In this document: positions 1 to 64,000 of the stretch, one piece after another
How positions within the stretch are numbered: the first letter of the stretch is position 1
How the letters are laid out: each line of letters opens with the position of its first letter
Sequence record: MH719082.1
Direction: 5' to 3' (one strand)
DNA: 64,000 nt
Source of the DNA: Escherichia phage vB_EcoM_IME392
Notes under the pieces: generated by a model
Told to the model about the DNA's origin: nothing
The model's database searches: none
What the model saw: only the letters and a program-made list of their open reading frames with translations
Translations under genes and position numbers: made by a program

Positions 1-931
1 TCACATCCAGAGTTGATCCTGGTTGGAACTCTCGACCAACATCTTCCATTACGTATTCTAGAATACTGTGATCGCTATTATAACGAGAAGCAGCATCTTC
101 AAGAGTAGCGATGTAATGCTGGAAGTAGGTACGGATCTTATACCAGGAATTAAGTGATCCGAGATCAATCGTAGTTACCGGAGCTTCATTAATGTCGTCA
201 ACATAAGCTCGGATATTACTTACCTGCTTCTTGATGTTCGACACTTCCGGATACCAGTGGAGATCATCCGTCATCACCACATAGTTGCCCATATCTACTT
301 TGAGCATAGTTGCGATGATTTCCTGGATGATCGTGAACTCCACCAGATTAACGTTAGTCAATCCCCAGATTAGATCATTACTACGGTTGAATACCGTGCA
401 GTCCAGACCACCATTACGGTACTTAAACGATAGAGCAATGTTGCAGATCATATCTGCGGTATTGATGCTGCCGATGCTGTTTACCAAACCTACATCAGAA
501 TCACGGCTGGGATCGTGAATAGTAGCCACGCACTTACGGTTACCCAGGTCAGAACGGAGGCGGTCTGTTACAGTCTGGAGTTGATCGTAGTTATACAGAC
601 GCTCACCGTAAGCACCACGCCAGGTAACCATATCATCGCTAAACATCTTAGCGCGAGGAACCATAATCGACATCCAGTTATCGATTGCATAGCCACCAGA
701 CAGTACCCACAATACTTCCCCCATAATTCCGAGGATATTGTCTTTACGTTCTGGATGAGCCATCCAACGATTAATCGGATTACTTAACTCAACTACAGCA
801 TGACCGATGGATACTACCGCCGAAGAGTTAACAGAAGTTCTGGACTTCTGCAACTCACCAGCCTTATCCATAGTATTGATGCTGTTAACCAGGATTTCAG
901 TATTACTGTTACCGCGAATTACCGAGATCAT
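1..931 (-). CDS. Thymidylate-synthase-superfamily enzyme, probable deoxypyrimidylate hydroxymethylase (C-terminus lies beyond window edge)
   Basis: Not in the ORF track because there is no stop in the window. My translation of the minus strand from ATG 931-929 stays open for 310 codons (MISVIRGNSNTEILV...). TS-fold motifs: WRGAYGERLY, NRKCVATIHDPSRD, Cys segment ADMICNIALSFKY (Cys codon 445-443), RSNDLIWGLTNVN, TDDLHWY. The start overlaps the kinase stop as ATGA (928-931). Confidence 0.75.
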   Translation of the reverse strand, partial: MISVIRGNSNTEILVNSINTMDKAGELQKSRTSVNSSAVVSIGHAVVELSNPINRWMAHPERKDNILGIMGEVLWVLSGGYAIDNWMSIMVPRAKMFSDDMVTWRGAYGERLYNYDQLQTVTDRLRSDLGNRKCVATIHDPSRDSDVGLVNSIGSINTADMICNIALSFKYRNGGLDCTVFNRSNDLIWGLTNVNLVEFTIIQEIIATMLKVDMGNYVVMTDDLHWYPEVSNIKKQVSNIRAYVDDINEAPVTTIDLGSLNSWYKIRTYFQHYIATLEDAASRYNSDHSILEYVMEDVGREFQPGSTLDV

Positions 932-1650
932 TTAGAGTCCTTACGCACTGAATCAATAGACTTAACTGCAGAGGACAGTAACTCCAGACGGGCCTCCTGA
1001 GGGATCATACCAGATGGCTCATTCAGGATCATAATACCTTTACCAGTATTAGTAAAACGAGCTGTGATTGATCCAGGATACACCGGATGATTCAGAGTTA
1101 CAGAATTACACAACGCAGCACCGAATCGCTCCTCGTAGGCACGCATAGTTACCTTAAGGAGAGTAGAACTGACTGCTACAGAGTATTCCGGATCAACAAC
1201 ACGGAAGTTATTGTCCTCAATACTCTTATCCTTCGTATTGAAGAACAGAGTCATGTTATAATAATCAATAGACTCGTTACTGAGACGTAATGCCTCATCA
1301 CGAGCTTCCTGGCTAGCAAACATACTGTTATGCAGCAGGAAGTAAACGTACGAATCGAATACCGCACGATCACTGACGATCAACTCGCCACGATTGTAGG
1401 CATCCTTGAACATCTGAGTTCGCTGACGAATAAGACGCAGCTGGAACTCTACCGCTTCCATAGGATCTTCCACAGCTAAGCGCAGAATATCCATATGGGA
1501 TGTTACTCCCAGAGGAAGATGGTCACGAGTCTGTACTGCACGGAAGGTACATTCGGTTGATTCTTCCCAGCCTTTAGCCAGAGTAGATTTACCGGTACCC
1601 TGCGCACCAGACATAATTACACTGTAGCCTGGGATACTATAGTCTCTCAT
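928..1650 (-). CDS. P-loop kinase of deoxynucleoside/dNMP-kinase type (candidate hm-dNMP kinase or 5-hmdU DNA kinase)
   Basis: Walker A SGAQGTGKSTLAKG. IVSDRAVFDSYVYF resembles the ERS..D..F motif of dNK/TMPK-type kinases. I prefer ATG at 1650 (GGAGAGAATA-ATG) over the TTG at 1662 used by the track. Confidence 0.6.
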   Translation of the reverse strand: MRDYSIPGYSVIMSGAQGTGKSTLAKGWEESTECTFRAVQTRDHLPLGVTSHMDILRLAVEDPMEAVEFQLRLIRQRTQMFKDAYNRGELIVSDRAVFDSYVYFLLHNSMFASQEARDEALRLSNESIDYYNMTLFFNTKDKSIEDNNFRVVDPEYSVAVSSTLLKVTMRAYEERFGAALCNSVTLNHPVYPGSITARFTNTGKGIMILNEPSGMIPQEARLELLSSAVKSIDSVRKDSK

Positions 1651-1682
1651 TATTCTCTCCAATTAAGAATCTTTCCCACATT

Positions 1683-1713
1683 TTAACAGCCTTTCAAGAC
1701 CCTAAAAGAGCGG
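1683..1713 (-). promoter_or_regulatory. Conserved early/middle promoter-like motif, copy 1 of 15
   Basis: Minus strand reads CCGCTCTTTTAGGGTCTTGAAAGGCTGTTAA followed by AAT (TGTTAAAAT, an extended -10-like element). It lies about 30 nt upstream of the kinase ATG. Confidence 0.6.
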
Positions 1714-1739
1714 ACTAAAAAGGCTGGTGTAAATGTGAA

Positions 1740-2711
1740 CTAGCTAAACTTATACCAGCGAGGTCTCATACGGATCTCGTGATTCAGTTTATGTAGTTTC
1801 GAGAATTCGCAGAATGAGTTGGTGAACATCTGACGAGTATAGAACCGCTCATCCTCCGGCATGAAGTGGAACCATTTCTCCGGCTCCCATGCATACCCGA
1901 AATGAGCACATATCTCTTTGATGTTCTGATACCACCATTCCACGAACATCTGGTAGCCGCAAGGAGGGTTCTGGTCATTAAGCATGTACCATACCCCATC
2001 CTGCGTCCCGGGTCCACATACGATAGCATCGTTATCTGTGTACGCAGTCTCTTTAGAGTAGGACATAGTTGCCCAGCATTGATATGCCATGAACGGACCT
2101 AATCCAGATACCTGTAACAGATGCTCGATGGCCTCGGTAGCGAACGGAGACTTCCATGCCAGTAAGATAGGATCACTGTAGGTCTTCACCAGATAGGCTC
2201 TGGCAGCTACACTGTACTTAATATCCTCTGGACATACTTCATTAGCCATCTTAACTGCTGTGCTAAGGAAGTAGGCATTTGATTGCTGTGGAGCAGTGAA
2301 CGGAGGACCATCCTCATAACGACGTAGCTCTTCACGACCCATGTTATGTATGTCGTCATAGCTCATCTCATAAAGAGGAAGGACTCTGCGGAAGCGATCC
2401 ATATATGAATCACCACGGTTTATCATCTGGAAGAGTACCACGTTAAGCGCCTTACTCTCCCAGCTTAGGGAATCGTTCTCCAGAATGTTCTTGATAGCCC
2501 ATACTGTTTCACGATCGTGCTTACGGAACACGTTAGTGAATTTAAACTTACTAATCCACTTATGTTCTGTCCACGGAGGAGGTAGCTTAAGTATCTCCTT
2601 CTTATAATAAACCTCAGTCCGCTCGCGGTTATACTCCACATACTCACGTAGCTCCTCGGGATTTATCATCCCGAGTAACCCGTCGAAGTGCAAACCTAAC
2701 GGTTTAGACAT
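1740..2711 (-). CDS. Conserved 323-aa protein; tentative aGPT-Pplase-like (alpha-glutamyl/putrescinyl thymine pyrophosphorylase family) DNA hypermodification enzyme
   Basis: Clean ORF with a TAATG overlap to the upstream gene (2709-2713). The segment PPPWTEHKWISKFKFTNVFRKHDRETVW matches what I recall of aGPT-Pplase-type proteins (memory only). It sits between a DNA-glucosyltransferase-like gene and a P-loop kinase plus TS-like pair. Confidence 0.4.
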   Translation of the reverse strand: MSKPLGLHFDGLLGMINPEELREYVEYNRERTEVYYKKEILKLPPPWTEHKWISKFKFTNVFRKHDRETVWAIKNILENDSLSWESKALNVVLFQMINRGDSYMDRFRRVLPLYEMSYDDIHNMGREELRRYEDGPPFTAPQQSNAYFLSTAVKMANEVCPEDIKYSVAARAYLVKTYSDPILLAWKSPFATEAIEHLLQVSGLGPFMAYQCWATMSYSKETAYTDNDAIVCGPGTQDGVWYMLNDQNPPCGYQMFVEWWYQNIKEICAHFGYAWEPEKWFHFMPEDERFYTRQMFTNSFCEFSKLHKLNHEIRMRPRWYKFS

Positions 2712-3790
2712 TAAAGAATACCTTCTTTGGTAAAGTAGTCTATTACTTCATCCTGAAGTTCTTGTGCGTAATCCTTGCGCAGATATAGATTCTCATACTG
2801 ATGTTTCAGCAGAGCATCACGATCTTTCAGTTTCTCTGCAATCTCCGCATTACTGGAGACGATCAGAGGAGCCAGTAGCTCTTCGGGGACGCCGCTCCGG
2901 ATTATTGTTCCAGCAGCATCTTTATCCACCAGCATCAGAGTACCAGAGCTCAGGTATTCGTAATAACGGTTAGGTGGGCTGGTATAGAACGAATTACTGG
3001 AGTTCCAGTCTTCGATAAGCAGTACCGCTGCATATTTAGCCACTTCATCCAGCATCTCTGACAGCTTAAACTTAGGCAGCCAGTTAATCGGAGCAGCAGG
3101 TCCCAGCCACTTACGTTCTTTAGGATCCAGCTCTTCCCAGTTTTCCTGCTCGTAGCCGTCAAATCCTGCAAGACCACCAGTATGTTTAGCGATGGACATC
3201 TGAGCTTTGTAGCTCGGCACCGACATAAACAGTTCCAGACCATCTTGCTGGGAGAAGTACTGAGTGAACTTATGGAAGCGGCCTTCACGAGCAGCACCGT
3301 AATACAGCAGGCTATTGTCCGGCTTATCTGACGATCCATAGCGAGGCTTACGACCAGGAACGTAGGTAAGACGGTTCCAGTTAATGTGATGATAGTTCTC
3401 TTCGCTAGGAGAATACTGATTACCCCAGGAAGTACGTTCAAATGCTGCTACAACTTTAAATACAGTAGCTGCGGTGATGTGTCTCCACTGCGGACCCTGG
3501 ATACGCATCTTAGACGAGTAATCCTGTCCAATCCAGTAGAACTTAGCTCCGACATCTGCCTGGTCTACCCAGAACTTATACATCTCGTCGCGGAACTTAC
3601 AGAAGGTAGGAACACCATTGATGGCGATAATCACGTCATATTTAGTGCCATCTTCCATAGCCTTAACGAACTTAGGAGTATCGTCCAACAGGTCAGCTTG
3701 AAGTCCGTAGGCTAACCAGGAAGCCAGAGTATTACTGGCAATGATGGATTTATCGCTGCATGGCGAAAAGTTAGTTACTGCAATCTTCAT
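2711..3790 (-). CDS. T4 beta-glucosyltransferase-like DNA glycosyltransferase (GT-B, GT63-like)
   Basis: 359 aa versus 351 aa for T4 BGT. Colinear matches to my recollection of T4 BGT: MKIAVTNFS / MKIAIINMG; YDVIIAINGVPTF / YDRLIVVNSSINF; LLYYGAAREGRFHKF / DVIYGGSFRSGQRESK; AAVLLIEDWNSSNSF...TLMLVDKD / IAALIIGDKNYNDNF...AVMLIDEE. Confidence 0.6.
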   Translation of the reverse strand: MKIAVTNFSPCSDKSIIASNTLASWLAYGLQADLLDDTPKFVKAMEDGTKYDVIIAINGVPTFCKFRDEMYKFWVDQADVGAKFYWIGQDYSSKMRIQGPQWRHITAATVFKVVAAFERTSWGNQYSPSEENYHHINWNRLTYVPGRKPRYGSSDKPDNSLLYYGAAREGRFHKFTQYFSQQDGLELFMSVPSYKAQMSIAKHTGGLAGFDGYEQENWEELDPKERKWLGPAAPINWLPKFKLSEMLDEVAKYAAVLLIEDWNSSNSFYTSPPNRYYEYLSSGTLMLVDKDAAGTIIRSGVPEELLAPLIVSSNAEIAEKLKDRDALLKHQYENLYLRKDYAQELQDEVIDYFTKEGIL

Positions 3791-3818
3791 GTTTAATTTC
3801 TCCGTAGGCTGTCACAAT

Positions 3819-3849
3819 TTAACAGCCTTTTAGCTCATCAAAGAAGCGA
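3819..3849 (-). promoter_or_regulatory. Conserved promoter-like motif, copy 2
   Basis: Minus strand reads TCGCTTCTTTGATGAGCTAAAAGGCTGTTAA followed by ATT. The upstream half overlaps the stop of the GT2 gene. It lies about 25 nt before ATG 3790. Confidence 0.55.
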
Positions 3850-4872
3850 GTTAGCTGATGCCCAGCTCAGCCAGTTATCGTTGAGATCGGTCAGGTAGGA
3901 GTAATCCTTATTCAGACCGAATACAGTACGGTTAGTTCCGTCGAACTTCATTATACCAGCGCCAGGAGCTCTGATGATTGCATCTTCCGTAGCCAGACAA
4001 TATTCTTTCAAGTATTCCTGGATGTTGGGACGAATACGACGGAAGGAACTATCTGCCGAGTCATAGTGGAACATATCTGCGCAGTGCCACTGTACGTAGG
4101 ATTTATCCGGACGGCTGAGTAGTTCATTACGGGTAACCATATCTTTAGGAGAATATCCCAGCTTAGCTACAGTGACTTCGTGAATACCTCCACCATTAGA
4201 CGAAGTATCCATCAGCCAGTTTTCGTCCCAGTAGAACGAAGTACCAGTACCAGTTACCTGTCCAACCTTCCAGCCCATCGCCATACCTTTAAACAACAGG
4301 TAGCAATCTTCTCCTACGGTCAACTGTTGGAAGGTTATATCGAACAGCCAGAACATCTTCTCACTGGTCTTGACCATGATACCGAGGTCAGTGGCCGGAG
4401 CAGTGTTATTATGTGACTGACGATCGCATAGTTCAACAATCTTGTAGTTACGATTCTTGAAGCTACGGACGAACGCCATCTCAAACTCAGATCCCTCGAA
4501 GTCTATAACGGAACGGTCCAGATGGAAAATATTATCTGCGAACCAGACATCATCATCCACGAAGTAGCAGATGTCTGGACACCAGTTCTGATCCTCCATT
4601 AAAATCCATGCCTTATCAAGAGCATGAGCTCGGATTCTTCCGATTACCGGATTATCGTACTTAGGACGATGCCAGAAATTAAACTGCTCGTCCCCACCGA
4701 ACTGCTCTTCCAGAACTGCCTTATCTTCTTCGGAGGCATCCTGCATAAAGTAGAAGAAACGATACTCGATAGAGTCGTCAGTCTTCTTAGCATCTTTGAA
4801 CGACTGAATCTGACGGAGTACCGACTTCATACGATGATAGGTTGGGATGATAAAAGCCACTTTGGTAGTCAT
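3838..4872 (-). CDS. Family-2-type (GT-A) glycosyltransferase
   Basis: N-terminal VAFIIPTYHRMKSV (the GT2 signature IPTYNR-like) and a DXD-like YFVDDDVWF. Only 6 nt separate it from the upstream deacetylase gene. Confidence 0.7.
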   Translation of the reverse strand: MTTKVAFIIPTYHRMKSVLRQIQSFKDAKKTDDSIEYRFFYFMQDASEEDKAVLEEQFGGDEQFNFWHRPKYDNPVIGRIRAHALDKAWILMEDQNWCPDICYFVDDDVWFADNIFHLDRSVIDFEGSEFEMAFVRSFKNRNYKIVELCDRQSHNNTAPATDLGIMVKTSEKMFWLFDITFQQLTVGEDCYLLFKGMAMGWKVGQVTGTGTSFYWDENWLMDTSSNGGGIHEVTVAKLGYSPKDMVTRNELLSRPDKSYVQWHCADMFHYDSADSSFRRIRPNIQEYLKEYCLATEDAIIRAPGAGIMKFDGTNRTVFGLNKDYSYLTDLNDNWLSWASANSLL

Positions 4873-4878
4873 ATTTAT

Positions 4879-5490
4879 TTATCCAATTTGACGAACTAAG
4901 CGAAACCCTTCGGCGTACGGCCACTGGGCAGAATATCCACGTAAGGTGGCTAGAGCTAAGATACTCTGGGTATCTCGGTCTGACTTAATCTGGGAGTCGA
5001 ATCGTCCCATAGCCTGGCACTTACACTCAATATCGTCCTTATTCAGACGCTCGAAGTAATTAGGTTCCATCTGACCGAACTGGGTCAGGGACTCGGCATA
5101 CTCATATTCCAGGATAAGCCAGTTATACGCTCGGAGAGCTACACGAGCAGCATGATTAACTAGTTGATGGTCCTGGTGTAGGCTACTGAACGGAATATAG
5201 ACTACATCCGGCCTGATTTTAGCAACATAGTCCGCAATATCCTTAGCCAATTGCGGAATATCCTTCTGAGTCATACCATCGCCTGTGGAGGCATCGTTAC
5301 GCTCCAGGCAATGTACTTCTTTGATATTCGGATAGACACCGAATGCTGCTTCGGCTTCACCACGACGGGTCTCGTCCGGAGCAGTTACTTCGAGGATGAA
5401 AAATTGGTCGTCGCGGAATTTGCTCATAATACCTCCGCAACCCAGAATCTCATCATCGTGATGTGGGCTGATAATCAATCGTGACTTCAT
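4879..5490 (-). CDS. PIG-L/LmbE-family N-acetylglucosaminyl deacetylase
   Basis: LIISPHHDDEILGCGG (PIG-L motif HPDDE) and a later HQDHQLV metal-binding-type motif. RBS GAGGA lies before ATG 5490. Confidence 0.8.
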   Translation of the reverse strand: MKSRLIISPHHDDEILGCGGIMSKFRDDQFFILEVTAPDETRRGEAEAAFGVYPNIKEVHCLERNDASTGDGMTQKDIPQLAKDIADYVAKIRPDVVYIPFSSLHQDHQLVNHAARVALRAYNWLILEYEYAESLTQFGQMEPNYFERLNKDDIECKCQAMGRFDSQIKSDRDTQSILALATLRGYSAQWPYAEGFRLVRQIG

Positions 5491-5505
5491 TATTAATCCT
5501 CGCTA

Positions 5506-5541
5506 CACAAAAATGGGGTTAGGCCGTAGAGACCTAACCCC
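5506..5541 (-). terminator. Rho-independent terminator-like hairpin
   Basis: 9-bp stem ggggttagg / cctaacccc (5515-5523 / 5533-5541), followed on the minus strand by TTTTT (plus-strand aaaaa 5509-5513). It shares the 17-nt string ctacacaaaaatggggt with the terminator at 13341-13357. Confidence 0.6.
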
Positions 5542-5557
5542 GTACGCCTCTGACACC

Positions 5558-5588
5558 TTAACAGCCTTTTAGGTCATCAAACAGGAGG
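5558..5588 (-). promoter_or_regulatory. Conserved promoter-like motif, copy 3
   Basis: Minus strand reads CCTCCTGTTTGATGACCTAAAAGGCTGTTAA followed by GGT. It overlaps the 3' end of the transporter gene and lies upstream of the 5515-5541 hairpin. Confidence 0.5.
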
Positions 5589-6959
5589 AGTTTCCTTAGC
5601 CAAGAATACTTTAGGTACAAAGATCTTGAGGAACCCGAATAGAATACACAATACCCCAATCAGTACCGGAACAGCCGATACAGCTACCAGAGTCTTCGTT
5701 ACAGTTACTACGTCACCACCTGCCCAGTTAAGTGCAGCAGCAACTACACCCATGCTTACAATCCAGAATACACGAGTTCTAGGAGCGGTCATGGACTCTA
5801 CCGTAATACCTGCTGAGTCATGACCTGTAATAAAGAACAGAATCACAGACACGAGGGTAATTACTGAGAATATCCATCCGCCTGGGAAATTAGCCAGAAG
5901 CTGGAAGATATCCTGAGCACCATGTTGCAAACCGGCTACACCGAATACGGTAAACCATACGTTACTGATAATGGTAGGGAACAGTACACATCCCAGGATC
6001 AGTTCGCGAATAGTACGGCCGTAAGAGATACGTGCCACAAACGCTCCGACGAATAATGCCCAACCTACCCAGGCTGCATAGTAAGCATAAGGCCAGCTAG
6101 CCAGCCATTGCTTCTCTTCAGCAGTACTGCCAATGTTTACCGACATAGGAATAATCTGGAGCAGATAGCTGCCAGAATAGGTGATGGTCTTCCAGAGGTA
6201 TTCAAAGAATGTACCACTTACAGCAACGAATGCCATAATAGATAGAGCTACGATTACATTATATCTGGATAACCACTTAACCCCACGATCGACACCAGTT
6301 ACGGCACTAAGTACAGTGCCCAGAGTCAGGAGTGCGATAATGGTGTAAGGACCAACATCCACACCAAGGAACTCTTTAAATCCAGAACTGATCGGGCCTA
6401 CTGCGTAGACGAACGACAGGGTTAAGCCTATGATGGTCGAGAAGAGTAAGCTTATCGTATTAAGGTTATTCAGAGTTCGGGACTTGAATAACTGATTAAG
6501 CGGACGGTCTTCACCACGTACATGCAGTAAGTACCCGAATGCCACCCCTACGACTGCATACACAGCCCATGCATTAAGTCCCCAGTCAAAGAAGGTAGTT
6601 ACCATATTCTGACGTTCGGACATACCCTCCTGATGATGGTACATAGGTTCGAGTACGCCATAATAAATCATGGATACACCCATACCGGTACTAAACATCA
6701 TAGAGTAATAGGTAAAGCGATTGTATTTCGGAGTACCTTTACCCAGCTTAATGTTACCATGTTTGCTGAATACAAAGAATGCCAGGAACGCCAGGAAGAT
6801 CAGCGAAGACCAGGTAAATATGAATCCATACTGAGATATAAATACAGACTTACTCCAGTCCATTACAGCACCAAACTGGGTGGGAGCAAACATAATGGCG
6901 AGTACAATACCCACCGTTACCAGCACCGTCCCCCAGGTAACTACCTTTGAATCGGACAT
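5577..6959 (-). CDS. BCCT-family (betaine/carnitine/choline-type) secondary transporter
   Basis: 460 aa, hydrophobic throughout with about 11-12 predicted helices by eye. FSKHGNIKLGKGTPKYNRFTYYSMMFSTGMGVSMIYYGVLEP matches the BCCT N-terminal block (RLG...F..SWFAMLFAAGMGIGL.FWGVAEP). WPYAYYAAWVGWALFVGAFVARISYGRTIRE matches the BCCT signature W.....W..W.PFVG.FIARIS.GRTIRE. Confidence 0.75.
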   Translation of the reverse strand: MSDSKVVTWGTVLVTVGIVLAIMFAPTQFGAVMDWSKSVFISQYGFIFTWSSLIFLAFLAFFVFSKHGNIKLGKGTPKYNRFTYYSMMFSTGMGVSMIYYGVLEPMYHHQEGMSERQNMVTTFFDWGLNAWAVYAVVGVAFGYLLHVRGEDRPLNQLFKSRTLNNLNTISLLFSTIIGLTLSFVYAVGPISSGFKEFLGVDVGPYTIIALLTLGTVLSAVTGVDRGVKWLSRYNVIVALSIMAFVAVSGTFFEYLWKTITYSGSYLLQIIPMSVNIGSTAEEKQWLASWPYAYYAAWVGWALFVGAFVARISYGRTIRELILGCVLFPTIISNVWFTVFGVAGLQHGAQDIFQLLANFPGGWIFSVITLVSVILFFITGHDSAGITVESMTAPRTRVFWIVSMGVVAAALNWAGGDVVTVTKTLVAVSAVPVLIGVLCILFGFLKIFVPKVFLAKETPPV

Positions 6960-6962
6960 TGA

Positions 6963-7871
6963 TTATTCCTCAATTACGCCCTTAGCGATTAACTGGCGAC
7001 GGACGTATGCGTAGCCAGCAGGTGAAGTAGCGAGGACGATGTCCGCACTACGGAAGTTGGTTTCGATATAGAAGCACTCCTGAAGATCCCGAGTACAGAA
7101 GAGCTCAGTACTCATCATACCCTCGCGTACGTTACATGCATCTGCAACGAATTGCGCAACATCTTCGAAGTGGTCTACCGAATGACTATAGCCGAATCCA
7201 CGGGCATCAGTAGATATAACGTAGTTAGGGCAGTACGGAGTGAAGTCAGTATCTTCGTAGGATTTACCCTGGATAGTGAAGATATCTGCATAGTCCTTGA
7301 ACCCGCTCGGGCTAACCAGAAGATCCCAGGCAACTACCATACCATCGATAACATCTGCCTGAAGTACCAGAGAGGTAGTATATTCGTCCGGTGCCTTATC
7401 GCAGACCAAAATTGGGGAGTCTCCCAGAAGGTCCGACATAGTGCCCGCACCCTTGCCCCCGTGAACACGATCACGGCGTACAAACGCCTCCTGAGGCCTC
7501 TGGTACAGTCTGAACGACGGTACAATCAGCGAATCAGGCAGAGTTCCCAGGTTAGCTTCGGAGCGAAGGCAGGATAATTGGTCAGCTTTAGACCACGTAC
7601 TTTCGATAGCGTGCAGATCGTTACCGATTTTGGTATAGATATAGCTTTCCGGATTACGGCACTTACCCTGATTCAACTCTTCGATAACCGAGTCGAAATA
7701 AGGAAGTCGTACTGATCCCTCACGAGGAGCAGTTAACGCTACTGAGCCATGCTTGGTATGATCCTGATCAACTACCATAACCTGGTCCAGACTTACACCC
7801 ATCTTAAGAATCTGGGATAATGTAGCTGCCGTGTGATTAGTGCAGCCAATCATCAAATCTAACTTCTTCAT
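6963..7871 (-). CDS. ATP-grasp-like ligase (tentative)
   Basis: 302 aa. Glycine-rich RRDRVHGGKGAGT and C-terminal FYIETNFRSAD (the E-x-N metal-binding motif of ATP-grasp enzymes). A 3-nt gap to the transporter gene implies co-transcription. Confidence 0.4.
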   Translation of the reverse strand: MKKLDLMIGCTNHTAATLSQILKMGVSLDQVMVVDQDHTKHGSVALTAPREGSVRLPYFDSVIEELNQGKCRNPESYIYTKIGNDLHAIESTWSKADQLSCLRSEANLGTLPDSLIVPSFRLYQRPQEAFVRRDRVHGGKGAGTMSDLLGDSPILVCDKAPDEYTTSLVLQADVIDGMVVAWDLLVSPSGFKDYADIFTIQGKSYEDTDFTPYCPNYVISTDARGFGYSHSVDHFEDVAQFVADACNVREGMMSTELFCTRDLQECFYIETNFRSADIVLATSPAGYAYVRRQLIAKGVIEE

Positions 7872-7899
7872 TTTAATTCCTCAGTTAACTTGTACAACC

Positions 7900-7930
7900 T
7901 AACAGCCTTTCGAACCCTAAAAAGAGCGAA
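7900..7930 (-). promoter_or_regulatory. Conserved promoter-like motif, copy 4 (variant CTAACAG)
   Basis: Minus strand reads TCGCTCTTTTTAGGGTTCGAAAGGCTGTTAG followed by GTT. It lies about 28 nt upstream of ATG 7871. Confidence 0.5.
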
Positions 7931-7965
7931 ATAATAGATATCTAGCCATCTCGTAAGATGGCTAT
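7931..7965 (-). terminator. Terminator-like hairpin after the methyltransferase gene
   Basis: 9-bp stem tagccatct / agatggcta (7944-7952 / 7957-7965) with a 4-nt loop. The minus-strand downstream tract is T-rich but interrupted (GATATCTATTATTT). Confidence 0.45.
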
Positions 7966-7972
7966 GTATATA

Positions 7973-8713
7973 TTACTTTAATTCGGAGAGATCTGCGATC
8001 TTCACCTTAGCTGATACATCCCAGATTCCTTCACCAAATCCGGTATCTTCCAGCAGCTTAGGCACTTCACGTTTCTGTACCTTAGATTGCTCGTACTTAA
8101 GCAGAGGAATATTACCGGTCTTATCTGATTGATCCCACAGATAAGTAGCAGCACCGATGTTATCGAACAGTGCGAGATCTGGATTAAACTGGGTAAGGAG
8201 TCGGCAGTCCCAGTGAGACTTATGTTCCTCGAAAGGATTAGTTTCCGTGCCACGCTGACGATACTCATAGTTAGGAGTACCGATCACGATTTTAGCCTTA
8301 GACTGGAATAGCTTAGACAACACCATAAGCCCGTCTTCGCTATCCAGATGCTCCAACACATCCAGCCAGATAATAGTGCCGAATTTATCCAGCTCTTCAA
8401 TAGGAAGATCTTTCAACAGTTCAACGATATTGCAGATATAGATATCGCTATATACATTTACACTGCCTTTGATGTAGTCTTCGCAGATGTCCAGACCTGT
8501 AATCTGACCATCGAATCCTGCGTTACGGAGAGCAAGACCAATTTCTCCACGACCTAATCCCATATCCAGGATTGGCCCGGAGATAATTTCGTTACGGAGC
8601 ATCCATTGGAGAAAGTGCTTCTGGACTAAGTAGGAGGTGCCTCCGTTGCCCAGTGAAGCCTTCGTGACCTTAGTACCAGGAACGAAATTACACTCGATAT
8701 GTTTACCAAACAT
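7973..8713 (-). CDS. Class I SAM-dependent methyltransferase
   Basis: Motif I ILDMGLGRGEIG, GLDICEDY, and the IIWLDVLEHL block typical of Methyltransf_11/23-type enzymes. Confidence 0.75.
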   Translation of the reverse strand: MFGKHIECNFVPGTKVTKASLGNGGTSYLVQKHFLQWMLRNEIISGPILDMGLGRGEIGLALRNAGFDGQITGLDICEDYIKGSVNVYSDIYICNIVELLKDLPIEELDKFGTIIWLDVLEHLDSEDGLMVLSKLFQSKAKIVIGTPNYEYRQRGTETNPFEEHKSHWDCRLLTQFNPDLALFDNIGAATYLWDQSDKTGNIPLLKYEQSKVQKREVPKLLEDTGFGEGIWDVSAKVKIADLSELK

Positions 8714-8739
8714 GTTCTGTCCTCATTAGTTTCGACACC

Positions 8740-8770
8740 TTAACAGCCTTTGGAGCCGTAAAAGAAGTGG
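8740..8770 (-). promoter_or_regulatory. Conserved promoter-like motif, copy 5
   Basis: Minus strand reads CCACTTCTTTTACGGCTCCAAAGGCTGTTAA followed by GGT. It sits between the 8785-8812 terminator and ATG 8713. Confidence 0.6.
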
Positions 8771-8784
8771 TATTGTACATATTC

Positions 8785-8812
8785 AAAAATTAGGGTGGCC
8801 GAAGCCACCCTA
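8785..8812 (-). terminator. Rho-independent terminator (UUCG loop)
   Basis: Stem tagggtggc / gccacccta (8791-8799 / 8804-8812). The loop cgaa is UUCG on the minus strand. A T5 run follows on the minus strand (plus-strand aaaaa 8785-8789). Confidence 0.75.
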
Positions 8813-8817
8813 GTTAG

Positions 8818-10065
8818 TTACAGTTTACCGATCATCTTCTGAATCATCTCGTCAGAAGTCTGATTCTCTACCTTAGCACGACGTTCTTGCAGATTAGCAA
8901 TGCGGTCGTCGTGATCTTTCTTACGTAGCATGCTGATGCTACGGCTAAGGCAGGAATTCAACACTTCCTGGGTAATACCGAGAGCTTTGATGATCTGAGC
9001 ATCAGACTTATCCTGCATAACCAGCTCGCCCACTTTAGGAAGAATCTGGTAAATCTCGATGTCTCGGTCAATCTTCTTAAGAGACTCAGTCTTATGGACG
9101 GAGAATGCCTGATTGTAGAGAGCCATCGTGACTGCAATCCAGTCGCGAATACCCATCGTCACCAGTTGACCATTGTAGGCTACCTGGATACGATGCGAGC
9201 GGTTCATGTAAGCAATATTCATGCATGCTTCGTGAACCTCGTCCATATCGATGGTCCTGATACGGGGAGCCTTCATTACTCGGATATAGATCTTATCCTT
9301 GGACATGTTCTTGACCAGGATCTTACCTTCTGATAACCACTTATTCAGGAACCCGATGCGAGGAGTAATTACCTCACCAGACCCGATGATGTCGATGGTG
9401 TCGGTATTGACGCGAGTTACCTTAAGGGTAAGGCCTAAGCGACCTACACCAGTTTCCCATAAGGACTTAAGGTCTGACTTACTCGGCACGATATCATACC
9501 CGTACTGAGCCTTAAGCAGATTATAATCGTCATGCTTGTAGGCTTCCAGCAGACTCTCGTAAGTGAATGCTGGGATACGGGACTGAATACCAGTAGCCCA
9601 TGAGAAGGTACCATACATCAGAGCATACGGAATAGGCACTGGAAGGTATGCGTATTCCATCTTCTCTTCACCTTCAACCTGCGGAACATAGTCCGCTAGA
9701 CCGAAGTAGTATTCTGCACGATCTTCGTTCAGGCCAACCTTCGTGTAACGAGGAGCAGCACCAGGAACTTCTTCCAGCAACTTAACGCCGAAAGATCCCT
9801 GACCATCAATAGCACCGATGCGAGCAAGACGGGAAATAGTCCCATCGATAGACTGGTCACCGAATGGGTGTAGCGACTGAGTTTCTGAGATAGCGCTCAG
9901 AGTCCCCACCAGCTTCCCACGAGCAATGCTATTCAGAGCCATGTAGATACGGCGCTGGGCAGGAATCAGGCCATCGATACCGGGAACTACACGATGAAGA
10001 GCACAATACACACTGTAGTCAGTGTAGTTCTTGGTGATGAATTCAGAAATCTTTACCTGTTCCAT
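8818..10065 (-). CDS. DNA topoisomerase II, DNA-cleavage subunit (T4 gp52-like / GyrA N-terminal-like)
   Basis: DGLIPAQRRIYMAL (GyrA/ParC motif DGLKPVQRR) and AAPRYTKVGL (active-site Tyr context). Adjacent to the ATPase/Toprim subunit. Confidence 0.85.
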   Translation of the reverse strand: MEQVKISEFITKNYTDYSVYCALHRVVPGIDGLIPAQRRIYMALNSIARGKLVGTLSAISETQSLHPFGDQSIDGTISRLARIGAIDGQGSFGVKLLEEVPGAAPRYTKVGLNEDRAEYYFGLADYVPQVEGEEKMEYAYLPVPIPYALMYGTFSWATGIQSRIPAFTYESLLEAYKHDDYNLLKAQYGYDIVPSKSDLKSLWETGVGRLGLTLKVTRVNTDTIDIIGSGEVITPRIGFLNKWLSEGKILVKNMSKDKIYIRVMKAPRIRTIDMDEVHEACMNIAYMNRSHRIQVAYNGQLVTMGIRDWIAVTMALYNQAFSVHKTESLKKIDRDIEIYQILPKVGELVMQDKSDAQIIKALGITQEVLNSCLSRSISMLRKKDHDDRIANLQERRAKVENQTSDEMIQKMIGKL

Positions 10066-10067
10066 AA

Positions 10068-12053
10068 TTACTCCTTAAACAGACCGTAGTCTTCTAACAG
10101 TTGGCGACGAGCACGAGATGAGTACAGCAACTTACGAGCGGCATCGAGATGCTCTTCATTATCATCGTAGGTTACCTGGATAAGACGGCGAGATTTCGAG
10201 TTAATGATGAATTGCTCAGTTTCTTCTTCGGTATATGACCCGAGTCCCTTACGACGTTCAACATAGCACTTATCGAAGTCGATCTTATCCTTCTCGTCAG
10301 CGTAGTAGAACTCGGTCTTCTTACCATTCTTAACTACATAGAACGGAGCTTCGAGTTTATACAGACGACCATCTTTAACCAGCTCTGGAGCATGGATAAG
10401 GAAGATTGAGCTAATGAGGTTACTGATGTGCTGACCATCAACATCAAGGTCGGTCATAATGATGATCTTACCGTAACGAGCCTTATCTATGTCAAACATC
10501 TGGCCCATACCACACCCGATAGTATTGATGATCGCCAGCAGCTCTGGGTTATTCACGAATTCCATGATATCCATGGAAGCCGAGTTACGCATCTTACCGC
10601 GAAGAGGAAGCACCGACTGATACTCATTACGCAACTTGATGATATTACCAGAAGCAGACGGACCCTCTGTGATGAACAGCTCACGAAGATCCCAGCGGTC
10701 GGACGGAGATTCGTAGATCTTCGCCATGTCACCATCCATAGCGGCCTTACGGTGATCATCACCCATCACCAGCTTAGACTTAATGAAGTCCATGTTGGAG
10801 AGTTTATTCAGGCTAGCTTTGTAAGCCAGGATCTTGGCAATCAGAGCATCAAAGAATTGCTTATTCTTCTCGTATACCAGGCTGAAGTAGAATGTGAGCT
10901 GACTCAGGCATTCTTTCTCGTAGAAGAAGTACTCGCCATAATAGTCGTAATCGTTGATTTGCTCATCATTCAGCATCAACTTATTCTTAGCCATGATTTC
11001 CCAGTCGCTCCAGGACATACCGAGGCCAGTTAACTTCTCCTTAGTCTGCGAGGAGAATGCTGTACGATAGCTGGAGAAGACGTTAGTGAACACGATCAAT
11101 CCCAGCTTAGCATCACCAACAGTGATAGCAGAGTTAACTTTATTCAGCATACCGCCGAGCGCTCTCGTGACCAGCTTCTCATGCAGACCACCATGCGGGT
11201 TATTGATCAAGTTGATCATGTCTACATGGGAGTAGGACATATTCTTATCAGAGTAGCCCAACTCACCAGAGAAGGTCAGACGATCGTTGAACGAGAACTC
11301 GTACTTGACTGTAGTATCGAGGAACAGCTTCTCATTCTCTGCAACATCACGACGAAAATCCCAGGTAGCCAGAGCTTCACCATTAACGGTGATAGTTGCA
11401 TCACGACCAATCAGGGAGATCTTCAGAGGAACAGTATCCACATCAGACCAGATGCTGCGGTACAGAGTCGCATCAGGCACCATGAAGACTGCTGTGGAGA
11501 AGTCGGTAGCCTTTAACGTCTCGAGCACTTCGTCTGGGAAGCCATCGTCGTGAAGATCATTCAGATCATTGATCACTCCATCGATTTCCATAACACCACG
11601 GCGGAATCCGAGGACATAGAACTGACCTGGCTCCATAGGGATGTGTGCCTTATCTCCCTGCATTACGCGACGGATTACAACGAATCGCTCGGACACTGCG
11701 TTAACAGCGGAGCTACCTACGCCATGGGTACCAGAGGTAATTTCACGGTTATCGCCCAGCTTAGAGCCAGCATGCAGATCTGTTACAGTAGAGAACAGAA
11801 TAGATTTAGACGGATCTTCCGGATCAGCGTAGATAGGAATACCACGTCCGTTATCGGTAACCAACTTGTAGGCTTCACGGTTAATGATCTGCACTAGGTT
11901 AGCATAACCATTAAGCAGCTCGTCCTCCGCATTATTGATTATTTCCTGGAGAGGATGAGTGTAGTTAATCGGGTCACCGAGATACATGGATACGTTCTGA
12001 CGAACGTTATCAGGGTAACGCAATCTTGTGATTTCAATAGCATGTTCTGACAT
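10068..12053 (-). CDS. DNA topoisomerase II, ATPase + Toprim subunit (T4 gp39-like / GyrB-like)
   Basis: NNAEDE, DNGRGIP, GTHGVGSSAVNAVS (GHKL ATPase blocks), ITEGPSASG and MTDLDVDGQHI (Toprim). Confidence 0.9.
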   Translation of the reverse strand: MSEHAIEITRLRYPDNVRQNVSMYLGDPINYTHPLQEIINNAEDELLNGYANLVQIINREAYKLVTDNGRGIPIYADPEDPSKSILFSTVTDLHAGSKLGDNREITSGTHGVGSSAVNAVSERFVVIRRVMQGDKAHIPMEPGQFYVLGFRRGVMEIDGVINDLNDLHDDGFPDEVLETLKATDFSTAVFMVPDATLYRSIWSDVDTVPLKISLIGRDATITVNGEALATWDFRRDVAENEKLFLDTTVKYEFSFNDRLTFSGELGYSDKNMSYSHVDMINLINNPHGGLHEKLVTRALGGMLNKVNSAITVGDAKLGLIVFTNVFSSYRTAFSSQTKEKLTGLGMSWSDWEIMAKNKLMLNDEQINDYDYYGEYFFYEKECLSQLTFYFSLVYEKNKQFFDALIAKILAYKASLNKLSNMDFIKSKLVMGDDHRKAAMDGDMAKIYESPSDRWDLRELFITEGPSASGNIIKLRNEYQSVLPLRGKMRNSASMDIMEFVNNPELLAIINTIGCGMGQMFDIDKARYGKIIIMTDLDVDGQHISNLISSIFLIHAPELVKDGRLYKLEAPFYVVKNGKKTEFYYADEKDKIDFDKCYVERRKGLGSYTEEETEQFIINSKSRRLIQVTYDDNEEHLDAARKLLYSSRARRQLLEDYGLFKE

Positions 12054-12089
12054 AATTTCTCCGGTCAGGTTTAAATAAGCTCACACAGT

Positions 12090-12120
12090 TTAACAGCCTT
12101 TGGAGGCCTCAAAGGAGCGG
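12090..12120 (-). promoter_or_regulatory. Conserved promoter-like motif, copy 6
   Basis: Minus strand reads CCGCTCCTTTGAGGCCTCCAAAGGCTGTTAA followed by ACT. It lies inside the last 10 codons of ORF 12090-12752 and about 35 nt before ATG 12053. Confidence 0.55.
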
Positions 12121-12752
12121 TTCACGAACAGGACTAAATCCTCTACTCTGGACTTATCTACCCACTCTGTTCTTCCTGGTAAGGACCTATTAGACTCGGA
12201 GAAGAAAGATAATCTCACTTTTGATTCTAAATCCACTCCCTCTTCTTTAGGCATCTCGATTAAGATTAGCGGGGTCATACCGATGCCTAATCCATCTAAT
12301 CTTCTTTCTATATTTGAAGTAATCCCATATTTAGCATTTCCAGATTGGTCCAATACGATATAAAAGACCACCTTACCTTCTGGAATGGTAGATATCGCTA
12401 GGTTCTTAATCACAGAGTTAGCGTATTCAGGATTCAACCATCGTTTATGATTTGAAGAGGATATCACTTTAGACATCTTCTTCTGGTAGTTCTCATCTTC
12501 CCACATTTTAATGTTGCGATTAGTCATGGAAACAGACCTAGCCCTGGTGGCGCATTCTGATCTTCCACATGTAGGACGATAGCCCTTAATCACGGATTTA
12601 AAGGAGCAGGGTTTTCCACATGAACATATTTTTACAGGAAAGAATTTTAAGTAATATTCATGCGGAGTTAAGCCATGAGATTTGGCATGGGAGGGAAATG
12701 CCTGGCCTCTTACTTCGGCAGAGCATATTCTACATTTATGATTCATAATCAT
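12090..12752 (-). CDS. Free-standing homing-endonuclease-like protein (N-terminal Zn-ribbon, DNA-binding repeats, C-terminal T5orf172/GIY-YIG-like domain)
   Basis: CRICSAEV...SHAKSHGLTPHEYY; repeats W.D.NY.KKMS / RWLNPEY; C-terminal VVFYIVLDQSGNAKYGITSNIERRL. Visibly more AT-rich than the flanking topoisomerase genes. Confidence 0.5.
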   Translation of the reverse strand: MIMNHKCRICSAEVRGQAFPSHAKSHGLTPHEYYLKFFPVKICSCGKPCSFKSVIKGYRPTCGRSECATRARSVSMTNRNIKMWEDENYQKKMSKVISSSNHKRWLNPEYANSVIKNLAISTIPEGKVVFYIVLDQSGNAKYGITSNIERRLDGLGIGMTPLILIEMPKEEGVDLESKVRLSFFSESNRSLPGRTEWVDKSRVEDLVLFVNRSFEASKGC

Positions 12753-12990
12753 ACCACTTAGTTAATTCAAGGAAGTCATCCATCGCGGAATTAAAGAAGG
12801 AGTCTATCTCCTTAGCCATTTCCTTGGCGAAGCGACCAGATTCGGTCGACATCACTACCTTAGCCTCGCCCATAGGGTGCTTGACCACTTCGTAGATTCC
12901 CAGATTTGGGTAATACACTATGCTGGATAGGAAGTTTACAGACTTAACCACCACAGTATTGAATTGAGTTACTTCCACCATCTTAATCAT
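12736..12990 (-). CDS. Hypothetical 84-aa protein (paralog of the next gene)
   Basis: ORF with overlapping junctions. Shares the pattern Y.P....Y.V ... DSF....D.FL with ORF 12987-13226. Confidence 0.5.
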   Translation of the reverse strand: MIKMVEVTQFNTVVVKSVNFLSSIVYYPNLGIYEVVKHPMGEAKVVMSTESGRFAKEMAKEIDSFFNSAMDDFLELTKWYDYES

Positions 12991-13226
12991 GCTTCACCTA
13001 CCATTTTCAGGAAGGTGTCTACCATAATCGGGTCGAAGCTATCGACATCGGCAGTATGCATCAGGGCGGAGAATAATGAGTTAGCCCAGTGCTCCGTAAC
13101 TCCGTCTTTACCTTCGAGAATTACGCAGTACTGATCTTTGGAAGGATGGTACTGAATCTTAGCAACATTGCGATTCGAGGTCAGGACCAAAATCTTGGTT
13201 CCCGAGATAGTGAAGATTCTAGACAT
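12987..13226 (-). CDS. Hypothetical 79-aa protein
   Basis: I place the start at ATG 13226 (MSRIFTISG). The track's longer start at 13301 would run into the terminator/promoter region. Confidence 0.45.
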   Translation of the reverse strand: MSRIFTISGTKILVLTSNRNVAKIQYHPSKDQYCVILEGKDGVTEHWANSLFSALMHTADVDSFDPIMVDTFLKMVGEA

Positions 13227-13345
13227 ATAATAATCCCAAATTAGAAGATCCGCAGCGGGAACGCCCCGCCACCCAAAAGAACGGGCTTTAGGAGGTCCCA
13301 TAAATCGTTTTATTTTTCATTATTTGAAAAATAAAATAATCTACA

Positions 13346-13370
13346 CAAAAATGGGGTCCGAAGACCCCAT
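13346..13370 (-). terminator. Rho-independent terminator (UUCG loop)
   Basis: Stem atggggtc / gaccccat (13351-13358 / 13363-13370), loop cgaa, then a T5 run on the minus strand. It lies 4 nt after the stop of the Mre11-Rad50 gene. Confidence 0.75.
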
Positions 13371-13373
13371 CAA

Positions 13374-16139
13374 CTACTCTTCCATAAACGTAGTTACGTT
13401 ATTGGAAAGGTAGGCACCAATTTTAGTGTTATATCTCTGGAAGGTAGGAACATGGGTAACCAGGATGATGTGGTTAACCGGAATGTCCTGAAGAGCATCA
13501 ATAGCTACGTCCAGAGTATTTACGTCCAGATTTCGCAGAGACTCATCCAGAATCAGACATCCTGCTCCCTTACTGAGGCTAATCAGCTTACCGATGAACA
13601 GTACGTCCACCAGGTTCTGTTGGCCACCAGACAGATCAGCATACGGAATTAACAGATCTCCAACTTTGTATTGAACATCGAAGTCAATCTTGATAGCTCC
13701 GTTAGCCTGTTCACGAACAGTAGAAATTACCATATCTCCACCAGTCATCATAGCAGCTACTTCTTTGAAGATAGAAGCAGTTACATCGCCGCTATTAGTG
13801 AACAGGCTCTGATACTCAACCAGTTTCTGATACTTAGGCTGGAGAATAGCCAACTGCGCATTAGCATCGTCGAGTTTCTTCTGAGCCTCGTCCATACGAG
13901 TCTTCAGACTACGAAGAGTAGCCATAGCGCCGATGGTAGAGTTGATCTCGATTAGCTCCTGCTCCAGCTTAGCCACTTCCTCTTCGAGAACCTGCACGGA
14001 AGGATAGGACTTAGTCTTACTCTTAAGCACTTCCACGTCGCTATTAACGGTATGGATCTTCTGACGAAGAGTAGCCACATCGTTCAGCAGACCGGACTTA
14101 CGTCTTAGTTCGGCTAATTCACTATTCTTAACGTTAAGCTTCTCTCTGAGTTCATCAGACTTAGGAGCCTTACTGATCTCAGCCTCGACAGCATCCAGCT
14201 TAGTAACAGATGCAGATCCTTGGGTTTCGAGATCATCCATCTTAGCTCTGATAGACTTCTCTACTTCTTTAATGTCCTCTTCCTTAAGGGACTGCTTACA
14301 GGTTGGGCACGTAGTAGGGATGTTGCGCATCTCGGTCTCGAGCTTAGTTAACTCCTTCTCTAAGCGAGTTAACTCATTAGTCAGAGATTCACTCTGATTA
14401 TGCAGTGACCGGATGTTACCTTCTACTTCAGATACCTCGGCATCCAGAGTAGTGATTTCGTCCCGGACCTTAGCGAGAGCGGAGTTAACCTCCTCTTCGT
14501 TAAAGTCAATCTTGAACGCAGCCAGAGAATCTTCCAGCATCTGGAGACTCTGTAGCTTACTGTCCAGATTACCCAGCTCACGGATCTTCTGACGAATATC
14601 ATCAATCTGTGGCAGGATTCGAGACTTATCTTCTTCCAGATTACTCACGTCCTTAAGTTTGGAGAAGTCGTGATCCTCCATGGTCTTAAGGACTTCTTCC
14701 TGAGCAGTTACCTGGGTCTGATAGTTACTGATCTCTACCTTACAGTTCTTAGCCGAGGCCTTTGCGACAGCTTCGTACTGGTTAATTACGGTAAGACCGA
14801 GCATCTTCGTGATCAGGTTAATACGTTCGTTGAATCCGAACTGGCTCAAGAACGGAGGACTATTCTGGGAACGATACAGAAGATCGAAGTGTTCGAGGAA
14901 TGGCAACATCTCCCAGAGCTTAGCTTCACGCTCTCGGATACTACCACCATCCATCTCATCACCATCAATCCAGACTCGGAAAGTCTGACCACCAGCCCAA
15001 TGGCGACTGATCAGGAATTCACGACCACCATACTCTAGCATCACTTCTACCAGAAGATGGTCTTGACCGCGTCTCACCACGTTACGAGGACTGTCGCTAC
15101 CAGTTAAGCAGTAGTTAAGAGCTCTCAGCAACGAGGATTTACCGTTACCAGTTTCGCCGTAGAGATAAGTAAGACCTCGCTTAAAGTTAAGCTCCAGCTT
15201 ATCAATACTGCGGAAGTTCTCTACCTTAATACTATTCAAGGTAAAGTTAAGGTCGAAGACCGACTCGGAACGATCAACGTGGGTAGACATCTCATCATGG
15301 ATATCTTTAAGACCCTTTGCCCGAACGACTTTGTCGATTACTTCTTCAACATCGATAGATTTAACTGAGATGCGTGAAGCATCCATCATCTGAGCTCTTT
15401 CACGAACTACCAGATGAGGGTAATTATCCATACCGGCAGGTACTTCATCTTCCCAGTACATCTTGAGGTATTTGTAGGAGTCAGACTCTACCGGAACCCG
15501 CTGCCAGGAAAGATCTTTAAGATCCAGCAGCACCAAGCTACCGTCCTGACAGTCACCCATCCCGTGAGGAATAGGTACGTTAACCGAGTGGGTATGACCG
15601 ATGCTGATAGGACGATGGATGTCACCAGCAAATCCCAGCTCATACTTAGTATCGTCGAACTCCTGACCAAACATAGAGGACAGAGTAATGTGGCCAATAA
15701 GGACATCTACTTTATCTTCGATAAAACTGAAGTCCTGGGTAGGACGCCAGTCGCTAAAGGCGACCTTACGGCCACCTAAGTTCAGGATTTTACCATCGAC
15801 ATATTCTGCCTTACCAGCGAGGATCGGCACCAGTGAGTTCTGGTAGTGATCAGCATCTACTGATTTGGAGTTAATGTCGTGGTTACCCAGAATATAATAA
15901 ATCTCGGTAAACTGCTCACCGAGGATCTCCATAAACTGGGATGTAGCGTGTGCAATTTTAGGCTCATGCTGAGCCTTATGCACTAAGTCGCCAGCGATAG
16001 ACAGACAGGTTACTTTATGTTCCCTGCCCATCTCCGCCATACGATGAGCTAAACCGATAAACTGCTTTAAGCGAAACCCTTCCGAGTTATGCTGCTGAAA
16101 TTCATGGATATGAATATCAGCTACGATCAACATTTTCAT
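13374..16139 (-). CDS. Fused Mre11/SbcD-like nuclease + Rad50/SbcC-like ATPase (T4 gp47+gp46 equivalents in one 921-aa chain)
   Basis: N-terminus has phosphoesterase motifs ADIHIH, AGDLVHK, LGNHD, GHITL, GDIHRP, GHTH. From about aa 300: Walker A YGETGNGKSSLL, long coiled coil, zinc hook CPTCKQ, signature LSGGQQ, Walker B CLILDE. Confidence 0.85.
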   Translation of the reverse strand: MKMLIVADIHIHEFQQHNSEGFRLKQFIGLAHRMAEMGREHKVTCLSIAGDLVHKAQHEPKIAHATSQFMEILGEQFTEIYYILGNHDINSKSVDADHYQNSLVPILAGKAEYVDGKILNLGGRKVAFSDWRPTQDFSFIEDKVDVLIGHITLSSMFGQEFDDTKYELGFAGDIHRPISIGHTHSVNVPIPHGMGDCQDGSLVLLDLKDLSWQRVPVESDSYKYLKMYWEDEVPAGMDNYPHLVVRERAQMMDASRISVKSIDVEEVIDKVVRAKGLKDIHDEMSTHVDRSESVFDLNFTLNSIKVENFRSIDKLELNFKRGLTYLYGETGNGKSSLLRALNYCLTGSDSPRNVVRRGQDHLLVEVMLEYGGREFLISRHWAGGQTFRVWIDGDEMDGGSIREREAKLWEMLPFLEHFDLLYRSQNSPPFLSQFGFNERINLITKMLGLTVINQYEAVAKASAKNCKVEISNYQTQVTAQEEVLKTMEDHDFSKLKDVSNLEEDKSRILPQIDDIRQKIRELGNLDSKLQSLQMLEDSLAAFKIDFNEEEVNSALAKVRDEITTLDAEVSEVEGNIRSLHNQSESLTNELTRLEKELTKLETEMRNIPTTCPTCKQSLKEEDIKEVEKSIRAKMDDLETQGSASVTKLDAVEAEISKAPKSDELREKLNVKNSELAELRRKSGLLNDVATLRQKIHTVNSDVEVLKSKTKSYPSVQVLEEEVAKLEQELIEINSTIGAMATLRSLKTRMDEAQKKLDDANAQLAILQPKYQKLVEYQSLFTNSGDVTASIFKEVAAMMTGGDMVISTVREQANGAIKIDFDVQYKVGDLLIPYADLSGGQQNLVDVLFIGKLISLSKGAGCLILDESLRNLDVNTLDVAIDALQDIPVNHIILVTHVPTFQRYNTKIGAYLSNNVTTFMEE

Positions 16140-16993
16140 GCCGACTCCAGTATCTTAGCCGTAACGGATCTGTTATATTTACCCAGTACACCATGGAAGT
16201 ACGGAGGGAATCTGAATCCTGGACAGAACTCTTCCAGAGTAGGTAGGATGCGCTGTTGCATCTGTACCTTAGACTCCTGTTCTTTAATGATGCTGTGGAC
16301 TTCTGTATCGGTTAGGATTCTGTCTAGACGCATCAGTTCCATATTAGAACGAATACGGAATTCAACCGATTGGCTTAAGCTACCATCTTTGTAGGCATTA
16401 ATCGCCTCCTTAACAGTGCTTAATCCAGTAGCCACTCCTGGAATGTTGTCGGAGCCGTCCCCGACGATGGCTTTGTAGATGAGATAATCCTTATGATCGT
16501 CCAGATCGTAGGTCTTCATTAACCAAGGAAGATCCACTAAACCATCGTCAGGATTTAAGACACAAGTATTCTCATTAATTGATAAGTACCAGTCACGGTC
16601 ACGAGAATGCAACATAACCGGACGTCCTGAATGAGCATAGTAGTAGCCTAAATCATCGGCTTCCACACCAGACACCTGGATACACTTAATACCCAATGCT
16701 GGGAAGATCTGCTCATGAAGTACATTCATAGCAGCCCACAATGCCTCAAAGCTCTCGTCATACTCACGATTAGCTTTATACTCCGGATTCTTATCTTTAG
16801 GCCTGTATCTCCACTTGCCTCGATCATATAGCATGATTAGCTCGGAGTTATATCCGTCTTCCTTAATCAACTTCGCTACACTACCAATAGTGGAGGAGAC
16901 CGTAGGACCTAAGTCCTGGGACTTACCGGCTGCGAACCAGTTACGAAGAGTCAGCCACTGACAATCGACTGGTATTAACGGGATGTCATTCAT
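16136..16993 (-). CDS. 5'-3' exonuclease / flap endonuclease (T4 RNase H-like)
   Basis: GVEADDLGYY and IVGDGSDNIPGV motifs of the FEN/Pol I 5'-nuclease family. ATGA-type overlap with the upstream gene. Confidence 0.85.
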   Translation of the reverse strand: MNDIPLIPVDCQWLTLRNWFAAGKSQDLGPTVSSTIGSVAKLIKEDGYNSELIMLYDRGKWRYRPKDKNPEYKANREYDESFEALWAAMNVLHEQIFPALGIKCIQVSGVEADDLGYYYAHSGRPVMLHSRDRDWYLSINENTCVLNPDDGLVDLPWLMKTYDLDDHKDYLIYKAIVGDGSDNIPGVATGLSTVKEAINAYKDGSLSQSVEFRIRSNMELMRLDRILTDTEVHSIIKEQESKVQMQQRILPTLEEFCPGFRFPPYFHGVLGKYNRSVTAKILESA

Positions 16994-17008
16994 AGTCTAC
17001 CTAGAGCG

Positions 17009-17038
17009 TCAAAAATAAAGGGACCGAAGTCCCTTTAT
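17009..17038 (-). terminator. Rho-independent terminator (UUCG loop)
   Basis: 10-bp stem ataaagggac / gtccctttat (17015-17024 / 17029-17038), loop cgaa, T-run on the minus strand (plus-strand aaaaa 17011-17015). Confidence 0.8.
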
Positions 17039-17045
17039 TAGTTAA

Positions 17046-18056
17046 TTAATTTTTACGGAACTTGGCGAAACGGGAAGCTGCACCACCTTCTTCCTGACCT
17101 TCGTCAGACTTATCTTCGCCGGCATCTTCGACTTTATCTTCAGACTTCTCTTCGGACTTAGTTTCAGATTTATCTTCACCAGCTTCGTCAGACTTAGCCT
17201 GATCTTCGGTAGGCTCGGACTTAGCGTCAGACTTAGTATCTTCAACTTTATCGTCTGATTTAGCTTCTTCAGCCTTAGCCTCTTCCTCAGCTTTGAGCTC
17301 TTCGAAGCCATCTTCACCAACTAACGGCAGACCCTTAGCCTTACGCTGGGAGCGAATTTCGTCCAGATCTTTACGGACACGCTTAACCAGACCTACGTAC
17401 TTATCTTTATCGAAACCTTCACGAATATAAGCCTGAGACAGAGGCTGGTAAGTCTGATCCACAACTACCGGATCAGCTTTGCTGAACAGCGGAGTGAAAG
17501 TTACAGATCCCTGGTTACCACGTACCACGGTAATTTTAACCGGAGATCCTTTGACGTCTTTATCCAGCATACCTTCCAGAACTTCTGGAGAGTCTTCCGC
17601 CAGCGCCGTAATGAAGTCGGTCAGTGCGTTAGCCACTTTACCGTTACCGATCACCGCATACAGAGTATTCGGCTTCCAGTTATCAGACGGAGTGTCGGTT
17701 TTCTGCAGGAAGAAGTAGAACAGGATGTTGTACTTCAGACCGTATTTCCAGTGATTGTACTCATTCAGCTCTTCGAGCATGTCATCCAGCTCGGCATAGT
17801 TGAAGTTCTCAGGAAGATCTTCACAGTCAGACGGAGTCTGAATACCATAACTGAAGTAACCGTGAGTACGGACTTCGCGATACAGGTTACCGACAGGGTC
17901 AGTGATGATACGACCCTGATGGCTACCTTCTGGTAAGAACGTAGCATTTGGGAAGTTACCGGTACCGCCGGACTTCTCTTTACGTTCTTTCATTTTACCT
18001 GCGAGGGCTTTGATACCGGCTACGTCTAACTTCTTAACTTGAGTTTGTTCAGTCAT
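17046..18056 (-). CDS. Putative ssDNA-binding protein (gp32-like organisation) with long acidic K/E/D/S tail
   Basis: N-terminus (AGIKALAGKMKE...ATFLPEG) loosely parallels T4 gp32 (AELAAQMAKLNG...IRFLPS). The C-terminal ~90 aa are low-complexity acidic (EEAKSDDKVEDTKSDAKSE...). Sits in the replication gene neighbourhood. Confidence 0.45.
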   Translation of the reverse strand: MTEQTQVKKLDVAGIKALAGKMKERKEKSGGTGNFPNATFLPEGSHQGRIITDPVGNLYREVRTHGYFSYGIQTPSDCEDLPENFNYAELDDMLEELNEYNHWKYGLKYNILFYFFLQKTDTPSDNWKPNTLYAVIGNGKVANALTDFITALAEDSPEVLEGMLDKDVKGSPVKITVVRGNQGSVTFTPLFSKADPVVVDQTYQPLSQAYIREGFDKDKYVGLVKRVRKDLDEIRSQRKAKGLPLVGEDGFEELKAEEEAKAEEAKSDDKVEDTKSDAKSEPTEDQAKSDEAGEDKSETKSEEKSEDKVEDAGEDKSDEGQEEGGAASRFAKFRKN

Positions 18057-18117
18057 CTTTGTGATCTCTATTTAAACAATGTTTCAACAATCATAATCAG
18101 AGTTGCCCTCTGACACC

Positions 18118-18148
18118 TTAACAGCCTTTCGACCCTCCAAAAGAGCGG
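18118..18148 (-). promoter_or_regulatory. Conserved promoter-like motif, copy 7
   Basis: Minus strand reads CCGCTCTTTTGGAGGGTCGAAAGGCTGTTAA followed by GGTGTCAGAGG, the same downstream string as copy 3. It lies about 60 nt before ATG 18056. Confidence 0.6.
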
Positions 18149-18152
18149 CGGA

Positions 18153-19193
18153 CTACACTTTACGCAATCGATCTATCATTTTAGCACGATGCTGCTCTTC
18201 TGTATTGATGATCGAGTACATACGAACCAACACTGACGGATCATTATCCACTCTGTTAGCCAACTTATCCAGAGCTCCTAAGTAGATACTGGTTTCTTCC
18301 TTGATTACCTTACGGACTGAGTCAGCGAAGGTAAATCCAATACTGTCTGGGTCGAACGTAATACCGTCCAGCATCACAGCCAGCATGACATTATCCTGGA
18401 AGATATCTGACTTAATGGAATCCAGCACGCTATTCTTGCGCACTGCTTCCAATATAGAAACTACCTTAGATACCTTCGGGAACCCTTTCCGGCCATTTAG
18501 TAATTCCAGGAAGGTAAAGAACTTGCCTATGTCTTTGATAGATGTGAGCAGCAGAAACAGTTCCGGATGGTGCTCTGCTAGGATCGACAGAAACATCATC
18601 TTCTCTGTATTCGTCTTAGGAATCAGATCCTGTATCGCTTTAATATCTACGTCGGTCACGATTGCTCCCATGTGTTCGAGTATGCGAGTCACGATGATCC
18701 TGTCTGTAAGATCAAGATGCTCGACCATAACCACTCCCCAGTCTAAATATAGCTGGATGATAGGTTTAAATCGTTTAGGGAGGAACTGATTCCAAAGATT
18801 AACATAGCGATGGACAGCTACCTCCTGTCGCACGCTGTAACTATTGCCTAACTCCAGAGCCTTGTAAAAATCTGAGTTCTCGGCTAATTCGGGTTCTAAC
18901 ATGTCGATCGATACTTGCTTTACTTCTTTCTTAATTATCGATTCTAGATGATCCCGAGTAACTTCTTCTGTAGTAGTTAACAGCATGTAGGTCAGGCTGG
19001 TTACTGCAGAAGATAATGCCTCTTCGGTCTGTCCTCTGAATTTATAATAAGTACACACCCGTCGGACGATCGCCAGGGATAGGGTGAATAGGGTACGAGA
19101 ATCCCTCTTCACTGAATTAATTTCCCTATTCACCAGTTCCACTAGCTTATCGACGGTAGCGTTCTCGAGGATCTCTACCATCTCTTTTATCAT
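18153..19193 (-). CDS. Hypothetical 346-aa protein
   Basis: Long ORF translationally coupled to the downstream genes. No motif recognised. Confidence 0.6.
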   Translation of the reverse strand: MIKEMVEILENATVDKLVELVNREINSVKRDSRTLFTLSLAIVRRVCTYYKFRGQTEEALSSAVTSLTYMLLTTTEEVTRDHLESIIKKEVKQVSIDMLEPELAENSDFYKALELGNSYSVRQEVAVHRYVNLWNQFLPKRFKPIIQLYLDWGVVMVEHLDLTDRIIVTRILEHMGAIVTDVDIKAIQDLIPKTNTEKMMFLSILAEHHPELFLLLTSIKDIGKFFTFLELLNGRKGFPKVSKVVSILEAVRKNSVLDSIKSDIFQDNVMLAVMLDGITFDPDSIGFTFADSVRKVIKEETSIYLGALDKLANRVDNDPSVLVRMYSIINTEEQHRAKMIDRLRKV

Positions 19194-19417
19194 TTAAATA
19201 TCTTCCTTAAGCCAGCATCTGGATCTCCTTCGTCAACCAGATCTTGCTTCATGCTAACAGCATCATTGATAGATATTTTGAACTCCTCGTCTGTTACACG
19301 AGTTATAGTTCCGTACTTACTTTCTATGGAATTACCTGGGCTGATGGAACTAAGCACCATGAATACCATAGCTTCGTTGGGCAGGGTACCTACGATATCG
19401 GACAGCTTTACACTCAT
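19190..19417 (-). CDS. Hypothetical 75-aa protein
   Basis: ORF in an operon context (4-nt overlap downstream). Confidence 0.5.
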   Translation of the reverse strand: MSVKLSDIVGTLPNEAMVFMVLSSISPGNSIESKYGTITRVTDEEFKISINDAVSMKQDLVDEGDPDAGLRKIFK

Positions 19418-19420
19418 ATA

Positions 19421-19870
19421 TTACCCCATACTTGATAAAGAGATAGACTTTTCGTCTAGTTCGCATACCTCCATGATTAAAATCAGGTATTCGTAATTAT
19501 CTTTATCGTTTATTAGTTTATCCATATTTAAGGTGATGGTGAACCGATCATCTATGCTAATAGCTTCCTTGACAGCATCTTCCACTGCTTTAATTAGGTT
19601 AGATACGTCACGAGTCCAGAATGACTGGCTAAACGAGAATATCATCCTAATATTCAGCATCACAGGCTTACCTTTATATACCAGGAAGTCTTCACGAGCT
19701 CCTTGCATATCTAGGGAGGATTTAACCCACTCTTTAAAGTCCTTGATGCTGGGGTCGAGATAGACCCATGATCTTCCTCCACGAGCCCTCCCGACTTTAT
19801 ACATCTCGTTTACGGAGGGGAAGTTCCCTCCGTATTGCAGCAGGTAGTTATGAGTTCCTAATACTTCCAT
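19421..19870 (-). CDS. RusA-family Holliday-junction resolvase
   Basis: PSVNEMYK (RusA P-S-x-N) and RDVSNLIKAVEDAVKEAISIDDRF (D-x-x-N..K...D......DD catalytic block). Confidence 0.7.
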   Translation of the reverse strand: MEVLGTHNYLLQYGGNFPSVNEMYKVGRARGGRSWVYLDPSIKDFKEWVKSSLDMQGAREDFLVYKGKPVMLNIRMIFSFSQSFWTRDVSNLIKAVEDAVKEAISIDDRFTITLNMDKLINDKDNYEYLILIMEVCELDEKSISLSSMG

Positions 19871-21129
19871 TAGTTCCTCCGGCCACCTCTGCCACCATAA
19901 GTCTGCATACGTGAGTATACATCACGACCGATCTGCTCGATTTCACCATGAGATCGCATAATCCATGGAGAACTAACTCCATCTTTACCACGACGGCATT
20001 TAGCTACTTTCAAGATCCCGCAGTGTTTCTCACTACGAGGACTCAGACCTACGGTTATCATCATATCCACGTTCTGCTGTTTACGAGCAGACTCACCAGC
20101 CGAGTCGATATTCAGTTCTTCCTCGCCCCAGTATTGAATCTTAGGCTGGGAAGCAACGAATACCAGACGAGCAGGTTCGTAGATAGGTTTAGCAATAGAT
20201 GTAAGTATGTCATAGATATGACCACCATCATCATACATGCTACCAGTTTCAGGACGCTTAAGGTTAGAGTCATAGTCGACTACCAGACAGTCATAGCGTT
20301 TCTTACCGCGGCAACTATCCAGATACTCTTCCAAATCTTCAGCACCTAAGCTACGAGACGGAACCGTAATCAGATCGATATAGTTCAGGATCTCACGAAC
20401 GTCGTCGGTGAGATGTTTATTAAGTTCGGCAACTACCTTGGCATAAGGAGTACCGGTGATCACTGCCGTAGCACGAGATAGGAAGTCATAGCGAGTTAAG
20501 TCTCCAAGAGCTACCCATAACGTGCGGCGACCCTGTGTAGCAAATCCGAGGACTTCCTGTAGCATGATAGCAGACTTACCACCACCAGGACGACCTACGA
20601 ACTGAATTACCTGACCAGGAATATAGCCATTGAATACTGATGCTTCAGTAACCACATCCAGAGTAGACTGGAATACGCCATCTAAACCACCGATGTCATG
20701 CTCCATTACAGTATCTACATCCAGACCACCCAGAGTATGTACCGGAATAGTTGAAGTAAGACTACGAGGAATCTCGCGAATCATATCAATCAACATTCCG
20801 GTATCTTCGGAGTTAGCCTTCATGATCTCGGTCAGTTTACGTTCCTGATAGAACTTGAAGAAGTTATTTACAATCTTCTCTATTTCTTTAGGATCCGTAA
20901 CCAGACGGAAGTTTTCAGCTAACTCCACAAAGTTAGATATGTCCTCGGCAGGACATATTTCACCAAGTATCGAATGAATTACAGCTGGGGTAGCATCCGG
21001 TAACTTAATACCGGACTCCACGAGGGCTCTTGCAATCTCAGTAGACCAGGGAAGATCATTAATAGTGAGTCCCATAGACTCTTTGATCTTAGGGTTAAAC
21101 AAACTTGCTACGTGTGTGATCTCTGACAT
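19870..21129 (-). CDS. DnaB-like / RecA-fold replicative helicase
   Basis: Walker A VGRPGGGKSAIMLQE, Walker B-like CLVVDYDS, N-terminal helical domain, replication neighbourhood. Confidence 0.65.
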   Translation of the reverse strand: MSEITHVASLFNPKIKESMGLTINDLPWSTEIARALVESGIKLPDATPAVIHSILGEICPAEDISNFVELAENFRLVTDPKEIEKIVNNFFKFYQERKLTEIMKANSEDTGMLIDMIREIPRSLTSTIPVHTLGGLDVDTVMEHDIGGLDGVFQSTLDVVTEASVFNGYIPGQVIQFVGRPGGGKSAIMLQEVLGFATQGRRTLWVALGDLTRYDFLSRATAVITGTPYAKVVAELNKHLTDDVREILNYIDLITVPSRSLGAEDLEEYLDSCRGKKRYDCLVVDYDSNLKRPETGSMYDDGGHIYDILTSIAKPIYEPARLVFVASQPKIQYWGEEELNIDSAGESARKQQNVDMMITVGLSPRSEKHCGILKVAKCRRGKDGVSSPWIMRSHGEIEQIGRDVYSRMQTYGGRGGRRN

Positions 21130-21138
21130 TTCTATGTC

Positions 21139-22779
21139 CTATTTGCGAAATGATACCTTAGCGTGACTGATTACTTTCAGTCTACTTTTAATAGTTTCCA
21201 TCTTGGACTTCATCTGCTTATTCAGCATATAGTTATGCTTATCGAAGAAGAGTCCTACCTTAACTGCATCACCACGAGCCGAACGACCGATCGTCTGAAT
21301 TACGCTCTTGTATGACTTACCAGTTAATGGTATAATAGAATCTAAGTTAGGGATGTCGATCCCTTCGGTACCTACGGATGTAGTAATCAGCACTTTGAAT
21401 GCTAAATCCTGAGCTAGTTCCTTGAGTTCATCAAGTCCCAACCCATCCGCTTCGCCTACAGGTGTCCAAACTACCGAACTCGAGAAGAATACAGTATCAA
21501 TTCCAATAGCATTCAGATTCTTAGCGATCTGAACACCATCCTCGACCTGCACCATCGGGATATAGGTTATTCCTTTACCACCGAATACTTCATTATAGGT
21601 TCGTTTAATAGCCTCAGCAGTCATCATGCTACCCATATGCAGGTACAAACTACCTAACATATACTCGGGTCGCTCTTTCTGATACTTGGCAATAACAGAT
21701 CTGTCTTCTGACATCTCAACCAGTATTTCTGTCAACTCTACCGGAACAGGTAGGTCGTGCTCAATAATGGATGGTCCGCAATATGCTAATACAGCCATCC
21801 CTTTACTTGATGCTCCGAACTTAAATCCTTCTACGAGTAAACTGACGCCTTCCAGAGAATCTCCGGTAGCCGTAGTTCCCCAGATATACTCGGGATCAAT
21901 TAGTTCGGTAAGTCTCTGCCAACCAGATGCAGAGAAGTGGTGAGCCTCGTCGGCTATAATACAGTTTACCTGTTTAAAGAACTCGGCATACTCACCTTTC
22001 TTGTATTTATTAGTTCTCTGGAGTCCAGCAGGATTAATAACGTTAATCGGGCTATTTACATCCAGATCCCACGGAATAGTTACCCCGTACTTCTCAGCAC
22101 GTAGAATAATCTCTTCCTTAACTCTGTTAGCGAAAGTATAGATTAGTACTTTCTCTGTCAGACCCGCTTCCAGTACAGATTCGGCAGTACCGATCAGCAG
22201 TTCTGTCTTACCAGCACCGGTATATAAGCCAATAATTCCGAACTTAGAGTGGCAGATAGCATCTGCTGCACTCATCTGAATTTTACCCTTCTCTGGCTTA
22301 GGGTGATTCTGATAGATATCTATCCATTTCTGGCTAAAGTTAAATGCTGGATCTTCCAGACTATTATCGAACTGGGTAGGATCATCAGCAGTAGCGAACG
22401 CTGTAGCTCCTGGAATTACATCAGCTCCAGAGTTAATCAGCTGATATAACATCTGACCGACGCCTAATTGGCAGTTAACCTCTCCAGAGAATAGACTCGT
22501 ATATTTAATTTCTTTACGAGTCGGTAACATTCTCTTCATCCGCCAATTGTATTCCATAACATCTTCGATGGCGGTAGCGAACATGTGAATCTGTTTCAGA
22601 GCTTCCTGATCGTCAGCCGTGATCTTGCACAGCATACGAGGCTCGCGAGTAAAATGTACATTGTACGTTTTACCTACAGACTCGTTCTTAATCTTGGCCA
22701 GTTCCATGCGGATAGCTTTAGACACATCCGGATTTACTTTAGCCTTCTTACCTACAAGATCCTCTAGCTTTACAGACAT
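21139..22779 (-). CDS. Superfamily-2 DEAH-box helicase (UvsW/ResIII-like)
   Basis: Motif I YTGAGKTE, motif II IIADEAHHF, motif III TTATGD, GTEGIDIPN, motif VI QTIGRSARG. Confidence 0.8.
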   Translation of the reverse strand: MSVKLEDLVGKKAKVNPDVSKAIRMELAKIKNESVGKTYNVHFTREPRMLCKITADDQEALKQIHMFATAIEDVMEYNWRMKRMLPTRKEIKYTSLFSGEVNCQLGVGQMLYQLINSGADVIPGATAFATADDPTQFDNSLEDPAFNFSQKWIDIYQNHPKPEKGKIQMSAADAICHSKFGIIGLYTGAGKTELLIGTAESVLEAGLTEKVLIYTFANRVKEEIILRAEKYGVTIPWDLDVNSPINVINPAGLQRTNKYKKGEYAEFFKQVNCIIADEAHHFSASGWQRLTELIDPEYIWGTTATGDSLEGVSLLVEGFKFGASSKGMAVLAYCGPSIIEHDLPVPVELTEILVEMSEDRSVIAKYQKERPEYMLGSLYLHMGSMMTAEAIKRTYNEVFGGKGITYIPMVQVEDGVQIAKNLNAIGIDTVFFSSSVVWTPVGEADGLGLDELKELAQDLAFKVLITTSVGTEGIDIPNLDSIIPLTGKSYKSVIQTIGRSARGDAVKVGLFFDKHNYMLNKQMKSKMETIKSRLKVISHAKVSFRK

Positions 22780-22781
22780 AA

Positions 22782-23300
22782 TTACTCCTCTTTACTCTGG
22801 TAAAGTAACTGGATATCTGCCGAGTTCTCGACATATTCCTGAGCTATTCGAATAGCTCTAACGACCATAGCCTTCTCTCCCCAGCTTAGGAATTCTGGGG
22901 TAGCAGCCATCTTAACTACTAACTCGCGAGAAAGATCTTCGATACACTTAATCTTGTTCGAGACCTTAGGGAACGCAAGTCTATTATTAATAGTTATACG
23001 ATCAGCAGGAATCTGGGTGAAGGTCTCGCTGAATAGTCTATCGAAATCTCCGATATTTAATTCAGTGAAATAACCCTTACCCTCTTCTGTATCGAATATA
23101 CCATGAACAACTACTTCTTGTCGAATAGATACATTTAGTAAGTACTTCGAGTTCAACAAGATAACGTAGATGCTCGAATAGCTCCGAAGATCTCGTTTCC
23201 ATGCTGATAGGGACTCAGTAGGTGATCCCTTGTATTCTACTCCCGAATTCAGAAGCATCTTACAAAATGGGTCTAGGCTGTTAATTACTACAGTACTCAT
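22782..23300 (-). CDS. Hypothetical 172-aa protein
   Basis: I place the start at ATG 23300 (GAGGAGAATACA-ATG). The track's GTG at 23321 would sit on the promoter -10 region. Confidence 0.55.
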   Translation of the reverse strand: MSTVVINSLDPFCKMLLNSGVEYKGSPTESLSAWKRDLRSYSSIYVILLNSKYLLNVSIRQEVVVHGIFDTEEGKGYFTELNIGDFDRLFSETFTQIPADRITINNRLAFPKVSNKIKCIEDLSRELVVKMAATPEFLSWGEKAMVVRAIRIAQEYVENSADIQLLYQSKEE

Positions 23301-23324
23301 TGTATTCTCCTCACGTGCCACAGT

Positions 23325-23355
23325 TTAACAGCCTTTCGACGCTAATTAAAGGTGG
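23325..23355 (-). promoter_or_regulatory. Conserved promoter-like motif, copy 8
   Basis: Minus strand reads CCACCTTTAATTAGCGTCGAAAGGCTGTTAA followed by ACT. It lies 24 nt before ATG 23300. Confidence 0.55.
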
Positions 23356-23657
23356 TCTTTAACAGTTCCCAGGATAGCTTCTCTGGTGTGGATTAGGCCA
23401 GATCGATTAATCTCTACTTTGGTGGTAGTCACCATTTCGAATACTTCCAGCTCAATACCAGGATGAGCCATGCATGTATGAATCAATACAGACAGAGCAT
23501 CATCATAGCTGGGATAACCAGTGGCATATTTATGATTGTCGTTCCACAGGCGGTCGGTTGCATGCCTGCGTTCGCTGATGTAAGATATCTTACCTTCTTT
23601 CATCCGGCCTACATAATACTTAGCTTCGGAATTATCCGAAATATGTAACGTTTCCAT
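23346..23657 (-). CDS. Hypothetical 103-aa protein
   Basis: Start placed at ATG 23657 (AGGAGAAATT-ATG, METLHISDN...). Confidence 0.5.
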   Translation of the reverse strand: METLHISDNSEAKYYVGRMKEGKISYISERRHATDRLWNDNHKYATGYPSYDDALSVLIHTCMAHPGIELEVFEMVTTTKVEINRSGLIHTREAILGTVKDHL

Positions 23658-23701
23658 AATTTCTCCTAATGGGGAGTTTTTACCTCCCCCGAGCAAAGGT
23701 A

Positions 23702-23947
23702 TTAGAATGGGCTATGACGAGATTCCGTTACTTGCAGACCGGAGAGGATCTGACCGATAAAGTCATAGCTTACACCATCTTCTACAGATGTAATCTTAAC
23801 TTCATTGGTATTTTCGATCTTCTGGCCAGTTGCCAGTAATCCGTTAGGGAGGACGACGCCTACGAATTCACGAGTATCGACTGGCTTACGAAAGTGCTTC
23901 TTAGCTGGTTTCTTATGTCTCATGAACGGATTGTTATTATAAGGCAT
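23702..23947 (-). CDS. Hypothetical 81-aa basic protein
   Basis: ORF in an operon; overlaps the upstream ORF by 11 nt. Confidence 0.45.
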   Translation of the reverse strand: MPYNNNPFMRHKKPAKKHFRKPVDTREFVGVVLPNGLLATGQKIENTNEVKITSVEDGVSYDFIGQILSGLQVTESRHSPF

Positions 23948-24254
23948 TGTCTGATTCCCCTTTTATAGTATGATCTTTGAAAACTCTTAAACTATACGGA
24001 TTCTCTATTTCTTCGAACTGTAGACCATCAAAGCCATGTATCATATTCACATAGTTCATACTATACATAGTAATTCTGATTTGCCAGATCGTCGAATTAG
24101 AGGACTTACGAAATACTCTACACGGCTCACTAACTACAGCACCCTTAATCTTCCCAAGTTCCCTGAGAATACCAGTTATGTCCTCGATCTCGCAGAACGA
24201 TTGAAAGATGCGGGATGGACATCGTCTTATGGGACTAACGTCTGAACCATACAT
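23937..24254 (-). CDS. Hypothetical 105-aa protein
   Basis: First ORF downstream of motif copy 9. Confidence 0.45.
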   Translation of the reverse strand: MYGSDVSPIRRCPSRIFQSFCEIEDITGILRELGKIKGAVVSEPCRVFRKSSNSTIWQIRITMYSMNYVNMIHGFDGLQFEEIENPYSLRVFKDHTIKGESDNAL

Positions 24255-24310
24255 AATTTTACATAATAGGTAAGTTGGACACAGAAGGACGCAGTCACGC
24301 CTCCACCGTT

Positions 24311-24341
24311 TTAACAGCCTTTTAGGTCATTAAAACGGCGG
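24311..24341 (-). promoter_or_regulatory. Conserved promoter-like motif, copy 9
   Basis: Minus strand reads CCGCCGTTTTAATGACCTAAAAGGCTGTTAA followed by AAC. Confidence 0.55.
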
Positions 24342-24348
24342 AGTTCAA

Positions 24349-25140
24349 TCAGTACCGAGGATCAGTATCCTGATAGTCGCGAATTAGGTCATAGACGAGC
24401 ACATCCAGACGAGTAGCATCTTCACGTTTCATGCGGGTAGGTCTGTACATATGGATACATACACAATGCTTAGACCAGACCTTAGCAGTCTGACGCTCCG
24501 TAAGTTCTTTACGGTCGATAATGTACTTCTCGAATGCGTGATAAGAGATAGGCTTTGATACTTCGACATGCTGGCACATATCGAGGAACTGCGGGTAGTC
24601 GTCAGTTAAGAAGCGACTGAATACGTCCTGGTAATAAGAGTAGTTAGGGAATTTACCACCCTGCTCCAGAGATAACGCATGAGTCTCGATCTCCTTCAAC
24701 ATCAGAGCCATAAATTCCTGATTATTGCTGGGAGAGGTCCACATGTTTATCTCGCAGTAATCTAACCGAGGGGAATAAACACGTACCTGAGTCTCGTGAG
24801 GAGTATACGTTTCGTGAGGGCTTCTGATAAAGAGAGTATCAGCATCTACATAGGAGTAACCACGAAGATCCATCATTACCTGAATCTTGAGTCGCAGATA
24901 GTCACATACAGAGGCCATCTTAGCCTTAGTTTTCAGGATATTATACGCCTTCTCCATAATAGGATCTCTGGCGAATAAATCCTGGATCATAACGCAACGG
25001 CAACCTTCGATAATATTCTCTTCGTTATCGATCACCAGTACATGATCATTAGGTCCGTATTTCTGTAAGGACTTAATGCATTCCCGAACATGGATAGGCA
25101 TTTTGGGTCCTACCCAAAGCTGGAAATAATTCTGACTCAT
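24349..25140 (-). CDS. GT32-like (DXD sugar-binding) glycosyltransferase
   Basis: FQLWVGPKMP (GT32 N-terminal IWIG..lP), ASVCDYLRLKI (SD.lRy block), YSYVDADTLF (DxD). RBS GAGGT lies before ATG 25140. Confidence 0.55.
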   Translation of the reverse strand: MSQNYFQLWVGPKMPIHVRECIKSLQKYGPNDHVLVIDNEENIIEGCRCVMIQDLFARDPIMEKAYNILKTKAKMASVCDYLRLKIQVMMDLRGYSYVDADTLFIRSPHETYTPHETQVRVYSPRLDYCEINMWTSPSNNQEFMALMLKEIETHALSLEQGGKFPNYSYYQDVFSRFLTDDYPQFLDMCQHVEVSKPISYHAFEKYIIDRKELTERQTAKVWSKHCVCIHMYRPTRMKREDATRLDVLVYDLIRDYQDTDPRY

Positions 25141-25775
25141 AGTTACCTCTATGTTATTTATTTTAAACTGGATAGGGACTAATAAAGTAAATAGTAATTA
25201 AATACTTATTAATCTTCCTCTTATCTAATGCTAAGGGAAGCGTACTCGAGGAGTACAGAAGCTTAGCGAAGAGCGGAGTAACCATTTGATTTAAACAGTC
25301 ACCGTAGAGAGCGAAGGAGTCGCGCCCGCTTGAGGCGGCGCGACCTCCGCTTCACCAATCCTACCGGATGGACGCCTGCGACCACCCGAGCCTACCCCTG
25401 CCTCACTCACTAAAGCCACTTCGGGCTTTACCTCGTTCCGCTACGCGATACGCAGGCAGATAGCTACACTAAGTCCCCTGGAGATGGCTAGTAAGTATCC
25501 GTTACCAGACCATGTCCAACCTAACATTGACGAAGCCAGGGACTAGGCACTCCTCGCCAATAAGCTACATTAGGATTTATGTCCGTATTTCGAAGATAGG
25601 CCGATCGGGGAGACTATGCATTCATCTCTGCTCAACCAGGAAGCACCGATTAGGGTAAATACCCAAACTATCTTCTTAATGTCACTCCTCCCAGACCGCT
25701 TCGGGACTTAGCTTAAGTCTTATCCGAATAATCTGGCATCTACGACGGACCGTAGTGTATGGAGCGTACTGCAAT
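25141..25775 (-). ncRNA. Candidate ~630-nt structured non-coding RNA or giant 5' leader
   Basis: Immediately downstream (minus strand) of motif copy 10. No ORF >=60 aa in any frame. Locally GC-rich: 43/60 GC at 25321-25380 versus 23/60 in the neighbouring coding line 25021-25080. Multiple hairpins and long-range complementarities (see findings). Confidence 0.35.
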
Positions 25776-25806
25776 TTAACAGCCTTTTGACTCATCAAAA
25801 GAGCGT
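25776..25806 (-). promoter_or_regulatory. Conserved promoter-like motif, copy 10
   Basis: Minus strand reads ACGCTCTTTTGATGAGTCAAAAGGCTGTTAA followed by ATT. It contains a perfect 7-bp dyad CTTTTGA/TCAAAAG. Confidence 0.55.
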
Positions 25807-25923
25807 AATTAGGGCCCGATTATTTCACTTAGCTTCCATCCGTTCGGGCCAACACGGATCGTACATGACGTTACCGTCGTTTCAAGTCACTCGGATTATT
25901 AGTTCCCGGTGCTCATATAAAGA

Positions 25924-25952
25924 TGGTGCCACGTAGGGAATCGAACCCTATA
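25924..25952 (-). pseudogene. tRNA-like 3' fragment (T-arm + acceptor 3' strand + CCA)
   Basis: Minus strand reads TAGGGTTCGATTCCCTACGTGGCACCA, a canonical T-arm. No matching 5' acceptor strand, D-arm or 7-nt anticodon loop could be folded from the upstream ~100 nt. Confidence 0.3.
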
Positions 25953-26065
25953 TCAGGTAAACGTCTAGCCGTAGACTGCTGAGTGCCCTCAGCTACCCTA
26001 TCACTTAACCGAACCATCGGCAAATCTTTCACAGATACTTACACGTGATTTTCTCTGATCGGATC

Positions 26066-26092
26066 TGGTGATTCCTCGGAGTCGAACCGAGG
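26066..26092 (-). pseudogene. tRNA-like 3' fragment (T-arm + ACCA-like end)
   Basis: Minus strand reads CCTCGGTTCGACTCCGAGGAATCACCA. It starts only about 12 nt after the CCA of tRNA-Met, so there is no room for a 5' half. Confidence 0.3.
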
Positions 26093-26104
26093 AGTGGCAT
26101 AATA

Positions 26105-26180
26105 TGGTGGTCCATACTGGTTTCGAACCAGTGACCAAGCGATTATGAGTCGCCTGCTCTCACCACTGAGCTAATGGACC
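26105..26180 (-). tRNA. tRNA with CAU anticodon (elongator Met, or Ile2 if lysidinylated)
   Basis: Hand-folded cloverleaf: GGTCCAT-TA-GCTC-AGTGGTGA-GAGC-A-GGCGA-CTCATAA-TCGCT-TGGTC-ACTGG-TTCGAAA-CCAGT-ATGGACC-A-CCA. All stems are perfect. G1-C72, so not an initiator. Confidence 0.9.
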
Positions 26181-26649
26181 GAACTAGATTGAGCGATAGG
26201 CTATGGAGTACCTTACCATCGGGCGTCTTTCGCTAAATAGCCCATCATGGGCTACCGCAGGGGCATGACACCTATCGCTCAAATTGGTCGGGATCGTGGC
26301 CCACGTCGGAGGATTTGCCAAACTCCCCATTATCATAGCCTAAGCTATCCAGACGGCCGTAACTACCCTGCTCCGGTACATGCGATAATGGGGACGTATC
26401 CAAAGATGTGGAGATCCCGTTAAAATATCTTAAGCTTCTCGCTATGTGTGTCCTACACTCTACCCTTGCGGGGTACCGGAGGATGAATCCGAACTTCCTG
26501 CGACCACACACGGAGGCCCTTGCAGACGTGCTTTATTGCGCTCATCCTGGCATAGCGAGAACTTAAGATATCTATTGATGCGCACCAGATAAGTATTTCC
26601 CAAGCCATGAACTTAATCTGGGATCTTGACCTATCCAGTGCGACTTATG
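26181..26649 (-). ncRNA. 469-nt structured inter-tRNA spacer (processing substrate or independent ncRNA)
   Basis: 12-bp perfect long-range helix 26189-26200 / 26271-26282. 21-bp helix with one bulged C, 26425-26446 / 26551-26571. Nested hairpins such as tagccca-tca-tgggcta at 26238-26254. Confidence 0.35.
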
Positions 26650-26725
26650 TGGTACTCCCTACTGGATTCGAACCAGTGACCGTCGGTTTAGAAGACCGAT
26701 GCTCTATCCTCTGAGCTAAGGGAGC
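26650..26725 (-). tRNA. tRNA-Arg (UCU)
   Basis: Hand-folded cloverleaf: GCTCCCT-TA-GCTC-AGAGGATA-GAGC-A-TCGGT-CTTCTAA-ACCGA-CGGTC-ACTGG-TTCGAAT-CCAGT-AGGGAGT-A-CCA. G1-U72 wobble, other stems perfect. Reads the rare AGA codon. Confidence 0.9.
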
Positions 26726-26735
26726 TTAACTTTAG

Positions 26736-26802
26736 GATGACCTCTTAGCTTACCATCGCGAAAGCTACATGGAGTGTAGTTAACGTGAACTAAGAGGTCA
26801 TC
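26736..26802 (-). other. 13-bp-stem hairpin immediately 5' of tRNA-Arg
   Basis: gatgacctcttag (26736-26748) pairs with ctaagaggtcatc (26790-26802). The loop holds two small hairpins and shares cttaccatcg and atggagt strings with the element 5' of tRNA-Met. Confidence 0.5.
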
Positions 26803-26812
26803 ATAAAATCAG

Positions 26813-26905
26813 TTACTGACGAATTATACTTTCCCAACCATCCACATATACTGCGTTGGCTATGTAAAGAATGCAGAACAAGCCAACGATTAAAGGATTA
26901 ATCAT
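26813..26905 (-). CDS. Possible 30-aa hydrophobic micro-protein
   Basis: Below the track cutoff. Minus strand reads GGAGAAGTACA-ATG ATT AAT CCT..., giving MINPLIVGLFCILYIANAVYVDGWESIIRQ*. Single TM-like segment with a good SD. Confidence 0.3.
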   Translation of the reverse strand: MINPLIVGLFCILYIANAVYVDGWESIIRQ

Positions 26906-27302
26906 TGTACTTCTCCATTTAATTAAGTTACCTGCTTACTGTTACAGGGACGCCGTTCGTCGCGCCAGATTACCAATTGGCGTATTAAGCCAATCTCGCC
27001 AACCGCGTAACGCCATTGGCTGGTATCACATAGGCTTGTAGCCCTCAGTCAACCTATCCTGAGGATGAAGATCAGATACTCTCTAACGGCGGGATTGATA
27101 GTCCCAGAGTACGATCTCTTTGCCATTCTCGTATGACCTAGGAGACGACTGCCCTGGTTAAGGAGACCAGACAGCTGATATGGTTTAGTTTATTTTTAAT
27201 TTGAGTCCCACTCATACCTTACAGACTCAAGCACTGCAGACCACCATGAAGCCGACTCGTACGCTAACAGTCGACACCACGGATCCATGAAACTCCAACA
27301 AT

Positions 27303-27333
27303 TTAACAGCCTTTCGACTCATCAAAAGAGTGT
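27303..27333 (-). promoter_or_regulatory. Conserved promoter-like motif, copy 11
   Basis: Minus strand reads ACACTCTTTTGATGAGTCGAAAGGCTGTTAA followed by ATT. No ORF follows for about 400 nt. Confidence 0.5.
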
Positions 27334-27485
27334 TAAATTGTCCGCTCCCTATCACCGAGCACTGTGATGATGGGAAAATAGGGAGCGAAGCGATTCCTAA
27401 GTTTTATCTCTTCTCTAAGTGATTAACCGTTACATACGATGTACCTTCTCGAAAGAATTAAGCCGGTATTGGCACTTCAGACACT

Positions 27486-27516
27486 TTAACAGCCTTTCGA
27501 CCGTACAAAAGAGCGG
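27486..27516 (-). promoter_or_regulatory. Conserved promoter-like motif, copy 12
   Basis: Minus strand reads CCGCTCTTTTGTACGGTCGAAAGGCTGTTAA followed by AGT. The 31-mer is identical to copy 15. Confidence 0.5.
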
Positions 27517-27521
27517 CGTAA

Positions 27522-28064
27522 TTAGACGCTCGCCTCAGGCACTTTAACAGCCTTTGGACGTGTAAAAAGAGCGGGATTATACCATTCTGGGGTACGATAG
27601 AAAGAGATCTTACGACCCTCTTTCTTCCAGAAGTAGAATTTATCGTTGAGGTAGTTACGGTACTTCTCGTAGACTGTCTCACCAGGAGCACCTGATACAC
27701 ATGCATACGGAGTCATATCGGTCTCTGGACCTACTACCAGATTTTTAGGTAGTGCCACAAGACGGGATAAAATTTCTTCGGTTGCATGGAGCCGTCCGGT
27801 ACGTTCAAAGAATAGCATGCATAAATAGCTTGCCAAGTCACGAACGAAGTTGTAGTTACCTGACGATTCACGAACCCACTTAGCACACGGATGATTAACA
27901 TGCGTCTGCTTATAAATACCCTCGATAGCGTTTTCGCCATCCAGAACATGATGAGCAGTAGATAATAACTGAGCACACTCAATAATCATTTTATTCTGGT
28001 GCATAGGCATACAGTGGTCCATAGCACATTCTAACGCATCTTCGTGAGTACGGAAAATATTCAC
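27522..28064 (-). CDS. Conserved hypothetical 180-aa protein (THVNHPCAKW motif)
   Basis: GTG start with AGGAGTAATTATT upstream. The KMIIECAQLLSTAHH...YKQTHVNHPCAKWVRES block is one I recall seeing in unrelated phages, function unknown. The last ~17 codons overlap motif copy 13. Confidence 0.55.
   Translation of the reverse strand: MNIFRTHEDALECAMDHCMPMHQNKMIIECAQLLSTAHHVLDGENAIEGIYKQTHVNHPCAKWVRESSGNYNFVRDLASYLCMLFFERTGRLHATEEILSRLVALPKNLVVGPETDMTPYACVSGAPGETVYEKYRNYLNDKFYFWKKEGRKISFYRTPEWYNPALFTRPKAVKVPEASV
27544..27574 (-). promoter_or_regulatory. Conserved promoter-like motif, copy 13
   Basis: Minus strand reads CCGCTCTTTTTACACGTCCAAAGGCTGTTAA followed by AGT. It lies 58 nt upstream of copy 12. 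Confidence 0.5.
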
Positions 28065-28148
28065 AATAATTACTCCTAACGTGGTTGCTTACTTTAAGTC
28101 TCTCGTGAAAGATTTAGAGTAAGCATCGGAGGAATTACCTCCGACACT

Positions 28149-28179
28149 TTAACAGCCTTTCGACGGCACAAAAGAGCGG
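28149..28179 (-). promoter_or_regulatory. Conserved promoter-like motif, copy 14
   Basis: Minus strand reads CCGCTCTTTTGTGCCGTCGAAAGGCTGTTAA followed by AGTGT, then the hairpin CGGAGG-TAATT-CCTCCG. Confidence 0.55.
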
Positions 28180-28181
28180 TT

Positions 28182-28343
28182 TTAAATTTTACATGCATCT
28201 CCGCAGTCGTCGTCACCAGGCTGGCTGATAACTTCGTCTACGTTAACCATGCGATCTTCTACACGACGAGATGCCTCGTCTAATTCTTCCTGAGATGGGA
28301 GATTGGAGAAATCCAATTCTTCACCAGATTTATTGCCTGACAT
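28182..28343 (-). CDS. Small acidic 53-aa protein
   Basis: Start placed at ATG 28343 (GGAGTGATT-ATG; MSGNKSGEELDF...DDDCGDACKI). The track start at 28388 lies inside the upstream gene. Confidence 0.45.
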   Translation of the reverse strand: MSGNKSGEELDFSNLPSQEELDEASRRVEDRMVNVDEVISQPGDDDCGDACKI

Positions 28344-28812
28344 AATCACTCCACACGTTAATAACTTCTTTACCACAGGATTTAGCATAGGCTACACAGT
28401 TACCTGTGCCACCCGAACTACCATCCCATAGGGCTAATCCCATCTGACTACGGTTAACCATGTATCGGTTACGCACCATCATCTTGAAGGAATCATACCC
28501 AGGCTCGGACACTATAATTGTGCGACGACTTTTTCTGCATAGCTCAGTCCATTTTTCTGTATCTGCAGATCGCCACATTTTGGGTTGGTCAATCATAGGG
28601 ATTGTTGCAAAGTATGGTATTCCGAGATTGGCACATGCCTGAGCACATGCCATATCCCATCCTAACGCCATACCTATAAACCAGCAGTCCACGCTATTCT
28701 TAGCTGTAAGCTCCTGGATGTGATGTTCGGCAAACTGGGTAAGATGATCATGGCTAAAGTTATCCCATCCACCCAGCTTATCTGGCCTATGACCAGTCAC
28801 GAACATAAACAT
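28330..28812 (-). CDS. SLOG-superfamily protein of the YpsA/DUF1273 type
   Basis: Colinear with my recollection of B. subtilis YpsA: VTGHRPDKLG / ITGYKPFELG; IGMALGWDMACAQAC / ISGQLGVELWAAEAA; TIPMIDQPKMW / ITPFYEQEKNW; GLALWDGSSGGTGNCV / LLLLYDPEKEGSPKYM. Confidence 0.65.
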   Translation of the reverse strand: MFMFVTGHRPDKLGGWDNFSHDHLTQFAEHHIQELTAKNSVDCWFIGMALGWDMACAQACANLGIPYFATIPMIDQPKMWRSADTEKWTELCRKSRRTIIVSEPGYDSFKMMVRNRYMVNRSQMGLALWDGSSGGTGNCVAYAKSCGKEVINVWSDYVRQ

Positions 28813-29153
28813 TACTTCTTGCCCATCTTAGCCTGCATAGCACGGACGGTATCCATGGCGCTGGCCAATTTGGCTGAAGTATCCTGCGGACCATCTTCTT
28901 CTAGCTGTTTCTTAAGGGACTCCATACGATCAGTAGTACCCTTAGTATCCATCTCGATTAATTCGTTGATGGTCGAACCACCCACGTTAGGTAACTTACC
29001 CAGCTGAGTAAGATCCTTAACTTCTGGGATTTTAACATGAAGTTGAATAGACTGGGATGCTCTCGCGAACGACCCAGCACGACGATTGTCTCCTACCTTA
29101 TTGTACAGGGAAGATAGGTTACCCAGGAACGTAATGATATCAGCAGTTTTCAT
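28812..29153 (-). CDS. Stand-alone DNA polymerase beta N-terminal (8-kDa, HhH, dRP-lyase-type) domain protein
   Basis: Start placed at ATG 29153 (GGAGGAATCAAAT-ATG). IITFLGNLSSLYNKVGDNRRAGSFARASQSIQ...LGKLPNVGGSTINELIEMDTKG parallels the Pol beta segment ITDMLTELANFEKNV...YNAYRKAASVIAK...[22 protein letters not shown]. Confidence 0.55.
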   Translation of the reverse strand: MKTADIITFLGNLSSLYNKVGDNRRAGSFARASQSIQLHVKIPEVKDLTQLGKLPNVGGSTINELIEMDTKGTTDRMESLKKQLEEDGPQDTSAKLASAMDTVRAMQAKMGKK

Positions 29154-29172
29154 ATTTGATTCCTCCAACAAG

Positions 29173-29203
29173 TTAACAGCCTTTCGACCGTACAAAAGAG
29201 CGG
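29173..29203 (-). promoter_or_regulatory. Conserved promoter-like motif, copy 15 (first of the leftward transcription arm)
   Basis: Minus strand reads CCGCTCTTTTGTACGGTCGAAAGGCTGTTAA followed by CTT. It lies 20 nt before ATG 29153. Confidence 0.6.
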
Positions 29204-29349
29204 TTTTTACTCAAAAAGACTCTTAAAATTATGTTTTCGAGCTTTACAGGACGCCCCTGCGGTCTAAAGATAGGCCTCAAAAGGGTGTTTTTGTGAAGGT
29301 TGTCCGAGGCCCGTCCGTGACGTCTTCAATTATAAACAGGAGAAATACA

Positions 29350-29823
29350 ATGGGCGAGTTAGCTAAGCAAAACTTAAGTACTATTCAAAAGGGTCTTTCC
29401 TTAGTTAATTCGGAGGGCTCTGAATCCGTAAACGTTAAAGCCCTACAAGGTAAAGAAATAGGCTTACAGATTCTTCAGTTAGGTCTGGCAGAATCCGAGG
29501 CTAACCGAGTAGCAAAGCTTAACGGGATTATAGAGATCCTGGAAAAGAAAATATTCGATCCTGAGCGATTAGATAGACTTACCGAGAAGGAGCAGATCGA
29601 GAGATATCAGCTGGCCTTAGCTAGCGCATCTCAATCGGCAGCATTCGTTAAATCGACCATCGGCTCGATTAACTGGACAGCTATCGAAGTTTCTCTCTTA
29701 AGTCTGGCATCCGCCATTGAGACAGCCAACGAAGGTCAGTCTCCTAAGGATCGTAAAGACATGTCTACTATTGCCAATAACTTGATTAAGCAGTTGGCAG
29801 AAGGCATTGGTCCTAAGGGGTAA
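29350..29823 (+). CDS. Putative terminase small subunit
   Basis: Position directly upstream of the large terminase. Start placed at ATG 29350 (AGGAGAAATACA-ATG) rather than the track's GTG at 29293. Confidence 0.4.
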   Translation: MGELAKQNLSTIQKGLSLVNSEGSESVNVKALQGKEIGLQILQLGLAESEANRVAKLNGIIEILEKKIFDPERLDRLTEKEQIERYQLALASASQSAAFVKSTIGSINWTAIEVSLLSLASAIETANEGQSPKDRKDMSTIANNLIKQLAEGIGPKG

Positions 29824-29826
29824 GCC

Positions 29827-31653
29827 ATGGCTGATGCATTAGATGAGTTTATTGAAGCATGTGGCTCTAGACTCGAAGCTATGCATCAGTTAGCATTGAT
29901 GAGTGGCTACGAGGAGCGGGTTCCAACGATCCAAGAGTTCGTAATGGATCCATACTACCTGGGTAAGTCCTTGGTAGATGCTGATGGTGTCTGCTCGGTC
30001 TATCCTATTTGGATGGATGCTCTGGCTAAGATTTATCCTACTCCGTACACTTCACCAGCCGTAGAGATTTATCTCACTGGTGGTATCGGTCTTGGTAAGT
30101 CTACTGCTGCTAAGATTATCACTCTCTATGACTTGTGCAAATTGCTATGTCTTAGAGATCCTCGTGCACATTTTAAACTTCTGCCATCCACAGTAATTCG
30201 CTGGATGCTGATGAACGCCACTAAAGGTCTGTCCTACGATGTACTCTATGCAGAGATCATCGAGTGGATAGAGAATAGCCCATTCTTCAAAGGTAAGATG
30301 ACTGGTGGTAAGAATCCTCGTACTCTGTTCATTAAGAACGTAGACTTAGGATTCGGTTCTCGTGGTCAAGATGCTCTGGGTCAGGCTACCGTAGGTGCCA
30401 TCTTCTCAGAGATAAACGACATGACCGTAGTTCACGGTCAAGCAGAAGATAACTTTGATACCATCTATACTCGTATGAACTCTCGTTTCGGGGGTAAAGG
30501 GGTAGAGATGATTGGCCACTTGATTCTGGACTCTTCGAATAAGGGAAACCGTTCCTTTATCGATGTTCGTCTAGAGGATAAGGCCAAGAAAGGAATTCAC
30601 GACTATCTGTTATTCAGATACGCTCACTGGGAAGCTAAATGGCACCTCGGCGGGTATTCTGGGGAAATGTTCTACGTCTATGCTGGTGACCAGTATCGAG
30701 ATCCGTTTATCTTCGATGAGAATACTCTCAAGATTAAAGACGGTCTGGAGCCATCTCGTATTATCTCTGTACCTGTTGAACATAGACAGGAATTCGAGAC
30801 TAACATTGTTAAGTCTCTTAGGGATCTTGCAGGTGTGTCCACATTCGGTACATGGTCGTTCATCTCGTCCTACGAGGTGCTTAACCGAGCTGCTGATCAC
30901 ATTAACCCTACTGAATCTAACGTGGTGGTTCTGGACTTCTTCGATAAGGAGCAGACTCTTCACCAGACTATAGATATTCCTAGACTTGCCTTCCTTAATA
31001 AGAAGGATAGGTTCATCCATATTGACTTGGGTCTTAAGAACGACTCAACTGGTATAGCCTGTTCCTATCTCGATGGTTATGTTGACCAAGAGACTTACGA
31101 TCCTCTAACCAGTACGCGCATGGTTACTCGTGAACCTAAGATCGTTACTGAGTGGGCGTTAGAAATTACCTGCCAGCCTGGTCAGGAAGTTCCTATCTAC
31201 AAGATTAAGAACTTCTTAATAGAAGCATCTCAGCAGGGTTACCCAATTAAAATGGTAACCACCGATGGATACCAATCCACTAACTTACGTCAGGATTTAA
31301 CTCTGGCTGGGTTCGAGACTGCTCTGCTATCTGTTGACCGGACTAAAGATCCATATAACTACTTAAGGAACTCGATTCTCGAAGGTCGCAGCACTATTCC
31401 AGCTGTACCTAAGTTGATCAAAGAACTTAAGGAGCTAGAGGAAGGCGAAGGTAAATTCGACCATCCACCAGATGGCTCTAAGGATATCGCGGATGCCGTA
31501 TGTGGATCCCAATGGTCTGTTAAGGAGAATATCCATAAGATCGGGTCTACTGCTACGGTTGAAGATCTTCAAGTTGCACTCCACGAACTTAATAAGTCTA
31601 GGGATGCGAAGGAGATGTTTCGGAACATTATTAAGCAACGAGTGGGTGGCTAA
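29827..31653 (+). CDS. Terminase large subunit
   Basis: Walker A LTGGIGLGKSTAAK. C-terminal RNase-H-like nuclease acidic residues (IHIDLGLKNDSTGIA, TTDGYQS, DHPPDGSKDIADAV). Confidence 0.85.
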   Translation: MADALDEFIEACGSRLEAMHQLALMSGYEERVPTIQEFVMDPYYLGKSLVDADGVCSVYPIWMDALAKIYPTPYTSPAVEIYLTGGIGLGKSTAAKIITLYDLCKLLCLRDPRAHFKLLPSTVIRWMLMNATKGLSYDVLYAEIIEWIENSPFFKGKMTGGKNPRTLFIKNVDLGFGSRGQDALGQATVGAIFSEINDMTVVHGQAEDNFDTIYTRMNSRFGGKGVEMIGHLILDSSNKGNRSFIDVRLEDKAKKGIHDYLLFRYAHWEAKWHLGGYSGEMFYVYAGDQYRDPFIFDENTLKIKDGLEPSRIISVPVEHRQEFETNIVKSLRDLAGVSTFGTWSFISSYEVLNRAADHINPTESNVVVLDFFDKEQTLHQTIDIPRLAFLNKKDRFIHIDLGLKNDSTGIACSYLDGYVDQETYDPLTSTRMVTREPKIVTEWALEITCQPGQEVPIYKIKNFLIEASQQGYPIKMVTTDGYQSTNLRQDLTLAGFETALLSVDRTKDPYNYLRNSILEGRSTIPAVPKLIKELKELEEGEGKFDHPPDGSKDIADAVCGSQWSVKENIHKIGSTATVEDLQVALHELNKSRDAKEMFRNIIKQRVGG

Positions 31654-33231
31654 ATGGCAGAAAACGAAGTGGTCTCTAAGCAAGACTTAGATGACAAACC
31701 TGGTTCTCGCCAGGAGGTCTTAGCAAAGTTGCTAGACGATACCATCACTATGAAGCATAGTGATGGATTGTTGGGCACGGTACAGGCTTACCTTACCGAT
31801 CGCCTTACCAATATGGTAACCACTCGTGAAAAGTATTTCAACGAGCTGGCGAGATTTCGCTATAACTATATCACAGCTGGTATCTATGATATCATCTGCA
31901 ATGACGTGCTCACCAATACGGATGATGGTGGATTCGTCATAGAGATTGAAGGTGATGAAGAACTGACTCAGGAGGCGAACGAGCTAATTAAGGCTCTGGC
32001 CATCCCGGACTTCCTCACCTCCATTTTGCCGGAGTTACTGCACTATGGATCATACCCCTTAAGACCGTCACTGGAAGATGGCGAGGGATTGATTGGGTTG
32101 GTGGATGATTTTGATCCGCGTGATGTTATCGCAGTAACTGATTCATCCGGCCTTCCTATTTTCTTCTTCGTGAATTACACGACTAAAGATGCTGGGTACA
32201 TAGACTATGAGTCTCGTCAGAAGATGGAGTATCTAGGTCCTCAAGAGGTATCTTACCTCTCTCTGGATCAGAACTTCATTAAGCTGCCGATTCCCGATAA
32301 AGTCACTGCCCAGATGAAGCGTAAAATTACGGAAGAGTTGGGTGAAGACGAACCTATGGCTAAGCTCATGGGTAAGTCGATTAAAATTCGTTCGTCCTTG
32401 TCATTCTTATGGGGATCTCTGGATAAGCTCAAGAATATCTTGATGCTGGATAAGGTTAACGTCTATAAGACGCTGGCTAACCTCCTGAGTCCGTCTGTAA
32501 TCGGTGTTCCTCTCCCGAATAATAACGACATTAAGCAGATGAAGTCTATAGTCAACGACTATGACCAAATCATTAACAGTACTAACCTGTTTGCTGCTGA
32601 TATGAGTAACCTCCAGTTTAACCTGCAGGATATTGTATCAGTTAAAGTCGTTCCTATCTCTGGAGATCGGTCTGTACCTCAGATCCTGGATACTGGTAAG
32701 TCGGATAACACTATCGATCCAGAGAAGATCAGATCCGAGTTAGAGGTTCTGTTACAGTCCTATGGTATTCCTCTGGAATTATTCCTCGGAAGCCTTTCCT
32801 CTAAGGATAACCTAAGGACGAATATTCGTTATGCTAAGAAGATCAAGCGCATCGGTAAGAGCCTGTGTAAATGGCTGCAATATCTGCTGCTGTTACACTT
32901 CGGCTTTAAATACGAGAATCTGGATCTCGAGTTATCTGAAATTAAGGTAACACTGAAGTCCTCTATTAACGTAGATGCTCTTGAGAATATGGAGACTCAA
33001 GATCTTCTTATCACAAGTATTAATGGTATGACTGGGATGCTGGATTCTCTGAAGAACGAGATCGAGAACTCCAATTATACTATTGATAACGATGCTCTGC
33101 TTAAGGTAGTCGCGGATACTCTCGCAGACATAGGCTCTCCGTTCCACGGAGTAATTAAGCTTAAGTCCGAGGTCCCTATAACCCAGCAGACTCCTCCTGC
33201 TCCCCCAGAAGATGGTGAAGAGAATGAATAA
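31654..33231 (+). CDS. Portal protein
   Basis: 525 aa, immediately after TerL (the TAA and ATG abut), acidic C-terminus. Assigned by position and size. Confidence 0.65.
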   Translation: MAENEVVSKQDLDDKPGSRQEVLAKLLDDTITMKHSDGLLGTVQAYLTDRLTNMVTTREKYFNELARFRYNYITAGIYDIICNDVLTNTDDGGFVIEIEGDEELTQEANELIKALAIPDFLTSILPELLHYGSYPLRPSLEDGEGLIGLVDDFDPRDVIAVTDSSGLPIFFFVNYTTKDAGYIDYESRQKMEYLGPQEVSYLSLDQNFIKLPIPDKVTAQMKRKITEELGEDEPMAKLMGKSIKIRSSLSFLWGSLDKLKNILMLDKVNVYKTLANLLSPSVIGVPLPNNNDIKQMKSIVNDYDQIINSTNLFAADMSNLQFNLQDIVSVKVVPISGDRSVPQILDTGKSDNTIDPEKIRSELEVLLQSYGIPLELFLGSLSSKDNLRTNIRYAKKIKRIGKSLCKWLQYLLLLHFGFKYENLDLELSEIKVTLKSSINVDALENMETQDLLITSINGMTGMLDSLKNEIENSNYTIDNDALLKVVADTLADIGSPFHGVIKLKSEVPITQQTPPAPPEDGEENE

Positions 33232-33478
33232 ATCTGAGCTGCTTATGCAAGCTGTTGATGAGTCTGCTGCTACTACGTACACGCTGACTCGCCTTGCAAA
33301 AGATAACAGCGATACCGTAAATGGTGTGCTGGATAACTTCCTCCGTGACGTGCAGATCCACGATGCTGGCGCTACTGCATCTACCGATGACAATGGCGAT
33401 CTCACAGTAACTACTCGCCTCGGCGATGGTCTGACTTATATCATGGAAAAGTACGGCTTCAGCTACACTAAGTCGTAA
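33212..33478 (+). CDS. Hypothetical small head-module protein
   Basis: ORF overlapping the portal 3' end. The real start could be the ATG at 33224. Confidence 0.45.
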   Translation: MVKRMNKSELLMQAVDESAATTYTLTRLAKDNSDTVNGVLDNFLRDVQIHDAGATASTDDNGDLTVTTRLGDGLTYIMEKYGFSYTKS

Positions 33479-33490
33479 TAAGGAACCGCT

Positions 33491-34927
33491 ATGGAAGTCG
33501 TAGACTCAGTCAATGCTGTTGACTTAGTTGAGGTATCCGAGGCAGTCCAATTCGACGTAGTTGAAAACGCATCCGAAGTTGATGGAAAATACGTCCTAGC
33601 GAAAGCTGTAGGTCCTGCGTTCTTTCCTGGTCAAACCTCTGGTAATAAAGTTTATTACCCCGAGGCGCTCTGGGAAAAAGTGCTGGCCGATGGGGACGTT
33701 AATTCCCGGCTGCAAAACCGTACCATGTTTGGTACGATTGGTCACGACATTGAGGATATCAATGACGAGGTCATCCGTCGAGGCGAACTGTCTCATATCG
33801 TAACTAAACTTTTTGTAGATGATGCTGGTGTAGGTCGAGCTGAGTATCTGGTGGTCAATACCCCGACTGGTCAGATTCTCAACACGCTACTCCGAGCAGG
33901 CTCTAAGCTGCGGGTGTCTACAAAGGCTAAGGGAGCGTTGTCCCATCCAGATGAGAATGGGGTCAAAACTCTCAGAAGCTACTATCTTAAAAGGATAGAC
34001 TTCGTACTTACCCCAGGATTCGAGCAGGCACTGCCCGAAGTAGCAGAGTCTCTGAACAAAATCCGTAACCAACTACCAGATCCCGTCGAGGAGAGTAAAA
34101 TGGAACAGAACGAATTCATTGAGCACCTTAAGACTGAGAACGCTCAGCTGAAGGCTCAGGTTGATGAATCCAAGCAGGCCAATACGGTCCTGAAAACTCA
34201 GCTGGATGAAGCGAAGACCCAACTGGCTACCGCTACCGCCCAGCTGGCTGAAGTTAACGAGTCCCTGGCTAAATACCAGACTCTGGGTACCTTCGAGCAG
34301 GTAGACGAAGCACTGACTAAAGGTGCGGAAACTATCACCACTCTGAAAGAGTCTCTGAACGAGGCTATCGAAGAGTCTGCTCACGACGTCCACGATCTGG
34401 AAGTCGTAGAAGAAGCTCTGGAGAAATACAAAGAGCTGGGTACTCCTGAAGAGATCTCCGAAGCTATCGCCACCCTGAATGGCTTGATCGAAGAGAAAGA
34501 GACCCAGGTCTGCGAATCTCTGGCCAAGAAATTCAAACGCAGCCCGAGCATGATTAAAACCATGCAGACTGCGCTGGGTGGCCTGGATAAAGTCGAAGAA
34601 GCTCTGGTAGCTGAAGCTGCCGAACTGGGCATCAAAATCGACGAATCCGACGATGGCGAAGATAAAGGCGACGGTAAAGACGATAAGGGTGATGACAAAT
34701 CCGACAAGAAAGATGGTGGGGATGACAAAGGCGACGATGCCGATGAATCCAAGAAAACTCCGTCTAAAGTCGAAGAGTCCCTGAATCGTGTAAATCGCCT
34801 GGGATCTCTGATGTCTACCAAACAGATCCGCACCAATCTGATTAATACCCAGAAAGTTGACGAGTCTGCTGGTAAAACTGCCGACGCGCCTCAATCTCGT
34901 GCCGGTAAACTGATGTCTCGTCGATAA
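33491..34927 (+). CDS. Prohead scaffolding protein, possibly protease-scaffold fusion
   Basis: Globular N-terminal ~190 aa, then long coiled-coil Q/E/A/L-rich region and a K/D/G-rich acidic tract. Lies between portal and capsid. Confidence 0.5.
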   Translation: MEVVDSVNAVDLVEVSEAVQFDVVENASEVDGKYVLAKAVGPAFFPGQTSGNKVYYPEALWEKVLADGDVNSRLQNRTMFGTIGHDIEDINDEVIRRGELSHIVTKLFVDDAGVGRAEYLVVNTPTGQILNTLLRAGSKLRVSTKAKGALSHPDENGVKTLRSYYLKRIDFVLTPGFEQALPEVAESLNKIRNQLPDPVEESKMEQNEFIEHLKTENAQLKAQVDESKQANTVLKTQLDEAKTQLATATAQLAEVNESLAKYQTLGTFEQVDEALTKGAETITTLKESLNEAIEESAHDVHDLEVVEEALEKYKELGTPEEISEAIATLNGLIEEKETQVCESLAKKFKRSPSMIKTMQTALGGLDKVEEALVAEAAELGIKIDESDDGEDKGDGKDDKGDDKSDKKDGGDDKGDDADESKKTPSKVEESLNRVNRLGSLMSTKQIRTNLINTQKVDESAGKTADAPQSRAGKLMSRR

Positions 34928-34982
34928 CAGACTCAGTATCCGTAAGTGTAATTTGACTTTCCATGATTAAGGACTAATTTTC

Positions 34983-36410
34983 ATGACTAAGCAGAATATC
35001 GTGCTGTCTAACGTCGACGAGGCCTCCGCAGATGTAATGGCTAACGCCTACTTCGACAAATACAGCGAGCAAATGGATGCATACGCATCTAACTCCATCC
35101 TGGCGCGTGTTAACGAAAGCCTGTCTCCGTTCGAAATGATCGCAGTCGGCCAGACTCTGGACCAGTACCAGGGTTACCAGAAGTACGTCAACGAATCCAT
35201 GAGTGGCCTGGCATCTATGGGTGCTATTCCGGCAATCGCTCTGGACGTTATTACCGCATCTGTCGGTAACTCAATCCTGCCTCTGATCTGCTCTATCCAG
35301 CCGATCCCTGAAGAGCATGGTATTGTTTACTACCGTCAGATCAAAGCATCCCAGACCTCCGGCGGTTACAACGCAGGCGACGTGATCCGTGATCCGCTGT
35401 CTCGTGATAATCCTGGCGAAGGTACCCTGGGTGCCCAGCGTCGTCAGCAGGTAATCGGCACCGGTAACGGCACCGAAACTAACTTCGCTGCTACTCTGGA
35501 ACTGTATCCTGTTCGTCCGAACATGGTCTTCGTCAACATCCCTGGTGTTGGTAATGGTCAGGACGACGGTAACGGTAAGATCCTGGGCTTCGGCTTCGAT
35601 GGTACCATCAACTACAAAACTGGCGCGATCACTATCGCAGCTAAAGCAGCTGTTCCTAACACTGCTCAGGTTGCTGTTCGCTTCGACGTTGATGTTGATC
35701 TGCTGGATAACCTGGATAAAATCCAGGCTGGTCTGATCTCCAAAGATATCCGTGCGGAAATCTGGACCCTGGCTGCTGATATCGGCACCTTCGCTAACTT
35801 CGCCTTCCAGAATCGCTTCGGCCGTTCTGCAGAAGACGAAGTCGCATCCGACCTGTCCAACGAAATCACTAACGTCCTGAACGTTCGTGCTATCAAACAG
35901 ATCGCTGCGATGGCTATCGGAGAAACTATCTGGGATCAGACTCCTCCGGCTGGTGTTTCCTACGCTGAGCACAAACTGACTCTGGTTGATACCTTTGCTC
36001 GTGCTGAATCCGTGTTGCACAACAACGCTGGTGTAGGCTCTGTGAACCGTATCATCTGCGGTCGCTCTGCTGCTGCGGTATTCCGTGGTATGCCTGAGTT
36101 CACCCCAGCAGGTCAGTCTGTCGGTACTTCCGTATCTCTGTACGGCTTCTACGACGGCGTGCCGGTAATTCGTGCAACTGGTGTTATCGAAGATAACGCT
36201 GCGTATCTGATCTGCAACCCGGACGGTTACTTCAACTGCCCGCTGGCATACTCTCCGTTCATGCCGCTGATCGTTACCGATACCATCCAGAACCCGAACA
36301 ACCCGTTCCGTGGTACTAAAGCTGCTGGCGTTTGGGCGGGTATGACCCAGCTGAACCCGAACCTGGTAACCAAACTGACCTTCAAACTGGCTAACTTCTC
36401 TGGTAGCTAA
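34983..36410 (+). CDS. Major capsid protein
   Basis: 475 aa following the scaffold. Strongly E. coli-optimal codons (ctg, cgt, ggt, aac), followed by a strong terminator. Confidence 0.7.
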   Translation: MTKQNIVLSNVDEASADVMANAYFDKYSEQMDAYASNSILARVNESLSPFEMIAVGQTLDQYQGYQKYVNESMSGLASMGAIPAIALDVITASVGNSILPLICSIQPIPEEHGIVYYRQIKASQTSGGYNAGDVIRDPLSRDNPGEGTLGAQRRQQVIGTGNGTETNFAATLELYPVRPNMVFVNIPGVGNGQDDGNGKILGFGFDGTINYKTGAITIAAKAAVPNTAQVAVRFDVDVDLLDNLDKIQAGLISKDIRAEIWTLAADIGTFANFAFQNRFGRSAEDEVASDLSNEITNVLNVRAIKQIAAMAIGETIWDQTPPAGVSYAEHKLTLVDTFARAESVLHNNAGVGSVNRIICGRSAAAVFRGMPEFTPAGQSVGTSVSLYGFYDGVPVIRATGVIEDNAAYLICNPDGYFNCPLAYSPFMPLIVTDTIQNPNNPFRGTKAAGVWAGMTQLNPNLVTKLTFKLANFSGS

Positions 36411-36436
36411 GATTTGATGCGTTAAGTTGGCATTAG

Positions 36437-36469
36437 CTACGGCCTCTTATTGAGGCCGTAGTTTTTCTT
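36437..36469 (+). terminator. Rho-independent terminator after the capsid gene
   Basis: 10-bp stem ctacggcctc / gaggccgtag (36437-36446 / 36452-36461), then ttttt 36462-36466. Confidence 0.8.
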
Positions 36470-36482
36470 GTTTTAATTTACT

Positions 36483-36512
36483 TTGACATATCTCGATTAG
36501 TCAAACTAAATT
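36483..36512 (+). promoter_or_regulatory. Sigma70-like promoter
   Basis: TTGACA (36483-36488), an 18-nt spacer, then TAAATT (36507-36512). It lies about 45 nt upstream of ATG 36560. Confidence 0.45.
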
Positions 36513-36559
36513 TAGTCAGGACGACACACTAGCACTAACCACCAACCAAAGAGGTAGAT

Positions 36560-37276
36560 ATGTATAAGGTAACTAATAAGTCCGAGTACACTGTTCAAGC
36601 TAACCTATCCGCAGACGGTCCGGTAAGCATCGCTCCTAAAGAGAGTCTGACCATTCGTAACCCGTCTCGCGATTTCGTTAAAGAGATCGGTCGCGTATCT
36701 AACCTGCTTTCCTATACGGAAGTAAGTGGTGATGCGTCTGGTGATCAGACCGATAAAGACGAAGTGGTCGTAGCTGAGCCAGAACATCCGAACTCGCTGG
36801 ACAAAGAGCCAGGTACTGTTATTCAGGGTACTGCTCTGACCAAAGAAGAAATTAACACTGCTGCTGAGCGCTCTGATCATAAGATCAATGACAAAGTGCC
36901 CGACACTGCGGTAGTTGGCGCTAACCAGGATGCTGCTGCACCTAAAACTGGTGGCGAGTCTAACGTCGCTCCTAAAGAAGTGACTGACGCAGAATTAAAT
37001 AACGCTGGCGCTGGCGCTGCTGCCGGTGGTGAAGATCAGGGTACTGGTAATGCGGAAGATGCTTCTGCAGATAAATCCGACTCTGGCATCCGTCAGTTTA
37101 CCGGTGAAGAACCTACCAAATCTGAAGATGACGGCGAAGGTGAGCAGTACACTCGCGAAGAGCTGGAATCTACTCACTGGGCTACCGTTAAGAGCATCGC
37201 GGAATCTAACGGTATTGACTACACCAACAAAGGTGAAGCGATCACCGCTATTCTGGATGCTAAAGTAACCAAGTAA
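36560..37276 (+). CDS. Acidic 238-aa protein with C-terminal HeH/Rho-N-like motif
   Basis: Own promoter-like element and the preceding terminator. Low-complexity acidic middle. C-terminal HWATVKSIAESNGIDYTNKGEAITAIL resembles HeH/SAP-type helix-extension-helix modules. Confidence 0.4.
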   Translation: MYKVTNKSEYTVQANLSADGPVSIAPKESLTIRNPSRDFVKEIGRVSNLLSYTEVSGDASGDQTDKDEVVVAEPEHPNSLDKEPGTVIQGTALTKEEINTAAERSDHKINDKVPDTAVVGANQDAAAPKTGGESNVAPKEVTDAELNNAGAGAAAGGEDQGTGNAEDASADKSDSGIRQFTGEEPTKSEDDGEGEQYTREELESTHWATVKSIAESNGIDYTNKGEAITAILDAKVTK

Positions 37277-37309
37277 TAGCTAAAATTCAACGAGCCTACG
37301 GAGCATAGT

Positions 37310-37846
37310 ATGGATATTCGCAGTTTAGTTCTCCAGGGAACAGATACTCTCAGGAAGAATCAATATCCTACTGGTAAAGTAGGCTCGTTCGATTTTAACT
37401 ATGTTATGAGAAATAAACAGCTCATCGTTAAATCTCAGGCACGCCCTTCCAGTGGTGAATCGTATTCGGCATATCAGTCCCAGATTGTATTCTCTGGAGT
37501 AGGTTATTCTGATGTTCCGTCTCCTGATTTCCCTCTGACGTACAATTCTCCTAACGGGAAGATTTATCTTCAGAAGCCTACCACTCGGAATACTGTCCAG
37601 ATCAGATGTTCTTGTAAGGACGATTATTTCATGTGGCAGTACCCTAATAAGTCTAAGGGTGCTCTCCTGGGTAGATTTAAGCCGTATGTACGTAAAACAA
37701 CGGATCGTCCTCCTAGAAACCCAGGCAACGTACCAGGAATGTGTAAACATGCTCTGGCTCTCGTGAAGAATCTGTTTTCTATGGGAGTTCTCCAGCCTGA
37801 TTCTCAGGTACAAGAGTACTTATCAAGACCAACTAGGAGTATATAA
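37310..37846 (+). CDS. SWIM zinc-finger protein
   Basis: CxC...CxH pattern: IRCSCKDDYFMW ... GMCKHALALV. Confidence 0.55.
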   Translation: MDIRSLVLQGTDTLRKNQYPTGKVGSFDFNYVMRNKQLIVKSQARPSSGESYSAYQSQIVFSGVGYSDVPSPDFPLTYNSPNGKIYLQKPTTRNTVQIRCSCKDDYFMWQYPNKSKGALLGRFKPYVRKTTDRPPRNPGNVPGMCKHALALVKNLFSMGVLQPDSQVQEYLSRPTRSI

Positions 37847-38133
37847 TGGTAACTGCAGCAGAAGTTCTTTCGTCTGTTGACGAAGCCACTTATACGATCA
37901 AGCGCATCAAACAGATTCGTGACGGTCGTCTGGTGATTCGTCAGAAGCGTCAGTACGCTGGTCCGGCACCTAAGCCAGGATTTAAGCGTAATCCTCAGAC
38001 TGGCAACATCGAGAAGATGACAGCTACTGAGCACCGTAAGCGTTCTAAAGCTGTCCGTAAGGTACAGCGTAAGGCCACGGTTAAGCTGAAACGCGCTAAA
38101 TCAATTCGTCGCAGAGAGGCTATGGGGTTATGA
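37846..38133 (+). CDS. Small basic protein
   Basis: 95 aa, K/R-rich C-terminus. ATGA-type overlaps on both sides. Confidence 0.45.
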   Translation: MVTAAEVLSSVDEATYTIKRIKQIRDGRLVIRQKRQYAGPAPKPGFKRNPQTGNIEKMTATEHRKRSKAVRKVQRKATVKLKRAKSIRRREAMGL

Positions 38134-38759
38134 GTCTGAGCTATGATGAACTCGTTGAATCGTTCCTGTTAGAATCAGGGCAATTTATTCTGGATAGTCT
38201 GGATGATACTGCTCTTACGCAGGACCGAGTGGAGCTTATCATAGCTAAAGAGCTAGCCACCTACTCCAGATATAAACCTAATCTGGTTACTGGAGCTTTG
38301 AATCTCTGGAATAACCGAAGATTTACTGGTAAGGATGAGCACGGTAATCCTGAGCCCATCCCTATCGTAATTCACCGACTATTCGTTAATGGTGGTTTTA
38401 CTCGCTTGATCACCAACAATAGATTCGGTACCATCTCCCAGAACTACTGGCGCTTCGATAACGGAGTGTTCAATATGTATATGGAAGATGGGCAGTACTT
38501 GTGTGAGTATGCAGTAGCGCACACCTATAATAAAGAAACTAAGTCAATCGACTCCTTAGACTTAACAGCAACTACGTTCATGAGTATGGTTCATGGTAAG
38601 ATGATGCAAGTCTTAGGCAGGTCCCGACGAGCCTTCCAGATCAGTGATAGTCCTATACTGATGGATGGTGATGCACTAATAGCGGACGGCCAACAGATGT
38701 ATGACCAGGCTATGGAAGATCTTAAAACCCAGAGCGATTACATGTTGGCTTCTATGTAA
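38130..38759 (+). CDS. Head completion / connector protein (by position only)
   Basis: ORF between the head and tail modules. Confidence 0.35.
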   Translation: MSLSYDELVESFLLESGQFILDSLDDTALTQDRVELIIAKELATYSRYKPNLVTGALNLWNNRRFTGKDEHGNPEPIPIVIHRLFVNGGFTRLITNNRFGTISQNYWRFDNGVFNMYMEDGQYLCEYAVAHTYNKETKSIDSLDLTATTFMSMVHGKMMQVLGRSRRAFQISDSPILMDGDALIADGQQMYDQAMEDLKTQSDYMLASM

Positions 38760-38768
38760 GAGGCTTTT

Positions 38769-39332
38769 ATGGAGAAGAGAACTCACCAGGATAGACTGGA
38801 GGAGGCTTCCCGCAAGTTCGCATTAGTTCAAATACCTTTAGCAGTGAAAACTGCTGGTATATATTGTCGGTTGTATCGTAAAGTCAACGACCTACGTGAT
38901 GAGGTCTACGGCAATTACGGAGGAGTCGACGAACTAATCCCCATTACAGCGAACTCGGTGTATTCTGGCATGGATAATGCAGTTGCATCGGCATCAGGTT
39001 CGTCGCTGGACTTATCCAGCTTGGGTACTTTAGAGGACGGTGCGCTAGCTCAGAACGAAATCGACGTCTCTTCGGGCTACGAAGTAGAAGACGAGTTCCG
39101 AGTGCTGCTTACCGCATCTCAATGGCGAATAGTAGCGGGCTATGAGGGAGGCTTCCTCGAGGATAGCGGGTATGCTTTTGCTCTTACCTCCAAGGACTTA
39201 AAGACAGGTGATGTCGTAGAGTTCGACAGGAAAGACGGAGCTCTCGCGAGATTCCGAGTAATTAAGCCGGTATCTCTTGGTCGAAAAGTGGATATCGTTA
39301 CCAGATTCCAATTATCAAACATAGGGGATTGA
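38769..39332 (+). CDS. Head-tail joining protein (by position only)
   Basis: ORF between the head and tail modules. Confidence 0.3.
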   Translation: MEKRTHQDRLEEASRKFALVQIPLAVKTAGIYCRLYRKVNDLRDEVYGNYGGVDELIPITANSVYSGMDNAVASASGSSLDLSSLGTLEDGALAQNEIDVSSGYEVEDEFRVLLTASQWRIVAGYEGGFLEDSGYAFALTSKDLKTGDVVEFDRKDGALARFRVIKPVSLGRKVDIVTRFQLSNIGD

Positions 39333-39333
39333 T

Positions 39334-39999
39334 ATGGCTAGTTTGGCGATCACTCCTGCTGATGTAATTGCTGCTCTTAATAAGTGGTTAGCTACTAACT
39401 ATAAGACTGTTAAGAGTATCGTGTTTGATCCTATGGCTGGTTATGAAACATCCATAGAGAATGTCAGAGCCACGAGTATTCAATTGAATAACTATCGTGA
39501 GGCTAAATCCACGATGCCGATTCTGTCGTGGAACCGGACGCCCTTCCGCAGAGGAGATATGGGTAAAACCATATCCCAGAAGATGAAAGGTGCCGATGGT
39601 AAATGGTACAACGTAACTGTAGCCATGATGAAGATGGACTACAGATTCGTATTCTTCGCCACGAATATGAAAGATGTTGAGCAGTTTGAGGTTGACTGGT
39701 TAACACAGCGTGGGTTAAACGGGATTACGAATGCTACAGTGAACATGGGGCAGTCGCTAGGTGAATTTACCTTCGCCTTAAACTGGGGCATGTCTCTGGA
39801 AGATATAACCTTTAATCTGGAGACTAATTACTACAAAGCCTTAACTGGCTCTGCGGAGATTAGTGGACCGGTTATATCAGCCACGGAACTGGGTGAGGAT
39901 GACCTCAATAACCTTATCGAGGTGGTTGAGTTCCAACTCCAGTCCTGTAATGGCGGAGTACTTCCGGATAAGTTTACAATTACAGATCTCGGAGATTAA
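39334..39999 (+). CDS. Tail completion / neck protein (by position only)
   Basis: ORF preceding the sheath gene cluster. Confidence 0.3.
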   Translation: MASLAITPADVIAALNKWLATNYKTVKSIVFDPMAGYETSIENVRATSIQLNNYREAKSTMPILSWNRTPFRRGDMGKTISQKMKGADGKWYNVTVAMMKMDYRFVFFATNMKDVEQFEVDWLTQRGLNGITNATVNMGQSLGEFTFALNWGMSLEDITFNLETNYYKALTGSAEISGPVISATELGEDDLNNLIEVVEFQLQSCNGGVLPDKFTITDLGD

Positions 40000-40000
40000 G

Positions 40001-40192
40001 ATGTCTGAACAAAATAAAACCGACGCCCCAGTTAGCGAAAAGGTTCGCCTGTTCTCTATTGTGGATTATGACGTCGAGATCACCATTAAAGGTGGTCAAA
40101 CTATCCTCGTTCCTCCGAAGGGCATCCTGAAAGATGTTCCTAAAGAGTGGCTGGAAGATGTCAAACTTCCTGCTGGCGTTAAGATGAAATAA
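40001..40192 (+). CDS. Hypothetical 63-aa protein
   Basis: Start placed at ATG 40001 (GGAGATTAAG-ATG). The track's 39863 start overlaps the previous gene. Confidence 0.45.
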   Translation: MSEQNKTDAPVSEKVRLFSIVDYDVEITIKGGQTILVPPKGILKDVPKEWLEDVKLPAGVKMK

Positions 40193-40202
40193 GGAGATTT
40201 AA

Positions 40203-42002
40203 ATGTCTGCACCACGCGTAAGCTATGCGGAGCGCGATCTGAGTGCGTACGTTCCTGCCACTGAGACTATTTATGCGGCTATCGTAGTTGATGCTGTTAA
40301 AGGTCCGGTAGAGAAACCGATCGTGCCTGGCAATGCTCCCAACTTCCTGAAAATCTTTACGCCAAATGAGCAAATCGACATCGGTATGTCTACTGCGCAC
40401 TTCTCTGCGCTAACCGTGTTGGAGAAATACTCCAGCGTGGTGGTAGTTCGTGCTGCTTCTGCTGATGCTCGCTATTCAGGCGCTCTGGTAAATAAAGACG
40501 GTACCGTCGTTACTGCCAGTGATATTAAAGATCCGTCTGCAGTGGATATGGACGACGAGTCCTTCCTGATCGCAGCAGCTAACCAGGGTCTTTGGGGTGA
40601 TGAACTCCGCTTCCAGGTACTCGGCTATAAAGCTACTGAGACTGTCGCCGTAACTGGTGGTATTCTTAAGTCTACCCAGAAATGGGGTGCTGGTTATCCG
40701 GTTAAACTGGCTGGCTCTAACCTGCCTGCTGAAGTAAATGATTACACCACTTACTTCGCAGTACCTGCTGCTGGTGGTATTAAGCTGGCAACCAGCCGAG
40801 CTAATGCTACCGCATCTACTCCTGTTACATTGACCGTGTCCGATGCTACTGGAGTTATCGTATCTCCAGCTGTGGAGTACACCAAGATCCCTAATACCTT
40901 CAATCTGCGGGTATTTAAAGCGGACGATCTGGTTAATCCAGTGCTGGACGTAATCGGTTCTAAGATCAATGGTCTTAAGGATCAGGACAATAAGTCTCTG
41001 TACATCGAAGATGTTACTGCCGACAATATCTACGCTCAGGTGTTTAATAACCCTCTGAACACTGATCCGGTTACTGACATCGTTATCCCAGCAGCATTGG
41101 GTGGTGGTTCTAACGGATCTCCTGTTACCGATGGAGACTGTATTCGTGCTCTGAATAAGCTCAACAACCCTCGTGAATTCGCTATTAAAGTGATCATGAA
41201 CGGTGGTCGTACTTCTCAGGCATACGGTTCAGCGATCATCGCACTGGCAGAGTCCCGTGCTGACTGCGTCGGTATTACCTCGGTTCCTCTGACTGCACAG
41301 GGTGGTGTATCTCCTGCCCAGTCTATGGTTAACTATCGTAAGCACGACACTAACTGGGATACCAGTTATGCTGCCATGTATGCGCCTCACGTTAAGATCT
41401 ACGATCGTTACAACGACCGTAATCTGTGGGTATCTCCGGACGGCGTTGCGACGAAGGCTATCTTCGATACCGCATCTAACTTCGAGATCTGGTACCCAGT
41501 GGGTGGTAACAAGCGTGGCGTGGTTAACGTGCTGGATACGTACGTACACCTGCTAGACTCTGACCAGGATCTTCTGTATGATGCGGGTATTAACCCTATC
41601 GTATTCGAAGAAGGAGAAGGTATCAAGATCTGGGGTCAGAAGACTCTTCAGTATGCCAGCTCTATGCTGGATCGTCTGAATGTCCGACTCCTGCTGGTTA
41701 CCATCGGTCCGGCTATCCGTAAACTGCTGGCGAACTTCCTGTTCGAATTCAACGATGCGGATACTCGTGCGCTGGCTAAAGGTATGGTCGATACCTATAT
41801 GGATTCGATCATGGCTCGTCGCGGTGTTACTAAGTATGTCACTATCTGTGATGATACCAACAACACTGCAAGCGATGTGGATAACCATATCCTGCGAGTA
41901 AGCCTGCTGGTTTGCCCGAATAACTCGACCGAATACATCCCTCTGACTATTGGTATTACCAATAACAGTGTGGACTTCGATCTGGCCGCGGAAGCACTGT
42001 AA
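40203..42002 (+). CDS. Tail sheath protein
   Basis: 599 aa. C-terminal AGINPIVFEEGEGIKIWGQKTL matches the sheath-family block G.NpI....G..vWG.rT. Followed by the tube gene. Confidence 0.8.
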   Translation: MSAPRVSYAERDLSAYVPATETIYAAIVVDAVKGPVEKPIVPGNAPNFLKIFTPNEQIDIGMSTAHFSALTVLEKYSSVVVVRAASADARYSGALVNKDGTVVTASDIKDPSAVDMDDESFLIAAANQGLWGDELRFQVLGYKATETVAVTGGILKSTQKWGAGYPVKLAGSNLPAEVNDYTTYFAVPAAGGIKLATSRANATASTPVTLTVSDATGVIVSPAVEYTKIPNTFNLRVFKADDLVNPVLDVIGSKINGLKDQDNKSLYIEDVTADNIYAQVFNNPLNTDPVTDIVIPAALGGGSNGSPVTDGDCIRALNKLNNPREFAIKVIMNGGRTSQAYGSAIIALAESRADCVGITSVPLTAQGGVSPAQSMVNYRKHDTNWDTSYAAMYAPHVKIYDRYNDRNLWVSPDGVATKAIFDTASNFEIWYPVGGNKRGVVNVLDTYVHLLDSDQDLLYDAGINPIVFEEGEGIKIWGQKTLQYASSMLDRLNVRLLLVTIGPAIRKLLANFLFEFNDADTRALAKGMVDTYMDSIMARRGVTKYVTICDDTNNTASDVDNHILRVSLLVCPNNSTEYIPLTIGITNNSVDFDLAAEAL

Positions 42003-42012
42003 GGAGATCAGG

Positions 42013-42537
42013 ATGCCGCCTATTACTTTGGATCAAGTCCGCAATCTGGGAGACTTCGCCACGATCGTCGACTGGGAATTACAGTTCATCACTGTACCTT
42101 CCGGCCTGAATAATCTGTCGGATGCAGTCTTCCTGCGTTGCGAATCTTCGGATATTCCGAAAAAGACTGGTACTTCCACATCTATCCAGATTCGTGGTCT
42201 GGTGCCAGTTAAACAGCCTGGGATTTACGCTCCTCCTCAGACTCTTACACTAACCTGTAACGAAACTGTGGATAACGCAATCGCTCAGCAGATTGCTAAC
42301 TGGCGTGAAATGTGCTACCAGACTGGTACTGGTGTTGCTGGTCGTACTCAGGATGTTAAGGCGAAACTGCGTCTTAAACGTCTGAATCGTCAGAAAGTCG
42401 GTATCTGGTATTATGATCTCGAAGGTGTATTCCTGGAAGATTATGATGCTGGTGGCCAGCTGGGCTCTACTTCGGCTGACGTACTGAAACCAGTCCTGAC
42501 GTTGTCCTACGACGACTTCAAGGAAGGAGCTCTTTAA
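42013..42537 (+). CDS. Tail tube protein
   Basis: Start placed at ATG 42013 (AAGGAGATCAGG-ATG). 174 aa directly after the sheath. Confidence 0.6.
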   Translation: MPPITLDQVRNLGDFATIVDWELQFITVPSGLNNLSDAVFLRCESSDIPKKTGTSTSIQIRGLVPVKQPGIYAPPQTLTLTCNETVDNAIAQQIANWREMCYQTGTGVAGRTQDVKAKLRLKRLNRQKVGIWYYDLEGVFLEDYDAGGQLGSTSADVLKPVLTLSYDDFKEGAL

Positions 42538-42551
42538 TAGAGAGGTAGACC

Positions 42552-43028
42552 GTGTTTTTGAATAATGTTCAACAAGTACGGTCTATCGAATGGGGACAAA
42601 TGCACTTGTGGGATGTAAGATTCCCTGATGCTCCGTCCCCATTCTCCGACTGGTTTCCTGCTACGGATTATCAGTTGAACTCAGTAACTGGGTTAGCTAT
42701 GTCTCAGCAGTTTTACATGCGAGATTTTAAGTTCCCCCAGAGTAAAGGATCTCCGGATTTAACATTCCAGGTATTGGACGATGAGAAGATGACACTCCAT
42801 GAGTGGTATCAGCATTGGTTCGATGAAATATACCAGGAATCTTCCGGAGTACTTACTTTAGCTGAGTGTGTTAGACCAGTTATAGTAGCTACCTTAAATC
42901 GTCAGAGACAGAGAGTGTTGTTAGAGACATTCTATGTATTCCCAGACGGTGCGGTAAACAGAAGTGGCTCGTCCAATTCGGATCAAGTCAACTTCACAAT
43001 GAACTTCATCATAGCAGGTAAGAACTAA
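42552..43028 (+). CDS. Tail protein (tube-associated or assembly chaperone; by position only)
   Basis: GTG-start ORF between the tube and tape-measure genes. Confidence 0.35.
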   Translation: MFLNNVQQVRSIEWGQMHLWDVRFPDAPSPFSDWFPATDYQLNSVTGLAMSQQFYMRDFKFPQSKGSPDLTFQVLDDEKMTLHEWYQHWFDEIYQESSGVLTLAECVRPVIVATLNRQRQRVLLETFYVFPDGAVNRSGSSNSDQVNFTMNFIIAGKN

Positions 43029-43034
43029 GGATCA

Positions 43035-43865
43035 ATGATGGAAACTGTATCTCGTGAAGAATTAGCGTCCCAGAAGGCTTCCGAGGAAGTCGTTGCTGCG
43101 ACTCCTGTAGTCGATCCGGCTACGTCAGACTCTACTGGTATTCTGATTACCGCGGAACAGCTTCCGTCTCGGTTCTTAGCTTACCCTGCTGGTACCACTA
43201 TTTCGTATAAGCCCTACAGCTTCGGCGAAGTAGAGAGATGGTCCCACGGTAAGATGACTCTTGAGCAGAAGATCGAACTAACCTTCGCCAACATCGAAAC
43301 TCGCGGTATAACTAAGGGACAGATCGTATTCGAAGATCTCCTCCTTATTATGGTACTCCGTAAGTTAACCACGTTCTCTAAGAACGAGTGGCGTCTTTCC
43401 TACACATGCCCAGGTTGCCAGGAATATATCTCCTCTAGCCGTAGCTTAAGCGAGATTATCTTCCAGGACTTAACCGAAATAGAAGAATTGCCTATTATCC
43501 TCGATCTTCCTAATGGGGATACTCTGGAATTCACCCCGTTTACGGTTGATGATATGATGGTGTGCCGTCGTATCTCTCCCGAGCGCTCTGCGGAAGTAGA
43601 GTTGCCTAAGATGGTCCGTAATAAGACCTACGAAGAAGCCAAGAAGATTATCCTCGAGAATAAAGACTCTGATATAATTCAGGCTCTTCAGATGATCGAC
43701 GAGATTCTTGACTTTGGTCGCCAGTATATTGAATGTGCTTGCCCTAAGTGTGGACATAAGGCCGAAGTAACGGTCAAGGGGGTAAGCCAACTGGCGGAAC
43801 CGTTTCGTAGAGATGAAGTCTCTATTAAACATCTCATCTCTTTTGGCAAGAAGAAACATGGTTGA
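43035..43865 (+). CDS. Tail assembly chaperone-like protein with two CxxC pairs
   Basis: Immediately upstream of the tape measure. CPGC ... CPKC zinc-ribbon-like pairs. Confidence 0.35.
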   Translation: MMETVSREELASQKASEEVVAATPVVDPATSDSTGILITAEQLPSRFLAYPAGTTISYKPYSFGEVERWSHGKMTLEQKIELTFANIETRGITKGQIVFEDLLLIMVLRKLTTFSKNEWRLSYTCPGCQEYISSSRSLSEIIFQDLTEIEELPIILDLPNGDTLEFTPFTVDDMMVCRRISPERSAEVELPKMVRNKTYEEAKKIILENKDSDIIQALQMIDEILDFGRQYIECACPKCGHKAEVTVKGVSQLAEPFRRDEVSIKHLISFGKKKHG

Positions 43866-43943
43866 TCTTTACCACGTGAAAAGGATGGACTTTTCCGAGG
43901 CATTCCACCATTATCAAGAAATAGTTGCTGCGGAGAGTAAATA

Positions 43944-46802
43944 ATGGTTAGCATAGTTAGAGGCATATCTGGGATTGCTCGTACAGAAGCTACCGATCCG
44001 ATTAAGGATGCCTCTGATTACGAGCATGCCAGGTCTAAATTGGAAGAAGATCTTATCGGGATCCGTTCTACGGTTAAGATACTCTCCAGCAACGATGTAG
44101 ATGTAGGTCTTAGCTCCGATGAAGTTAAGACCCTGAATACACTGATGGGTAAGTTTTACGGCAGGGCTAAGTTCTCTACCCAGGAAGCTGAGCAGCTGAT
44201 CTCCTTAAGAGATAAAGTCGGCCAGGTTGCGGATATGTACGCTACTGCCGAGGATCAAAAGGCCATCGCTGCGGAATCTTTACTCGACACCTATCAGTCA
44301 ATATTAAATGACTCTAGACTTACTCGTGGCGTCCGTATGACTGCTATGAGAGAACTGAGTGGGTTACTTCGGGTACTTAACGTATCCAATTCCTCACTTA
44401 GTACTATCAATATGCGGAAGAATAACCGCATCATTGAGCAAGCTAGAGCTGAGTTAGCCAATCAGAACGTAAAGATTAAATATTCTGATACGGTAAAGGT
44501 TGCTAACTTAACGAACAGGAGTAAGGATGAGAGGGATACTCTTGACAGATTTAACATACGTCAAACTGGCCGTAATTTAAGGGATTCGTTCCTTAATACC
44601 CCATCGCAGTTTTCCGTAGGTTCTGTCCGCAAGGAAGCACTCTCATCAGGTCTAGGTGCCTTAGGTTTAGGGGACCTGGATAGTGTATTCGGTATATCTG
44701 ATAAATTGGATGGTGCCATATCATCCATGTTCCGTAAAAGGAAAGATGAACCGGATACTACTGACGAAGAATTAAAGGCCATATCTCGAGAGATTCTTAA
44801 ATCAGAAAATAAACCCGATGGAGAATCTTCCACTGAGGCCTCTGCTAAAGTCGACGGTAAAGAGGCTAAGGTCGAGATTACTACTCCAGATGCTACTGTA
44901 AATCCAAAACCCAGTTTCGGACCTACTCCAGAAGAGGAGCAGAATCAGAAGCTGGACGAGATTAACAACAGCATTCGAGAGTTAATTAATGAGACTAGGT
45001 CTGGCCAGGACGAACTGTCCCGTAAGCAGACTCAGTTAATTAATGGTCAGTCTACTTTGGTGGATATCGATGAGCAACTGGTATCGGTAACCAGAGCTAA
45101 TGGAAGAGCTAACCATGAAGAAATTGATCCTTTCGCTAACGAACAGAAGCAGGGTGCTGCTGATTCTATCTTTGATGATCTTATCGGTGGTGGCGATGAG
45201 CGTGGCCGCAGAGGTAGAAGAGGTAGGGGAAGAAGAGGCAGGACTCGTCTCGGTCGTGGACTCAGCAGGTTCGGTAGACTCGGCAGGATGGCAGGCAGAG
45301 CAGTCGACGCAGCTGCCACCGGAGGACTTGCGAGAGGTGCTGCTCGTGGAGGTGGTGCGCTTCTGAGAGCTGGCCTTAAGGGAGCTAAGTTCATCCCAGG
45401 AATCGGGTTAGCCGTAACTGCTGGTATGGGAGTTTATGATGCTGTCTCTGGATGGGATGGAGATAAGGCTAAGGAACTATTCGGTAGTGACGATAACTGG
45501 GCTAAGGCTGGCTCATCTGCAGCCTCACTATCCTCTGGGTTAACTTTAGGGTTAGCATCTCCAGAGGATGTAGTGAATGTCGCTAAGTCTGCTGTAGATA
45601 CTGTACAGAAGACATACGAAGGTGCGGTTAATATTGCAAATAACCTAACGGCGTCATTCTCAGGGATGTATAAGAATGCGTCCGACTGGCTTTCCAAGTC
45701 CGTCTCCGATACATCTAAGTGGTTCTCCGATAGTTACGACTCAGTAACCAAGTCCATAACCGGAGAAATCAGTGAATTATCTAACTTGGTTACAGAATTT
45801 ATAAATGATCCTATGAAGTCTATAGGTGAAGGTATTGGTGGCCTATTTGATTGGCTATCAGACCTACCGGTAGTCGGTGACTTCTTTAAAGGACTTAAGA
45901 AAGGAGCTGTTGCGGTATCCAATGGGATTATCGGAGCAGGTGCCTCCATAGTTAATGGCGCAAGAGCTGTTGGTGGAATAATATCCAATGGTTATGACAG
46001 TGCTGTTGATGCCGGTGGTAGTATCCTACAGTCCGCTATGCAGAATGCCTCTCGATACCTCCCAAGCTCTAAGGAGCAGACGGAGCGTAAGAACAATCTG
46101 GCAGAGTATGCTAAGCAGCAGGGAATCGACGATAAAGAATTGGCTCTATTCATGGGCCAGGTTCAGCATGAATCTGGTAACTTCCGTTATAATAAAGAAC
46201 TAGCCTCTGGTAAAGCGTACGAGGGTCGTAAAGACCTGGGTAACGTAAATCCTGGGGACGGGGTTCGTTATAAGGGTCGTGGCTGGATACAGCTTACTGG
46301 TAGGGCTAATTACCAGAAATATGGTAAGATGCTGGGTATAGATCTCGAAAATAATCCGGAGATGGCTGAAGATCCTGAAATCGCCAATAAGTTGGCGGTT
46401 GCATATTGGAAAGATCGTGTGCGACCACAGCTGGAGAAGAAAGGATCTACTGTTGAAGTGGCAACTAAGGCAGTCAATGGTGGGTATAATGGGTTAGCAG
46501 ACCGTGCTGCATATACTGCAGAATGGATGAAGAATGGTTCTGATGCTGAGGCATCTAAGTCAGGAGCTACCCAGGTTGCTCAGAACGTACCTCTCGAGGT
46601 CCCTAAAGCTCCTACCCCTACAGACGATGTTAATAAACAACGTCAAGATCAGAATAATCAATTGGCTGCTATGGCTGCTGGTTCCACCAGAAATCAGGAT
46701 CCTGCTGCTATAACTCCTAACGTACCTTCAGTGGTTACGGATAAGAGTGACACTATTGATGACTATGGTCTGGCGTTCTTCAACAAGATGGTGTTCTCAT
46801 AA
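43944..46802 (+). CDS. Tape measure protein with C-terminal GH19-type (chitinase-like) peptidoglycan hydrolase domain
   Basis: 952 aa, helical N-terminus, Arg/Gly tract GRRGRRGRGRRGRTRLGRGLSRFGRLGR, glycine-rich hydrophobic segment. GH19 block: QVQHESGNFRYNKE...YEGRKDLGNVNPGDGVRYKGRGWIQLTGRANY. Confidence 0.8.
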   Translation: MVSIVRGISGIARTEATDPIKDASDYEHARSKLEEDLIGIRSTVKILSSNDVDVGLSSDEVKTLNTLMGKFYGRAKFSTQEAEQLISLRDKVGQVADMYATAEDQKAIAAESLLDTYQSILNDSRLTRGVRMTAMRELSGLLRVLNVSNSSLSTINMRKNNRIIEQARAELANQNVKIKYSDTVKVANLTNRSKDERDTLDRFNIRQTGRNLRDSFLNTPSQFSVGSVRKEALSSGLGALGLGDLDSVFGISDKLDGAISSMFRKRKDEPDTTDEELKAISREILKSENKPDGESSTEASAKVDGKEAKVEITTPDATVNPKPSFGPTPEEEQNQKLDEINNSIRELINETRSGQDELSRKQTQLINGQSTLVDIDEQLVSVTRANGRANHEEIDPFANEQKQGAADSIFDDLIGGGDERGRRGRRGRGRRGRTRLGRGLSRFGRLGRMAGRAVDAAATGGLARGAARGGGALLRAGLKGAKFIPGIGLAVTAGMGVYDAVSGWDGDKAKELFGSDDNWAKAGSSAASLSSGLTLGLASPEDVVNVAKSAVDTVQKTYEGAVNIANNLTASFSGMYKNASDWLSKSVSDTSKWFSDSYDSVTKSITGEISELSNLVTEFINDPMKSIGEGIGGLFDWLSDLPVVGDFFKGLKKGAVAVSNGIIGAGASIVNGARAVGGIISNGYDSAVDAGGSILQSAMQNASRYLPSSKEQTERKNNLAEYAKQQGIDDKELALFMGQVQHESGNFRYNKELASGKAYEGRKDLGNVNPGDGVRYKGRGWIQLTGRANYQKYGKMLGIDLENNPEMAEDPEIANKLAVAYWKDRVRPQLEKKGSTVEVATKAVNGGYNGLADRAAYTAEWMKNGSDAEASKSGATQVAQNVPLEVPKAPTPTDDVNKQRQDQNNQLAAMAAGSTRNQDPAAITPNVPSVVTDKSDTIDDYGLAFFNKMVFS

Positions 46803-47437
46803 TGGCAGTATTAGACATCGAGAAGCTATACGCGAATCCAGATGCTAGAATTGTCTTAGTCCATCCTGGTAACAAGTCCCGTACTGTAGGTCTTATAGAG
46901 ACGGATTTCGGATTCGATATTTCGTCTCTGTTTGAATCTGGTGAAAACTTGATGGCTGGTACCTTAACGCGAGGTGCTAACGCGGTAGCTAATACCGTGG
47001 GTATGGATCAGATGGTTATACGAAATATTCGTGAAACTATCGCTCAGTGGCGAGGAAGTACCAAACCAGTATTTCCAGTGCCTCTGACAATTATCTCATA
47101 CAATCCATCCATCAGACCTTTGGACATAGTTAAAGAGTTCCTGGCTGGGGTAACATACACTACCAAGAACGGACTTATGTTCGGAGCTCCTAATGGGTAC
47201 TCTGTAACCAAGGCGACTGGTAATTTCAATCCGGATACCGCTATAACAGGTACATGGACTCTGCAGATCGGCCAGTGGTTCAGGGCAACTAGCCTTATAC
47301 TCGTGAACGTGTCGACTCAGTACAGCAAGGAAATAGCTCGCTCTACTGGTCAGCCGTTATGGGCTAAGGTGCAACTGTCCTTCACCCCAGCATATCTGCC
47401 GGATGAGGATCATGTAAGATCCTGGTTTATTAAATAG
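46802..47437 (+). CDS. Baseplate/tail protein (unassigned)
   Basis: ATGA-type overlap with the tape measure (the TAA and ATG share 46802). Confidence 0.35.
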   Translation: MAVLDIEKLYANPDARIVLVHPGNKSRTVGLIETDFGFDISSLFESGENLMAGTLTRGANAVANTVGMDQMVIRNIRETIAQWRGSTKPVFPVPLTIISYNPSIRPLDIVKEFLAGVTYTTKNGLMFGAPNGYSVTKATGNFNPDTAITGTWTLQIGQWFRATSLILVNVSTQYSKEIARSTGQPLWAKVQLSFTPAYLPDEDHVRSWFIK

Positions 47438-47444
47438 GTGACTT

Positions 47445-47822
47445 ATGTTCAAGATAGACTCAGACAAATTGGCTCAGAGGTATGATATCTCTAAATTCAT
47501 GTCTAATGAGAATGGGTCTATCTTGGACTCTGTTGATTCTGAATTTATGTACAAACTGAAGAATCTTTCTCGGTATGGTACATATACAGTGATCTCAGAA
47601 GTGGGTAGACCCGACCTACTCTCAGAACGAATCTATGGTGCTGGATTGACTCAGTACTGGTGGATTCTTATGATGGTGAATGAGTTGCGGTTCCCATGGG
47701 ACTTAACCATGAACTTAGTTCTGAGATATCCACTGATTGACGATCTGGAAGATATTTACTTCTCGCTGACTCCAGATGTGTCATCTGTCTCCGCTACTGC
47801 TAAAGTGGAGAGCTTATCATGA
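47445..47822 (+). CDS. LysM-like tail protein X (P2 gpX-like)
   Basis: RPDLLSERIYGAGLTQYWWILMMVNEL...LRYP parallels the P2 gpX / LysM pattern. Assignment also rests on position. Confidence 0.4.
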   Translation: MFKIDSDKLAQRYDISKFMSNENGSILDSVDSEFMYKLKNLSRYGTYTVISEVGRPDLLSERIYGAGLTQYWWILMMVNELRFPWDLTMNLVLRYPLIDDLEDIYFSLTPDVSSVSATAKVESLS

Positions 47823-48943
47823 TAGGTGTAAAAGGTCAATATGTTGCCATGTTTAAGATTGGCGACTTTAAAGACTTCATCGGCCCTAGAGATCTTATCC
47901 AGTTTAAGATCATCGAAGAGGCTGGTAACGTTATGCCTACTTATGAGCTAGTTTTCGAGTGCCGAGATGAGCAAATAGTCTCAGTACTCAAGGAAGGCAA
48001 TTTCATTTATGCCAGTTTCGGTCGTAACGAAGCTAGCATGATTAACGTTAAGTTAGCCATCCTAAAACGTCAGAAAACTAATTTCGGAGTAGGGTCTCAA
48101 ATCCTCAGAGTACTGGGAGTCTTCGGAGCTGTTCCGTACAGAATAGATTCCCAGGCAGCAAGTCATACTGGTACCTCAATAGAGGTGATGAAGTCTATAG
48201 TCTCTAAGTATTTTAAGGCAGACTTCAATTGCCCAGCATCTGATAACAAGATGAACTGGCTGCAGAATAACATTAACGATCGAGATTTCGTTAACCAGTT
48301 ATGGCTTCACAGTAATTTAAACTCCGATACTCCATTGGTAGGTATTACTACTGATGGTTTGTTTAGGGTCCGGTCTATCTCTACAGCAGTGGACAGGAAT
48401 AATCCTAACTGGAAGTTAACTTCCCTAGAGACCAAAGATGCCGGTGCTATTTATTACGATAAGCCACCTAACATCTATAGCGATTCAGGAGCAGTAAATG
48501 CTCTTGGTGGCTATGCCAAATCCAGGATTGTTCACAATCAGAGCGACAATCAGTCGTTCTACTCCACTCCTCAGGGATCCCCTATCCTATCAGTATCGAG
48601 TAATCAGGAAGTCTCGGATACGGGACGGCGTCTGGGAGGAGTGTCCATCCTTAATGAGAATGTACATTCTTCCTACCATTCGTCCTTCGATTACAACATC
48701 CGAAACCTCCTCCGATTATCCATGATGAAAGCCAAGGTCGAGATTACTGGGTATTATTTCAATATCAGAGTTCTCGATTCTGTGTTACTTAAAGAAGACT
48801 CTGATGCTCGTCGTAAGGAAGCCAATATGGATTCGTCAGGTCTTTGGCTAACCCAGAAGGTGTGCAGGATCTTCACTAACAAAGACTTATGTACCGTCCT
48901 TACGTTATGCAGAGATGGGATGAATAATTCCAGAGAGGTTTAA
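47819..48943 (+). CDS. Baseplate hub protein (P2 gpD / Mu gp44-like; by position and size)
   Basis: 374 aa between the gpX-like and spike genes. Confidence 0.4.
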   Translation: MIGVKGQYVAMFKIGDFKDFIGPRDLIQFKIIEEAGNVMPTYELVFECRDEQIVSVLKEGNFIYASFGRNEASMINVKLAILKRQKTNFGVGSQILRVLGVFGAVPYRIDSQAASHTGTSIEVMKSIVSKYFKADFNCPASDNKMNWLQNNINDRDFVNQLWLHSNLNSDTPLVGITTDGLFRVRSISTAVDRNNPNWKLTSLETKDAGAIYYDKPPNIYSDSGAVNALGGYAKSRIVHNQSDNQSFYSTPQGSPILSVSSNQEVSDTGRRLGGVSILNENVHSSYHSSFDYNIRNLLRLSMMKAKVEITGYYFNIRVLDSVLLKEDSDARRKEANMDSSGLWLTQKVCRIFTNKDLCTVLTLCRDGMNNSREV

Positions 48944-48945
48944 GT

Positions 48946-49605
48946 ATGATAAATATTATAGACCTCATGCGTAATGGTCAGGATCCTCTGAAGGCCATCC
49001 ATAAGGGAGTAGTCGTTGATAATAACGACCCTGCCCAAAAATGCAGAGTAAAGGTTAGGGTTCCTGGGGTACTCGATGGTGATGGTATCCCATGGGCCAT
49101 TCCTATTGCATCTGCATTCCTGGGGGATGGGGAATCTGACCGTGTGGAAATACCAGAAGTAGGTACCGAGGTATCTGTCTCGTTCCCCACAGGAGATCAG
49201 CATTTCCCATTCTACACTGGGAGATGGCACTCTAAGGAAGTCCCGGAAGAGTTTAAAGAGAATTATCCCAATAGGTACGGATTTAAGGATTCTACCGGCA
49301 CTGTATTCTATATAGATAAAGTGTCTAAGGAAGTTCATTTTAAGCACTGTTCTGGATTTCAGTTCGATATTGACCAAGAGGCTAATTTTACTCTCACCAC
49401 CCCAGGAGGAGGTAAGGTCGATATCGCTAAAGCTCTGGAGATAATCGCCAAAGAGCATATCAAACTGGATACTCCTCTTGTCGATGGAACAGGAGAGATC
49501 AAGGACAAGGTTCGCAAGATGTCGGAAGATCGCGCTATCTACAACGGTCACGATCATGTTGGCGATAGTGGTGGTAGTACATCTCCGCCTAACTCTAAAC
49601 AGTAG
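48946..49605 (+). CDS. Baseplate central spike (gpV / gp5 OB-fold family)
   Basis: GVVVDNNDPAQKCRVKVRVPGVLDGDGIPWAIP matches the gpV/VgrG N-terminal OB-fold block. Confidence 0.65.
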   Translation: MINIIDLMRNGQDPLKAIHKGVVVDNNDPAQKCRVKVRVPGVLDGDGIPWAIPIASAFLGDGESDRVEIPEVGTEVSVSFPTGDQHFPFYTGRWHSKEVPEEFKENYPNRYGFKDSTGTVFYIDKVSKEVHFKHCSGFQFDIDQEANFTLTTPGGGKVDIAKALEIIAKEHIKLDTPLVDGTGEIKDKVRKMSEDRAIYNGHDHVGDSGGSTSPPNSKQ

Positions 49606-49609
49606 GTTC

Positions 49610-49981
49610 ATGATGGTTCAGCCAATTTATCGAGATATAGACCAGACCCTTAAGCGTAACTCGCTTAAGGATGGTGATGCAGTATTTCAGGCCATAGTTA
49701 ATGTACTGAAGACTCGCAAAGGTACCAGAATGTTTAATATGGAGTTTGGTTCTAATCTCGAAGATATCATCATGGAACCATGCGACGATATCACTGGTCT
49801 GCAAGTTTATGCAGAGGTGGTCGACGCTGTTACGAGATGGGAGCCAAGAGCCCTGTTAGACCGAGGTAAAACTAAGGTTACTCCTGATCCGGATAATCAC
49901 ATATTCTGGGTAGACTTATGGTTCTCTGTCAAAGGAATCGATGGTCAAGAATTTAACTACGAGGTGGGTCTGAAACGATGA
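49610..49981 (+). CDS. Baseplate wedge protein, gp25/GPW family
   Basis: LKTRKGTRMFNMEFGSNLEDIIMEP ... VTRWEPRA match GPW_gp25 blocks. Start placed at ATG 49610. Confidence 0.7.
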   Translation: MMVQPIYRDIDQTLKRNSLKDGDAVFQAIVNVLKTRKGTRMFNMEFGSNLEDIIMEPCDDITGLQVYAEVVDAVTRWEPRALLDRGKTKVTPDPDNHIFWVDLWFSVKGIDGQEFNYEVGLKR

Positions 49982-51351
49982 ACATAATTCAAGATTCCTC
50001 TCTATCCTTCGACCAGATCAGAACGGATTTAGAGAACTATATTAAGTCTCTTCCAGATTATGAGACTAAGTGGAAGGACTTCTACGAGGCTGGTGCTGGC
50101 GAAACAGTACTTAATACTGGTGCTGGTATCACTGCATTCTTAGCTTACGCTGCCTACATGAACCGCCGAGATTCGTTACTGGATTTCGGCAATATGACCT
50201 CGACCATCGTGTCTATTGGGTCTGCATTAGGTTACGTGTATAATCGTAAATCTGCTCCTCTTCTCCAGATTACGTTTACATCCACTGAGCAAGTTTACTG
50301 GGATAAGGAAGATCCTATCGGTAACTACATGGGTCGTTCTCTGGTTCTCACCAACTCCACCCAAATAGAAGTTGGCGTGAACACCATTGTGGTTGCTATA
50401 GGTGATTGGGTCTCTCAGGAGATAACCATCACTGATGCTAAGGATTTTAAAGGTATCAACGTACCTATTCAGCCTGATAATAATCTGGTTAACCTGTATA
50501 TCGATGGAGAGAAGATCTCCTACACCACAGCTGCGGAAGATATGGATTCGGACAATGTCCTAATTCGTTCTTACTTCTCGGGAATATTCATTATCTTCGG
50601 GAACGGGTCACTGGGCAGGAAGGCTGCTGTTAACCAGGTACTTAAGATAGAGTACGTTGCTCCCGCTGATAAACTAGATGGGTTAACTCTGGATCCTACC
50701 AAGATTCAGTTATACGTTGAAAATACGAGTAACTCATCTGAAGTTAAATACCCTGGGTCAGACCCTGATAGTCCTGAGAAGATCGTTGCTATTGCTCCTG
50801 GTTATTATTCAGCCAAGAGACGTCTGGTTACTCTGGACGATTACGCTTCGATAGGTGCTTCTTATCAGGGTGTGGTAAGTGCTAACGCTGCTCTTCCGAC
50901 TACTTCTTGCTGCTCGGTTAACGTCTCGTACCTACGAGCCGATGAATTAACCATGAATGATGCTATGAAGGCAGATTTCGAGAAGTATATGCTGCAGTAC
51001 GCCATGCTGGGTTCTAACATAAATGTTATAGACCCTATCAGGATCATGGTCGATGTTAAGATGCGAGTGGTTATTGACTCCGGAGCTGATACGGATGCCA
51101 TTACCAAGAAGATTCGTGAAACCATAAATAAAAAGTGCATGACTAACGGTGCATTCTTTACGGTTAACGATATGACTCTGCCAGAGTCTCTTCGCGTTAG
51201 ACGTATCTACATTAAGCAGCCTATTCTTGACCGACAGGCTAAGTACAATGAGTACTATAAGCTCCGCAAACTGGAGATCAGTTATACGGAAGATCGGACT
51301 CTGGTAGATTCCGGAGGCACAGATAAGAATGCGGGGTATGAGTATGGCTAA
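49978..51351 (+). CDS. Baseplate J-like protein (gp6/gpJ)
   Basis: 457 aa directly after the gp25-like gene with a 4-nt overlap, the canonical W-J order. Confidence 0.55.
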   Translation: MNIIQDSSLSFDQIRTDLENYIKSLPDYETKWKDFYEAGAGETVLNTGAGITAFLAYAAYMNRRDSLLDFGNMTSTIVSIGSALGYVYNRKSAPLLQITFTSTEQVYWDKEDPIGNYMGRSLVLTNSTQIEVGVNTIVVAIGDWVSQEITITDAKDFKGINVPIQPDNNLVNLYIDGEKISYTTAAEDMDSDNVLIRSYFSGIFIIFGNGSLGRKAAVNQVLKIEYVAPADKLDGLTLDPTKIQLYVENTSNSSEVKYPGSDPDSPEKIVAIAPGYYSAKRRLVTLDDYASIGASYQGVVSANAALPTTSCCSVNVSYLRADELTMNDAMKADFEKYMLQYAMLGSNINVIDPIRIMVDVKMRVVIDSGADTDAITKKIRETINKKCMTNGAFFTVNDMTLPESLRVRRIYIKQPILDRQAKYNEYYKLRKLEISYTEDRTLVDSGGTDKNAGYEYG

Positions 51352-52822
51352 GTTCAACACTCTAGATTACTTCTCTCCTAACCTTAGAGGGAACGAGTTA
51401 TATAAGTTCTTCTCGCAGGTGCTGGATCATGGTCTAGAGACTGTTGTCTTTCCGGAGATGGATAAAAATACGGCGATTTATGATCCTAGTAAACCGTCTT
51501 ATGATCCGATTTATATCCTGGAGCTACTGGGTCAACCAGACTTAGCAGATCTCATAACTACCGAGGTAGACCAGAACTCAGTATCTGTACTCCTCCCAAG
51601 TATCCTTGATAACAAGGGTATGAAGGATGGGGTTGATCTTATCTTTAAGCTGATAAATGTAGAGATAGAAGAGATATTGTATCAGAAGACTCCGGAAGGC
51701 TGCTCACTGGCAACCATCCTGCTTCCTAAGAACGTGATCTTGTCTACTCGGCAGATTAAGCTAATTGATCGTCTGTCGCGTAAGGTATTTCCGATATGCG
51801 TAAGACTTACCGGTATCGCTAACTGTCTTCCAGATGGCGTTGAATCTCTCGGAAGCGCCTCCTTGGACACCAGTTGGTTGCTAGACACATCAATCCTGGA
51901 TGGTTCAGTAGGTATACGAGTCCCAGATATTTCGGATACTCTATGGCTGCGATTCTGTCTCGATATTATGTCGGAGATGGAAGTACCTCTTGAAGTGTTG
52001 ATTGATCGCTTCTCGGATCGTCTGATGAACTCTTATCTGACTGTATTCGATAGGAGAACTATCAAGCTAGATAATGGTCTTATTCTGGATATGGGTACAT
52101 ACTTAGATCTCCAGAATACCGACACTGCTCACAGCAGACTCTATAGCTCATTGGCTAAGTTTAATGTAGATTTAAGCGCCGATTCCAGAACTACTGAGAT
52201 TGAGTCCTTACTGGACTTATCAGACTTGGTAGCTGGGTTGGAGTTTAAGTCCTCTATGCTGCGTGAGATCTTCCTGTTCTTGGATATCGACCTCTCAGAG
52301 TTCGGATTCCAGAATTACATGGATAGGAAGATAGAGCACTTATCCAAGGGGATAGAGCAAGTAAATTATGGATATGAGGGTGGTAATTACGCTGATGGTT
52401 ACGATTTAACTAACTATCAGGGTTTCGAATACGAGAACTTATACGTAATCCAATCTCATCGTGATGGCCAAACTCAGCGTAGCGGGACGGCTTATTACGG
52501 ATTGCCGGAAATAGACTGGCTACACTTCGAAGGTATGGACTTCATTAATGGGTCTTACCTGCTGGATGGTACTCGTTATCTTCACCAGGAGTTCATTAAA
52601 AAGATCAAAGTGTACGATTGGTATACTCATTGGTCTAGCTACCGAGAAGCTATGTTCCTAACCACTCATAAGACCGAAAGACTCTTAGAGAAACGGGATG
52701 GGACTATTCTCCATGACGGAACTTATAATCGCGGTGAGAAAGTAACTCGTTACGGATTCGAACCTCTGTACAACGACGTTATTAGTCACGATGATACTTA
52801 CTATCGCGATGCCAATCTATAG
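51329..52822 (+). CDS. Baseplate/fiber-attachment protein (gpI-like position)
   Basis: Follows the J-like gene. An alternative start is ATG 51344. Confidence 0.35.
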   Translation: MRGMSMAKFNTLDYFSPNLRGNELYKFFSQVLDHGLETVVFPEMDKNTAIYDPSKPSYDPIYILELLGQPDLADLITTEVDQNSVSVLLPSILDNKGMKDGVDLIFKLINVEIEEILYQKTPEGCSLATILLPKNVILSTRQIKLIDRLSRKVFPICVRLTGIANCLPDGVESLGSASLDTSWLLDTSILDGSVGIRVPDISDTLWLRFCLDIMSEMEVPLEVLIDRFSDRLMNSYLTVFDRRTIKLDNGLILDMGTYLDLQNTDTAHSRLYSSLAKFNVDLSADSRTTEIESLLDLSDLVAGLEFKSSMLREIFLFLDIDLSEFGFQNYMDRKIEHLSKGIEQVNYGYEGGNYADGYDLTNYQGFEYENLYVIQSHRDGQTQRSGTAYYGLPEIDWLHFEGMDFINGSYLLDGTRYLHQEFIKKIKVYDWYTHWSSYREAMFLTTHKTERLLEKRDGTILHDGTYNRGEKVTRYGFEPLYNDVISHDDTYYRDANL

Positions 52823-52830
52823 GTGATTAG

Positions 52831-53598
52831 ATGAGCAATTATACTGGGGCATTTAACTTTCATGCTCAGGTGTACCAATTTGAAGAAAGTGATGTGGTTA
52901 AAGGTGGCCCGGACGGCATTGATAACGTGCCTCTTACCCAGCTGTCAGATCGTACGTTTTATCTTAAGGCTCTTGCTGACTTTACATTCCTTAAGCTATT
53001 CAATCTTAATCCTCTCGGCTCGTTCAAACAAGGATTCCAGATTAACGTGGCTGGGTATGCGGTCTTCGACGAGGCCTCCGGTAAGTGGTTTAAGTGGACA
53101 GGATCTCTACCTAAAGTAGTGGTTAAGTCTTCTAAGCCAGAAACTACTGGAGGTATCTATGATCCAACCACCAATCCGAGCGGTAAGTGGGTGGCTATTG
53201 ACTTCAGTGTTCTAGACCTTGGCGCTGGGGTTAAGATCCCTACAGCAGCTGCTCCTGGTAATCTGTATAGCGGTAAGTACAATCCAGCCTTCGTTAAGAT
53301 TGAGAATGTCTCCAATCTAGACATAGCAGAAGCCATATATACCAGACTAGGGAATGTGGTTACTGTTAATGGCAAGATCACTGCTTCTGCTACCGATGCC
53401 GGAGAAGTAATGAAAATAGGAATTGGCTTACCTATTAACGCTACCTTCTCAGATGACTCAAGCCTCTCAGGAGTTGGCGTTGGTATAGTAGCTGGTCAGA
53501 TTTATGCCGATGTGGACAGTAGTGTGGCTGTTCTTGAGATTAATCAGGGTAGTACAGACGAGCTGTCTCTGAGATACACGTTCTCTTACACTATATAA
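52831..53598 (+). CDS. Receptor-binding protein 1 (short fiber/spike with shared N-terminal adaptor)
   Basis: N-terminal GGPDGIDNVPLTQLSDRTFYLK and GKWFKWTGSLPKVVVKSSKPETTGG adaptor motifs, shared with ORFs 53611, 59505 and 62616. Confidence 0.6.
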   Translation: MSNYTGAFNFHAQVYQFEESDVVKGGPDGIDNVPLTQLSDRTFYLKALADFTFLKLFNLNPLGSFKQGFQINVAGYAVFDEASGKWFKWTGSLPKVVVKSSKPETTGGIYDPTTNPSGKWVAIDFSVLDLGAGVKIPTAAAPGNLYSGKYNPAFVKIENVSNLDIAEAIYTRLGNVVTVNGKITASATDAGEVMKIGIGLPINATFSDDSSLSGVGVGIVAGQIYADVDSSVAVLEINQGSTDELSLRYTFSYTI

Positions 53599-53610
53599 TA
53601 GGATATCGAA

Positions 53611-54528
53611 ATGGGTACTTATCAGGGTAAAAATCAGTACGTAGAGGACATCTATACCTTCGAACGTACTGACAAAGTGTCGGGTGGTGATGACGGTATT
53701 GATAACGTACCCATTAAGAATCTTACCGACAGAACTACATATCTCCGTAGTCTAGCATTGAATTCATTCCTGGATATCTATGGGATTAACCCAGTAGGTA
53801 CTTTCGGGATAGGATTTGATCTCCAGGACTCTGGGGATGGTGTGTATGACGAGGTGTCTGGCAAGTGGTATTACTGGCTAGGCTCCTTCCCCAAATCTGT
53901 TGCCGAGAATTCTTCTCCGGAAGATACTGGTGGTATCTTCGACCCAGAAAGTAATCCAGATGGATTATGGACTGAGGTAATTCCGGTAAACCAGCGTCAG
54001 GTAGATATGGCTGCTCGGGCATTCCGAGTTAAGACCGAAGAAGTCCAGTTCATGAAAGTAGGTCGTCCTCTCGACGGCTTTCGTGTATTGTATGACTTAG
54101 CTTCCCAGGAAGCTTATCGTTTACCTATGGATATCCCTGAAGGATCAACTATTGTTAGCTTAACAGACGGAGGGTGGCTAGAGCATAGCAATGGCAGGGT
54201 AAACTTATCTGCTTACGCCGTCGAATTAGAAGAGTATAAGTACTTTACCGGAGGCGACTTCAGTACCGGCTTTACTCTACGTCAGAACCACTGCATAGTT
54301 ATGCATGATGGTGTTCTGTATCGCTGGGATGGCGATTTTCCGAAGACCGTAAATGCTAACAGTACTCCAGAATCAGACGGTATTGGTGATGGTAAATGGG
54401 TTCCTGTTAAGACTGGTGCCCTGTATCGCTATGCTACTGTTGCCCAGTTAGATAGTGTTGAGAATGCTCTAACTACTCGCATAAACGAAGTAGAGAGCGC
54501 CGCTTTTGTTAACGCATTACTGTTCTAA
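53611..54528 (+). CDS. Receptor-binding protein 2 (paralogous N-terminus)
   Basis: GGDDGIDNVPIKNLTDRTTYLR and GKWYYWLGSFPKSVAENSSPEDTGG. A second copy of the W..G.FPK motif occurs near the C-terminus (YRWDGDFPKTVNANSTPESDG). Confidence 0.6.
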   Translation: MGTYQGKNQYVEDIYTFERTDKVSGGDDGIDNVPIKNLTDRTTYLRSLALNSFLDIYGINPVGTFGIGFDLQDSGDGVYDEVSGKWYYWLGSFPKSVAENSSPEDTGGIFDPESNPDGLWTEVIPVNQRQVDMAARAFRVKTEEVQFMKVGRPLDGFRVLYDLASQEAYRLPMDIPEGSTIVSLTDGGWLEHSNGRVNLSAYAVELEEYKYFTGGDFSTGFTLRQNHCIVMHDGVLYRWDGDFPKTVNANSTPESDGIGDGKWVPVKTGALYRYATVAQLDSVENALTTRINEVESAAFVNALLF

Positions 54529-54537
54529 GGAATACCC

Positions 54538-54879
54538 ATGGCAGCTAAATTTAAACGAGCTAGCGCTACGCTAACTAAATCTGAATCTACCATTTATACT
54601 ACTCCGGCTACTGGTGCTATAATCGTTGGAATCCTGGCAGCCCATAATGGTGTTACAGATGCTGCAGCTCAGTTTCAGCTTAAGATTAAACCTGCATCTG
54701 GAAATGATGTATACCTGCTAGGTAAAGACACTAATCTTCCTCAGAAGTCGGCATTGAATATCGATTCTGCTAAGGTAATTCTCATGGATGGTGATCAGGT
54801 AGTAGCTTCAGCATCTGCTGTAGATACTTCTAATAACTCGAACATGGTAGACCTGACTCTTTCCATTGTGGAGAACTAA
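54538..54879 (+). CDS. Hypothetical 113-aa protein in the fiber locus
   Basis: ORF with tight spacing in the fiber locus. Confidence 0.4.
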   Translation: MAAKFKRASATLTKSESTIYTTPATGAIIVGILAAHNGVTDAAAQFQLKIKPASGNDVYLLGKDTNLPQKSALNIDSAKVILMDGDQVVASASAVDTSNNSNMVDLTLSIVEN

Positions 54880-54880
54880 T

Positions 54881-56227
54881 ATGGGTGGTTATATTGGTTT
54901 CAATCCATCTGATGGTGCTGGTGAACTTCGTAATGAATTGACTCCTAAGATCAAGAACAACCAGGATAACATCATCGAGTTGTGGGCGAATGACTTAGCC
55001 GATTGTGGTTACAATCTGGCAGCTACTTTCGAGTTCGGTGGTATCTTATCTAACCGATTCGATCTGGTAGTATCTCTTGATCGTCAGCGTGCATATTCAT
55101 GGAAGGGTAACTTTCCAGTAGATATTGCAAACGCACCTATCACCCATTCTAATTGGGTACCTTGGTCGATCGACCAAATGGGTGCTGGTAACTTATTGGA
55201 AGTTAAGTGGGTATCCTCTCGTAAGTTATTAGGGTCACCATTATGGGGTGGATTCGTAGCAGCTGATGGTGGTATCTTCTCACGTATCTTGTATCCTGAT
55301 ACTTGGGCAGCAGTCAATGCTGGACTAGTACAAGTATGTCCTGAAGCTGACTGGGTAGCTGATCCTACTAAGCGCCACTGCTATACTACTGGTGATGGTA
55401 CTACTACCTTCCGAGTACCTGACTTAAATGGTGCGTACCGTCATCCTAGTGACTCCTCTAAGAACTCCATTCCAGGATTATTCTTACGTGGTGATAATGG
55501 TAGTGACTACGGATACGTCCAGCGTAATGCTGCACCTAATATTACTGGTATTATACAAGGTCGTACTTCTGGTACTTATGGTCGACTATTCAGTCAATCT
55601 ACTATTAATAGTGGAGCATTACAAACTAGTGATGAGAATGGTGGTGAATTCGCTACTGGTACAGTAACTGCATCGACTCCATCTGATCGTATGAGTAAGT
55701 TACTATTTGATGCATCAAAATCACTTACACCAGGTGCTGAGGCTTACGGTCGTGCTGAACCTAATGGTGCACCTGCTGATGAAGTCCGACCTAACAGTGC
55801 AGTAGGTTGTTACGCTATCCGTCTACAAGGTCGAGTTGTGAATCCCGGTACGGTGGATCTGTTATCATTAGTTGATACAGTTGCAGGTATGACTATAGGT
55901 AATACACCTAGCAGTAATCAGATTCCTAACATGAAGCATTGGACTCGTGGAGGGTCAGGTCGTGCATGGTGGAGGAAAGAACCTGATGGATTCATTAGAC
56001 AGGGAGGATTCTTTACTGCTAATGTTAGACCTGGTTCAGGTACTAAAGTGTACGTTGATGTAACATGGGCTATACCATTCCCTAATGAATGTAACTCAGT
56101 AACCGTAGGTGATGCTGGATTCGGTGATGGTAATATGTGGGGCGCCACTAATATCACCAGGACTGGAGCTCGTTTATGGTGTAGCGCAGTAGGCGAGGGT
56201 GGTTACTACTTGGCTGAGGGCTACTAA
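54881..56227 (+). CDS. Tail fiber protein with tail-collar-type domain
   Basis: Start placed at ATG 54881 (GGAGAACTAAT-ATG). TFRVPDLNG motif. 141-nt segment 55292-55432 is paralogous to 57033-57173. Confidence 0.65.
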   Translation: MGGYIGFNPSDGAGELRNELTPKIKNNQDNIIELWANDLADCGYNLAATFEFGGILSNRFDLVVSLDRQRAYSWKGNFPVDIANAPITHSNWVPWSIDQMGAGNLLEVKWVSSRKLLGSPLWGGFVAADGGIFSRILYPDTWAAVNAGLVQVCPEADWVADPTKRHCYTTGDGTTTFRVPDLNGAYRHPSDSSKNSIPGLFLRGDNGSDYGYVQRNAAPNITGIIQGRTSGTYGRLFSQSTINSGALQTSDENGGEFATGTVTASTPSDRMSKLLFDASKSLTPGAEAYGRAEPNGAPADEVRPNSAVGCYAIRLQGRVVNPGTVDLLSLVDTVAGMTIGNTPSSNQIPNMKHWTRGGSGRAWWRKEPDGFIRQGGFFTANVRPGSGTKVYVDVTWAIPFPNECNSVTVGDAGFGDGNMWGATNITRTGARLWCSAVGEGGYYLAEGY

Positions 56228-56655
56228 TGGCTAATTATCTATATAGCAATTCTCGTAAATCGTTCTATCCAGTATCGTTAATAGAAAATTATCAAAATAG
56301 CATAAACGGATTACCTGAAGATTTAGTAGAAGTCAGTGATTCTGACTTTAATGAATTTTCTCAGAGTCGTACTAATGAGTGCTGTAATTTAACTGAATCA
56401 GGATTCGAGTGGATTCCTAAAGGTCCTGAACCAGTATCAGTCGAAGATGCTCATCGTATCAAGAGTATCTTGATAAATAGTGCTAATAAGACTATTAGTA
56501 CCTGGCAGACTAAGTTGATGCTTAATAGACTATCTGACGAAGATAAAGTCAAACTGAATGCTTGGTTGGACTACATCGATGAGCTGGAAGCTATCAATCC
56601 TGACTCAGTAGAAGATACATCAGCTATCCCGTGGCCTACTGCTCCTGAAGCATAA
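56227..56655 (+). CDS. Tail fiber assembly chaperone (Tfa/gpG-like)
   Basis: C-terminal LSDEDKVKLNAWLDYIDELEAINPD...IPWPTAPEA is the typical Tfa ending. ATGA-type junction with the fiber gene. Confidence 0.7.
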   Translation: MANYLYSNSRKSFYPVSLIENYQNSINGLPEDLVEVSDSDFNEFSQSRTNECCNLTESGFEWIPKGPEPVSVEDAHRIKSILINSANKTISTWQTKLMLNRLSDEDKVKLNAWLDYIDELEAINPDSVEDTSAIPWPTAPEA

Positions 56656-56666
56656 AGAGGTATAAA

Positions 56667-58118
56667 ATGTCAAATGGATATATTGGTACCTACCCTAAAT
56701 TCGCTATTTATTCTCCTGAGAAATTGGCGAAAGGTACCACCACTAAGACTCTGCAGTATGCTCCAGGATCAGCTTATGCAATTCTGGTAGTAGTAGGCGG
56801 GGCGATTCAGGAACCTAACGTAGCCTATACTGTAGCAGGTAATGTCATTACTTTCACGGAGACGCTCCCGTACGATGGATGGGTTCAGTACCGTGGACTT
56901 GAAGGTAAGGATGCTACTGACTTTATCGCAGCTGCAGGTGATCCAGTACTATCAGCACGTTGGGCATTCTCACGTGATCATATCTGGGATGGATTCGTTC
57001 CACTAGATGGTCAGGAATTATCTCGTGCTATGTACCCGTCAGCATGGGAGGCTATCAATGCTGGATTAGTACCAGTCGAGGATGATGCTGCATGGTTGGC
57101 TGATCCCAAGAAACGTGCATCGTTTACTAAGGGTGATGGTACTTCAACATTCCGAGTACCTGACCTTAATGGTAAGTTGGGTGATTCTATAAAGGGACTG
57201 CACATCCGTGGAGATAATGGTGATTCAGCTCGTACCGGTAAAGTACTCCAGAATGGCGCTCCGAATATTACAGGATACACTAATTTATTAGGGTATAACA
57301 CATGGGCAAATAATGCCGGAGCGGCCAACGGTGCATTAAACTTAAGCCAGGGTTTAGCATTCTCCAACGGTACCGATTTAGTTGTAAACTCTTCTTACAG
57401 AGAATTAAGAGCTAATTTAGATGCATCTAAATCTAATGCATCTTATGGTCGTGACGGCACTGATGAAGTGCGTCCTAATGCAGCTATTGGATGCTGGGTA
57501 GTCAAGTTATTCGCAGGTATCGCTAATGCTGGTGTAGCTGATCTGCAGCAAGTGCTAGTCACGTTAGCTGGTAAGATGGATAAGACCAAGTACGAATTCG
57601 GTGTACCAATGATTGGCGTACCATTCTACTGGCCATCGGATAAGATGCCTGATGAAGTATATCCTGAGCTGAAAGGTATGCACTTCATCCAAGCTCGTGG
57701 TGATAACTTCGATGCTGAACTGTATCCTAAGTTAGCTACTGTTTATCCTAATAATAAGTTACCAGATTTACGTGGTGAATTCATCCGTGGTTGGGATGAC
57801 GGACGTGAAGTGGATACTGGACGAGCTCTGCTATCGCGTCAATCACATTCAATTATTGAACACTCACACTATATGGAGTTGTGGACAGGTGACGTACTTC
57901 ATTCTGGGGATGCTAGAGATGGGGTAAATGCAGGAGTACTGGCTACCTATGGTGATGGTGGGTCAATTAAATCTGACGAATCAGGTAATCATGTACCCTC
58001 CTTAGTACGAGCTATTAATACTCGTAATATTAATCGTTACAACGTAAATAGCGAAAATATAAGCACAGAAAACCGTCCACGTAACGTAGCATATAACATC
58101 ATTGTAAGGGCATTATAA
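56667..58118 (+). CDS. Tail fiber protein with two collar-type domains
   Basis: TFRVPDLNG and LPDLRGEFIRGWDDGR motifs. Paralogous to ORFs 54881 and 58802. Confidence 0.65.
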   Translation: MSNGYIGTYPKFAIYSPEKLAKGTTTKTLQYAPGSAYAILVVVGGAIQEPNVAYTVAGNVITFTETLPYDGWVQYRGLEGKDATDFIAAAGDPVLSARWAFSRDHIWDGFVPLDGQELSRAMYPSAWEAINAGLVPVEDDAAWLADPKKRASFTKGDGTSTFRVPDLNGKLGDSIKGLHIRGDNGDSARTGKVLQNGAPNITGYTNLLGYNTWANNAGAANGALNLSQGLAFSNGTDLVVNSSYRELRANLDASKSNASYGRDGTDEVRPNAAIGCWVVKLFAGIANAGVADLQQVLVTLAGKMDKTKYEFGVPMIGVPFYWPSDKMPDEVYPELKGMHFIQARGDNFDAELYPKLATVYPNNKLPDLRGEFIRGWDDGREVDTGRALLSRQSHSIIEHSHYMELWTGDVLHSGDARDGVNAGVLATYGDGGSIKSDESGNHVPSLVRAINTRNINRYNVNSENISTENRPRNVAYNIIVRAL

Positions 58119-58726
58119 TGAGCATTGAATTTAACGATCAAGGTTTTGCCACCACTTCTGGTAAAGTGATGGTTTATAACTACAATGAAGATACTCGTGA
58201 ATTCACATTTAATCGTGAAGAGTTTATCTACGTAGGTGTATCGGTACCAGCTCACTCCACAATCGTTCCAGTGCCTGCAGAACGTGAAGGATATGCTCGA
58301 GTGTATCATGAAGATACCAAGAAGTGGGAATATGTAGAAGATCACCGTGGAGTAGAAGTTTACTCAAAAGCTGATCAAACTAAAGTAACTATCCAGGAAC
58401 TCGGACCTATCGACGATATCTACACTACGATTGCTCCTACTTCAATCCATGATAATTGGGATGAAGATACTGGTGCATGGGTACTAGATGAAGTTGCTGA
58501 GCACGAAGCTAAGGTGGTTGCGGCTGATGCCAAGAAAGTAACATTGATTGAGGATGCTAATGCTTATATCAATAGTAAGCAGTGGCCATCCAAACTGGCA
58601 ATGGGCCGACTGAGCGATGCTGATAAAGTCAAGTTCAATTTGTGGCTAGATTATCAGGAGGAAGTAGAAGCTATTGAAACTACTGATCCTGATACTATCG
58701 TATGGCCAGAAGCACCTGCTAAGTAA
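58118..58726 (+). CDS. Tail fiber assembly chaperone (Tfa/gpG-like), second copy
   Basis: C-terminal LSDADKVKFNLWLDYQEEVEAIETTDPDTIVWPEAPAK. 1-nt overlap with the fiber stop. Confidence 0.7.
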   Translation: MSIEFNDQGFATTSGKVMVYNYNEDTREFTFNREEFIYVGVSVPAHSTIVPVPAEREGYARVYHEDTKKWEYVEDHRGVEVYSKADQTKVTIQELGPIDDIYTTIAPTSIHDNWDEDTGAWVLDEVAEHEAKVVAADAKKVTLIEDANAYINSKQWPSKLAMGRLSDADKVKFNLWLDYQEEVEAIETTDPDTIVWPEAPAK

Positions 58727-58801
58727 TATTTATTAAGGGGTAGTTATGTCAATTAATTACATGACTCCAGATAGTATCGTGATTGTAAGTGAGGTGTCAA
58801 T

Positions 58802-59425
58802 ATGAGCCTCACCCGTCTTAAGTATTTAATGAACGAAGGTACAGATGCTGAAGTTGAAGCGTATCTACGCCAGCTGGGTATCGGTAATGGAGCTCCATTA
58901 ATAGGAGTACCGTTCCCGTGGGTTCATCCTACCAAGATGCCTGATGAGATATTTACTTCAATGAAGGGTATGCGATTTCTGAAGATGAATGGTCAGACAT
59001 TCGATCCAGAAACATACCCAGAACTGGCTAAGCTATGGACAACTAATCAGTTACAAGATCTACGTGCACAATTTATCCGTGGATGGGATGACGGTCGAGG
59101 CATGGATGCAGGACGAACGATCAATACTGGTCAGTCAGATTCTGCCCCAGAAATATCTGGTTGGTTCAGGACTGTTAATACTGAGAATGCATCAATCTGG
59201 GAAAGCATAACATCAGGATTTGGTTCTGGAGCTCTCTACGGTACTAATACTAAAGGTCAGTATTATAGATTAGCGGGACTTCCAATGGATATTAACGCTA
59301 CCTATAAGTATCCTACAGTAATTAACTTCTTGGCATCACGATCATCTTCAGTATATGGACGAAACGGCACCAATGAAATTGTACCTAAAAACGTAGCATT
59401 TCTGTACATCGTTCGAGCTAAATAA
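58802..59425 (+). CDS. Short tail-fiber tip protein (collar-domain only)
   Basis: GVPFPWVHPTKMPDE...LQDLRAQFIRGWDDGR is homologous to the C-terminal half of ORF 56667 (nt 58904-59098 versus 57615-57806). Confidence 0.55.
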   Translation: MSLTRLKYLMNEGTDAEVEAYLRQLGIGNGAPLIGVPFPWVHPTKMPDEIFTSMKGMRFLKMNGQTFDPETYPELAKLWTTNQLQDLRAQFIRGWDDGRGMDAGRTINTGQSDSAPEISGWFRTVNTENASIWESITSGFGSGALYGTNTKGQYYRLAGLPMDINATYKYPTVINFLASRSSSVYGRNGTNEIVPKNVAFLYIVRAK

Positions 59426-59504
59426 ATAAATAGCTACAATAGCAGGTGCAACTTGTACATGGGTTATGATAAACGAAGTGTTGACAATATCATAGGGTGA
59501 TTAA

Positions 59505-62492
59505 ATGTCTTATAATCCAATTGTAGAAGGGTCAACTTGGCCCGAGACTATTCGCCGCTTAGAAAAGACGGATAGGGCAGAAGGCGGTCAACTAGTTACT
59601 AATTCTAAGGATGAACCAGTATCCGGACATATTAATCATCCAATAACCCAATTAGCTACTAGAACCTCCATTTTAAAAAAGTCTAATTTATCGATAATTA
59701 ATAATACTAAAGAACAGTGGAAGTTATTACTCGGTGACTTAGGACTAACTCTTGTTGGCACTTTTGAAGAAGGTGCTACAGTAAACAGTAAAAAGGATGC
59801 TGTCTGGCATATTGATGGTGGCCAGTGCTACGTGTGGGGTGGCGTGCTCCCTAAGACTGTATATGCTAACTCCTCACCGCTAACTACTGGTGGTGTCTCT
59901 TCTGATGCTTGGGTTAGTATTGGTGATACCGCACTGCGAGGGCAAATATCAGACCCGGATGGTGCAACAAAATACCCCGAATTGCAGATTGCTCGATGGC
60001 GTGACATTTTCGACCCTCGTGGTTGGGGAGCTAAAGGTGATGGATTAGTCGATGATACTGTGGCTCTTAATAATCTGTTAAGCGCTGCTCCAGTAGGTCA
60101 GAAAATTAATGGTAACGGCAGAACCTATAAAGTATCCGCACTTCCAGATATTAGCAGATTCGTTAACACTCGTTTCGTTTATGAGCGTATTCCTGGCCAG
60201 CCGCTTTATTATGTATCTGACGAGTTTGTTCAGGGTGAGTTAATTAAAATAACCGATACCCCTTATTACAATGCTTGGCCTCAGGATAAAGCGTTCGTTT
60301 ACGACGATGTTATTTACTGTCCGTTCATGGCTAGCGATCGGCACGGGGTTAGCAGGCTTCATGTATCCTGGGTTCGCTCAGGTGATGACGGACAGACCTG
60401 GACGACCCCGGAGTGGCTAACTGACCTACACCCTAATTACCCAACAGTTAACTACCACTGTATGAGTATGGGGGTGATGCGTAATCGTCTCTTTGCGATG
60501 ATTGAGACCCGTACTTTAGCAGCTAACGCATTAGTGACCTGTGAGTTGTGGGATCGCCCCATGTCCCGTAACTACCATCTGACAGGTGGTATAACAAAAG
60601 CTGCCAACCAGCCTGTGGCTGTAATTACCATCCCTGAACACGGTCTTTTTGCTGGGGATTTTGTTAACTTCTCGAACTCTGGGGTGACTGGCGTTTCTGG
60701 GAATATGACTGTAACTTCAGTTATTGACCGCAACACGTTTACAGTTACCACGCCAAATCAACAAGCATTCGACCAAAATAACTCTACCAGCCGCTGGCAT
60801 ATGGGGACATCGTTCCATCAGTCACCATGGCGTAAAACCAGCCTTGGATTGATCCCTATGGTTACCGAGGTTCACAGTTTTACCGCCATCAATAACGATT
60901 CATTCATGATGGGGTACCATCAGGGTGATGTTGCTCCGCGTGAAGTAGGTATGTTGTATTTCCCTGATGCATTTAACAATCCTGGGCATTATATAAAACG
61001 ACGTATCCCTGCTGAATATGAGCCGGATGCGGCAGAACCCTGTGTTAAATATTTTGACGGTGTTCTTTATGTTGTAACCCGTGGAACTCGGTCGGACCGT
61101 CTGGGTAGTTCGCTTCATCGTAGTAATGATTTGGGTATAACCTGGCAATCATTGAGGTTCCCGAATAATGTCCACCACTCCACCCTGCCATTCGCTAAGG
61201 TAGGAAACGAACTGATTCTTTTCGGCACTGAACGCGCCGACAACGAGTGGGAAGCAAACGCACCCGACCAGCGATATTTTAGTTCTTACCCACGAACGTT
61301 TTACACGCGAGTGAACCTCGACACCTGGAACCTGGATAATACTCAGTGGGTGAATATCACTGACCAGATTTATCAGGGTGGTATTGTTAACTCTGGCGTC
61401 GGTGTCGGATCGGTCGTCGTGAAAGATAGTTATATCTATTACATGTTCGGTGGGGAAGACCATCTGAACCCATGGACATATGGAGATAACTTAGAGAAAG
61501 ACCCATTCAAATCAGACGGTCATCCCTCAGATTTGTATTGTTACAAAATGCAGATCGGTCCAGACAATCGTGTTTCTCGTGATTTCAGGTACGGTGCTGT
61601 ACCTGACAGAGCGGTTCCAGTGTTTTTTGATACGAATGGAGTTCGCACTGTTCCTGCTCCAATGGAATTTACAGGGGATTTGGGTTTAGGTCATGTGACC
61701 ATTAGAGCCAGCACCAGTAGTAACATTCGCTCTGAAGTTTTAATGGAAGGTGAGTATGGGTTTATCGGGAAATCTGTACCGACTAATAACCCTGCAGGTC
61801 AGCGCATCATATTTTGCGGAGGCGACGGTACCAGTTCTTCTACTGGTGCACAGATTACGCTTTACGGTGCGAGTAACACAGCTTCTCGCAGGATAGTTTA
61901 CAACGGAGATGAGCATCTGTTTCGGAGTGCTGATGTTAAGCCTTATAACGATAACGTCATTGCGCTTGGTGGGCCTAGCAACCGTTTCACCACTGCATAC
62001 CTCGGAAGCAACCCTATTGTTACTTCTAACGGAGAGAAGAAAACAGAGCCGGTAGTTTTTGATGATGCTTTTTTAGATGCTTGGGGCGATGTTCATTACA
62101 TCATGTATCAGTGGTTGGATTCTGTACACCTGAAAGGAAATGACGCTAGAATCCATTTTGGCGTAATTGCTCAGCAGATCCGCGATGTATTCATTGCTCA
62201 CGGTCTGATGGATGAGAACAGCACGGATTGCCGCTATGCTGTTCTGTGTTACGACAAATATCCTCGCATGACAGACATGGTGTTCTCTCACTATGAAATA
62301 GTTGAACACACTGACGAGGAGGGTAATGTCACTACCACGGAAGAACCTGTATACACCGAGGTGGTTATTCACGAAGAGGGTGAGGAGTGGGGTGTGAGGC
62401 CTGATGGAATTTTCTTTGCTGAGGCAGCATTCCAGAGAAGAAGACTGGAAAGAATCGAAGCCAGACTTTCCGATCTTGAAAAGAAGCAGTAA
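59505..62492 (+). CDS. Endosialidase tailspike (endo-N-acetylneuraminidase, GH58) with C-terminal intramolecular chaperone domain
   Basis: Asp-boxes SGDDGQTW and SNDLGITW. Long colinear stretches match my recollection of coliphage K1F endoNF (GWGAKGDG..., QKINGNGRTYKV, ITDTPYYNAWPQDKAFVY, GDVAPREVG, GHPSDLYCYKM...). The C-terminal S74-type chaperone domain has a Ser-Lys dyad in VTS-NGEKK (Ser codon 62025-62027, residue 841; Lys 846). Confidence 0.85.
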   Translation: MSYNPIVEGSTWPETIRRLEKTDRAEGGQLVTNSKDEPVSGHINHPITQLATRTSILKKSNLSIINNTKEQWKLLLGDLGLTLVGTFEEGATVNSKKDAVWHIDGGQCYVWGGVLPKTVYANSSPLTTGGVSSDAWVSIGDTALRGQISDPDGATKYPELQIARWRDIFDPRGWGAKGDGLVDDTVALNNLLSAAPVGQKINGNGRTYKVSALPDISRFVNTRFVYERIPGQPLYYVSDEFVQGELIKITDTPYYNAWPQDKAFVYDDVIYCPFMASDRHGVSRLHVSWVRSGDDGQTWTTPEWLTDLHPNYPTVNYHCMSMGVMRNRLFAMIETRTLAANALVTCELWDRPMSRNYHLTGGITKAANQPVAVITIPEHGLFAGDFVNFSNSGVTGVSGNMTVTSVIDRNTFTVTTPNQQAFDQNNSTSRWHMGTSFHQSPWRKTSLGLIPMVTEVHSFTAINNDSFMMGYHQGDVAPREVGMLYFPDAFNNPGHYIKRRIPAEYEPDAAEPCVKYFDGVLYVVTRGTRSDRLGSSLHRSNDLGITWQSLRFPNNVHHSTLPFAKVGNELILFGTERADNEWEANAPDQRYFSSYPRTFYTRVNLDTWNLDNTQWVNITDQIYQGGIVNSGVGVGSVVVKDSYIYYMFGGEDHLNPWTYGDNLEKDPFKSDGHPSDLYCYKMQIGPDNRVSRDFRYGAVPDRAVPVFFDTNGVRTVPAPMEFTGDLGLGHVTIRASTSSNIRSEVLMEGEYGFIGKSVPTNNPAGQRIIFCGGDGTSSSTGAQITLYGASNTASRRIVYNGDEHLFRSADVKPYNDNVIALGGPSNRFTTAYLGSNPIVTSNGEKKTEPVVFDDAFLDAWGDVHYIMYQWLDSVHLKGNDARIHFGVIAQQIRDVFIAHGLMDENSTDCRYAVLCYDKYPRMTDMVFSHYEIVEHTDEEGNVTTTEEPVYTEVVIHEEGEEWGVRPDGIFFAEAAFQRRRLERIEARLSDLEKKQ

Positions 62493-62615
62493 ATAAAGAC
62501 TTTTACCGTAGGTAGGAGAAGGTAGAGGCTTCAATTTAAGATTTAACTTAAACTAATCACCACTCTAAAGTTACTAAGTGTTTGTACATCATGTAATATT
62601 TTATGGAGATCACCA

Positions 62616-64000
62616 ATGGGCGGTCGTTCTAAGTTATTTAGCGAACTGGGCGGAGCTCCTCTTAATACTTATCAGCATGATAACCAGACTCTCGATATTC
62701 GCGAGTTAGAAAATCAGCAGAAAGTATTAGACGAGACTCTTGCCGAAACAATAGGCAACGTTAACGAGTTGCAACAGACTGCTGGTCAGTCTATGTATAT
62801 CCTCGGTAACTATGCCTCCGGAATGGTGATCGAGAACGACCGCCAGTACGTCAGATATGATAATCTGCTGTACTATTGGACTGGTCCTGTACCGTTCACT
62901 ACCACCGGCAACTTCTACGAAGAATCCTACTGGACTGGTGGGGTACAGAGCGGTATCGAGTGGAGTTACGAGGTACAGGAAGATGGGGAATTCGAGTTTA
63001 ATATTCCTTACTCCTTTACCAACGTACGTCTATTCGTAGGTGGTGTCCGCCTTACTCGCGTAGAAGATTACACTATCGATGTGATTAATCGCAAGATCAC
63101 TCTGACTAAGGTTAAGCTGTCGAAGGGTGTCCTGGTGACTGCCGAGCTGAACTCTCGTGATGCTCTTAGCGTTACCCAGGATCGCATCGATAGCCTTACC
63201 AGAGAGATCTCAGAGAAAGTAGGTTTCGTTAATTACAAACTTACTGATCTGTCTGAAGGTCAGAGCCTGACTCTCACTACCAGAGTCCAGACTGTAAGCT
63301 TCTCAGTAAATGGGGAGTATTATAAATGGGATGGCGTTCTTCCTAAAGTTGTTAATTATGGAGATCCGGAGCCATCTCAATCTGAACAGGGGACTGGTAA
63401 GTGGATTCCTGTAGGTTCTGGTGCTCTTAAGTCAGAGCTCATGACTGCTGGCGAAACTACTGGTGCTGCTATTGTCTATCTGAGATATGGTGGCACGGTG
63501 GCTGATGGTATTCGATACATCACCCCAGAAATGGCTCGAGCTAAAGGCGACGGTACTACGGACGATACAGCAGCTCTTCGCTCTGCTGTTACCCTGGCTA
63601 AGACTTATGGTCTTAAGCTTATGGGTATGGGTACTTACAAGATCTCTAACCAATCGGTGGATATTTCCGGGGTAGTGATCGAGAACCTAACCATAGTTGG
63701 TACCGGTGCTAGTTCACAGCTGCTGGTTAATGGCGATACGGACATAACTAAGCTGAACCTTAGCAAATGCGGTATTCGTCACATCAACGGTATCTTTAAA
63801 CTCGACCAGTTCGAAATTAATGACTGTTCTGCGACTGCTGCTCTGCTGTGTCAGCAATTAGCAGCTAATAGCCAACTGTTCGTCACTAATGGTATTATGC
63901 GTCGCTGTAACTATGGTTACCTCCGTCAGGGTAGTCCTGCATCTTCCAAGCCGCTCACTGCGACTCTGCTACAGAACTTACAGTTCTTCGACATGAAGAG
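62616..64000 (+). CDS. Tailspike with right-handed beta-helix (pectate-lyase-like) depolymerase domain, 3'-truncated by window
   Basis: Not in the track because there is no stop in the window. My translation from ATG 62616 (GGAGATCACCA-ATG) is open to 64000: MGGRSKLFSELGG... It has the adaptor motif YYKWDGVLPKVVNYGDPEPSQSEQGTGKW, then ARAKGDGTTDDTAALRSA, typical of beta-helix tailspikes. Confidence 0.7.
   Translation, partial: MGGRSKLFSELGGAPLNTYQHDNQTLDIRELENQQKVLDETLAETIGNVNELQQTAGQSMYILGNYASGMVIENDRQYVRYDNLLYYWTGPVPFTTTGNFYEESYWTGGVQSGIEWSYEVQEDGEFEFNIPYSFTNVRLFVGGVRLTRVEDYTIDVINRKITLTKVKLSKGVLVTAELNSRDALSVTQDRIDSLTREISEKVGFVNYKLTDLSEGQSLTLTTRVQTVSFSVNGEYYKWDGVLPKVVNYGDPEPSQSEQGTGKWIPVGSGALKSELMTAGETTGAAIVYLRYGGTVADGIRYITPEMARAKGDGTTDDTAALRSAVTLAKTYGLKLMGMGTYKISNQSVDISGVVIENLTIVGTGASSQLLVNGDTDITKLNLSKCGIRHINGIFKLDQFEINDCSATAALLCQQLAANSQLFVTNGIMRRCNYGYLRQGSPASSKPLTATLLQNLQFFDMK

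Follow-up and report, generated by a model that had tools for sequence, protein, structure and literature searches.

Phage ViI is a proven 5-hydroxymethyl-deoxyuridine (5-hmdU) phage (PMC5889632). Clusters of TS-associated GT-A and BGT-like DNA glycosyltransferase genes have been described and are widespread (bioRxiv 2023.12.21.572611), and the related PolA-UDG phages SP-15, YerA41 and Carin-5 carry oligosaccharide-hypermodified thymidine, with a glycosyltransferase/deacetylase gene block in Carin-5 (PMC12686479). Escherichia phage vB_EcoM_IME392 and its relative EP_H11 are listed in two 2025 papers as probably T-modified; a literature search found no paper describing the DNA of either phage. 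The original prediction for IME392 was that nine genes form an early island encoding a composite, possibly undescribed hypermodification pathway. The comparisons reported here, which address how the families are related, which catalytic residues are conserved and how the genes are linked among relatives, support a coherent DNA-hypermodification cluster in which most of the predicted families hold; the label 'undescribed' should be softened in view of the 2025 papers and the 2023 preprint.

Organization of the island

All coordinates refer to a 64,000-nt stretch of IME392 (MH719082.1), termed the window (Table 1). Its ORF list places nine ORFs, all on the minus strand, within positions 1–8713, as predicted, and the predicted junctions are likewise present: a 3-nt gap between the 302-aa gene and the BCCT gene (6960–6962), a 6-nt gap between the PIG-L and GT2-like genes (4873–4878), a TAATG with a one-base overlap at 2711 between the 359-aa BGT-like gene and the 323-aa gene, and an ATGA overlap at 928–931 between the kinase and TS-like genes. 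The window holds the first 310 of the 357 codons of the TS-like gene, the 3′ end of which lies past the window edge; the gene is complete in EP_H11, where the same nine-gene island occurs at 93% nucleotide identity. The 359-aa protein of the window is 100% identical to a protein of vB_EcoM_IME392. The ORF list starts the kinase at a TTG at 1662, while an ATG is annotated in EP_H11. The G+C content of the island (0.45–0.47) is the same as that of the remainder of the window. By sequence, the BCCT protein is the sole membrane-associated product. No gene for nucleotide-sugar synthesis is found in the island, and sugar donors must therefore be supplied by the host, a point against the model proposed below.

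Table 1. Features of the IME392 island and one off-island candidate (window coordinates).
Feature	Position	Strand	Basis or context
TS-like enzyme, inferred dUMP hydroxymethylase	1..931	-	PF00303, PHROG 3676, ViI likeness
P-loop kinase	928..1650	-	AAA_28; translationally coupled to TS-like gene by ATGA overlap
Motif copy 1	1678..1713	-	upstream of kinase/TS unit
HMUDK_hel protein, former aGPT-Pplase clade 1, M6 gp55 type	1740..2711	-	PF18723 3e-35
T4 beta-glucosyltransferase-like GT-B enzyme, inferred DNA hydroxymethyl-pyrimidine glycosyltransferase	2711..3790	-	hhalign
Motif copy 2	3814..3849	-	upstream of BGT-like/HMUDK_hel unit; overlaps GT2-like 3′ end
GT-A/GT2-like glycosyltransferase, 344 aa	3838..4872	-	invariant DDD, SpsA profile match
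PIG-L/LmbE-family de-N-acetylase	4879..5490	-	PF02585 7e-14
Motif copy 3	5553..5588	-	upstream of PIG-L/GT2-like unit; overlaps BCCT 3′ end
Core-only BCCT secondary transporter, inferred importer of quaternary-ammonium-type precursor	5577..6959	-	Pfam BCCT 1e-92
302-aa protein, very rare family, possibly ATP-grasp-like ligase	6963..7871	-	motifs by eye
Motif copy 4	7894..7929	-	upstream of 302-aa/BCCT unit
Class I SAM-dependent methyltransferase	7973..8713	-	Methyltransf_* Pfam
Motif copy 5	8735..8770	-	upstream of methyltransferase gene
GT32-like (Gly_transf_sug, DXD) protein, off-island	24349..25140	-	PF04488 5.5e-4, below cut-off

A 36-nt motif, cCgCTctTTTga.g.gTc.AAAGGCTGTTAAa.TGT, is present in all five intergenic regions of the island. 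The window contains 15 copies of its 11-nt core (0.95 expected by chance), every one on the minus strand and between 1684 and 29184, and the motif is therefore a signal of the entire leftward gene arm rather than of the island. Units 1 to 4 each follow a copy (5, 4, 3 and 2, respectively), as predicted. Copy 1 had been placed inside unit 4, which is wrong: with its core at 1684, it separates the 323-aa gene from the kinase gene and precedes unit 5, so that each of the five units has a copy of its own. Hairpins accompany some copies: a terminator-like one precedes copy 5 (8791–8812), another precedes copy 4 (7943–7964), and a strong one with a T-run comes after copy 3 (5515–5541).

Predicted enzymes acting on the nucleotide

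Family searches with the nine proteins confirmed the TS-like, PIG-L and BCCT assignments and, through profile–profile comparison only, the BGT-like one; the GT2-like and methyltransferase calls gained moderate support, and the ATP-grasp call leans towards yes. The TS-like enzyme matches PF00303 (3e-12) and PHROG 3676 (1e-70). Its closest characterized relatives are the 'thyA' proteins of ViI-like phages (42–44% identity), followed by those of SP-10, SPO1-like and M6-like phages, and it has the catalytic Cys, an RSxD..G motif and an Asn in common with the ViI and M6 enzymes. T4 gp42, in contrast, is ∼15% identical, and its Asp at the pyrimidine-specifying position is missing from the IME392 enzyme. 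EP_H11 further encodes a YfbR-like HD protein adjoining the TS gene, a dCTP-deaminase-like protein and a dUTPase. The base under modification would thus appear, from sequence, to be of the U type (hmdU) rather than C.

The adjoining kinase matches Pfam AAA_28 (2e-9), with weak dNK and thymidylate-kinase matches, and the PHROG 'thymidylate kinase' (1e-11). A P-loop kinase had been predicted, but the protein falls outside the 5-hmdU DNA kinase family: the Pfam search gave no match to PF18748, which does match ViI gp67 and M6 gp54, and the likeness of these two proteins to the island kinase is confined to the P-loop. Phage homologues were found in EP_H11, Ab1-TPeters and RP13 only. The gene adjoins the TS gene in every case, including relatives that lack HMUDK_hel. 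The kinase is predicted to be either a hydroxymethyl-dUMP kinase or else a DNA-base kinase.

The 323-aa protein had been called Pplase-like. It belongs to clade 1 (PF18723, HMUDK_hel), together with M6 gp55 (8e-56), and not to clade 2 (PF18724), the amino-acid:DNA transferases, into which the characterized transferase M6 gp51 falls. It is 32% identical to RP13 ORF120 and about 26% identical to its Ackermannviridae homologues.

Predicted enzymes of glycosylation and tailoring

The likeness of the 359-aa protein to T4 BGT is not detectable with HMMER. When its family alignment A5 was compared with a T4 BGT alignment using hhalign, the two matched over 287 columns with a probability of 82.7%, an E value of 9.5e-6 and a score of 46.9, against scores of 21.0 or less in 40 shuffles and null-level scores for generic GT4 controls. 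BGT residues D100, R191, R195, R269 and E272, that is, the catalytic Asp and the UDP-binding Arg and Glu residues, align with D90, R168, R171, R275 and E278, which are invariant in the family. BGT E22 is not conserved in this alignment, a point against the model proposed below. Three of five family members also have a weak match to Pfam Glyco_trans_1_2.

The GT2-like protein of the window has no Pfam match on its own. Its D106-D107-D108 and G187/D189 are invariant among 14 family members, and the family profile matches SpsA (E 0.0055) and other GT2 structures, all within the N-terminal residues 2–135. PIG-L contains the motifs SPHHDDE and HQDH and has weak NCBIfam BshB1/BshB2 matches; its gene always adjoins the GT2-like gene in relatives. 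The methyltransferase has several Methyltransf_* Pfam matches (4e-5 to 1e-3), all under the gathering score, and a 51% identical homologue on contig L010 has an unmarked Methyltransf_31 match.

Among solved structures, the BCCT protein is most similar to BetP (2.7e-48), with transporters of trimethylamine and choline next. It retains the W..W..Y motif of TM4 and has AAWVGW in place of WxWWxxW in TM8. A precedent is a Vibrio phage in which a BCCT gene is coupled to a cytidylyltransferase/choline-kinase fusion gene and a LicD gene. The island gene could also be an unrelated osmoprotection gene, a point against its inclusion in the pathway.

The neighbouring 302-aa protein has only four homologues among 5.8 billion proteins and gave no sequence match in Pfam, PHROG or PDB. 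Its invariant RRDRVHGGK.AG and YIE.NFR resemble, by eye, the ATP-grasp loop and ExNxR motif, and we lean towards the predicted ATP-grasp assignment. The comparison with bona fide ATP-grasp proteins by hhalign was not significant, in a test of low power in which the positive control failed as well. Foldseek with an AF2 model of pLDDT 39.5 returned nothing at E≤1e-3, with top hits enriched in ATP-grasp ligases. Both AlphaFold models obtained (pLDDT 39) are unusable, and hence the GT2-like and especially the ATP-grasp calls rest on weak profile matches and motifs.

Conservation of the cluster in relatives

The very rare families of the island have only 2–12 relatives in 1.8–5.8 billion proteins. 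Wherever the context is readable (L002, L007, L008, L009, L010, L011, L026 and L028), the rare families occur in the same type of cluster, which longer contigs place between topoisomerase II genes and the kinase–TS pair. The order PIG-L, GT2-like, BGT-like is kept in five lineages at 31–75% identity. In metagenomic relatives this triad stays beside the kinase and TS genes, and the tailoring modules are swapped. The 302-aa and BCCT genes are always paired, being present together in IME392, EP_H11, L002, L007 and L026 (identity down to 37–38%) and both missing from L010 and L011.

A model for the pathway

We propose that the island is probably a thymidine hypermodification cluster that places a tailored amino-sugar on 5-hydroxymethyl-deoxyuridine in phage DNA; what we infer from the comparisons above is which pyrimidine is modified (U, not C), in what order the steps run, which sugars are used, what is imported and every product of the chemistry. 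The TS-like enzyme would convert dUMP, provided by the dCTP-deaminase-like enzyme and the dUTPase of the phage, to 5-hm-dUMP, which the coupled P-loop kinase would convert to the diphosphate, much as T4 gp1 acts on hm-dCMP. The adjoining HD 5′-deoxynucleotidase, encoded just outside the window, may deplete competing dTMP or dUMP, and hmdU would be incorporated by the phage polymerase. After replication, the T4 BGT-like enzyme would use a host UDP-sugar to glycosylate flipped-out hmdU at its 5-hydroxymethyl group. The GT2-like enzyme would then add an N-acetyl-hexosamine, or extend the chain with one, and PIG-L would remove the N-acetyl group to expose the amine. In a lineage-specific step, the 302-aa, probably ATP-grasp-type, enzyme may attach a compound that the BCCT transporter, co-transcribed with it, brings in. 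This compound is likely a quaternary ammonium one of the betaine or choline type, and acylation of the sugar amine is the simplest form of attachment. The SAM methyltransferase would contribute a methyl group. HMUDK_hel is presumed accessory, and we would guess at a DNA-binding or base-flipping helper; it has no role in the chemistry proposed, a point that counts against the model. The original prediction, in which a hydroxymethyl-pyrimidine is glycosylated, deacetylated and finally acylated or methylated, agrees with the product envisaged here.

Alternative pathways

The two established logics, T-even and ViI/M6/SP10/phiW-14, were predicted to be combined; the BGT-like and TS-like enzymes are indeed present, but the kinase is not of the ViI type, and a tblastn search with one query found no clade-2 transferase. 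In a route of the ViI/M6 type, the P-loop kinase, aided by HMUDK_hel, would phosphorylate 5-hmdU in DNA, and a nucleophile (an imported choline-like alcohol, a sugar or a sugar phosphate) would displace the phosphate or join through it, the glycosyl enzymes decorating the substituent. SP-15, YerA41 and Carin-5 have phosphate in their modifications (PMC12686479), and it might be kept here too. HMUDK_hel is encoded immediately upstream of the kinase; in M6 the domain adjoins the DNA kinase (gp54/gp55), and in SP10 it is fused to it (gp186). RP13, which reportedly has modified DNA, has homologues of both proteins. A kinase acting on DNA, to which this adjacency and fusion point, would count against the hmdU-glycosylation model. 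We nevertheless regard the ViI/M6-type route as unlikely. The kinase falls outside PF18748, the 323-aa protein is of clade 1 and no clade-2 transferase was found in the window or the whole EP_H11 genome (tblastn, one query), so that the route is incomplete in the island. Furthermore, the kinase stays with TS in the HMUDK_hel-less relatives L011 and Ab1-TPeters, the published reconstitution did not require the M6 gp55-type protein (PMC8989533), and the BGT-like enzyme, with its catalytic Asp intact, depends on an acceptor with a free hydroxyl. The better model is thus that hmdU is glycosylated directly in DNA.

In a further alternative, the genes concerned with DNA would be those of TS, kinase and HMUDK_hel alone; the genes for the sugar enzymes, the deacetylase, the ligase and the transporter would modify a host envelope glycan or make a small molecule, with BCCT serving osmoprotection. 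The GT2, PIG-L and BCCT families are known mainly from envelope and small-molecule pathways, the order glycosyltransferase, PIG-L deacetylase, ligase mirrors mycothiol and bacillithiol synthesis, and the Vibrio phage BCCT/LicD cluster could equally target a surface glycan. We consider such an off-DNA function improbable, given that the first glycosyltransferase is related specifically to the DNA enzyme T4 BGT and not to generic GT-B enzymes, that in contigs showing the flanks the triad has replication genes on one side and the TS/kinase pair on the other, all on one strand, and in the window shares the arm-wide motif with the replication genes, that no protein other than BCCT is membrane-associated, and that the families are essentially confined to the lineage of IME392.

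A T-even pathway proper, with a dCMP hydroxymethylase, an hm-dCMP kinase and glycosylated 5-hydroxymethylcytosine, would account for the BGT-like enzyme and the TS–kinase pair, and the glycan hypermodifications so far demonstrated with such glycosyltransferases are on 5hmC (bioRxiv 2023.12.21.572611), but it is very improbable in view of the higher identity of the TS-like enzyme to that of ViI than to T4 gp42, its lack of the gp42 Asp, the Asn that it shares with the ViI and M6 enzymes, the dUMP-feeding enzymes and an HMUDK_hel gene typical of thymidine-hypermodifying phages.

To the proposed hmdU-glycosylation pathway a tenth member may be added: the off-island GT32-like protein is homologous (E 2e-17) to a gene that occupies the island position in L002, L007, L010 and L026, which makes it a candidate.

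Organization of the island and proposed pathway

Nine minus-strand ORFs occupy the initial 8.7 kb of the window, with exactly the gaps and overlaps described for them at the outset (see table). Three nucleotides separate the 302-aa gene from the BCCT transporter gene and six separate the PIG-L gene from the 344-aa gene, and the junctions TAATG and ATGA lie at 2711 and 928-931, respectively. The TS-like gene is truncated at the window edge, with 310 of its 357 codons inside, and the most likely start of the kinase is ATG 1650, the one annotated in the closely related phage EP_H11. The G+C content of the island is unremarkable. Escherichia phage vB_EcoM_IME392 (116,460-bp contig) encodes a protein with 100% identity to the 359-aa protein. 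EP_H11 was the sole megablast match in the phage collection, with 93.1% identity across the whole island, and it carries the same nine genes, seven of which are annotated as 'hypothetical'.

As the best overall model, and a fairly probable one, we propose that the island places a tailored glycan on 5-hydroxymethyl-deoxyuridine (hmdU) in the phage DNA, a scheme whose chemistry we infer throughout. Hm-dUTP would be made before replication. After replication the enzyme resembling T4 beta-glucosyltransferase (BGT) would glycosylate hmdU in DNA, the GT2-like enzyme would lengthen the glycan and the PIG-L protein would then remove an N-acetyl group. Tailoring would be carried out by the 302-aa enzyme with an imported compound, and by the methyltransferase.

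Positions of island genes and other features in the window and in related phages and contigs
Feature	Source	Position	Strand
TS-like enzyme	window	1-931	-
Kinase	window	928-1650	-
HMUDK_hel protein (323 aa)	window	1740-2711	-
BGT-like enzyme (359 aa)	window	2711-3790	-
GT2-like enzyme (344 aa)	window	3838-4872	-
PIG-L protein	window	4879-5490	-
BCCT transporter	window	5577-6959	-
302-aa protein	window	6963-7871	-
Methyltransferase	window	7973-8713	-
GT32-like gene	window	24349-25140	-
921-aa ORF	window	13374-16139	-
Motif core starts	window	1684, 3820, 5559, 7900, 8741, 12091, 18119, 23326, 24312, 25777, 27304, 27487, 27545, 28150, 29174	-
Tandem motif copies	window	27487-27585	-
Hairpin with T-run	window	5515-5541	-
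Hairpin, unit 1 (methyltransferase)	window	8791-8812	
Hairpin, unit 2 (302-aa/BCCT)	window	7943-7964	
Small ORF/decarboxylase-like/ATP-grasp module	L002	3750-5860	
Small ORF/decarboxylase-like/ATP-grasp module	L010	6422-8098	
Small ORF/decarboxylase-like/ATP-grasp module	L011	1684-3909	
516-aa orphan and two GT4 genes	Acinetobacter phage Ab1-TPeters	11704-16832	
Cytidylyltransferase/choline-kinase fusion, BCCT, LicD-family genes	Vibrio phage 1.031.O	7824-10822	

The kinase and the HMUDK_hel protein

In phages ViI, M6, PaMx11, phiW-14, SP10 and SH-Ab 15599, 5-hmdU is converted to 5-PmdU, which is followed by amino-acid or diamine transfer (PMC5889632, PMC8989533, PMC13458397). A TS homologue of the ViI type and a clade 1 (HMUDK_hel) protein link the island to these pathways, whose logic the original prediction saw in it. 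However, it has no PF18748 kinase, no PF18724 transferase and none of the PLP, radical-SAM or FAD tailoring enzymes, and glycosyltransferases stand where the ViI/M6-type pathways have their DNA kinase, transferase and tailoring set, so that this part of the prediction is not supported.

The 323-aa protein, taken earlier for a Pplase-like enzyme, matches PF18723 (HMUDK_hel, the former aGPT-Pplase clade 1) with 122.3 bits against a cut-off of 25 (E=3.2e-35), residues 22-312 aligning with profile positions 5-277 of 281. PF18723 was the only family matched, and it also includes M6 gp55, which is unneeded in the reconstituted reaction (PMC8989533). The clade 2 amino-acid/diamine:DNA transferase family, PF18724, with its catalytic Cys/Glu, is matched by M6 gp51 but not by the island protein. 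A tblastn search with M6 gp51 at E<=1 found nothing in the window or the complete EP_H11 genome, although a very divergent member could escape this single query, and searches of the same sequences with M6 gp51, gp52, gp53 and gp54 and ViI gp67 gave no further candidates.

The island kinase matches AAA_28 at 2e-9, and its dNK and thymidylate-kinase matches are weak. It has no match to PF18748 (5-hmdU DNA kinase) at E<=0.1; ViI gp67 matches this family at 2.6e-116 and M6 gp54 at 7.7e-18. Pairwise and profile similarity between the island kinase and these two DNA kinases is limited to 17-43 columns around the P-loop. The kinase-TS operon is kept in the metagenomic contig L011 and in Acinetobacter phage Ab1-TPeters, both of which lack HMUDK_hel, which favours a nucleotide-level hm-dUMP kinase, the role that we prefer from these comparisons. 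The same data weigh against phosphorylation of DNA by the kinase and the HMUDK_hel protein acting together, with the phosphate possibly retained as in SP-15-type modifications. We regard this alternative as unlikely, but a DNA-kinase role is kept alive by the known adjacency or fusion of HMUDK_hel to kinases in M6 and SP10.

Glycosyltransferases, deacetylase and methyltransferase

Profile-profile comparison relates the 359-aa protein to the T4 BGT family (GT63, GT-B), a relationship that HMMER (PDB, Pfam) and tblastn did not detect. HMMER saw nothing in the protein beyond a weak Glyco_trans_1_2 match, tblastn at E<=1 against 50,697 phage records returned EP_H11 alone, and a scan of IMG/VR with the family gave zero relatives. 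Five members with 31-75% identity were gathered through synteny, and their alignment was compared by hhalign with an alignment of T4 BGT and its 50% relatives. The two align over 287 collinear columns (1-334 versus 1-330) with a probability of 82.7%, an E value of 9.5e-6 and a score of 46.9, compared with 10.1-21.0 for 40 column shuffles and 13.7 for the reversed alignment. Two Pfam-supported GT4 enzymes scored 14.6 and 17.2, so the signal is specific to BGT rather than general to GT-B enzymes. BGT residues D100, R191, R195, R269 and E272 align with D90, R168, R171, R275 and E278, all invariant in the five-member family; from BGT structures we take Asp100 to be the catalytic base and the other four to be UDP-binding. 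BGT Glu22 aligns with N20, a position that is not conserved in the 359-aa family. Overall identity to BGT is ∼23-25%. An AF2 model of the family (2 sequences; pLDDT 38.7) comprised only an N-terminal Rossmann-like domain, and with this low-confidence model Foldseek gave no match at E<=1e-3. The BGT-like assignment made at the outset was thus right, as shown by the family alignment and the five conserved residues, of which D100 is also cited elsewhere for BGT (bioRxiv 2023.12.21.572611). The enzyme probably acts on hydroxymethyluracil.

When 1.84 billion representatives were searched exhaustively with HMMER, only 12 relatives of the 344-aa protein were found, and Pfam gave nothing above cut-off. 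DDD106-108 is invariant in the 14 sequences of the family, as are G187 and D189. The family profile matches SpsA (E=0.0055) and then DPMS, TarP-type and PglI-type GT2 structures, in each case over residues 2-135, the N-terminal nucleotide-binding region. These matches and the invariant DDD lend moderate support to the predicted identity of the protein as a GT2/GT-A-like glycosyltransferase.

PIG-L family proteins bind metal through PHxDDE and HxDH motifs. Both are found in the island protein (SPHHDDE and HQDH), which matches PF02585 with 52.9 bits against a cut-off of 28.2, and its assignment as a PIG-L deacetylase stands; matches to BshB1 and BshB2 are weak. The SAM methyltransferase has only sub-threshold class I Pfam matches. 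A 51%-identical homologue is present in a related island.

Synteny of the island in related phages

Contigs with the rare island families carry the same kind of locus. In the longer contigs its flanks are the topoisomerase II genes on one side and the kinase-TS pair on the other, after which come HD, primase, helicase and PolA genes. An all-against-all comparison found a PIG-L, GT2-like, BGT-like triad, in this order, in five lineages, and a sixth (L028) has a GT2-like/PIG-L-like pair. Other genes vary. The 302-aa and BCCT genes occur together in IME392, EP_H11 and the metagenomic contigs L002, L007 and L026 (37-38% identity in L026), and the methyltransferase is found in IME392, EP_H11 and L010. 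A GT2 paralogue, a phosphatidylserine-decarboxylase-like protein, an ATP-grasp protein and a small ORF are encoded in L002, L007, L010 and L011, with a CxxCxxCC protein added in all of these except L010. A constant core combined with tailoring modules that can be exchanged is the pattern of a hypermodification hot spot. It speaks against a role of the locus in the envelope, and we consider it improbable that the sugar genes act on a target other than DNA.

The module comprising a 42-63-aa ORF, a pyruvoyl-type decarboxylase-like gene and an ATP-grasp gene suggests ligation of an amino acid to the glycan and its subsequent decarboxylation; it is absent from IME392 and EP_H11. A GT32-like gene (Gly_transf_sug, DXD) lies within the islands of L002, L007, L010 and L026, and its counterpart in the window, 15 kb from the island, is on this basis probably a tenth pathway gene. 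In the related Acinetobacter phage Ab1-TPeters (PP763253; 110 kb) a 516-aa orphan gene and two GT4 genes occupy the same site, following topoisomerase II, the kinase-TS-HD block sits elsewhere in the genome, and the phage probably makes a different glycosylated hmdU. The idea, from inspection by eye, that the 516-aa protein is BGT-like was rejected, as its hhalign score of 19.5 compares with null scores reaching 29.5.

The TS-like enzyme and the choice of base

The TS-like protein matches PF00303 with 46.6 bits against a cut-off of 24.3, and also PHROG 3676. It is 42-44% identical to ViI-type enzymes, with those of SP-10, SPO1-like and M6-like phages coming next, all of these being 5-hmdU phages (PMC5889632). 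The catalytic cysteine (C163) is invariant and, like an RSxD..G motif, is shared by the island protein with the ViI and M6 enzymes. An Asn shared with ViI and M6 is found near the position of the T4 gp42 Asp, which is absent. The relationship to ViI-type enzymes, together with the YfbR-like HD deoxynucleotidase (adjoining TS), dCTP-deaminase-like protein and dUTPase encoded by EP_H11, makes a route from dUMP to hm-dUMP a reasonable reading, with the TS-like enzyme as the putative hydroxymethylase, in keeping with the original prediction. Hydroxymethylcytosine (hmC) as the modified base is very improbable, given only 15% identity to T4 gp42 and the missing gp42 Asp.

The BCCT transporter and the 302-aa protein

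With 460 aa, the BCCT protein consists of the core alone and matches PF02028 over nearly its full length (311.6 bits; residues 7-446, profile positions 1-481 of 485), which bears out its identification as a transporter of this family. It is closest to BetP (2.7e-48) and then to trimethylamine and choline transporters. The aromatic W/W/Y motif of TM4 is kept and one of the paired TM8 tryptophans is replaced by Val. The protein falls below every NCBIfam equivalog cut-off and its substrate therefore cannot be named.

The 302-aa protein has four homologues among 5.8 billion proteins, and neither it nor its family profile found a sequence match in Pfam, PHROG or the PDB. RRDRVHGGK.AG and YIE.NFR are invariant in the family and resemble, by eye, the ATP-grasp loop and ExNxR. 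An AF2 model from five sequences had a pLDDT of 39.5, and with this low-confidence model Foldseek returned 0 matches at E<=1e-3 and a top list of mostly ATP-grasp ligases, with CPS, RizA (probability 0.99), PsnB, Ddl and TTL. We take this enrichment as a hint only. Comparison of the family by hhalign with the Pfam-supported ATP-grasp proteins of related islands and with E. coli AccC, PurK and RimK stayed at the null level, as did the positive control. We lean towards an ATP-grasp ligase, an assignment that is unproven.

That the 302-aa enzyme uses the imported compound as its substrate is argued mainly from the strict co-inheritance of the two genes. A specific and rather doubtful version is that a quaternary-ammonium compound imported by the BCCT protein, with glycine betaine, choline, carnitine or a relative as candidates, is joined by the 302-aa enzyme to a de-N-acetylated amino-sugar on hydroxymethyluracil, giving a permanently cationic glycan. 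If so, this would be the first DNA modification for which a virus takes up an environmental metabolite through a dedicated importer of its own, and the 302-aa protein would represent a new family of DNA-glycan-tailoring enzymes.

Other 'phage' BCCT matches were mostly to short, unannotated or multi-contig records. In the lytic Vibrio phage 1.031.O (MG592415), however, a cytidylyltransferase/choline-kinase fusion, a BCCT protein and a LicD-family protein are encoded by three overlapping genes, which by their sequences make up a complete Lic-type pathway from choline to phosphocholine transfer fed by its own importer. This cluster is a precedent for importer-fed decoration; its non-BCCT proteins are not homologous to those of the island, and its BCCT-neighbour genes were rejected on comparison as relatives of the 302-aa protein.

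Relation to known modification systems

The glucosyl-hmC system of the T-even phages comprises, in T4, the dCMP hydroxymethylase gp42, the kinase gp1 and alpha- and beta-glucosyltransferases. The island shares with it a TS-family enzyme, a putative hydroxymethylase here, with an adjacent nucleotide-type kinase, and a BGT-related glycosyltransferase in which the catalytic Asp and UDP-binding residues are conserved; in T4, b-gt also adjoins gene 42. It differs in that its base appears to be derived from uracil and not cytosine, its kinase is of the AAA_28 type, and it has in addition a second glycosyltransferase, a deacetylase, a transporter, a putative ligase and a methyltransferase. In mycothiol and bacillithiol synthesis the GT-B enzymes MshA and BshA are followed by the PIG-L-family enzymes MshB and BshB and then by an ATP-dependent ligase acting on the freed amine. 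The island genes suggest, by analogy, the same order of GlcNAc transfer, de-N-acetylation and amine ligation, although the acceptor is inositol or malate in those pathways and would be a DNA base in the island's case.

EP_H11 and IME392 have been placed with RP13-like and SP15-like phages, which have a family-A polymerase with a UDG-like domain, and the only ground on which their T-modification was predicted is that they have an aGPT-Pplase gene (PMC12686479, bioRxiv 2025.03.26.645540). Beyond this listing as 'probably T-modified' in 2025, a literature search brought up nothing on the DNA chemistry of either phage. In this group, the modified thymidines of phages SP-15, YerA41 and Carin-5 contain oligosaccharides and phosphate, and how they are made is unsolved (PMC12686479, bioRxiv 2025.03.26.645540). 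The island resembles Carin-5 in its block of glycosyltransferases with an N-acetylglucosamine-type deacetylase (PMC12686479), and has its kinase and HMUDK_hel protein in common with RP13. SP-15, YerA41 and Carin-5 differ in genome size (145-222 kb) and in a pentyl-type linker and phosphate in their modifications, and neither a BCCT transporter nor a 302-aa homologue has been reported for them. Clusters associated with 5mYOX and ThyS are similar in having GT-A and T4-BGT-like GT-B enzymes by a TS homologue, secondary glycosyltransferases and sugar-modifying genes, but their demonstrated products are on 5hmC and the word deacetylase occurs 0 times in the text (bioRxiv 2023.12.21.572611).

The suggestion of a possibly undescribed pathway therefore holds in part. 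The building of glycans on a hydroxymethyl pyrimidine by a TS homologue and DNA glycosyltransferases is already known, from the T-even phages and from the 5mYOX/ThyS work (bioRxiv 2023.12.21.572611), and the lineage had been flagged as T-modified. Four features are apparently novel: the setting of a BGT-like enzyme in an hmdU pathway, the conservation of the PIG-L/GT2-like/BGT-like triad, the modularity of the tailoring sets, and a transporter locked genetically to an orphan enzyme.

By hypermodifying thymidine, phages protect their DNA against nucleases, restriction enzymes among them, and the pathways concerned are a source of novel DNA-modifying enzymes. The characterized thymidine pathways attach amino acids or polyamines via a DNA kinase and a clade-2 transferase, and no biosynthesis is known for the glycan-type thymidines of SP-15, YerA41 and Carin-5. 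As a candidate pathway, the island is compact and belongs to an E. coli phage that is easy to work with. Its solution would yield a gene-to-structure map of a glycosylated thymidine, the first of its kind, would put to the test the idea that phages import building blocks for modifying their DNA, and would provide functions for several orphan protein families.

A conserved motif of the leftward arm

A ∼36-nt motif, cCgCTctTTTga.g.gTc.AAAGGCTGTTAAa.TGT, is present in all five intergenic regions of the island. Its 11-nt core, AAAGGCTGTTA, has 15 exact copies in the window against 0.95 expected, every one on the minus strand. They span 1684-29184, upstream of leftward genes, and the rightward structural arm has none, which makes the motif a signal of the entire leftward arm. 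Copy 1, previously assigned to the interior of unit 4 (BGT-like/HMUDK_hel), in fact precedes unit 5 (kinase/TS-like). A scan for the sigma-70 consensus found 18 sites compared with 21.7 in shuffled sequence, which indicates that the motif is not a standard sigma-70 promoter. A gene annotated as RNA polymerase beta'-like occurs in EP_H11 outside the window, so the copies may be recognized by a polymerase that the phage itself encodes.

Two of the copies are in tandem, with cores 58 nt apart. A strong 11-bp hairpin followed by a T-run, which could serve in attenuation or 5'-end stabilization, lies downstream of motif copy 3 in the presumed 5' leader of the PIG-L gene. Short hairpins also follow several other motif copies, and in units 1 and 2 hairpins lie upstream of the motif. 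Elsewhere on the minus strand, a single ORF of 921 aa combines a calcineurin-like phosphoesterase (SbcD/Mre11-type) with a Rad50/SbcC-type ATPase with a zinc hook, and is a fused SbcCD-like nuclease.

Follow-up and report, generated by a model that had tools for sequence, protein, structure and literature searches.

Many phages replace thymine in their DNA with a modified base, and the first step in this replacement is the conversion of dUMP to 5-hydroxymethyl-dUMP by a phage enzyme. A gene at the left edge of the DNA of Escherichia phage vB_EcoM_IME392 that we analyzed (64,000 nucleotides of sequence record MH719082.1; hereafter, the window) raises the question of whether its product, a homolog of thymidylate synthase (TS), carries out this step, makes dTMP, or acts on a cytosine nucleotide. 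A preliminary description, made from the letters of the window, had recognized a TS-superfamily enzyme other than canonical ThyA and had left its base specificity undecided. The residues, relatives, and gene neighborhood described below make it very probable that the gene encodes a dUMP hydroxymethylase (deoxyuridylate hydroxymethyltransferase, 5-hmdUMP synthase; EC 2.1.2.8). The gene is a fresh member of an established phage family and brings neither new chemistry nor a new fold.

The open reading frame starts at an ATG at positions 931-929 of the minus strand and has met no stop by base 1, and the reverse-strand translation of positions 2-931 is a single open frame of 310 codons.

Positions 1-931, minus strand: 5'-terminal 930 nt of the putative dUMP hydroxymethylase gene, encoding residues 1-310 of the 357 of a long-form TS homolog

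A program-made list of open reading frames omits this one solely because the frame leaves the window end. The window lacks the final 47 codons, which are to its left, and the preliminary description was right both that the frame runs off the window and that it has to be extended to the left, the gene being on the minus strand. A metagenomic protein of 357 aa (P0001) is a 100% match to all 310 visible residues, and the ortholog in Escherichia phage EP_H11 is likewise 357 aa long. The ATG is preceded, at a distance of 7 nt, by a Shine-Dalgarno-like AAGGA, and it shares an ATGA junction (positions 928-931) with the TGA that ends the upstream kinase gene. Nucleotide identity between the window and EP_H11 is 93% across the first 6 kb, and a third relative, the metagenomic L011, is 88% identical. 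Comparison of the TS homolog among the window, EP_H11, and L011 yields dN/dS values of 0.10-0.13 and therefore indicates purifying selection. Together with the Pfam, PHROG, and homolog matches given below, these values show that the frame is a real gene and not a chance open reading frame.

Membership in the TS superfamily, as first proposed, is borne out by a match of the Pfam model Thymidylat_synt to residues 20-239 (E = 3e-12; 46.6 bits vs. a cutoff of 24.3), and the distance from canonical ThyA by NCBIfam equivalogs that score far below their cutoffs; NCBIfam holds no model specific for dUMP hydroxymethylase. The protein also matches PHROG 3676 (E = 1.3e-70), which is labeled ‘thymidylate synthase.’ A word-indexed protein search returned 7 matches only, and an exhaustive search of cluster representatives was used instead; this search identified 2537 representative homologs at E ≤ 1e-10, mostly of about 350 aa. 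An AlphaFold2 model built on an alignment of 110 representatives has a pLDDT of 96.4 and a pTM of 0.95. When folds were compared, the model was closest to MilA, a CMP 5-hydroxymethylase (score of 32.3 over 307 residues), followed by the flavin-dependent dCMP monooxygenase 9iqc (22.8 over 221 residues), ThyAs (about 20 over about 230-240 residues), and the T4 dCMP hydroxymethylase (17.7 over 209 residues).

ThyAs align with the TS homolog across ~235 residues only. Homology to ThyA stops near residue 240, and a helical C-terminal domain resembling that of MilA begins near residue 245. The preliminary description had noted at least 100 aa beyond the usual TS C-terminus; this is true of the full protein of 357 aa, whereas ~70 such residues are visible in the window. 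The extension is no oddity of this protein, because the helical C-terminal domain has already been described for MilA, where it is sited away from the active site (PMC5175136), and it is common to the whole long-form family.

Residues of interest in the protein are Arg31, Glu72, Tyr108, Arg132, Asp160, Cys163, Asn164, Arg183, Ser184, Asp186, Gly190, Asn195, His225, and Tyr227. Alignment of the 110-sequence family profile with E. coli ThyA using hhalign (probability 99.5%, E = 2.5e-23) pairs the same residue at seven ThyA positions (C146 with C163, Y94 with Y108, R166 with R183, S167 with S184, D169 with D186, G173 with G190, and N177 with N195) and a changed residue at three others (L143 to D160, H147 to N164, and W80 to A94). 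A first MAFFT run misaligned the region of Tyr94 and the N-terminus of T4 gp42, and hhalign and family invariants were used there. The catalytic Cys163 is held in ADMICNIA and thus in the MICN context that the preliminary description had quoted, not in PCH. The RS.D block is likewise present as quoted (RSNDLIWGLTNVN, residues 183-195; FNRSNDLIWGLTNVN when taken from residue 181, and FNRSNDLIWGLTNVNLVEF for residues 181-199), and the motifs cited for reference, GLPFN in E. coli ThyA and GFRND in T4 gp42, were given correctly.

What had appeared to be an unusual active site is in fact ordinary for this group of enzymes, since a C-N context together with an Asp three residues before the Cys is the norm among phage hydroxymethylases. 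Within the family alignment, Cys at column 163 and Asp at column 186 are found in all 110 members and Asp at column 160 in 108 of them; the combination D/D/N at columns 160/186/195 occurs in 105 of the 110 representatives and is also present in the homologs of Salmonella phage ViI, Delftia phage PhiW-14, and a SPO1-genus phage. An Ile before the Cys (the MICN type) is a minority state, found in 7 of 110 members, and the ViI enzyme is also MICN. Next to Asp160, the family-typical Lys is replaced by Ala159, as in 4 of 110 members. The position two before the catalytic Tyr (Gly106-Ala107-Tyr108), where the T4 dCMP hydroxymethylase (dCH) signature has Ser, is Gly, which is also the family majority (consensus WRGAYG). 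The presence of canonical ThyA catalytic residues in an alignment, together with complementation of a thyA mutant, had been named as a sign of an ordinary thymidylate synthase; the aligned residues match those of dUMP hydroxymethylase rather than those of ThyA.

The residue that determines base specificity had been read by eye as Val or Asn, with no means to decide between them. It can be assigned to Asn195, as opposed to Val194 or Asn193: this second Asn of TNVN aligns with ThyA Asn177 and MilA Asp186 in four alignments (HMMER against MilA, HMMER against a ThyA, MAFFT, and hhalign against E. coli ThyA). All four gapped alignments place a one-residue insertion (Thr192) in the specificity block, and this insertion is family-wide and accounts for the misleading impression given to the eye. 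The doubt between Val and Asn is explained by an ungapped alignment to T4 gp42, which puts Asp179 opposite Val194. This hhalign result, the only alignment with that pairing, was rejected because it disregards both the family insertion and the conservation pattern, in which column 195 is Asn in 107 and Asp in 3 of 110 members and columns 193 and 194 vary. The same spacing, with Asn nine residues after the Asp of the block (D+9), is found in the enzymes of ViI (RSQDVLWGMSSIN), PhiW-14 (RSGDMLFGTGSIN), and the SPO1-genus phage (RSNDLHWGTFGAN).

Published residue rules then bear on the substrate and the product. In the column of ThyA N177, Asn denotes dUMP and Asp denotes dCMP (PMC13326640), with Asn in TS and in the SPO1 dUMP hydroxymethylase and Asp in MilA, BcmA, and T4 CH (PMC5175136); because the TS homolog has Asn195 in this column, the rule indicates a uracil substrate. 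A Ser/Arg pair is associated with deoxyribose and an Ala/Lys pair with ribose (PMC5175136), and the combination of Ser184, in the R-S-x-D block, and Arg132, in the column of ThyA Arg126', indicates that the sugar would be deoxyribose. In the column of ThyA L143, Leu goes with a methyl product and Asp or Glu with a hydroxymethyl product (PMC13326640). An Asp three residues upstream of the Cys has been proposed as a hydroxymethylase signature with a role in activating the substrate water, and T4 dCH with the D145N change has no activity (PMC6400193). Asp160 of the TS homolog accordingly reads, on these rules, as an indication of a hydroxymethyl rather than a methyl product. Finally, D169N marks flavin-dependent 5-hydroxy-dCMP synthases (PMC13326640) and, because Asp186 is retained, the TS homolog is by this rule no flavin 5-hydroxylase. 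Searches of the PDB found no crystal structure of any dUMP hydroxymethylase, so that T4 dCH, MilA, and ThyA supply the roles given to Asp160 and Asn195.

The reaction that we infer is dUMP + CH2-THF + H2O → 5-hmdUMP + THF, and every residue needed by the proposed mechanism is conserved in the TS homolog, with roles assigned from the same three enzymes. The phosphate of dUMP would be bound by Arg31, Arg183, Ser184, and Arg132', its 3'-OH would be held by His225 and Tyr227, and O4 and N3 of the uracil by Asn195. The thiolate of Cys163 would attack C6 of dUMP, and C5 would then attack the iminium form of 5,10-methylene-tetrahydrofolate. Removal of the C5 proton by Tyr108 and water, with departure of THF, would leave an exocyclic 5-methylene intermediate. 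A water activated by Asp160 would add to this methylene in place of the hydride transfer of ThyA, yielding 5-hmdUMP and THF rather than DHF.

Comparison with known enzymes places the TS homolog closer in sequence to those of hmU phages than to ThyA or dCMP hydroxymethylases. BLASTP returned the enzymes of ViI (E = 1.8e-56), the SPO1-genus phage (5e-36), and PhiW-14 (7e-33), and no match at E ≤ 10 with either E. coli ThyA or T4 gp42. The EP_H11 ortholog has 96% protein identity, the homolog of Acinetobacter phage Ab1-TPeters 48%, and that of Ralstonia phage RP13, the second-best full-length phage match, 34% over 89% of the length. The TS homologs of ViI (Vi01_060c/orf66) and other Ackermannviridae are 40-42% identical over residues 9-240 (E ~1e-50). 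The ViI enzyme shares the MICN context, the D..C motif, and the one-residue insertion with Asn at D+9, and it is similar in length (346 aa, with a long C-terminus), but the C-terminal domains of the two proteins fail to align in sequence. ViI, whose DNA modification has been shown experimentally to derive from 5-hmdU, has no other TS homolog, and this enzyme was labeled dUMP hydroxymethyltransferase by Lee et al. 2018 (PMC5889632). More broadly, the hypermodifications of ViI, M6, PhiW-14, and SP10 have been traced by experiment to 5-hmdU that TS homologs of this kind produce (PMC5889632, PMC8989533).

The product of PhiW-14 gene 230, annotated as deoxyuridylate hydroxymethyltransferase, and the SPO1-genus enzyme (phi18 gp135, of the SPO1 gp29 type) are each 33% identical to the TS homolog. 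Both agree with it in the residues for catalysis and specificity (D..PCN, RS.D....G...N), with P-C-N instead of I-C-N, and both are of the long form (357-383 aa), with a C-terminal helical region and a dNMP kinase following or associated. They differ in setting, as hmU is the final base in SPO1-type phages whereas the locus in the window also has candidate genes for modifying DNA after replication. MilA of Streptomyces rimofaciens (PDB 5jnh/5b6d) is 21% identical and belongs to bacterial secondary metabolism rather than to phage precursor synthesis. Its Asp186, Ala176, and Lys133 (cytosine, ribose) contrast with Asn195, Ser184, and Arg132 (uracil, deoxyribose), and the block of MilA and BcmA contains Ala (R-A-N-D), such that the likeness is confined to the fold, of which the C-terminal helical domain is part. 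E. coli ThyA differs in Leu143, Trp80, P-C-H, the closing C-terminal tail, and the hydride transfer that yields a methyl group, and T4 gp42 differs in Asp179 for cytosine, an S-x-Y motif, and the lack of a C-terminal domain. Two studies from 2025 group EP_H11 with phages that have an SP15-like, UDG-fused PolA and for which T-modified DNA is predicted (PMC12686479; bioRxiv 10.1101/2025.03.26.645540), and the EP_H11 ortholog (WBU87640.1) is tabulated in one of them as a TS variant required for 5hmdUMP synthesis. The ortholog of the TS homolog is thus already named in the literature as a 5hmdUMP-forming TS variant.

All genes from ~8.7 kb down to base 1 lie on the minus strand, and two of them bear directly on the role of the TS homolog.

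Positions 928-1662, minus strand: P-loop kinase, 244 aa, with Walker A GAQGTGKST; its TGA overlaps the ATG of the TS homolog

Positions 1740-2711, minus strand: HMUDK_hel protein (5-hmdU DNA kinase helical-domain family), 323 aa (Pfam PF18723, E = 3.2e-35; 122 bits vs. a cutoff of 25)

The kinase matches Pfam AAA_28 (2e-9), with weak matches to dNK and Thymidylate_kin, and PHROG 2107 (‘thymidylate kinase’). It has no similarity to the ViI dnk and no sequence match in the PDB. In its AlphaFold2 model (pLDDT 87), the top Foldseek matches in the PDB are all deoxynucleoside or thymidylate kinases, and profile comparison with ViI gp67 and PaMx11 gp49 shows a likeness confined to the Walker A motif. 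A nucleotide kinase is favored because the predicted fold is dNK/TMPK-like and the likeness to gp67 and gp49 is restricted in this way, and the protein is probably, as modeled, a 5-hmdUMP (dNMP) kinase. Alternatively, it may be a 5-hmdU DNA kinase; a role as the kinase half of a split 5-hmdU DNA kinase was considered and is disfavored on the same two grounds.

The HMUDK_hel gene is two genes upstream of the TS homolog, next to the kinase. Its product belongs to PHROG 2396, is similar to PaMx11 gp50 (phmmer, E = 5.5e-11), and has no match in a sequence search of the PDB; the HMUDK_hel family matches 371 phage records, mostly from Ackermannviridae. This family is a marker of gene clusters for thymidine hypermodification whose products act on 5-hmdU in DNA. 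A related local order is found in PaMx11, with a P-loop protein (gp49), a helical-domain protein (gp50), a TS homolog (gp51), and an HD protein (gp52). The order in the window (HMUDK_hel, kinase, and TS homolog, followed in relatives by an HD nucleotidase) is unlike that of ViI (5-HMUDK, TS homolog, dnk, and dUTPase), whose downstream hypermodification genes also differ from those of the window. ViI gp67, a verified 5-hmdU DNA kinase, likewise lies directly upstream of the TS homolog in that phage.

In EP_H11 and L011, a YfbR-like HD 5'-deoxynucleotidase directly follows the TS homolog, just to the left of the span of the window, and is followed in turn by a helicase and a PolA of ~1095 aa. 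Genes for a dUTPase and a DCD-type dCTP deaminase are likewise present in EP_H11, and no second TS homolog was found there or in the window. The standard toolkit of hmU phages comprises dUMP supply, hydroxymethylation, phosphorylation, and dTMP removal (PMC5889632), and the gene context of the TS homolog fits this toolkit. In such a pathway, the dCTP deaminase, dUTPase, and HD 5'-deoxynucleotidase seen in EP_H11 would supply dUMP and deplete dTMP, and the translationally coupled 244-aa kinase and a host NDP kinase would convert 5-hmdUMP to 5-hmdUTP for incorporation by the phage PolA. The adjacent operon also encodes a PIG-L deacetylase, a SAM-methyltransferase-like protein, a BCCT (choline/betaine-type) transporter, and two open reading frames that are lineage-specific orphans, for which 50,697 other phage records contain no relative.

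These observations allow other readings of the TS homolog to be weighed. That it is a bona fide thymidylate synthase making dTMP is suggested by the Pfam match, by the label carried in PHROG and by the EP_H11 ortholog in GenBank, and by the conservation of the Cys, Arg, Ser, Asp, Asn, His, and Tyr of the dUMP site. Yet Asp160 and Ala94 replace the Leu143 and Trp80 that form a hydrophobic gate in ThyA, I-C-N replaces P-C-H, and a MilA-like helical domain stands in place of the ThyA tail that closes over the folate; NCBIfam equivalogs reach 29-44 bits vs. cutoffs of 108-405 (e.g., 39.5 vs. 327). The closest relatives are hmU-phage enzymes, and the gene has HMUDK_hel in its neighborhood and, in relatives, a 5'-deoxynucleotidase as well, which together make a thymidylate synthase exceedingly improbable. 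It is also highly improbable that the protein is a cytosine enzyme, whether a dCMP hydroxymethylase (T4 gp42/MilA) or a flavin-dependent 5-hydroxy-dCMP synthase (RB69 gp48). The four gapped alignments place Asn195 where MilA, T4, and RB69 have Asp, and the Ser-x-Tyr motif of T4 gp42 is absent. Asp186 is retained where 5-hydroxylases of the RB69 gp48/9iqc type have Asn, and Ser184 and Arg132 are of the deoxyribose type, unlike the Ala and Lys of MilA. In addition, the adjoining HMUDK_hel family acts on 5-hmdU rather than hmC, and no genes of the hmC glucosyltransferase type were recognized in the window.

A further reading accepts dUMP and methylene-THF as substrates but has a nucleophile other than water capture the methylene, or a product other than 5-hmdUMP, which would open a path, at the level of the nucleotide, toward a longer side chain such as those in the DNA of SP-15 or YerA41-type phages. 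EP_H11-type phages do share the SP15-like UDG-fused PolA lineage, and related phages with SP15-like polymerases (SP-15, YerA41) carry longer C5 side chains; the rank of RP13 among the full-length phage matches, the Ala159 that replaces the family Lys beside Asp160, and the two adjoining orphan open reading frames point in the same direction. Set against these are residues near C5 that all match the hmU-phage consensus except at position 159, the 40% identity to the ViI enzyme with its identical MICN context, an operon whose HMUDK_hel protein implies later steps with 5-hmdU in DNA as their substrate, and a chemistry that is without precedent among long-form TS homologs. We consider this reading very improbable, and a dUMP hydroxymethylase remains the preferred assignment.

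As a dUMP hydroxymethylase, the TS homolog corrects an annotation, since its relatives are entered in GenBank as ‘thymidylate synthase’ whereas the residue signature and gene context are those of a dUMP hydroxymethylase. The enzyme also marks out the adjacent operon as one that may carry out an uncharacterized hypermodification, and the end product of this operon is more interesting than the enzyme itself. 5-hmdU in DNA would serve as a handle for post-replicative hypermodification via the adjacent genes, with HMUDK_hel, the two orphan open reading frames, the PIG-L deacetylase, the SAM-methyltransferase-like protein, and the BCCT transporter elaborating it; the transporter might bring in the appended group. 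We suggest, tentatively and as a possibility that is open to considerable doubt, that the TS homolog is the entry to an undescribed thymidine hypermodification in EP_H11-like E. coli phages (~111 kb, SP15-type PolA). There is only a slim chance that the more radical version of this idea holds, in which the TS homolog itself yields something other than 5-hmdUMP. The assignment as dUMP hydroxymethylase predicts that thymidine in Escherichia phage vB_EcoM_IME392 is replaced by a base derived from 5-hmdU. If true, the phage DNA would resist restriction enzymes and perhaps certain CRISPR systems, and it would be hard to sequence or amplify, which would have a bearing on the use of such phages in therapy.

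Within the window, the thymidine-modification genes of the phage share their run of minus-strand genes with one for a BCCT-family transporter, whose product, as a solute importer, could supply the group that is added onto the DNA. The same run, which carries the putative hypermodification genes, also includes genes for a PIG-L/LmbE-type protein and a SAM-methyltransferase-like protein. Their presence there hints that the putative hypermodification pathway includes a step tailoring an N-acetyl sugar or an amine.

Features of the window (all on the minus strand)
928-1662: P-loop protein of 244 aa; predicted fold of the dNK/TMPK type
2711-3790: ORF of 359 aa
3838-4872: ORF of 344 aa
4879-5490: PIG-L/LmbE-type deacetylase (E 7e-14)
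5577-6959: BCCT-family (betaine/carnitine/choline) transporter, full-length (Pfam E 1e-92)
7973-8713: SAM-methyltransferase-like protein (Pfam matches sub-threshold, ~1e-4)
8818-12053: type II topoisomerase subunits, two neighbouring genes
13374-16139: Mre11-like metallophosphoesterase and Rad50/SbcC-like ATPase in a single ORF of 921 aa
26105-26180: tRNA-Met(CAT)
26650-26725: tRNA-Arg(TCT)

The 359-aa and 344-aa ORFs, which are flanked by the PIG-L gene and the gene of the 5-hmdU DNA kinase helical-domain family (HMUDK_hel), had no significant match to Pfam, PHROG, or NCBIfam; the sole, weak match of the 359-aa ORF was to Glyco_trans_1_2 (E 0.02). A tblastn screen of 50,697 phage records recovered matches to both ORFs only in the close relative Escherichia phage EP_H11, and we regard the two as candidate lineage-specific modification enzymes.

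Elsewhere in the window, the topoisomerase pair comprises a GyrA/ParC-like protein (415 aa) and a GyrB-like protein (661 aa). The 921-aa ORF, with its Mre11-like domain at the N-terminus and a zinc hook in the ATPase, looks like an SbcD-SbcC fusion. The two tRNA genes are located in a stretch of ~2.4 kb that contains no ORF of at least 100 aa.

Among phage records, homologs of the 244-aa P-loop protein were confined to three, namely those of EP_H11, Acinetobacter phage Ab1-TPeters, and Ralstonia phage RP13, and the homolog in Ab1-TPeters likewise adjoins the TS homolog. 5-HMUDK has been described as not detectable in the EP_H11-type phage group (bioRxiv 10.1101/2025.03.26.645540), and the substrate of this kinase therefore matters.

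In the alignment of 110 representatives of the long-form TS-homolog family, the specificity column (Asn195 here) is occupied by Asp rather than Asn in three members (P0062, P0121, and P0150), all of which retain Asp at the positions of Asp160 and Asp186. These are predicted to be dCMP (or CMP) hydroxymethylases inside a dUMP-hydroxymethylase-like clade.

Two relatives encode a YfbR-like HD 5'-deoxynucleotidase directly after the TS homolog, at a position corresponding to just left of the window:

EP_H11, 8173-8772, minus strand: YfbR-like HD 5'-deoxynucleotidase
L011 (a metagenomic relative), 3167-3766, plus strand: YfbR-like HD 5'-deoxynucleotidase

The same pairing of TS homolog and HD protein is found in PaMx11 (gp51 and gp52). 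The HD 5'-deoxynucleotidase likely serves to deplete dTMP within a thymidine-exclusion scheme.

Follow-up and report, generated by a model that had tools for sequence, protein, structure and literature searches.

In the genome of Escherichia phage vB_EcoM_IME392 (MH719082.1), a gene for a small P-loop kinase lies between a thymidylate synthase (TS)-like gene and a gene for a 323-aa helical protein, raising the question of whether the kinase and the helical protein act together on thymine bases in DNA. The original prediction was that the kinase may phosphorylate 5-hmdU in DNA and that the helical protein, possibly an enzyme of the aGPT-Pplase type, may displace the phosphate with an amino acid or amine nucleophile. 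The stretch that was analyzed, here called the window, comprises 64,000 nucleotides and is ~93% identical to Escherichia phage EP_H11. Both predicted open reading frames are present on the minus strand, and the features of the locus are as follows.

2 to 931, minus strand: thymidylate synthase homologue, truncated at the window edge
928 to 1650, minus strand: P-loop kinase, 240 aa, from an ATG at 1650 (open reading frame to a TTG at 1662)
1651 to 1739, minus strand: intergenic gap of 89 nt between the PF18723 gene and the kinase gene, holding the kinase ribosome-binding site GGAGAG
1740 to 2711, minus strand: stand-alone PF18723 protein, 323 aa, with a helix-hairpin-helix (HhH), glycosylase-like fold and an invariant Cys301
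2711 to 3790, minus strand: probable GT-B-type glycosyltransferase, 359 aa, coupled by TAATG to the PF18723 gene
3838 to 4872, minus strand: probable glycosyltransferase, 344 aa, with the GT-A-like motifs IIPTYHR and VDDDVW
4879 to 5490, minus strand: PIG-L family de-N-acetylase (PF02585, 6.7e-14)
5577 to 6959, minus strand: BCCT-family (betaine/choline/carnitine) transporter (PF02028, 1e-92), inside the modification cluster

The kinase open reading frame spans 928 to 1662, and its translation contains both the Walker A motif GAQGTGKS and the segment SDRAVFDSY, as predicted. The true start is likely the ATG at 1650, which is preceded by GGAGAG; the resulting length of 240 aa agrees with the homologues and with the EP_H11 annotation. 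The TGA stop of the kinase gene (930-928) shares an ATGA with the ATG of the TS-like gene (931-929), confirming the predicted translational coupling of these two genes. A second coupling, a TAATG that joins the 359-aa gene to the 323-aa gene, had been overlooked. The junctions thus run TAATG, gap, ATGA, and gaps of comparable size (72-75 nt) separate the PF18723 and kinase genes in two other lineages, L004 and L005. No promoter- or terminator-like site that would split the operon was found in the 89-nt gap. The kinase and PF18723 genes share one minus-strand operon that is predicted to replace and decorate thymine. Both open reading frames are far beyond chance, given the E value of 3.2e-35 and the 4952 relatives of the PF18723 protein, and kinase homologues conserved to 30% identity.

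The 323-aa protein was assigned to Pfam family PF18723 with a score of 122.3 bits (cut-off, 25; E value, 3.2e-35), covering model positions 5-277 of 281, and its 4952 relatives were counted among cluster representatives. It contains FKFTNVFRKHDRETVW, which corresponds to the family motif KFTNVxRxxD, and it also keeps the family motifs PWT, NAY, GxGxFxAYQ, CGPG, and NxxCEFSK. Across 13 PF18723 sequences, reaching down to 20% identity, the invariant columns are R31, P46, T48, F58, T59, N60, R63, D66, A146, Q211, G233, G235, N298, C301, E302, and K305. Both the CAU_YEP3 "aGPT-Pplase clade 1" protein, which is of the ViI gp160 type, and M6 gp55 are homologous to the 323-aa protein (E values of about 1e-32 to 5.5e-32 and of 1e-5, respectively), and PF18723 is the sole Pfam match of each. 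The expected profile similarity to the aGPT-Pplase clades was therefore found, clade 1 being PF18723; the former name of this family, "aGPT-Pplase clade 1", has been replaced by "HMUDK_hel", and a 2025 preprint and phage annotators name it aGPT-Pplase clade 1. With a distant PF18723 member as the query, tblastn gave extra matches only in known Ackermannviridae, Yuavirus, and Microbacterium phages. NCBIfam held no match for the PF18723 protein or the kinase, and searches of PDB chains with both proteins and their profiles matched only designed proteins or the P-loop.

The transferases proven to displace phosphate, M6 gp51, ViI gp247, and PaMx11 gp46, belong to PF18724, the amino-acid:DNA transferases (AADTs). 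In Pfam, the 323-aa protein gave no match to PF18724 even at E≤10, whereas M6 gp51 scored 1.4e-46 against the same library; the Pplase-type claim thus stands for the wider family and falls for the phosphate-displacing clade. Alignment of 62 PF18723 with 17 AADT sequences using hhalign nevertheless gave a probability of 77% and an E value of 2e-5 over 200 columns, with GLGPF aligned to GFGPW and C301 of the window protein (NSFCEFSK) aligned to C247 of M6 gp51 (ETVLCKWK). In PaMx11 gp46, Cys247, which has the same number in the gp51 homologue, is the proposed nucleophile (PMC11472151), and the two-helix-bundle HhH fold of gp46 was also found for the window protein. When the family alignments were compared by hhalign with individual proteins (M6 gp51, E. 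coli Tmk, and M6 gp54), the matches did not extend past the HhH motif or the P-loop. [quoted passage not shown] The window PF18723 protein stands alone, with no PF18748 kinase fused to it. In IMG/VR, 64 of 80 PF18723 loci are without such a kinase or an AADT within 8 kb, so that kinase adjacency is not a general feature of the family.

The kinase itself exceeds the Pfam cut-off for AAA_28 (38.2 bits against 27) and falls below those for dNK and Thymidylate_kin (15.8 and 14.8 bits; cut-offs, 27), and its best PHROG is "thymidylate kinase" (1e-11). Its predicted fold groups with NadR and with deoxynucleoside and thymidylate kinases (dNK and TMPK) and carries a C-terminal beta subdomain of ~60 aa that is absent in typical dNK/TMPK. 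The kinase is a member of a new small family combining AAA_28 with a dNK/TMPK/NadR-like fold. This fold, which was compared with structures of kinases other than 5-HMUDKs, is compatible with a DNA substrate too, and 5-HMUDKs themselves give weak dNK/TMPK matches in Pfam. However, PF18748 was absent at E≤10 from the window kinase and four homologues, whereas M6 gp54 scored 7.7e-18. Iterating an HMUDK profile (22 sequences) at no point brought in the window kinase, and hhalign against the 22-sequence alignment was confined to 26 columns of the P-loop. Members of the kinase family have acidic to neutral pI values (5.3-7.0), compared with 8.7 for M6 gp54. Grouping with T4 gp1, which the original prediction had set against a DNA kinase, was not seen, as the window kinase gave no match to T4-type DNMK (PF21448) at E≤10; a kinase of free nucleotides is still the better reading.

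The genomic context of the kinase, compared in ten phage lineages including the window, points in the same direction. In eight of the ten lineages, at most a few genes separate the kinase from a TS-like gene, and the kinase is immediately upstream of it in six, with the 4-nt overlap present in the window, L004, L005, and L009. A YfbR-like HD gene is near the kinase in 8/10 lineages, and dCTP/dCMP deaminases, a helicase, and PolA are also found alongside. By contrast, PF18723 adjoins the kinase in only three (the window, L004, and L005). In a tblastn search of a phage collection that may not include YerA41, SP-15, and Carin-5, kinase homologues were found only in EP_H11, Ab1-TPeters, and RP13. 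The complete genome of Ab1-TPeters has the kinase-TS-HD arrangement, and PF18723, AADT, and HMUDK were not found in it. It also encodes another AAA_28 protein and gives a weak match to T4-type DNMK, so the TS-coupled kinase is not its only dNMP kinase candidate. Collectively, the lack of a PF18748 match, the NadR/dNK/TMPK-like fold, and the nucleotide-pool gene neighbors suggest that the kinase is most likely a phage 5-hmdUMP kinase, predicted to act on the free nucleotide rather than on DNA, and the DNA-kinase part of the original prediction is not supported. In line with this, hmU phages are known to carry genes for a dNMP kinase that acts on 5-hmdUMP, along with a dUMP hydroxymethylase and a dTMPase (PMC8989533).

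The neighboring genes were assigned in the same way. The TS-like protein (Pfam Thymidylat_synt, 3e-12; PHROG 3676, 1e-70) is homologous to M6 gp58, and its EP_H11 orthologue, WBU87640.1, is listed as a TS homologue for 5hmdUMP synthesis (PMC12686479), making it a candidate dUMP hydroxymethylase that would produce 5-hmdUMP. The 359-aa protein is probably a GT-B-type glycosyltransferase (weak Glyco_trans_1_2 match, 0.023), and its homologues lie beside PF18723 in L004, L005, L066, and L067 and beside the kinase in L009. It is also the best match of M6 gp51 in the genome, at a non-significant level; a hidden AADT was rejected here, as hhalign gave no relation and the motifs are GT-B-like. The 344-aa protein has no profile match and is probably a glycosyltransferase, judged by motifs read off its translation, with homologues in L004, L005, and L009. 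The PIG-L de-N-acetylase gene is conserved in the same three lineages. The BCCT transporter, for which all NCBIfam BCCT models score below their cut-offs, has a counterpart in L005 and another in an unrelated contig, L042, where it lies 3 kb away from a PF18723::kinase fusion.

We lean, with modest confidence, toward a pathway in which the kinase and the PF18723 protein serve different stages and do not form a kinase/transferase pair. This reading builds on family memberships, folds, the conserved Cys, coupling, and synteny, from which every substrate and reaction is deduced. At the level of free nucleotides, the TS-like enzyme would make 5-hmdUMP, the TS-coupled kinase would phosphorylate it to the diphosphate, and host NDP kinase would supply the triphosphate. 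Enzymes encoded downstream, namely an HD/YfbR-like nucleotidase, a dUTPase, and a dCTP deaminase, would shape the nucleotide pool, and the phage PolA would place 5-hmdU in DNA. At the level of DNA, the PF18723 enzyme, as an HhH homologue of the amino-acid:DNA transferases, may flip the modified uracil from the helix, with Cys301 attacking C6 and thereby activating the 5-methylene carbon for substitution. The GT-B-like and GT-A-like proteins and the PIG-L deacetylase could next assemble a glycan on this product, which would agree with the linker-plus-sugar thymidines described for related SP15/RP13-like phages. The chemistry suggested for PF18723 in this operon is an extrapolation from PF18724, which counts against this pathway. 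Furthermore, with no AADT or 5-HMUDK found, PF18723 would have to use either unphosphorylated 5-hmdU, although hydroxide is a poor leaving group, or the product of another kinase.

In a rival reading, which is that of the original prediction, the AAA_28-type enzyme of the window would act as a non-orthologous 5-hmdU DNA kinase that makes 5-PmdU, whose phosphate PF18723 would displace with a nucleophile that is later glycosylated. We consider this unlikely, even though the two genes are neighbors here and in L004 and L005, the kinase is the sole small kinase in the genome, and PF18723 has kept the Cys that is catalytic in the phosphate-displacing AADTs. PF18723 is also found next to true 5-HMUDKs or fused with them (SP10 gp186, the L042 fusion [PF18748, 1.6e-17], and L011/12/43), which is why the window kinase could be a substitute. 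In the 2025 preprint, RP13, EP_H11, and IME392 are the only phages for which a PF18723 gene is mentioned, as the Pplase gene in the case of EP_H11, and no 5-HMUDK is reported in any of the three. RP13 has both the kinase and PF18723 genes; however, they lie 18 kb apart. Ab1-TPeters, L093-L096, and L009 have the kinase but no PF18723. The kinase is never near PF18723 among the 80 IMG/VR loci, is coupled to the TS gene and not to the PF18723 gene, and resembles HMUDKs no further than the P-loop, whereas in those loci true HMUDKs pair 16/16 with an AADT, absent here. It is similarly doubtful that this kinase fills the place of the "missing" 5-hmdU kinase acting on DNA in RP13/EP_H11-like phages, as a non-orthologous replacement of PF18748, with PF18723 installing a linker that the glycosyltransferases extend. 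In a more radical variant, the PF18723 Cys would activate unphosphorylated 5-hmdU directly, which would explain the 80% of PF18723 loci without a nearby kinase.

Less probable still is that PF18723 is no group transferase, and instead is a DNA-binding or base-flipping accessory or converts activated 5-hmdU to thymine, as happens in PhiW-14, SP10, M6, and ViI. The name given by Pfam, "helical domain of the kinase", points to an accessory, and the SP10 gp186 kinase domain is active alone. In vitro, M6 lysate reactions without the PF18723 paralogue gp55 still yielded the glycinyl product, and the same study regarded it as still to be established whether either of the ViI Pplases, including gp160 from PF18723, is essential (PMC8989533). 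All four of these hypermodifying phages carry both clades, and their route from 5-hmdU to thymidine is stated as unknown (PMC5889632). Against this, the Cys, Asp, and HhH motifs are invariant in very divergent members, which argues for catalysis over binding, no reductant-binding domain is evident in the protein, and the 64 loci with neither kinase nor AADT nearby indicate that a role linked to 5-PmdU does not hold for the family at large. It is very unlikely that the kinase phosphorylates a hydroxyl of the hypermodified base, whether on its side chain, its linker, or its sugar. Such an activity would account for the phosphate in the linker-phosphate-sugar thymidines of the related phages SP-15, YerA41, and Carin-5 (PMC12686479), the kinase and glycosyltransferase-like genes share one transcription unit with no terminator between them, and the kinase has the additional beta subdomain; yet the conserved partners of the kinase are pool enzymes and not glycosyltransferases, and the tblastn homologues were limited to the three phages given above.

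PF18723 has 4952 cluster representatives and occurs in every characterized thymidine-hypermodifying phage, yet to our knowledge no clade 1 member has a demonstrated activity. The window offers a member in an E. coli phage, coupled to glycosyltransferase-like genes and free of a confounding canonical kinase and transferase, so that its function is directly testable in an easy host. Taking the kinase out of the DNA-level pathway amends an annotation that is appealing yet probably mistaken, and it links this small new family of kinases to the supply of hydroxymethyl-dUMP in SP15/RP13-like phages, in which the route of hypermodification has yet to be solved. Were the reading with a DNA-level kinase and PF18723 as group transferase true after all, it would give clade 1 "Pplases" their first functional assignment and mean that nucleobase kinases arose a second time, independently.

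Compared with known systems, the window resembles the SP15/RP13-like group with oligosaccharide-hypermodified thymidine (SP-15, YerA41, Carin-5, RP13, EP_H11, and IME392; EP_H11 is a listed, putatively hypermodified member) in its set of TS-like, dCTP deaminase, and dUTPase genes and in its block of glycosyltransferase and deacetylase genes. Its PF18723 protein shares the full-length Pfam family and motifs of M6 gp55, to which it is equal in length, ViI gp160, the C-terminal domain of SP10 gp186, and RP13 g120, all from phages that likewise have a TS-like hydroxymethylase. However, it is only 22-32% identical to these proteins, and here it stands alone, is coupled to a GT-B-like gene, and has neither a PF18724 transferase nor a PF18748 kinase in the same genome. 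Identity to the PF18724 enzymes (PaMx11 gp46/PUGT, M6 gp51, ViI gp247, PhiW-14 gp109, and SH-Ab 15599 DADT) is 7%, and these co-occur in 16/16 loci with a PF18748 kinase, which the window lacks. Like the 5-hmdU DNA kinases (M6 gp54, ViI gp67/gp243, PhiW-14 gp37, and SP10 gp186N), the window kinase is a small P-loop kinase whose gene adjoins a PF18723 gene near a TS-like gene. In contrast, it is an acidic protein of 240 aa, whereas M6 gp54 is basic, has 187 aa, and lacks both the dNK/TMPK-like DR...DS..Y motif and the FQ motif of the window kinase. Relative to the dNMP kinases of hmU and hmC phages (the 5-hmdUMP kinase of the SP8/SP10 type and T4 gp1) and to cellular TMPK, dNK, and NadR-RNK, the window kinase falls below the dNK and Thymidylate_kin thresholds, gives no match to T4-type DNMK, and has the additional C-terminal beta subdomain.

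The genes considered here lie near the start of the window, all on the minus strand, and are listed from upstream to downstream.

7973-8713, minus strand: methyltransferase-like gene
between the methyltransferase-like and BCCT genes, minus strand: 302-aa ORF
5577-6959, minus strand: BCCT (betaine/choline/carnitine) transporter
4879-5490, minus strand: PIG-L deacetylase
3838-4872, minus strand: 344-aa ORF, GT-A-like
2711-3790, minus strand: 359-aa ORF, GT-B-like
1740-2711, minus strand: 323-aa protein, PF18723 member
928-1662, minus strand: kinase (mechanical ORF, from TTG 1662)
2-931, minus strand: thymidylate-synthase (TS) homologue, cut off by the window start

Both ORFs of the original prediction, and the translational coupling of kinase and TS, were confirmed by the coordinates and by an ATGA overlap of the kinase stop and TS start. 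The 359-aa stop and 323-aa start overlap in TAATG. An 89-nt gap separates the 323-aa gene from the kinase, with a GGAGAG ribosome-binding site 4 bases 5' of ATG 1650; this ATG is the start in homologues and in the EP_H11 annotation, giving 240 aa, not 244. No promoter- or terminator-like sites were found in the gap, and the closest minus-strand terminator-like hairpin upstream of it is at 5541-5515. Strong coding-strand (minus) hairpins with 9- to 11-bp stems and T tails, at 5541-5515, 7964-7943, and 8812-8791, are terminator-like and mark the borders of cluster sub-units; a 9-kb stretch contained 15 terminator-like sites, versus 4.8 expected. Among 50,697 phage records searched, the sole close match to the window was EP_H11 (OP688485.1, 111 kb), with 93.3% identity over the first 8 kb of the window.

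In Pfam, the 323-aa protein matched PF18723 over the whole model (E = 3.2e-35; 122 bits; cut-off, 25) and no other family, even at E ≤ 10. The current Pfam name of PF18723 is "HMUDK_hel, 5-hmdU DNA kinase, helical domain"; judged by profile matches, it is the family called aGPT-Pplase clade 1 by annotators. An Ackermannviridae protein annotated as such matched PF18723 only (1e-76), as did M6 gp55 (8e-56), while M6 gp51, a proven glycine:DNA transferase, matched PF18724 ("ADDT") and M6 gp54, a proven kinase, matched PF18748. The motif FKFTNVFRKHDRETVW, originally read as aGPT-Pplase type, had thus been placed correctly at the family level. The Pplase-type reading holds as far as clade 1 membership, but the protein falls outside the amino-acid:DNA transferase (AADT) clade, PF18724, in which phosphate displacement has been shown. 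Glycinyl product was also made in M6 lysate reactions set up without gp55; the same paper treats the question of whether either ViI Pplase is essential as not yet settled (PMC8989533). PF18723 comprises 4952 cluster representatives at E ≤ 1e-3, and nearly all of the best 150 of these stand alone and are 300-350 aa long.

Local hhalign of 62 PF18723 against 17 PF18724 sequences aligned 200 columns (probability, 77%; E = 2e-5), pairing GLGPFMAYQ with GFGPWIGFK and the invariant Cys301 of the 323-aa protein (NSFCEFSK) with Cys247 of M6 gp51 (ETVLCKWK). Because of this alignment, including the cysteine pair, the protein appears to be enzymatically active and to share a superfamily with the AADTs. 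The same-numbered Cys247 of PaMx11 gp46, a gp51 homologue, is the proposed attacker of pyrimidine C6 (PMC11472151), and mutation confirmed the catalytic cysteine of the 15599 enzyme (PMC13458397).

The sole significant Pfam match of the kinase was AAA_28 (2e-9), with sub-threshold matches to dNK and Thymidylate_kin, and its top PHROG was "thymidylate kinase" (1e-11). [quoted passage not shown] A 5-HMUDK profile seeded with M6 gp54 and iterated on approximately 1.3 Mb of related loci gathered 22 sequences and never recruited the kinase. As PF18748 was absent and hhalign of the two families was confined to the P-loop (26 columns), the predicted role as a 5-hmdU DNA kinase was not borne out. Conserved in the kinase family are G.QGTGK(S/T), FQ...R, and SDR.V.DS..Y...HNSMF. 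We take FQ...R and SDR.V.DS..Y to be similar to the base-binding FQ pair and to the DR(Y/H)/ERS motif of dNK/TMPK enzymes. M6 gp54, in contrast, lacks these FQ and DR-type motifs and has a pI of 8.7, versus 5.3-7.0 (acidic to neutral) in the kinase family.

Kinase context was compared in ten kinase-bearing lineages. The window and EP_H11, with Logan contigs L004 and L005, carry the 359-aa gene, PF18723, kinase, TS, and a YfbR-like HD nucleotidase; in contig L009, which has no PF18723, a 359-aa homologue directly precedes kinase-TS. Acinetobacter phage Ab1-TPeters (L090; regions 13327-15593 and 35525-36663) has a kinase-TS-HD module, and a profile search of its complete genome found no PF18723, AADT, or HMUDK. 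In Ralstonia phage RP13, HD-kinase adjoins helicase and PolA, with PF18723 18 kb off; in contigs L093, L094, L095, and L096, the kinase lies amid TS-like, YfbR-like HD, dCTP or dCMP deaminase, helicase, and PolA genes, without PF18723. Inteins split PolA or helicase genes in some of these relatives (L093 16697-18905, L094 10514-14920, L095 11616-14483). Ab1-TPeters further encodes another AAA_28 protein, gives a weak match to T4-type dNMP kinase, and has two GT4 glycosyltransferases directly after its topoisomerase II genes, the position of the window's modification cluster.

A survey of 80 IMG/VR loci built around PF18723, counting neighbours within 8 kb, found a window-type kinase in none. 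A PF18748-type kinase occurred in 16, all with an AADT (16/16), and the other 64 had neither; in 15 of the 80, a TET-associated-glycosyltransferase-like gene adjoined PF18723. The label "helical domain of the kinase" therefore misfits most members, the Pfam name sitting badly with the usual absence of a kinase nearby. In IMG/VR, the proteins most closely related to the window's PF18723 member (34-36% identity) are in L011, L012, and L043, in the order AADT, 356-aa PF18748-type kinase, PF18723 (~5778-8975). AADT and PF18748 kinase seem to have been lost from, or never present in, EP_H11-like phages. Across the ten lineages and 80 loci, the kinase has as its conserved partners the enzymes making or policing the 5-hmdU nucleotide pool, and genomic context decides most of the question of its role.

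The 359-aa protein has no family match, a weak GT-B signal, and the motifs GQDY, INWN, LLYYGA.R, L.IED, and PNR.YE.LS.G; in distant contigs (L066/L067 7033-7950), its homologue again immediately precedes PF18723. A BCCT gene sits within the base-modification cluster in the window and is also present in L005 (5760-7142), all NCBIfam BCCT models being sub-cut-off for the transporter, and a second is found in the unrelated IMG/VR contig L042 (8619-10004), 3 kb from a PF18723::PF18748 fusion. These transporters may import a quaternary-amine or related donor for DNA modification. Upstream of the cluster, L004 (2409-6364), L005 (877-4781), and L009 (383-3909) carry an additional module encoding a pyruvoyl-type PS-decarboxylase-like protein, an ATP-grasp protein, a CxxCxxCC protein, and a paralogue of the 344-aa protein, in place of which the window has its methyltransferase-like gene. 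This swap among close relatives suggests differing tailoring chemistry.

We somewhat favor a composite two-stage operon, in which the family assignments are solid and every substrate is one we infer. Before replication, the TS-like enzyme and coupled kinase would produce 5-hmdUDP; this stage also takes in the downstream HD nucleotidase, the dUTPase, and the dCTP deaminase, all in the EP_H11 gene list (PMC12686479). After replication, the PF18723 enzyme would act via Cys301 on modified uracil in DNA, and a glycan would then be built; PF18723 is coupled to the GT-B-like gene, and the GT-A-like and PIG-L genes precede.

The pair originally proposed, a DNA kinase with a phosphate-displacing transferase, appears unlikely, although PF18723 is fused to or adjoins true 5-HMUDKs elsewhere (SP10 gp186, the L042 fusion, and the AADT-HMUDK-PF18723 loci L011/12/43). 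Also in favor of the pair, no small Walker-A kinase other than the TS-coupled one occurs in the window or the remainder of EP_H11, leaving the genome with no other kinase, and a preprint states explicitly that 5-HMUDK was not found in RP13, EP_H11, or IME392 (10.1101/2025.03.26.645540). It is quite improbable that PF18723, with its paired cysteine, is an accessory or an orphan "5-hmdU to thymine" enzyme. We give still less credence to the kinase adding the phosphate present inside SP15-type modifications, its partners being pool enzymes.

The clade-1 Pplase gene of EP_H11 has been reported before (10.1101/2025.03.26.645540). New here are recognition of the kinase family, evidence tying it to the nucleotide pool, the usual lack of any kinase near PF18723, and the finding that PF18723 has kept the AADT catalytic cysteine. 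The partners of the kinase match the dUMP hydroxymethylase, dTMPase, and dNMP kinase for 5-hmdUMP that classically make up the hmU-phage set (PMC8989533). Characterized SP15/RP13-like phages have thymidines bearing a linker, phosphate, and sugars (PMC12686479; 10.1101/2025.03.26.645540), and the two-stage reading fits the phage's membership in this group.
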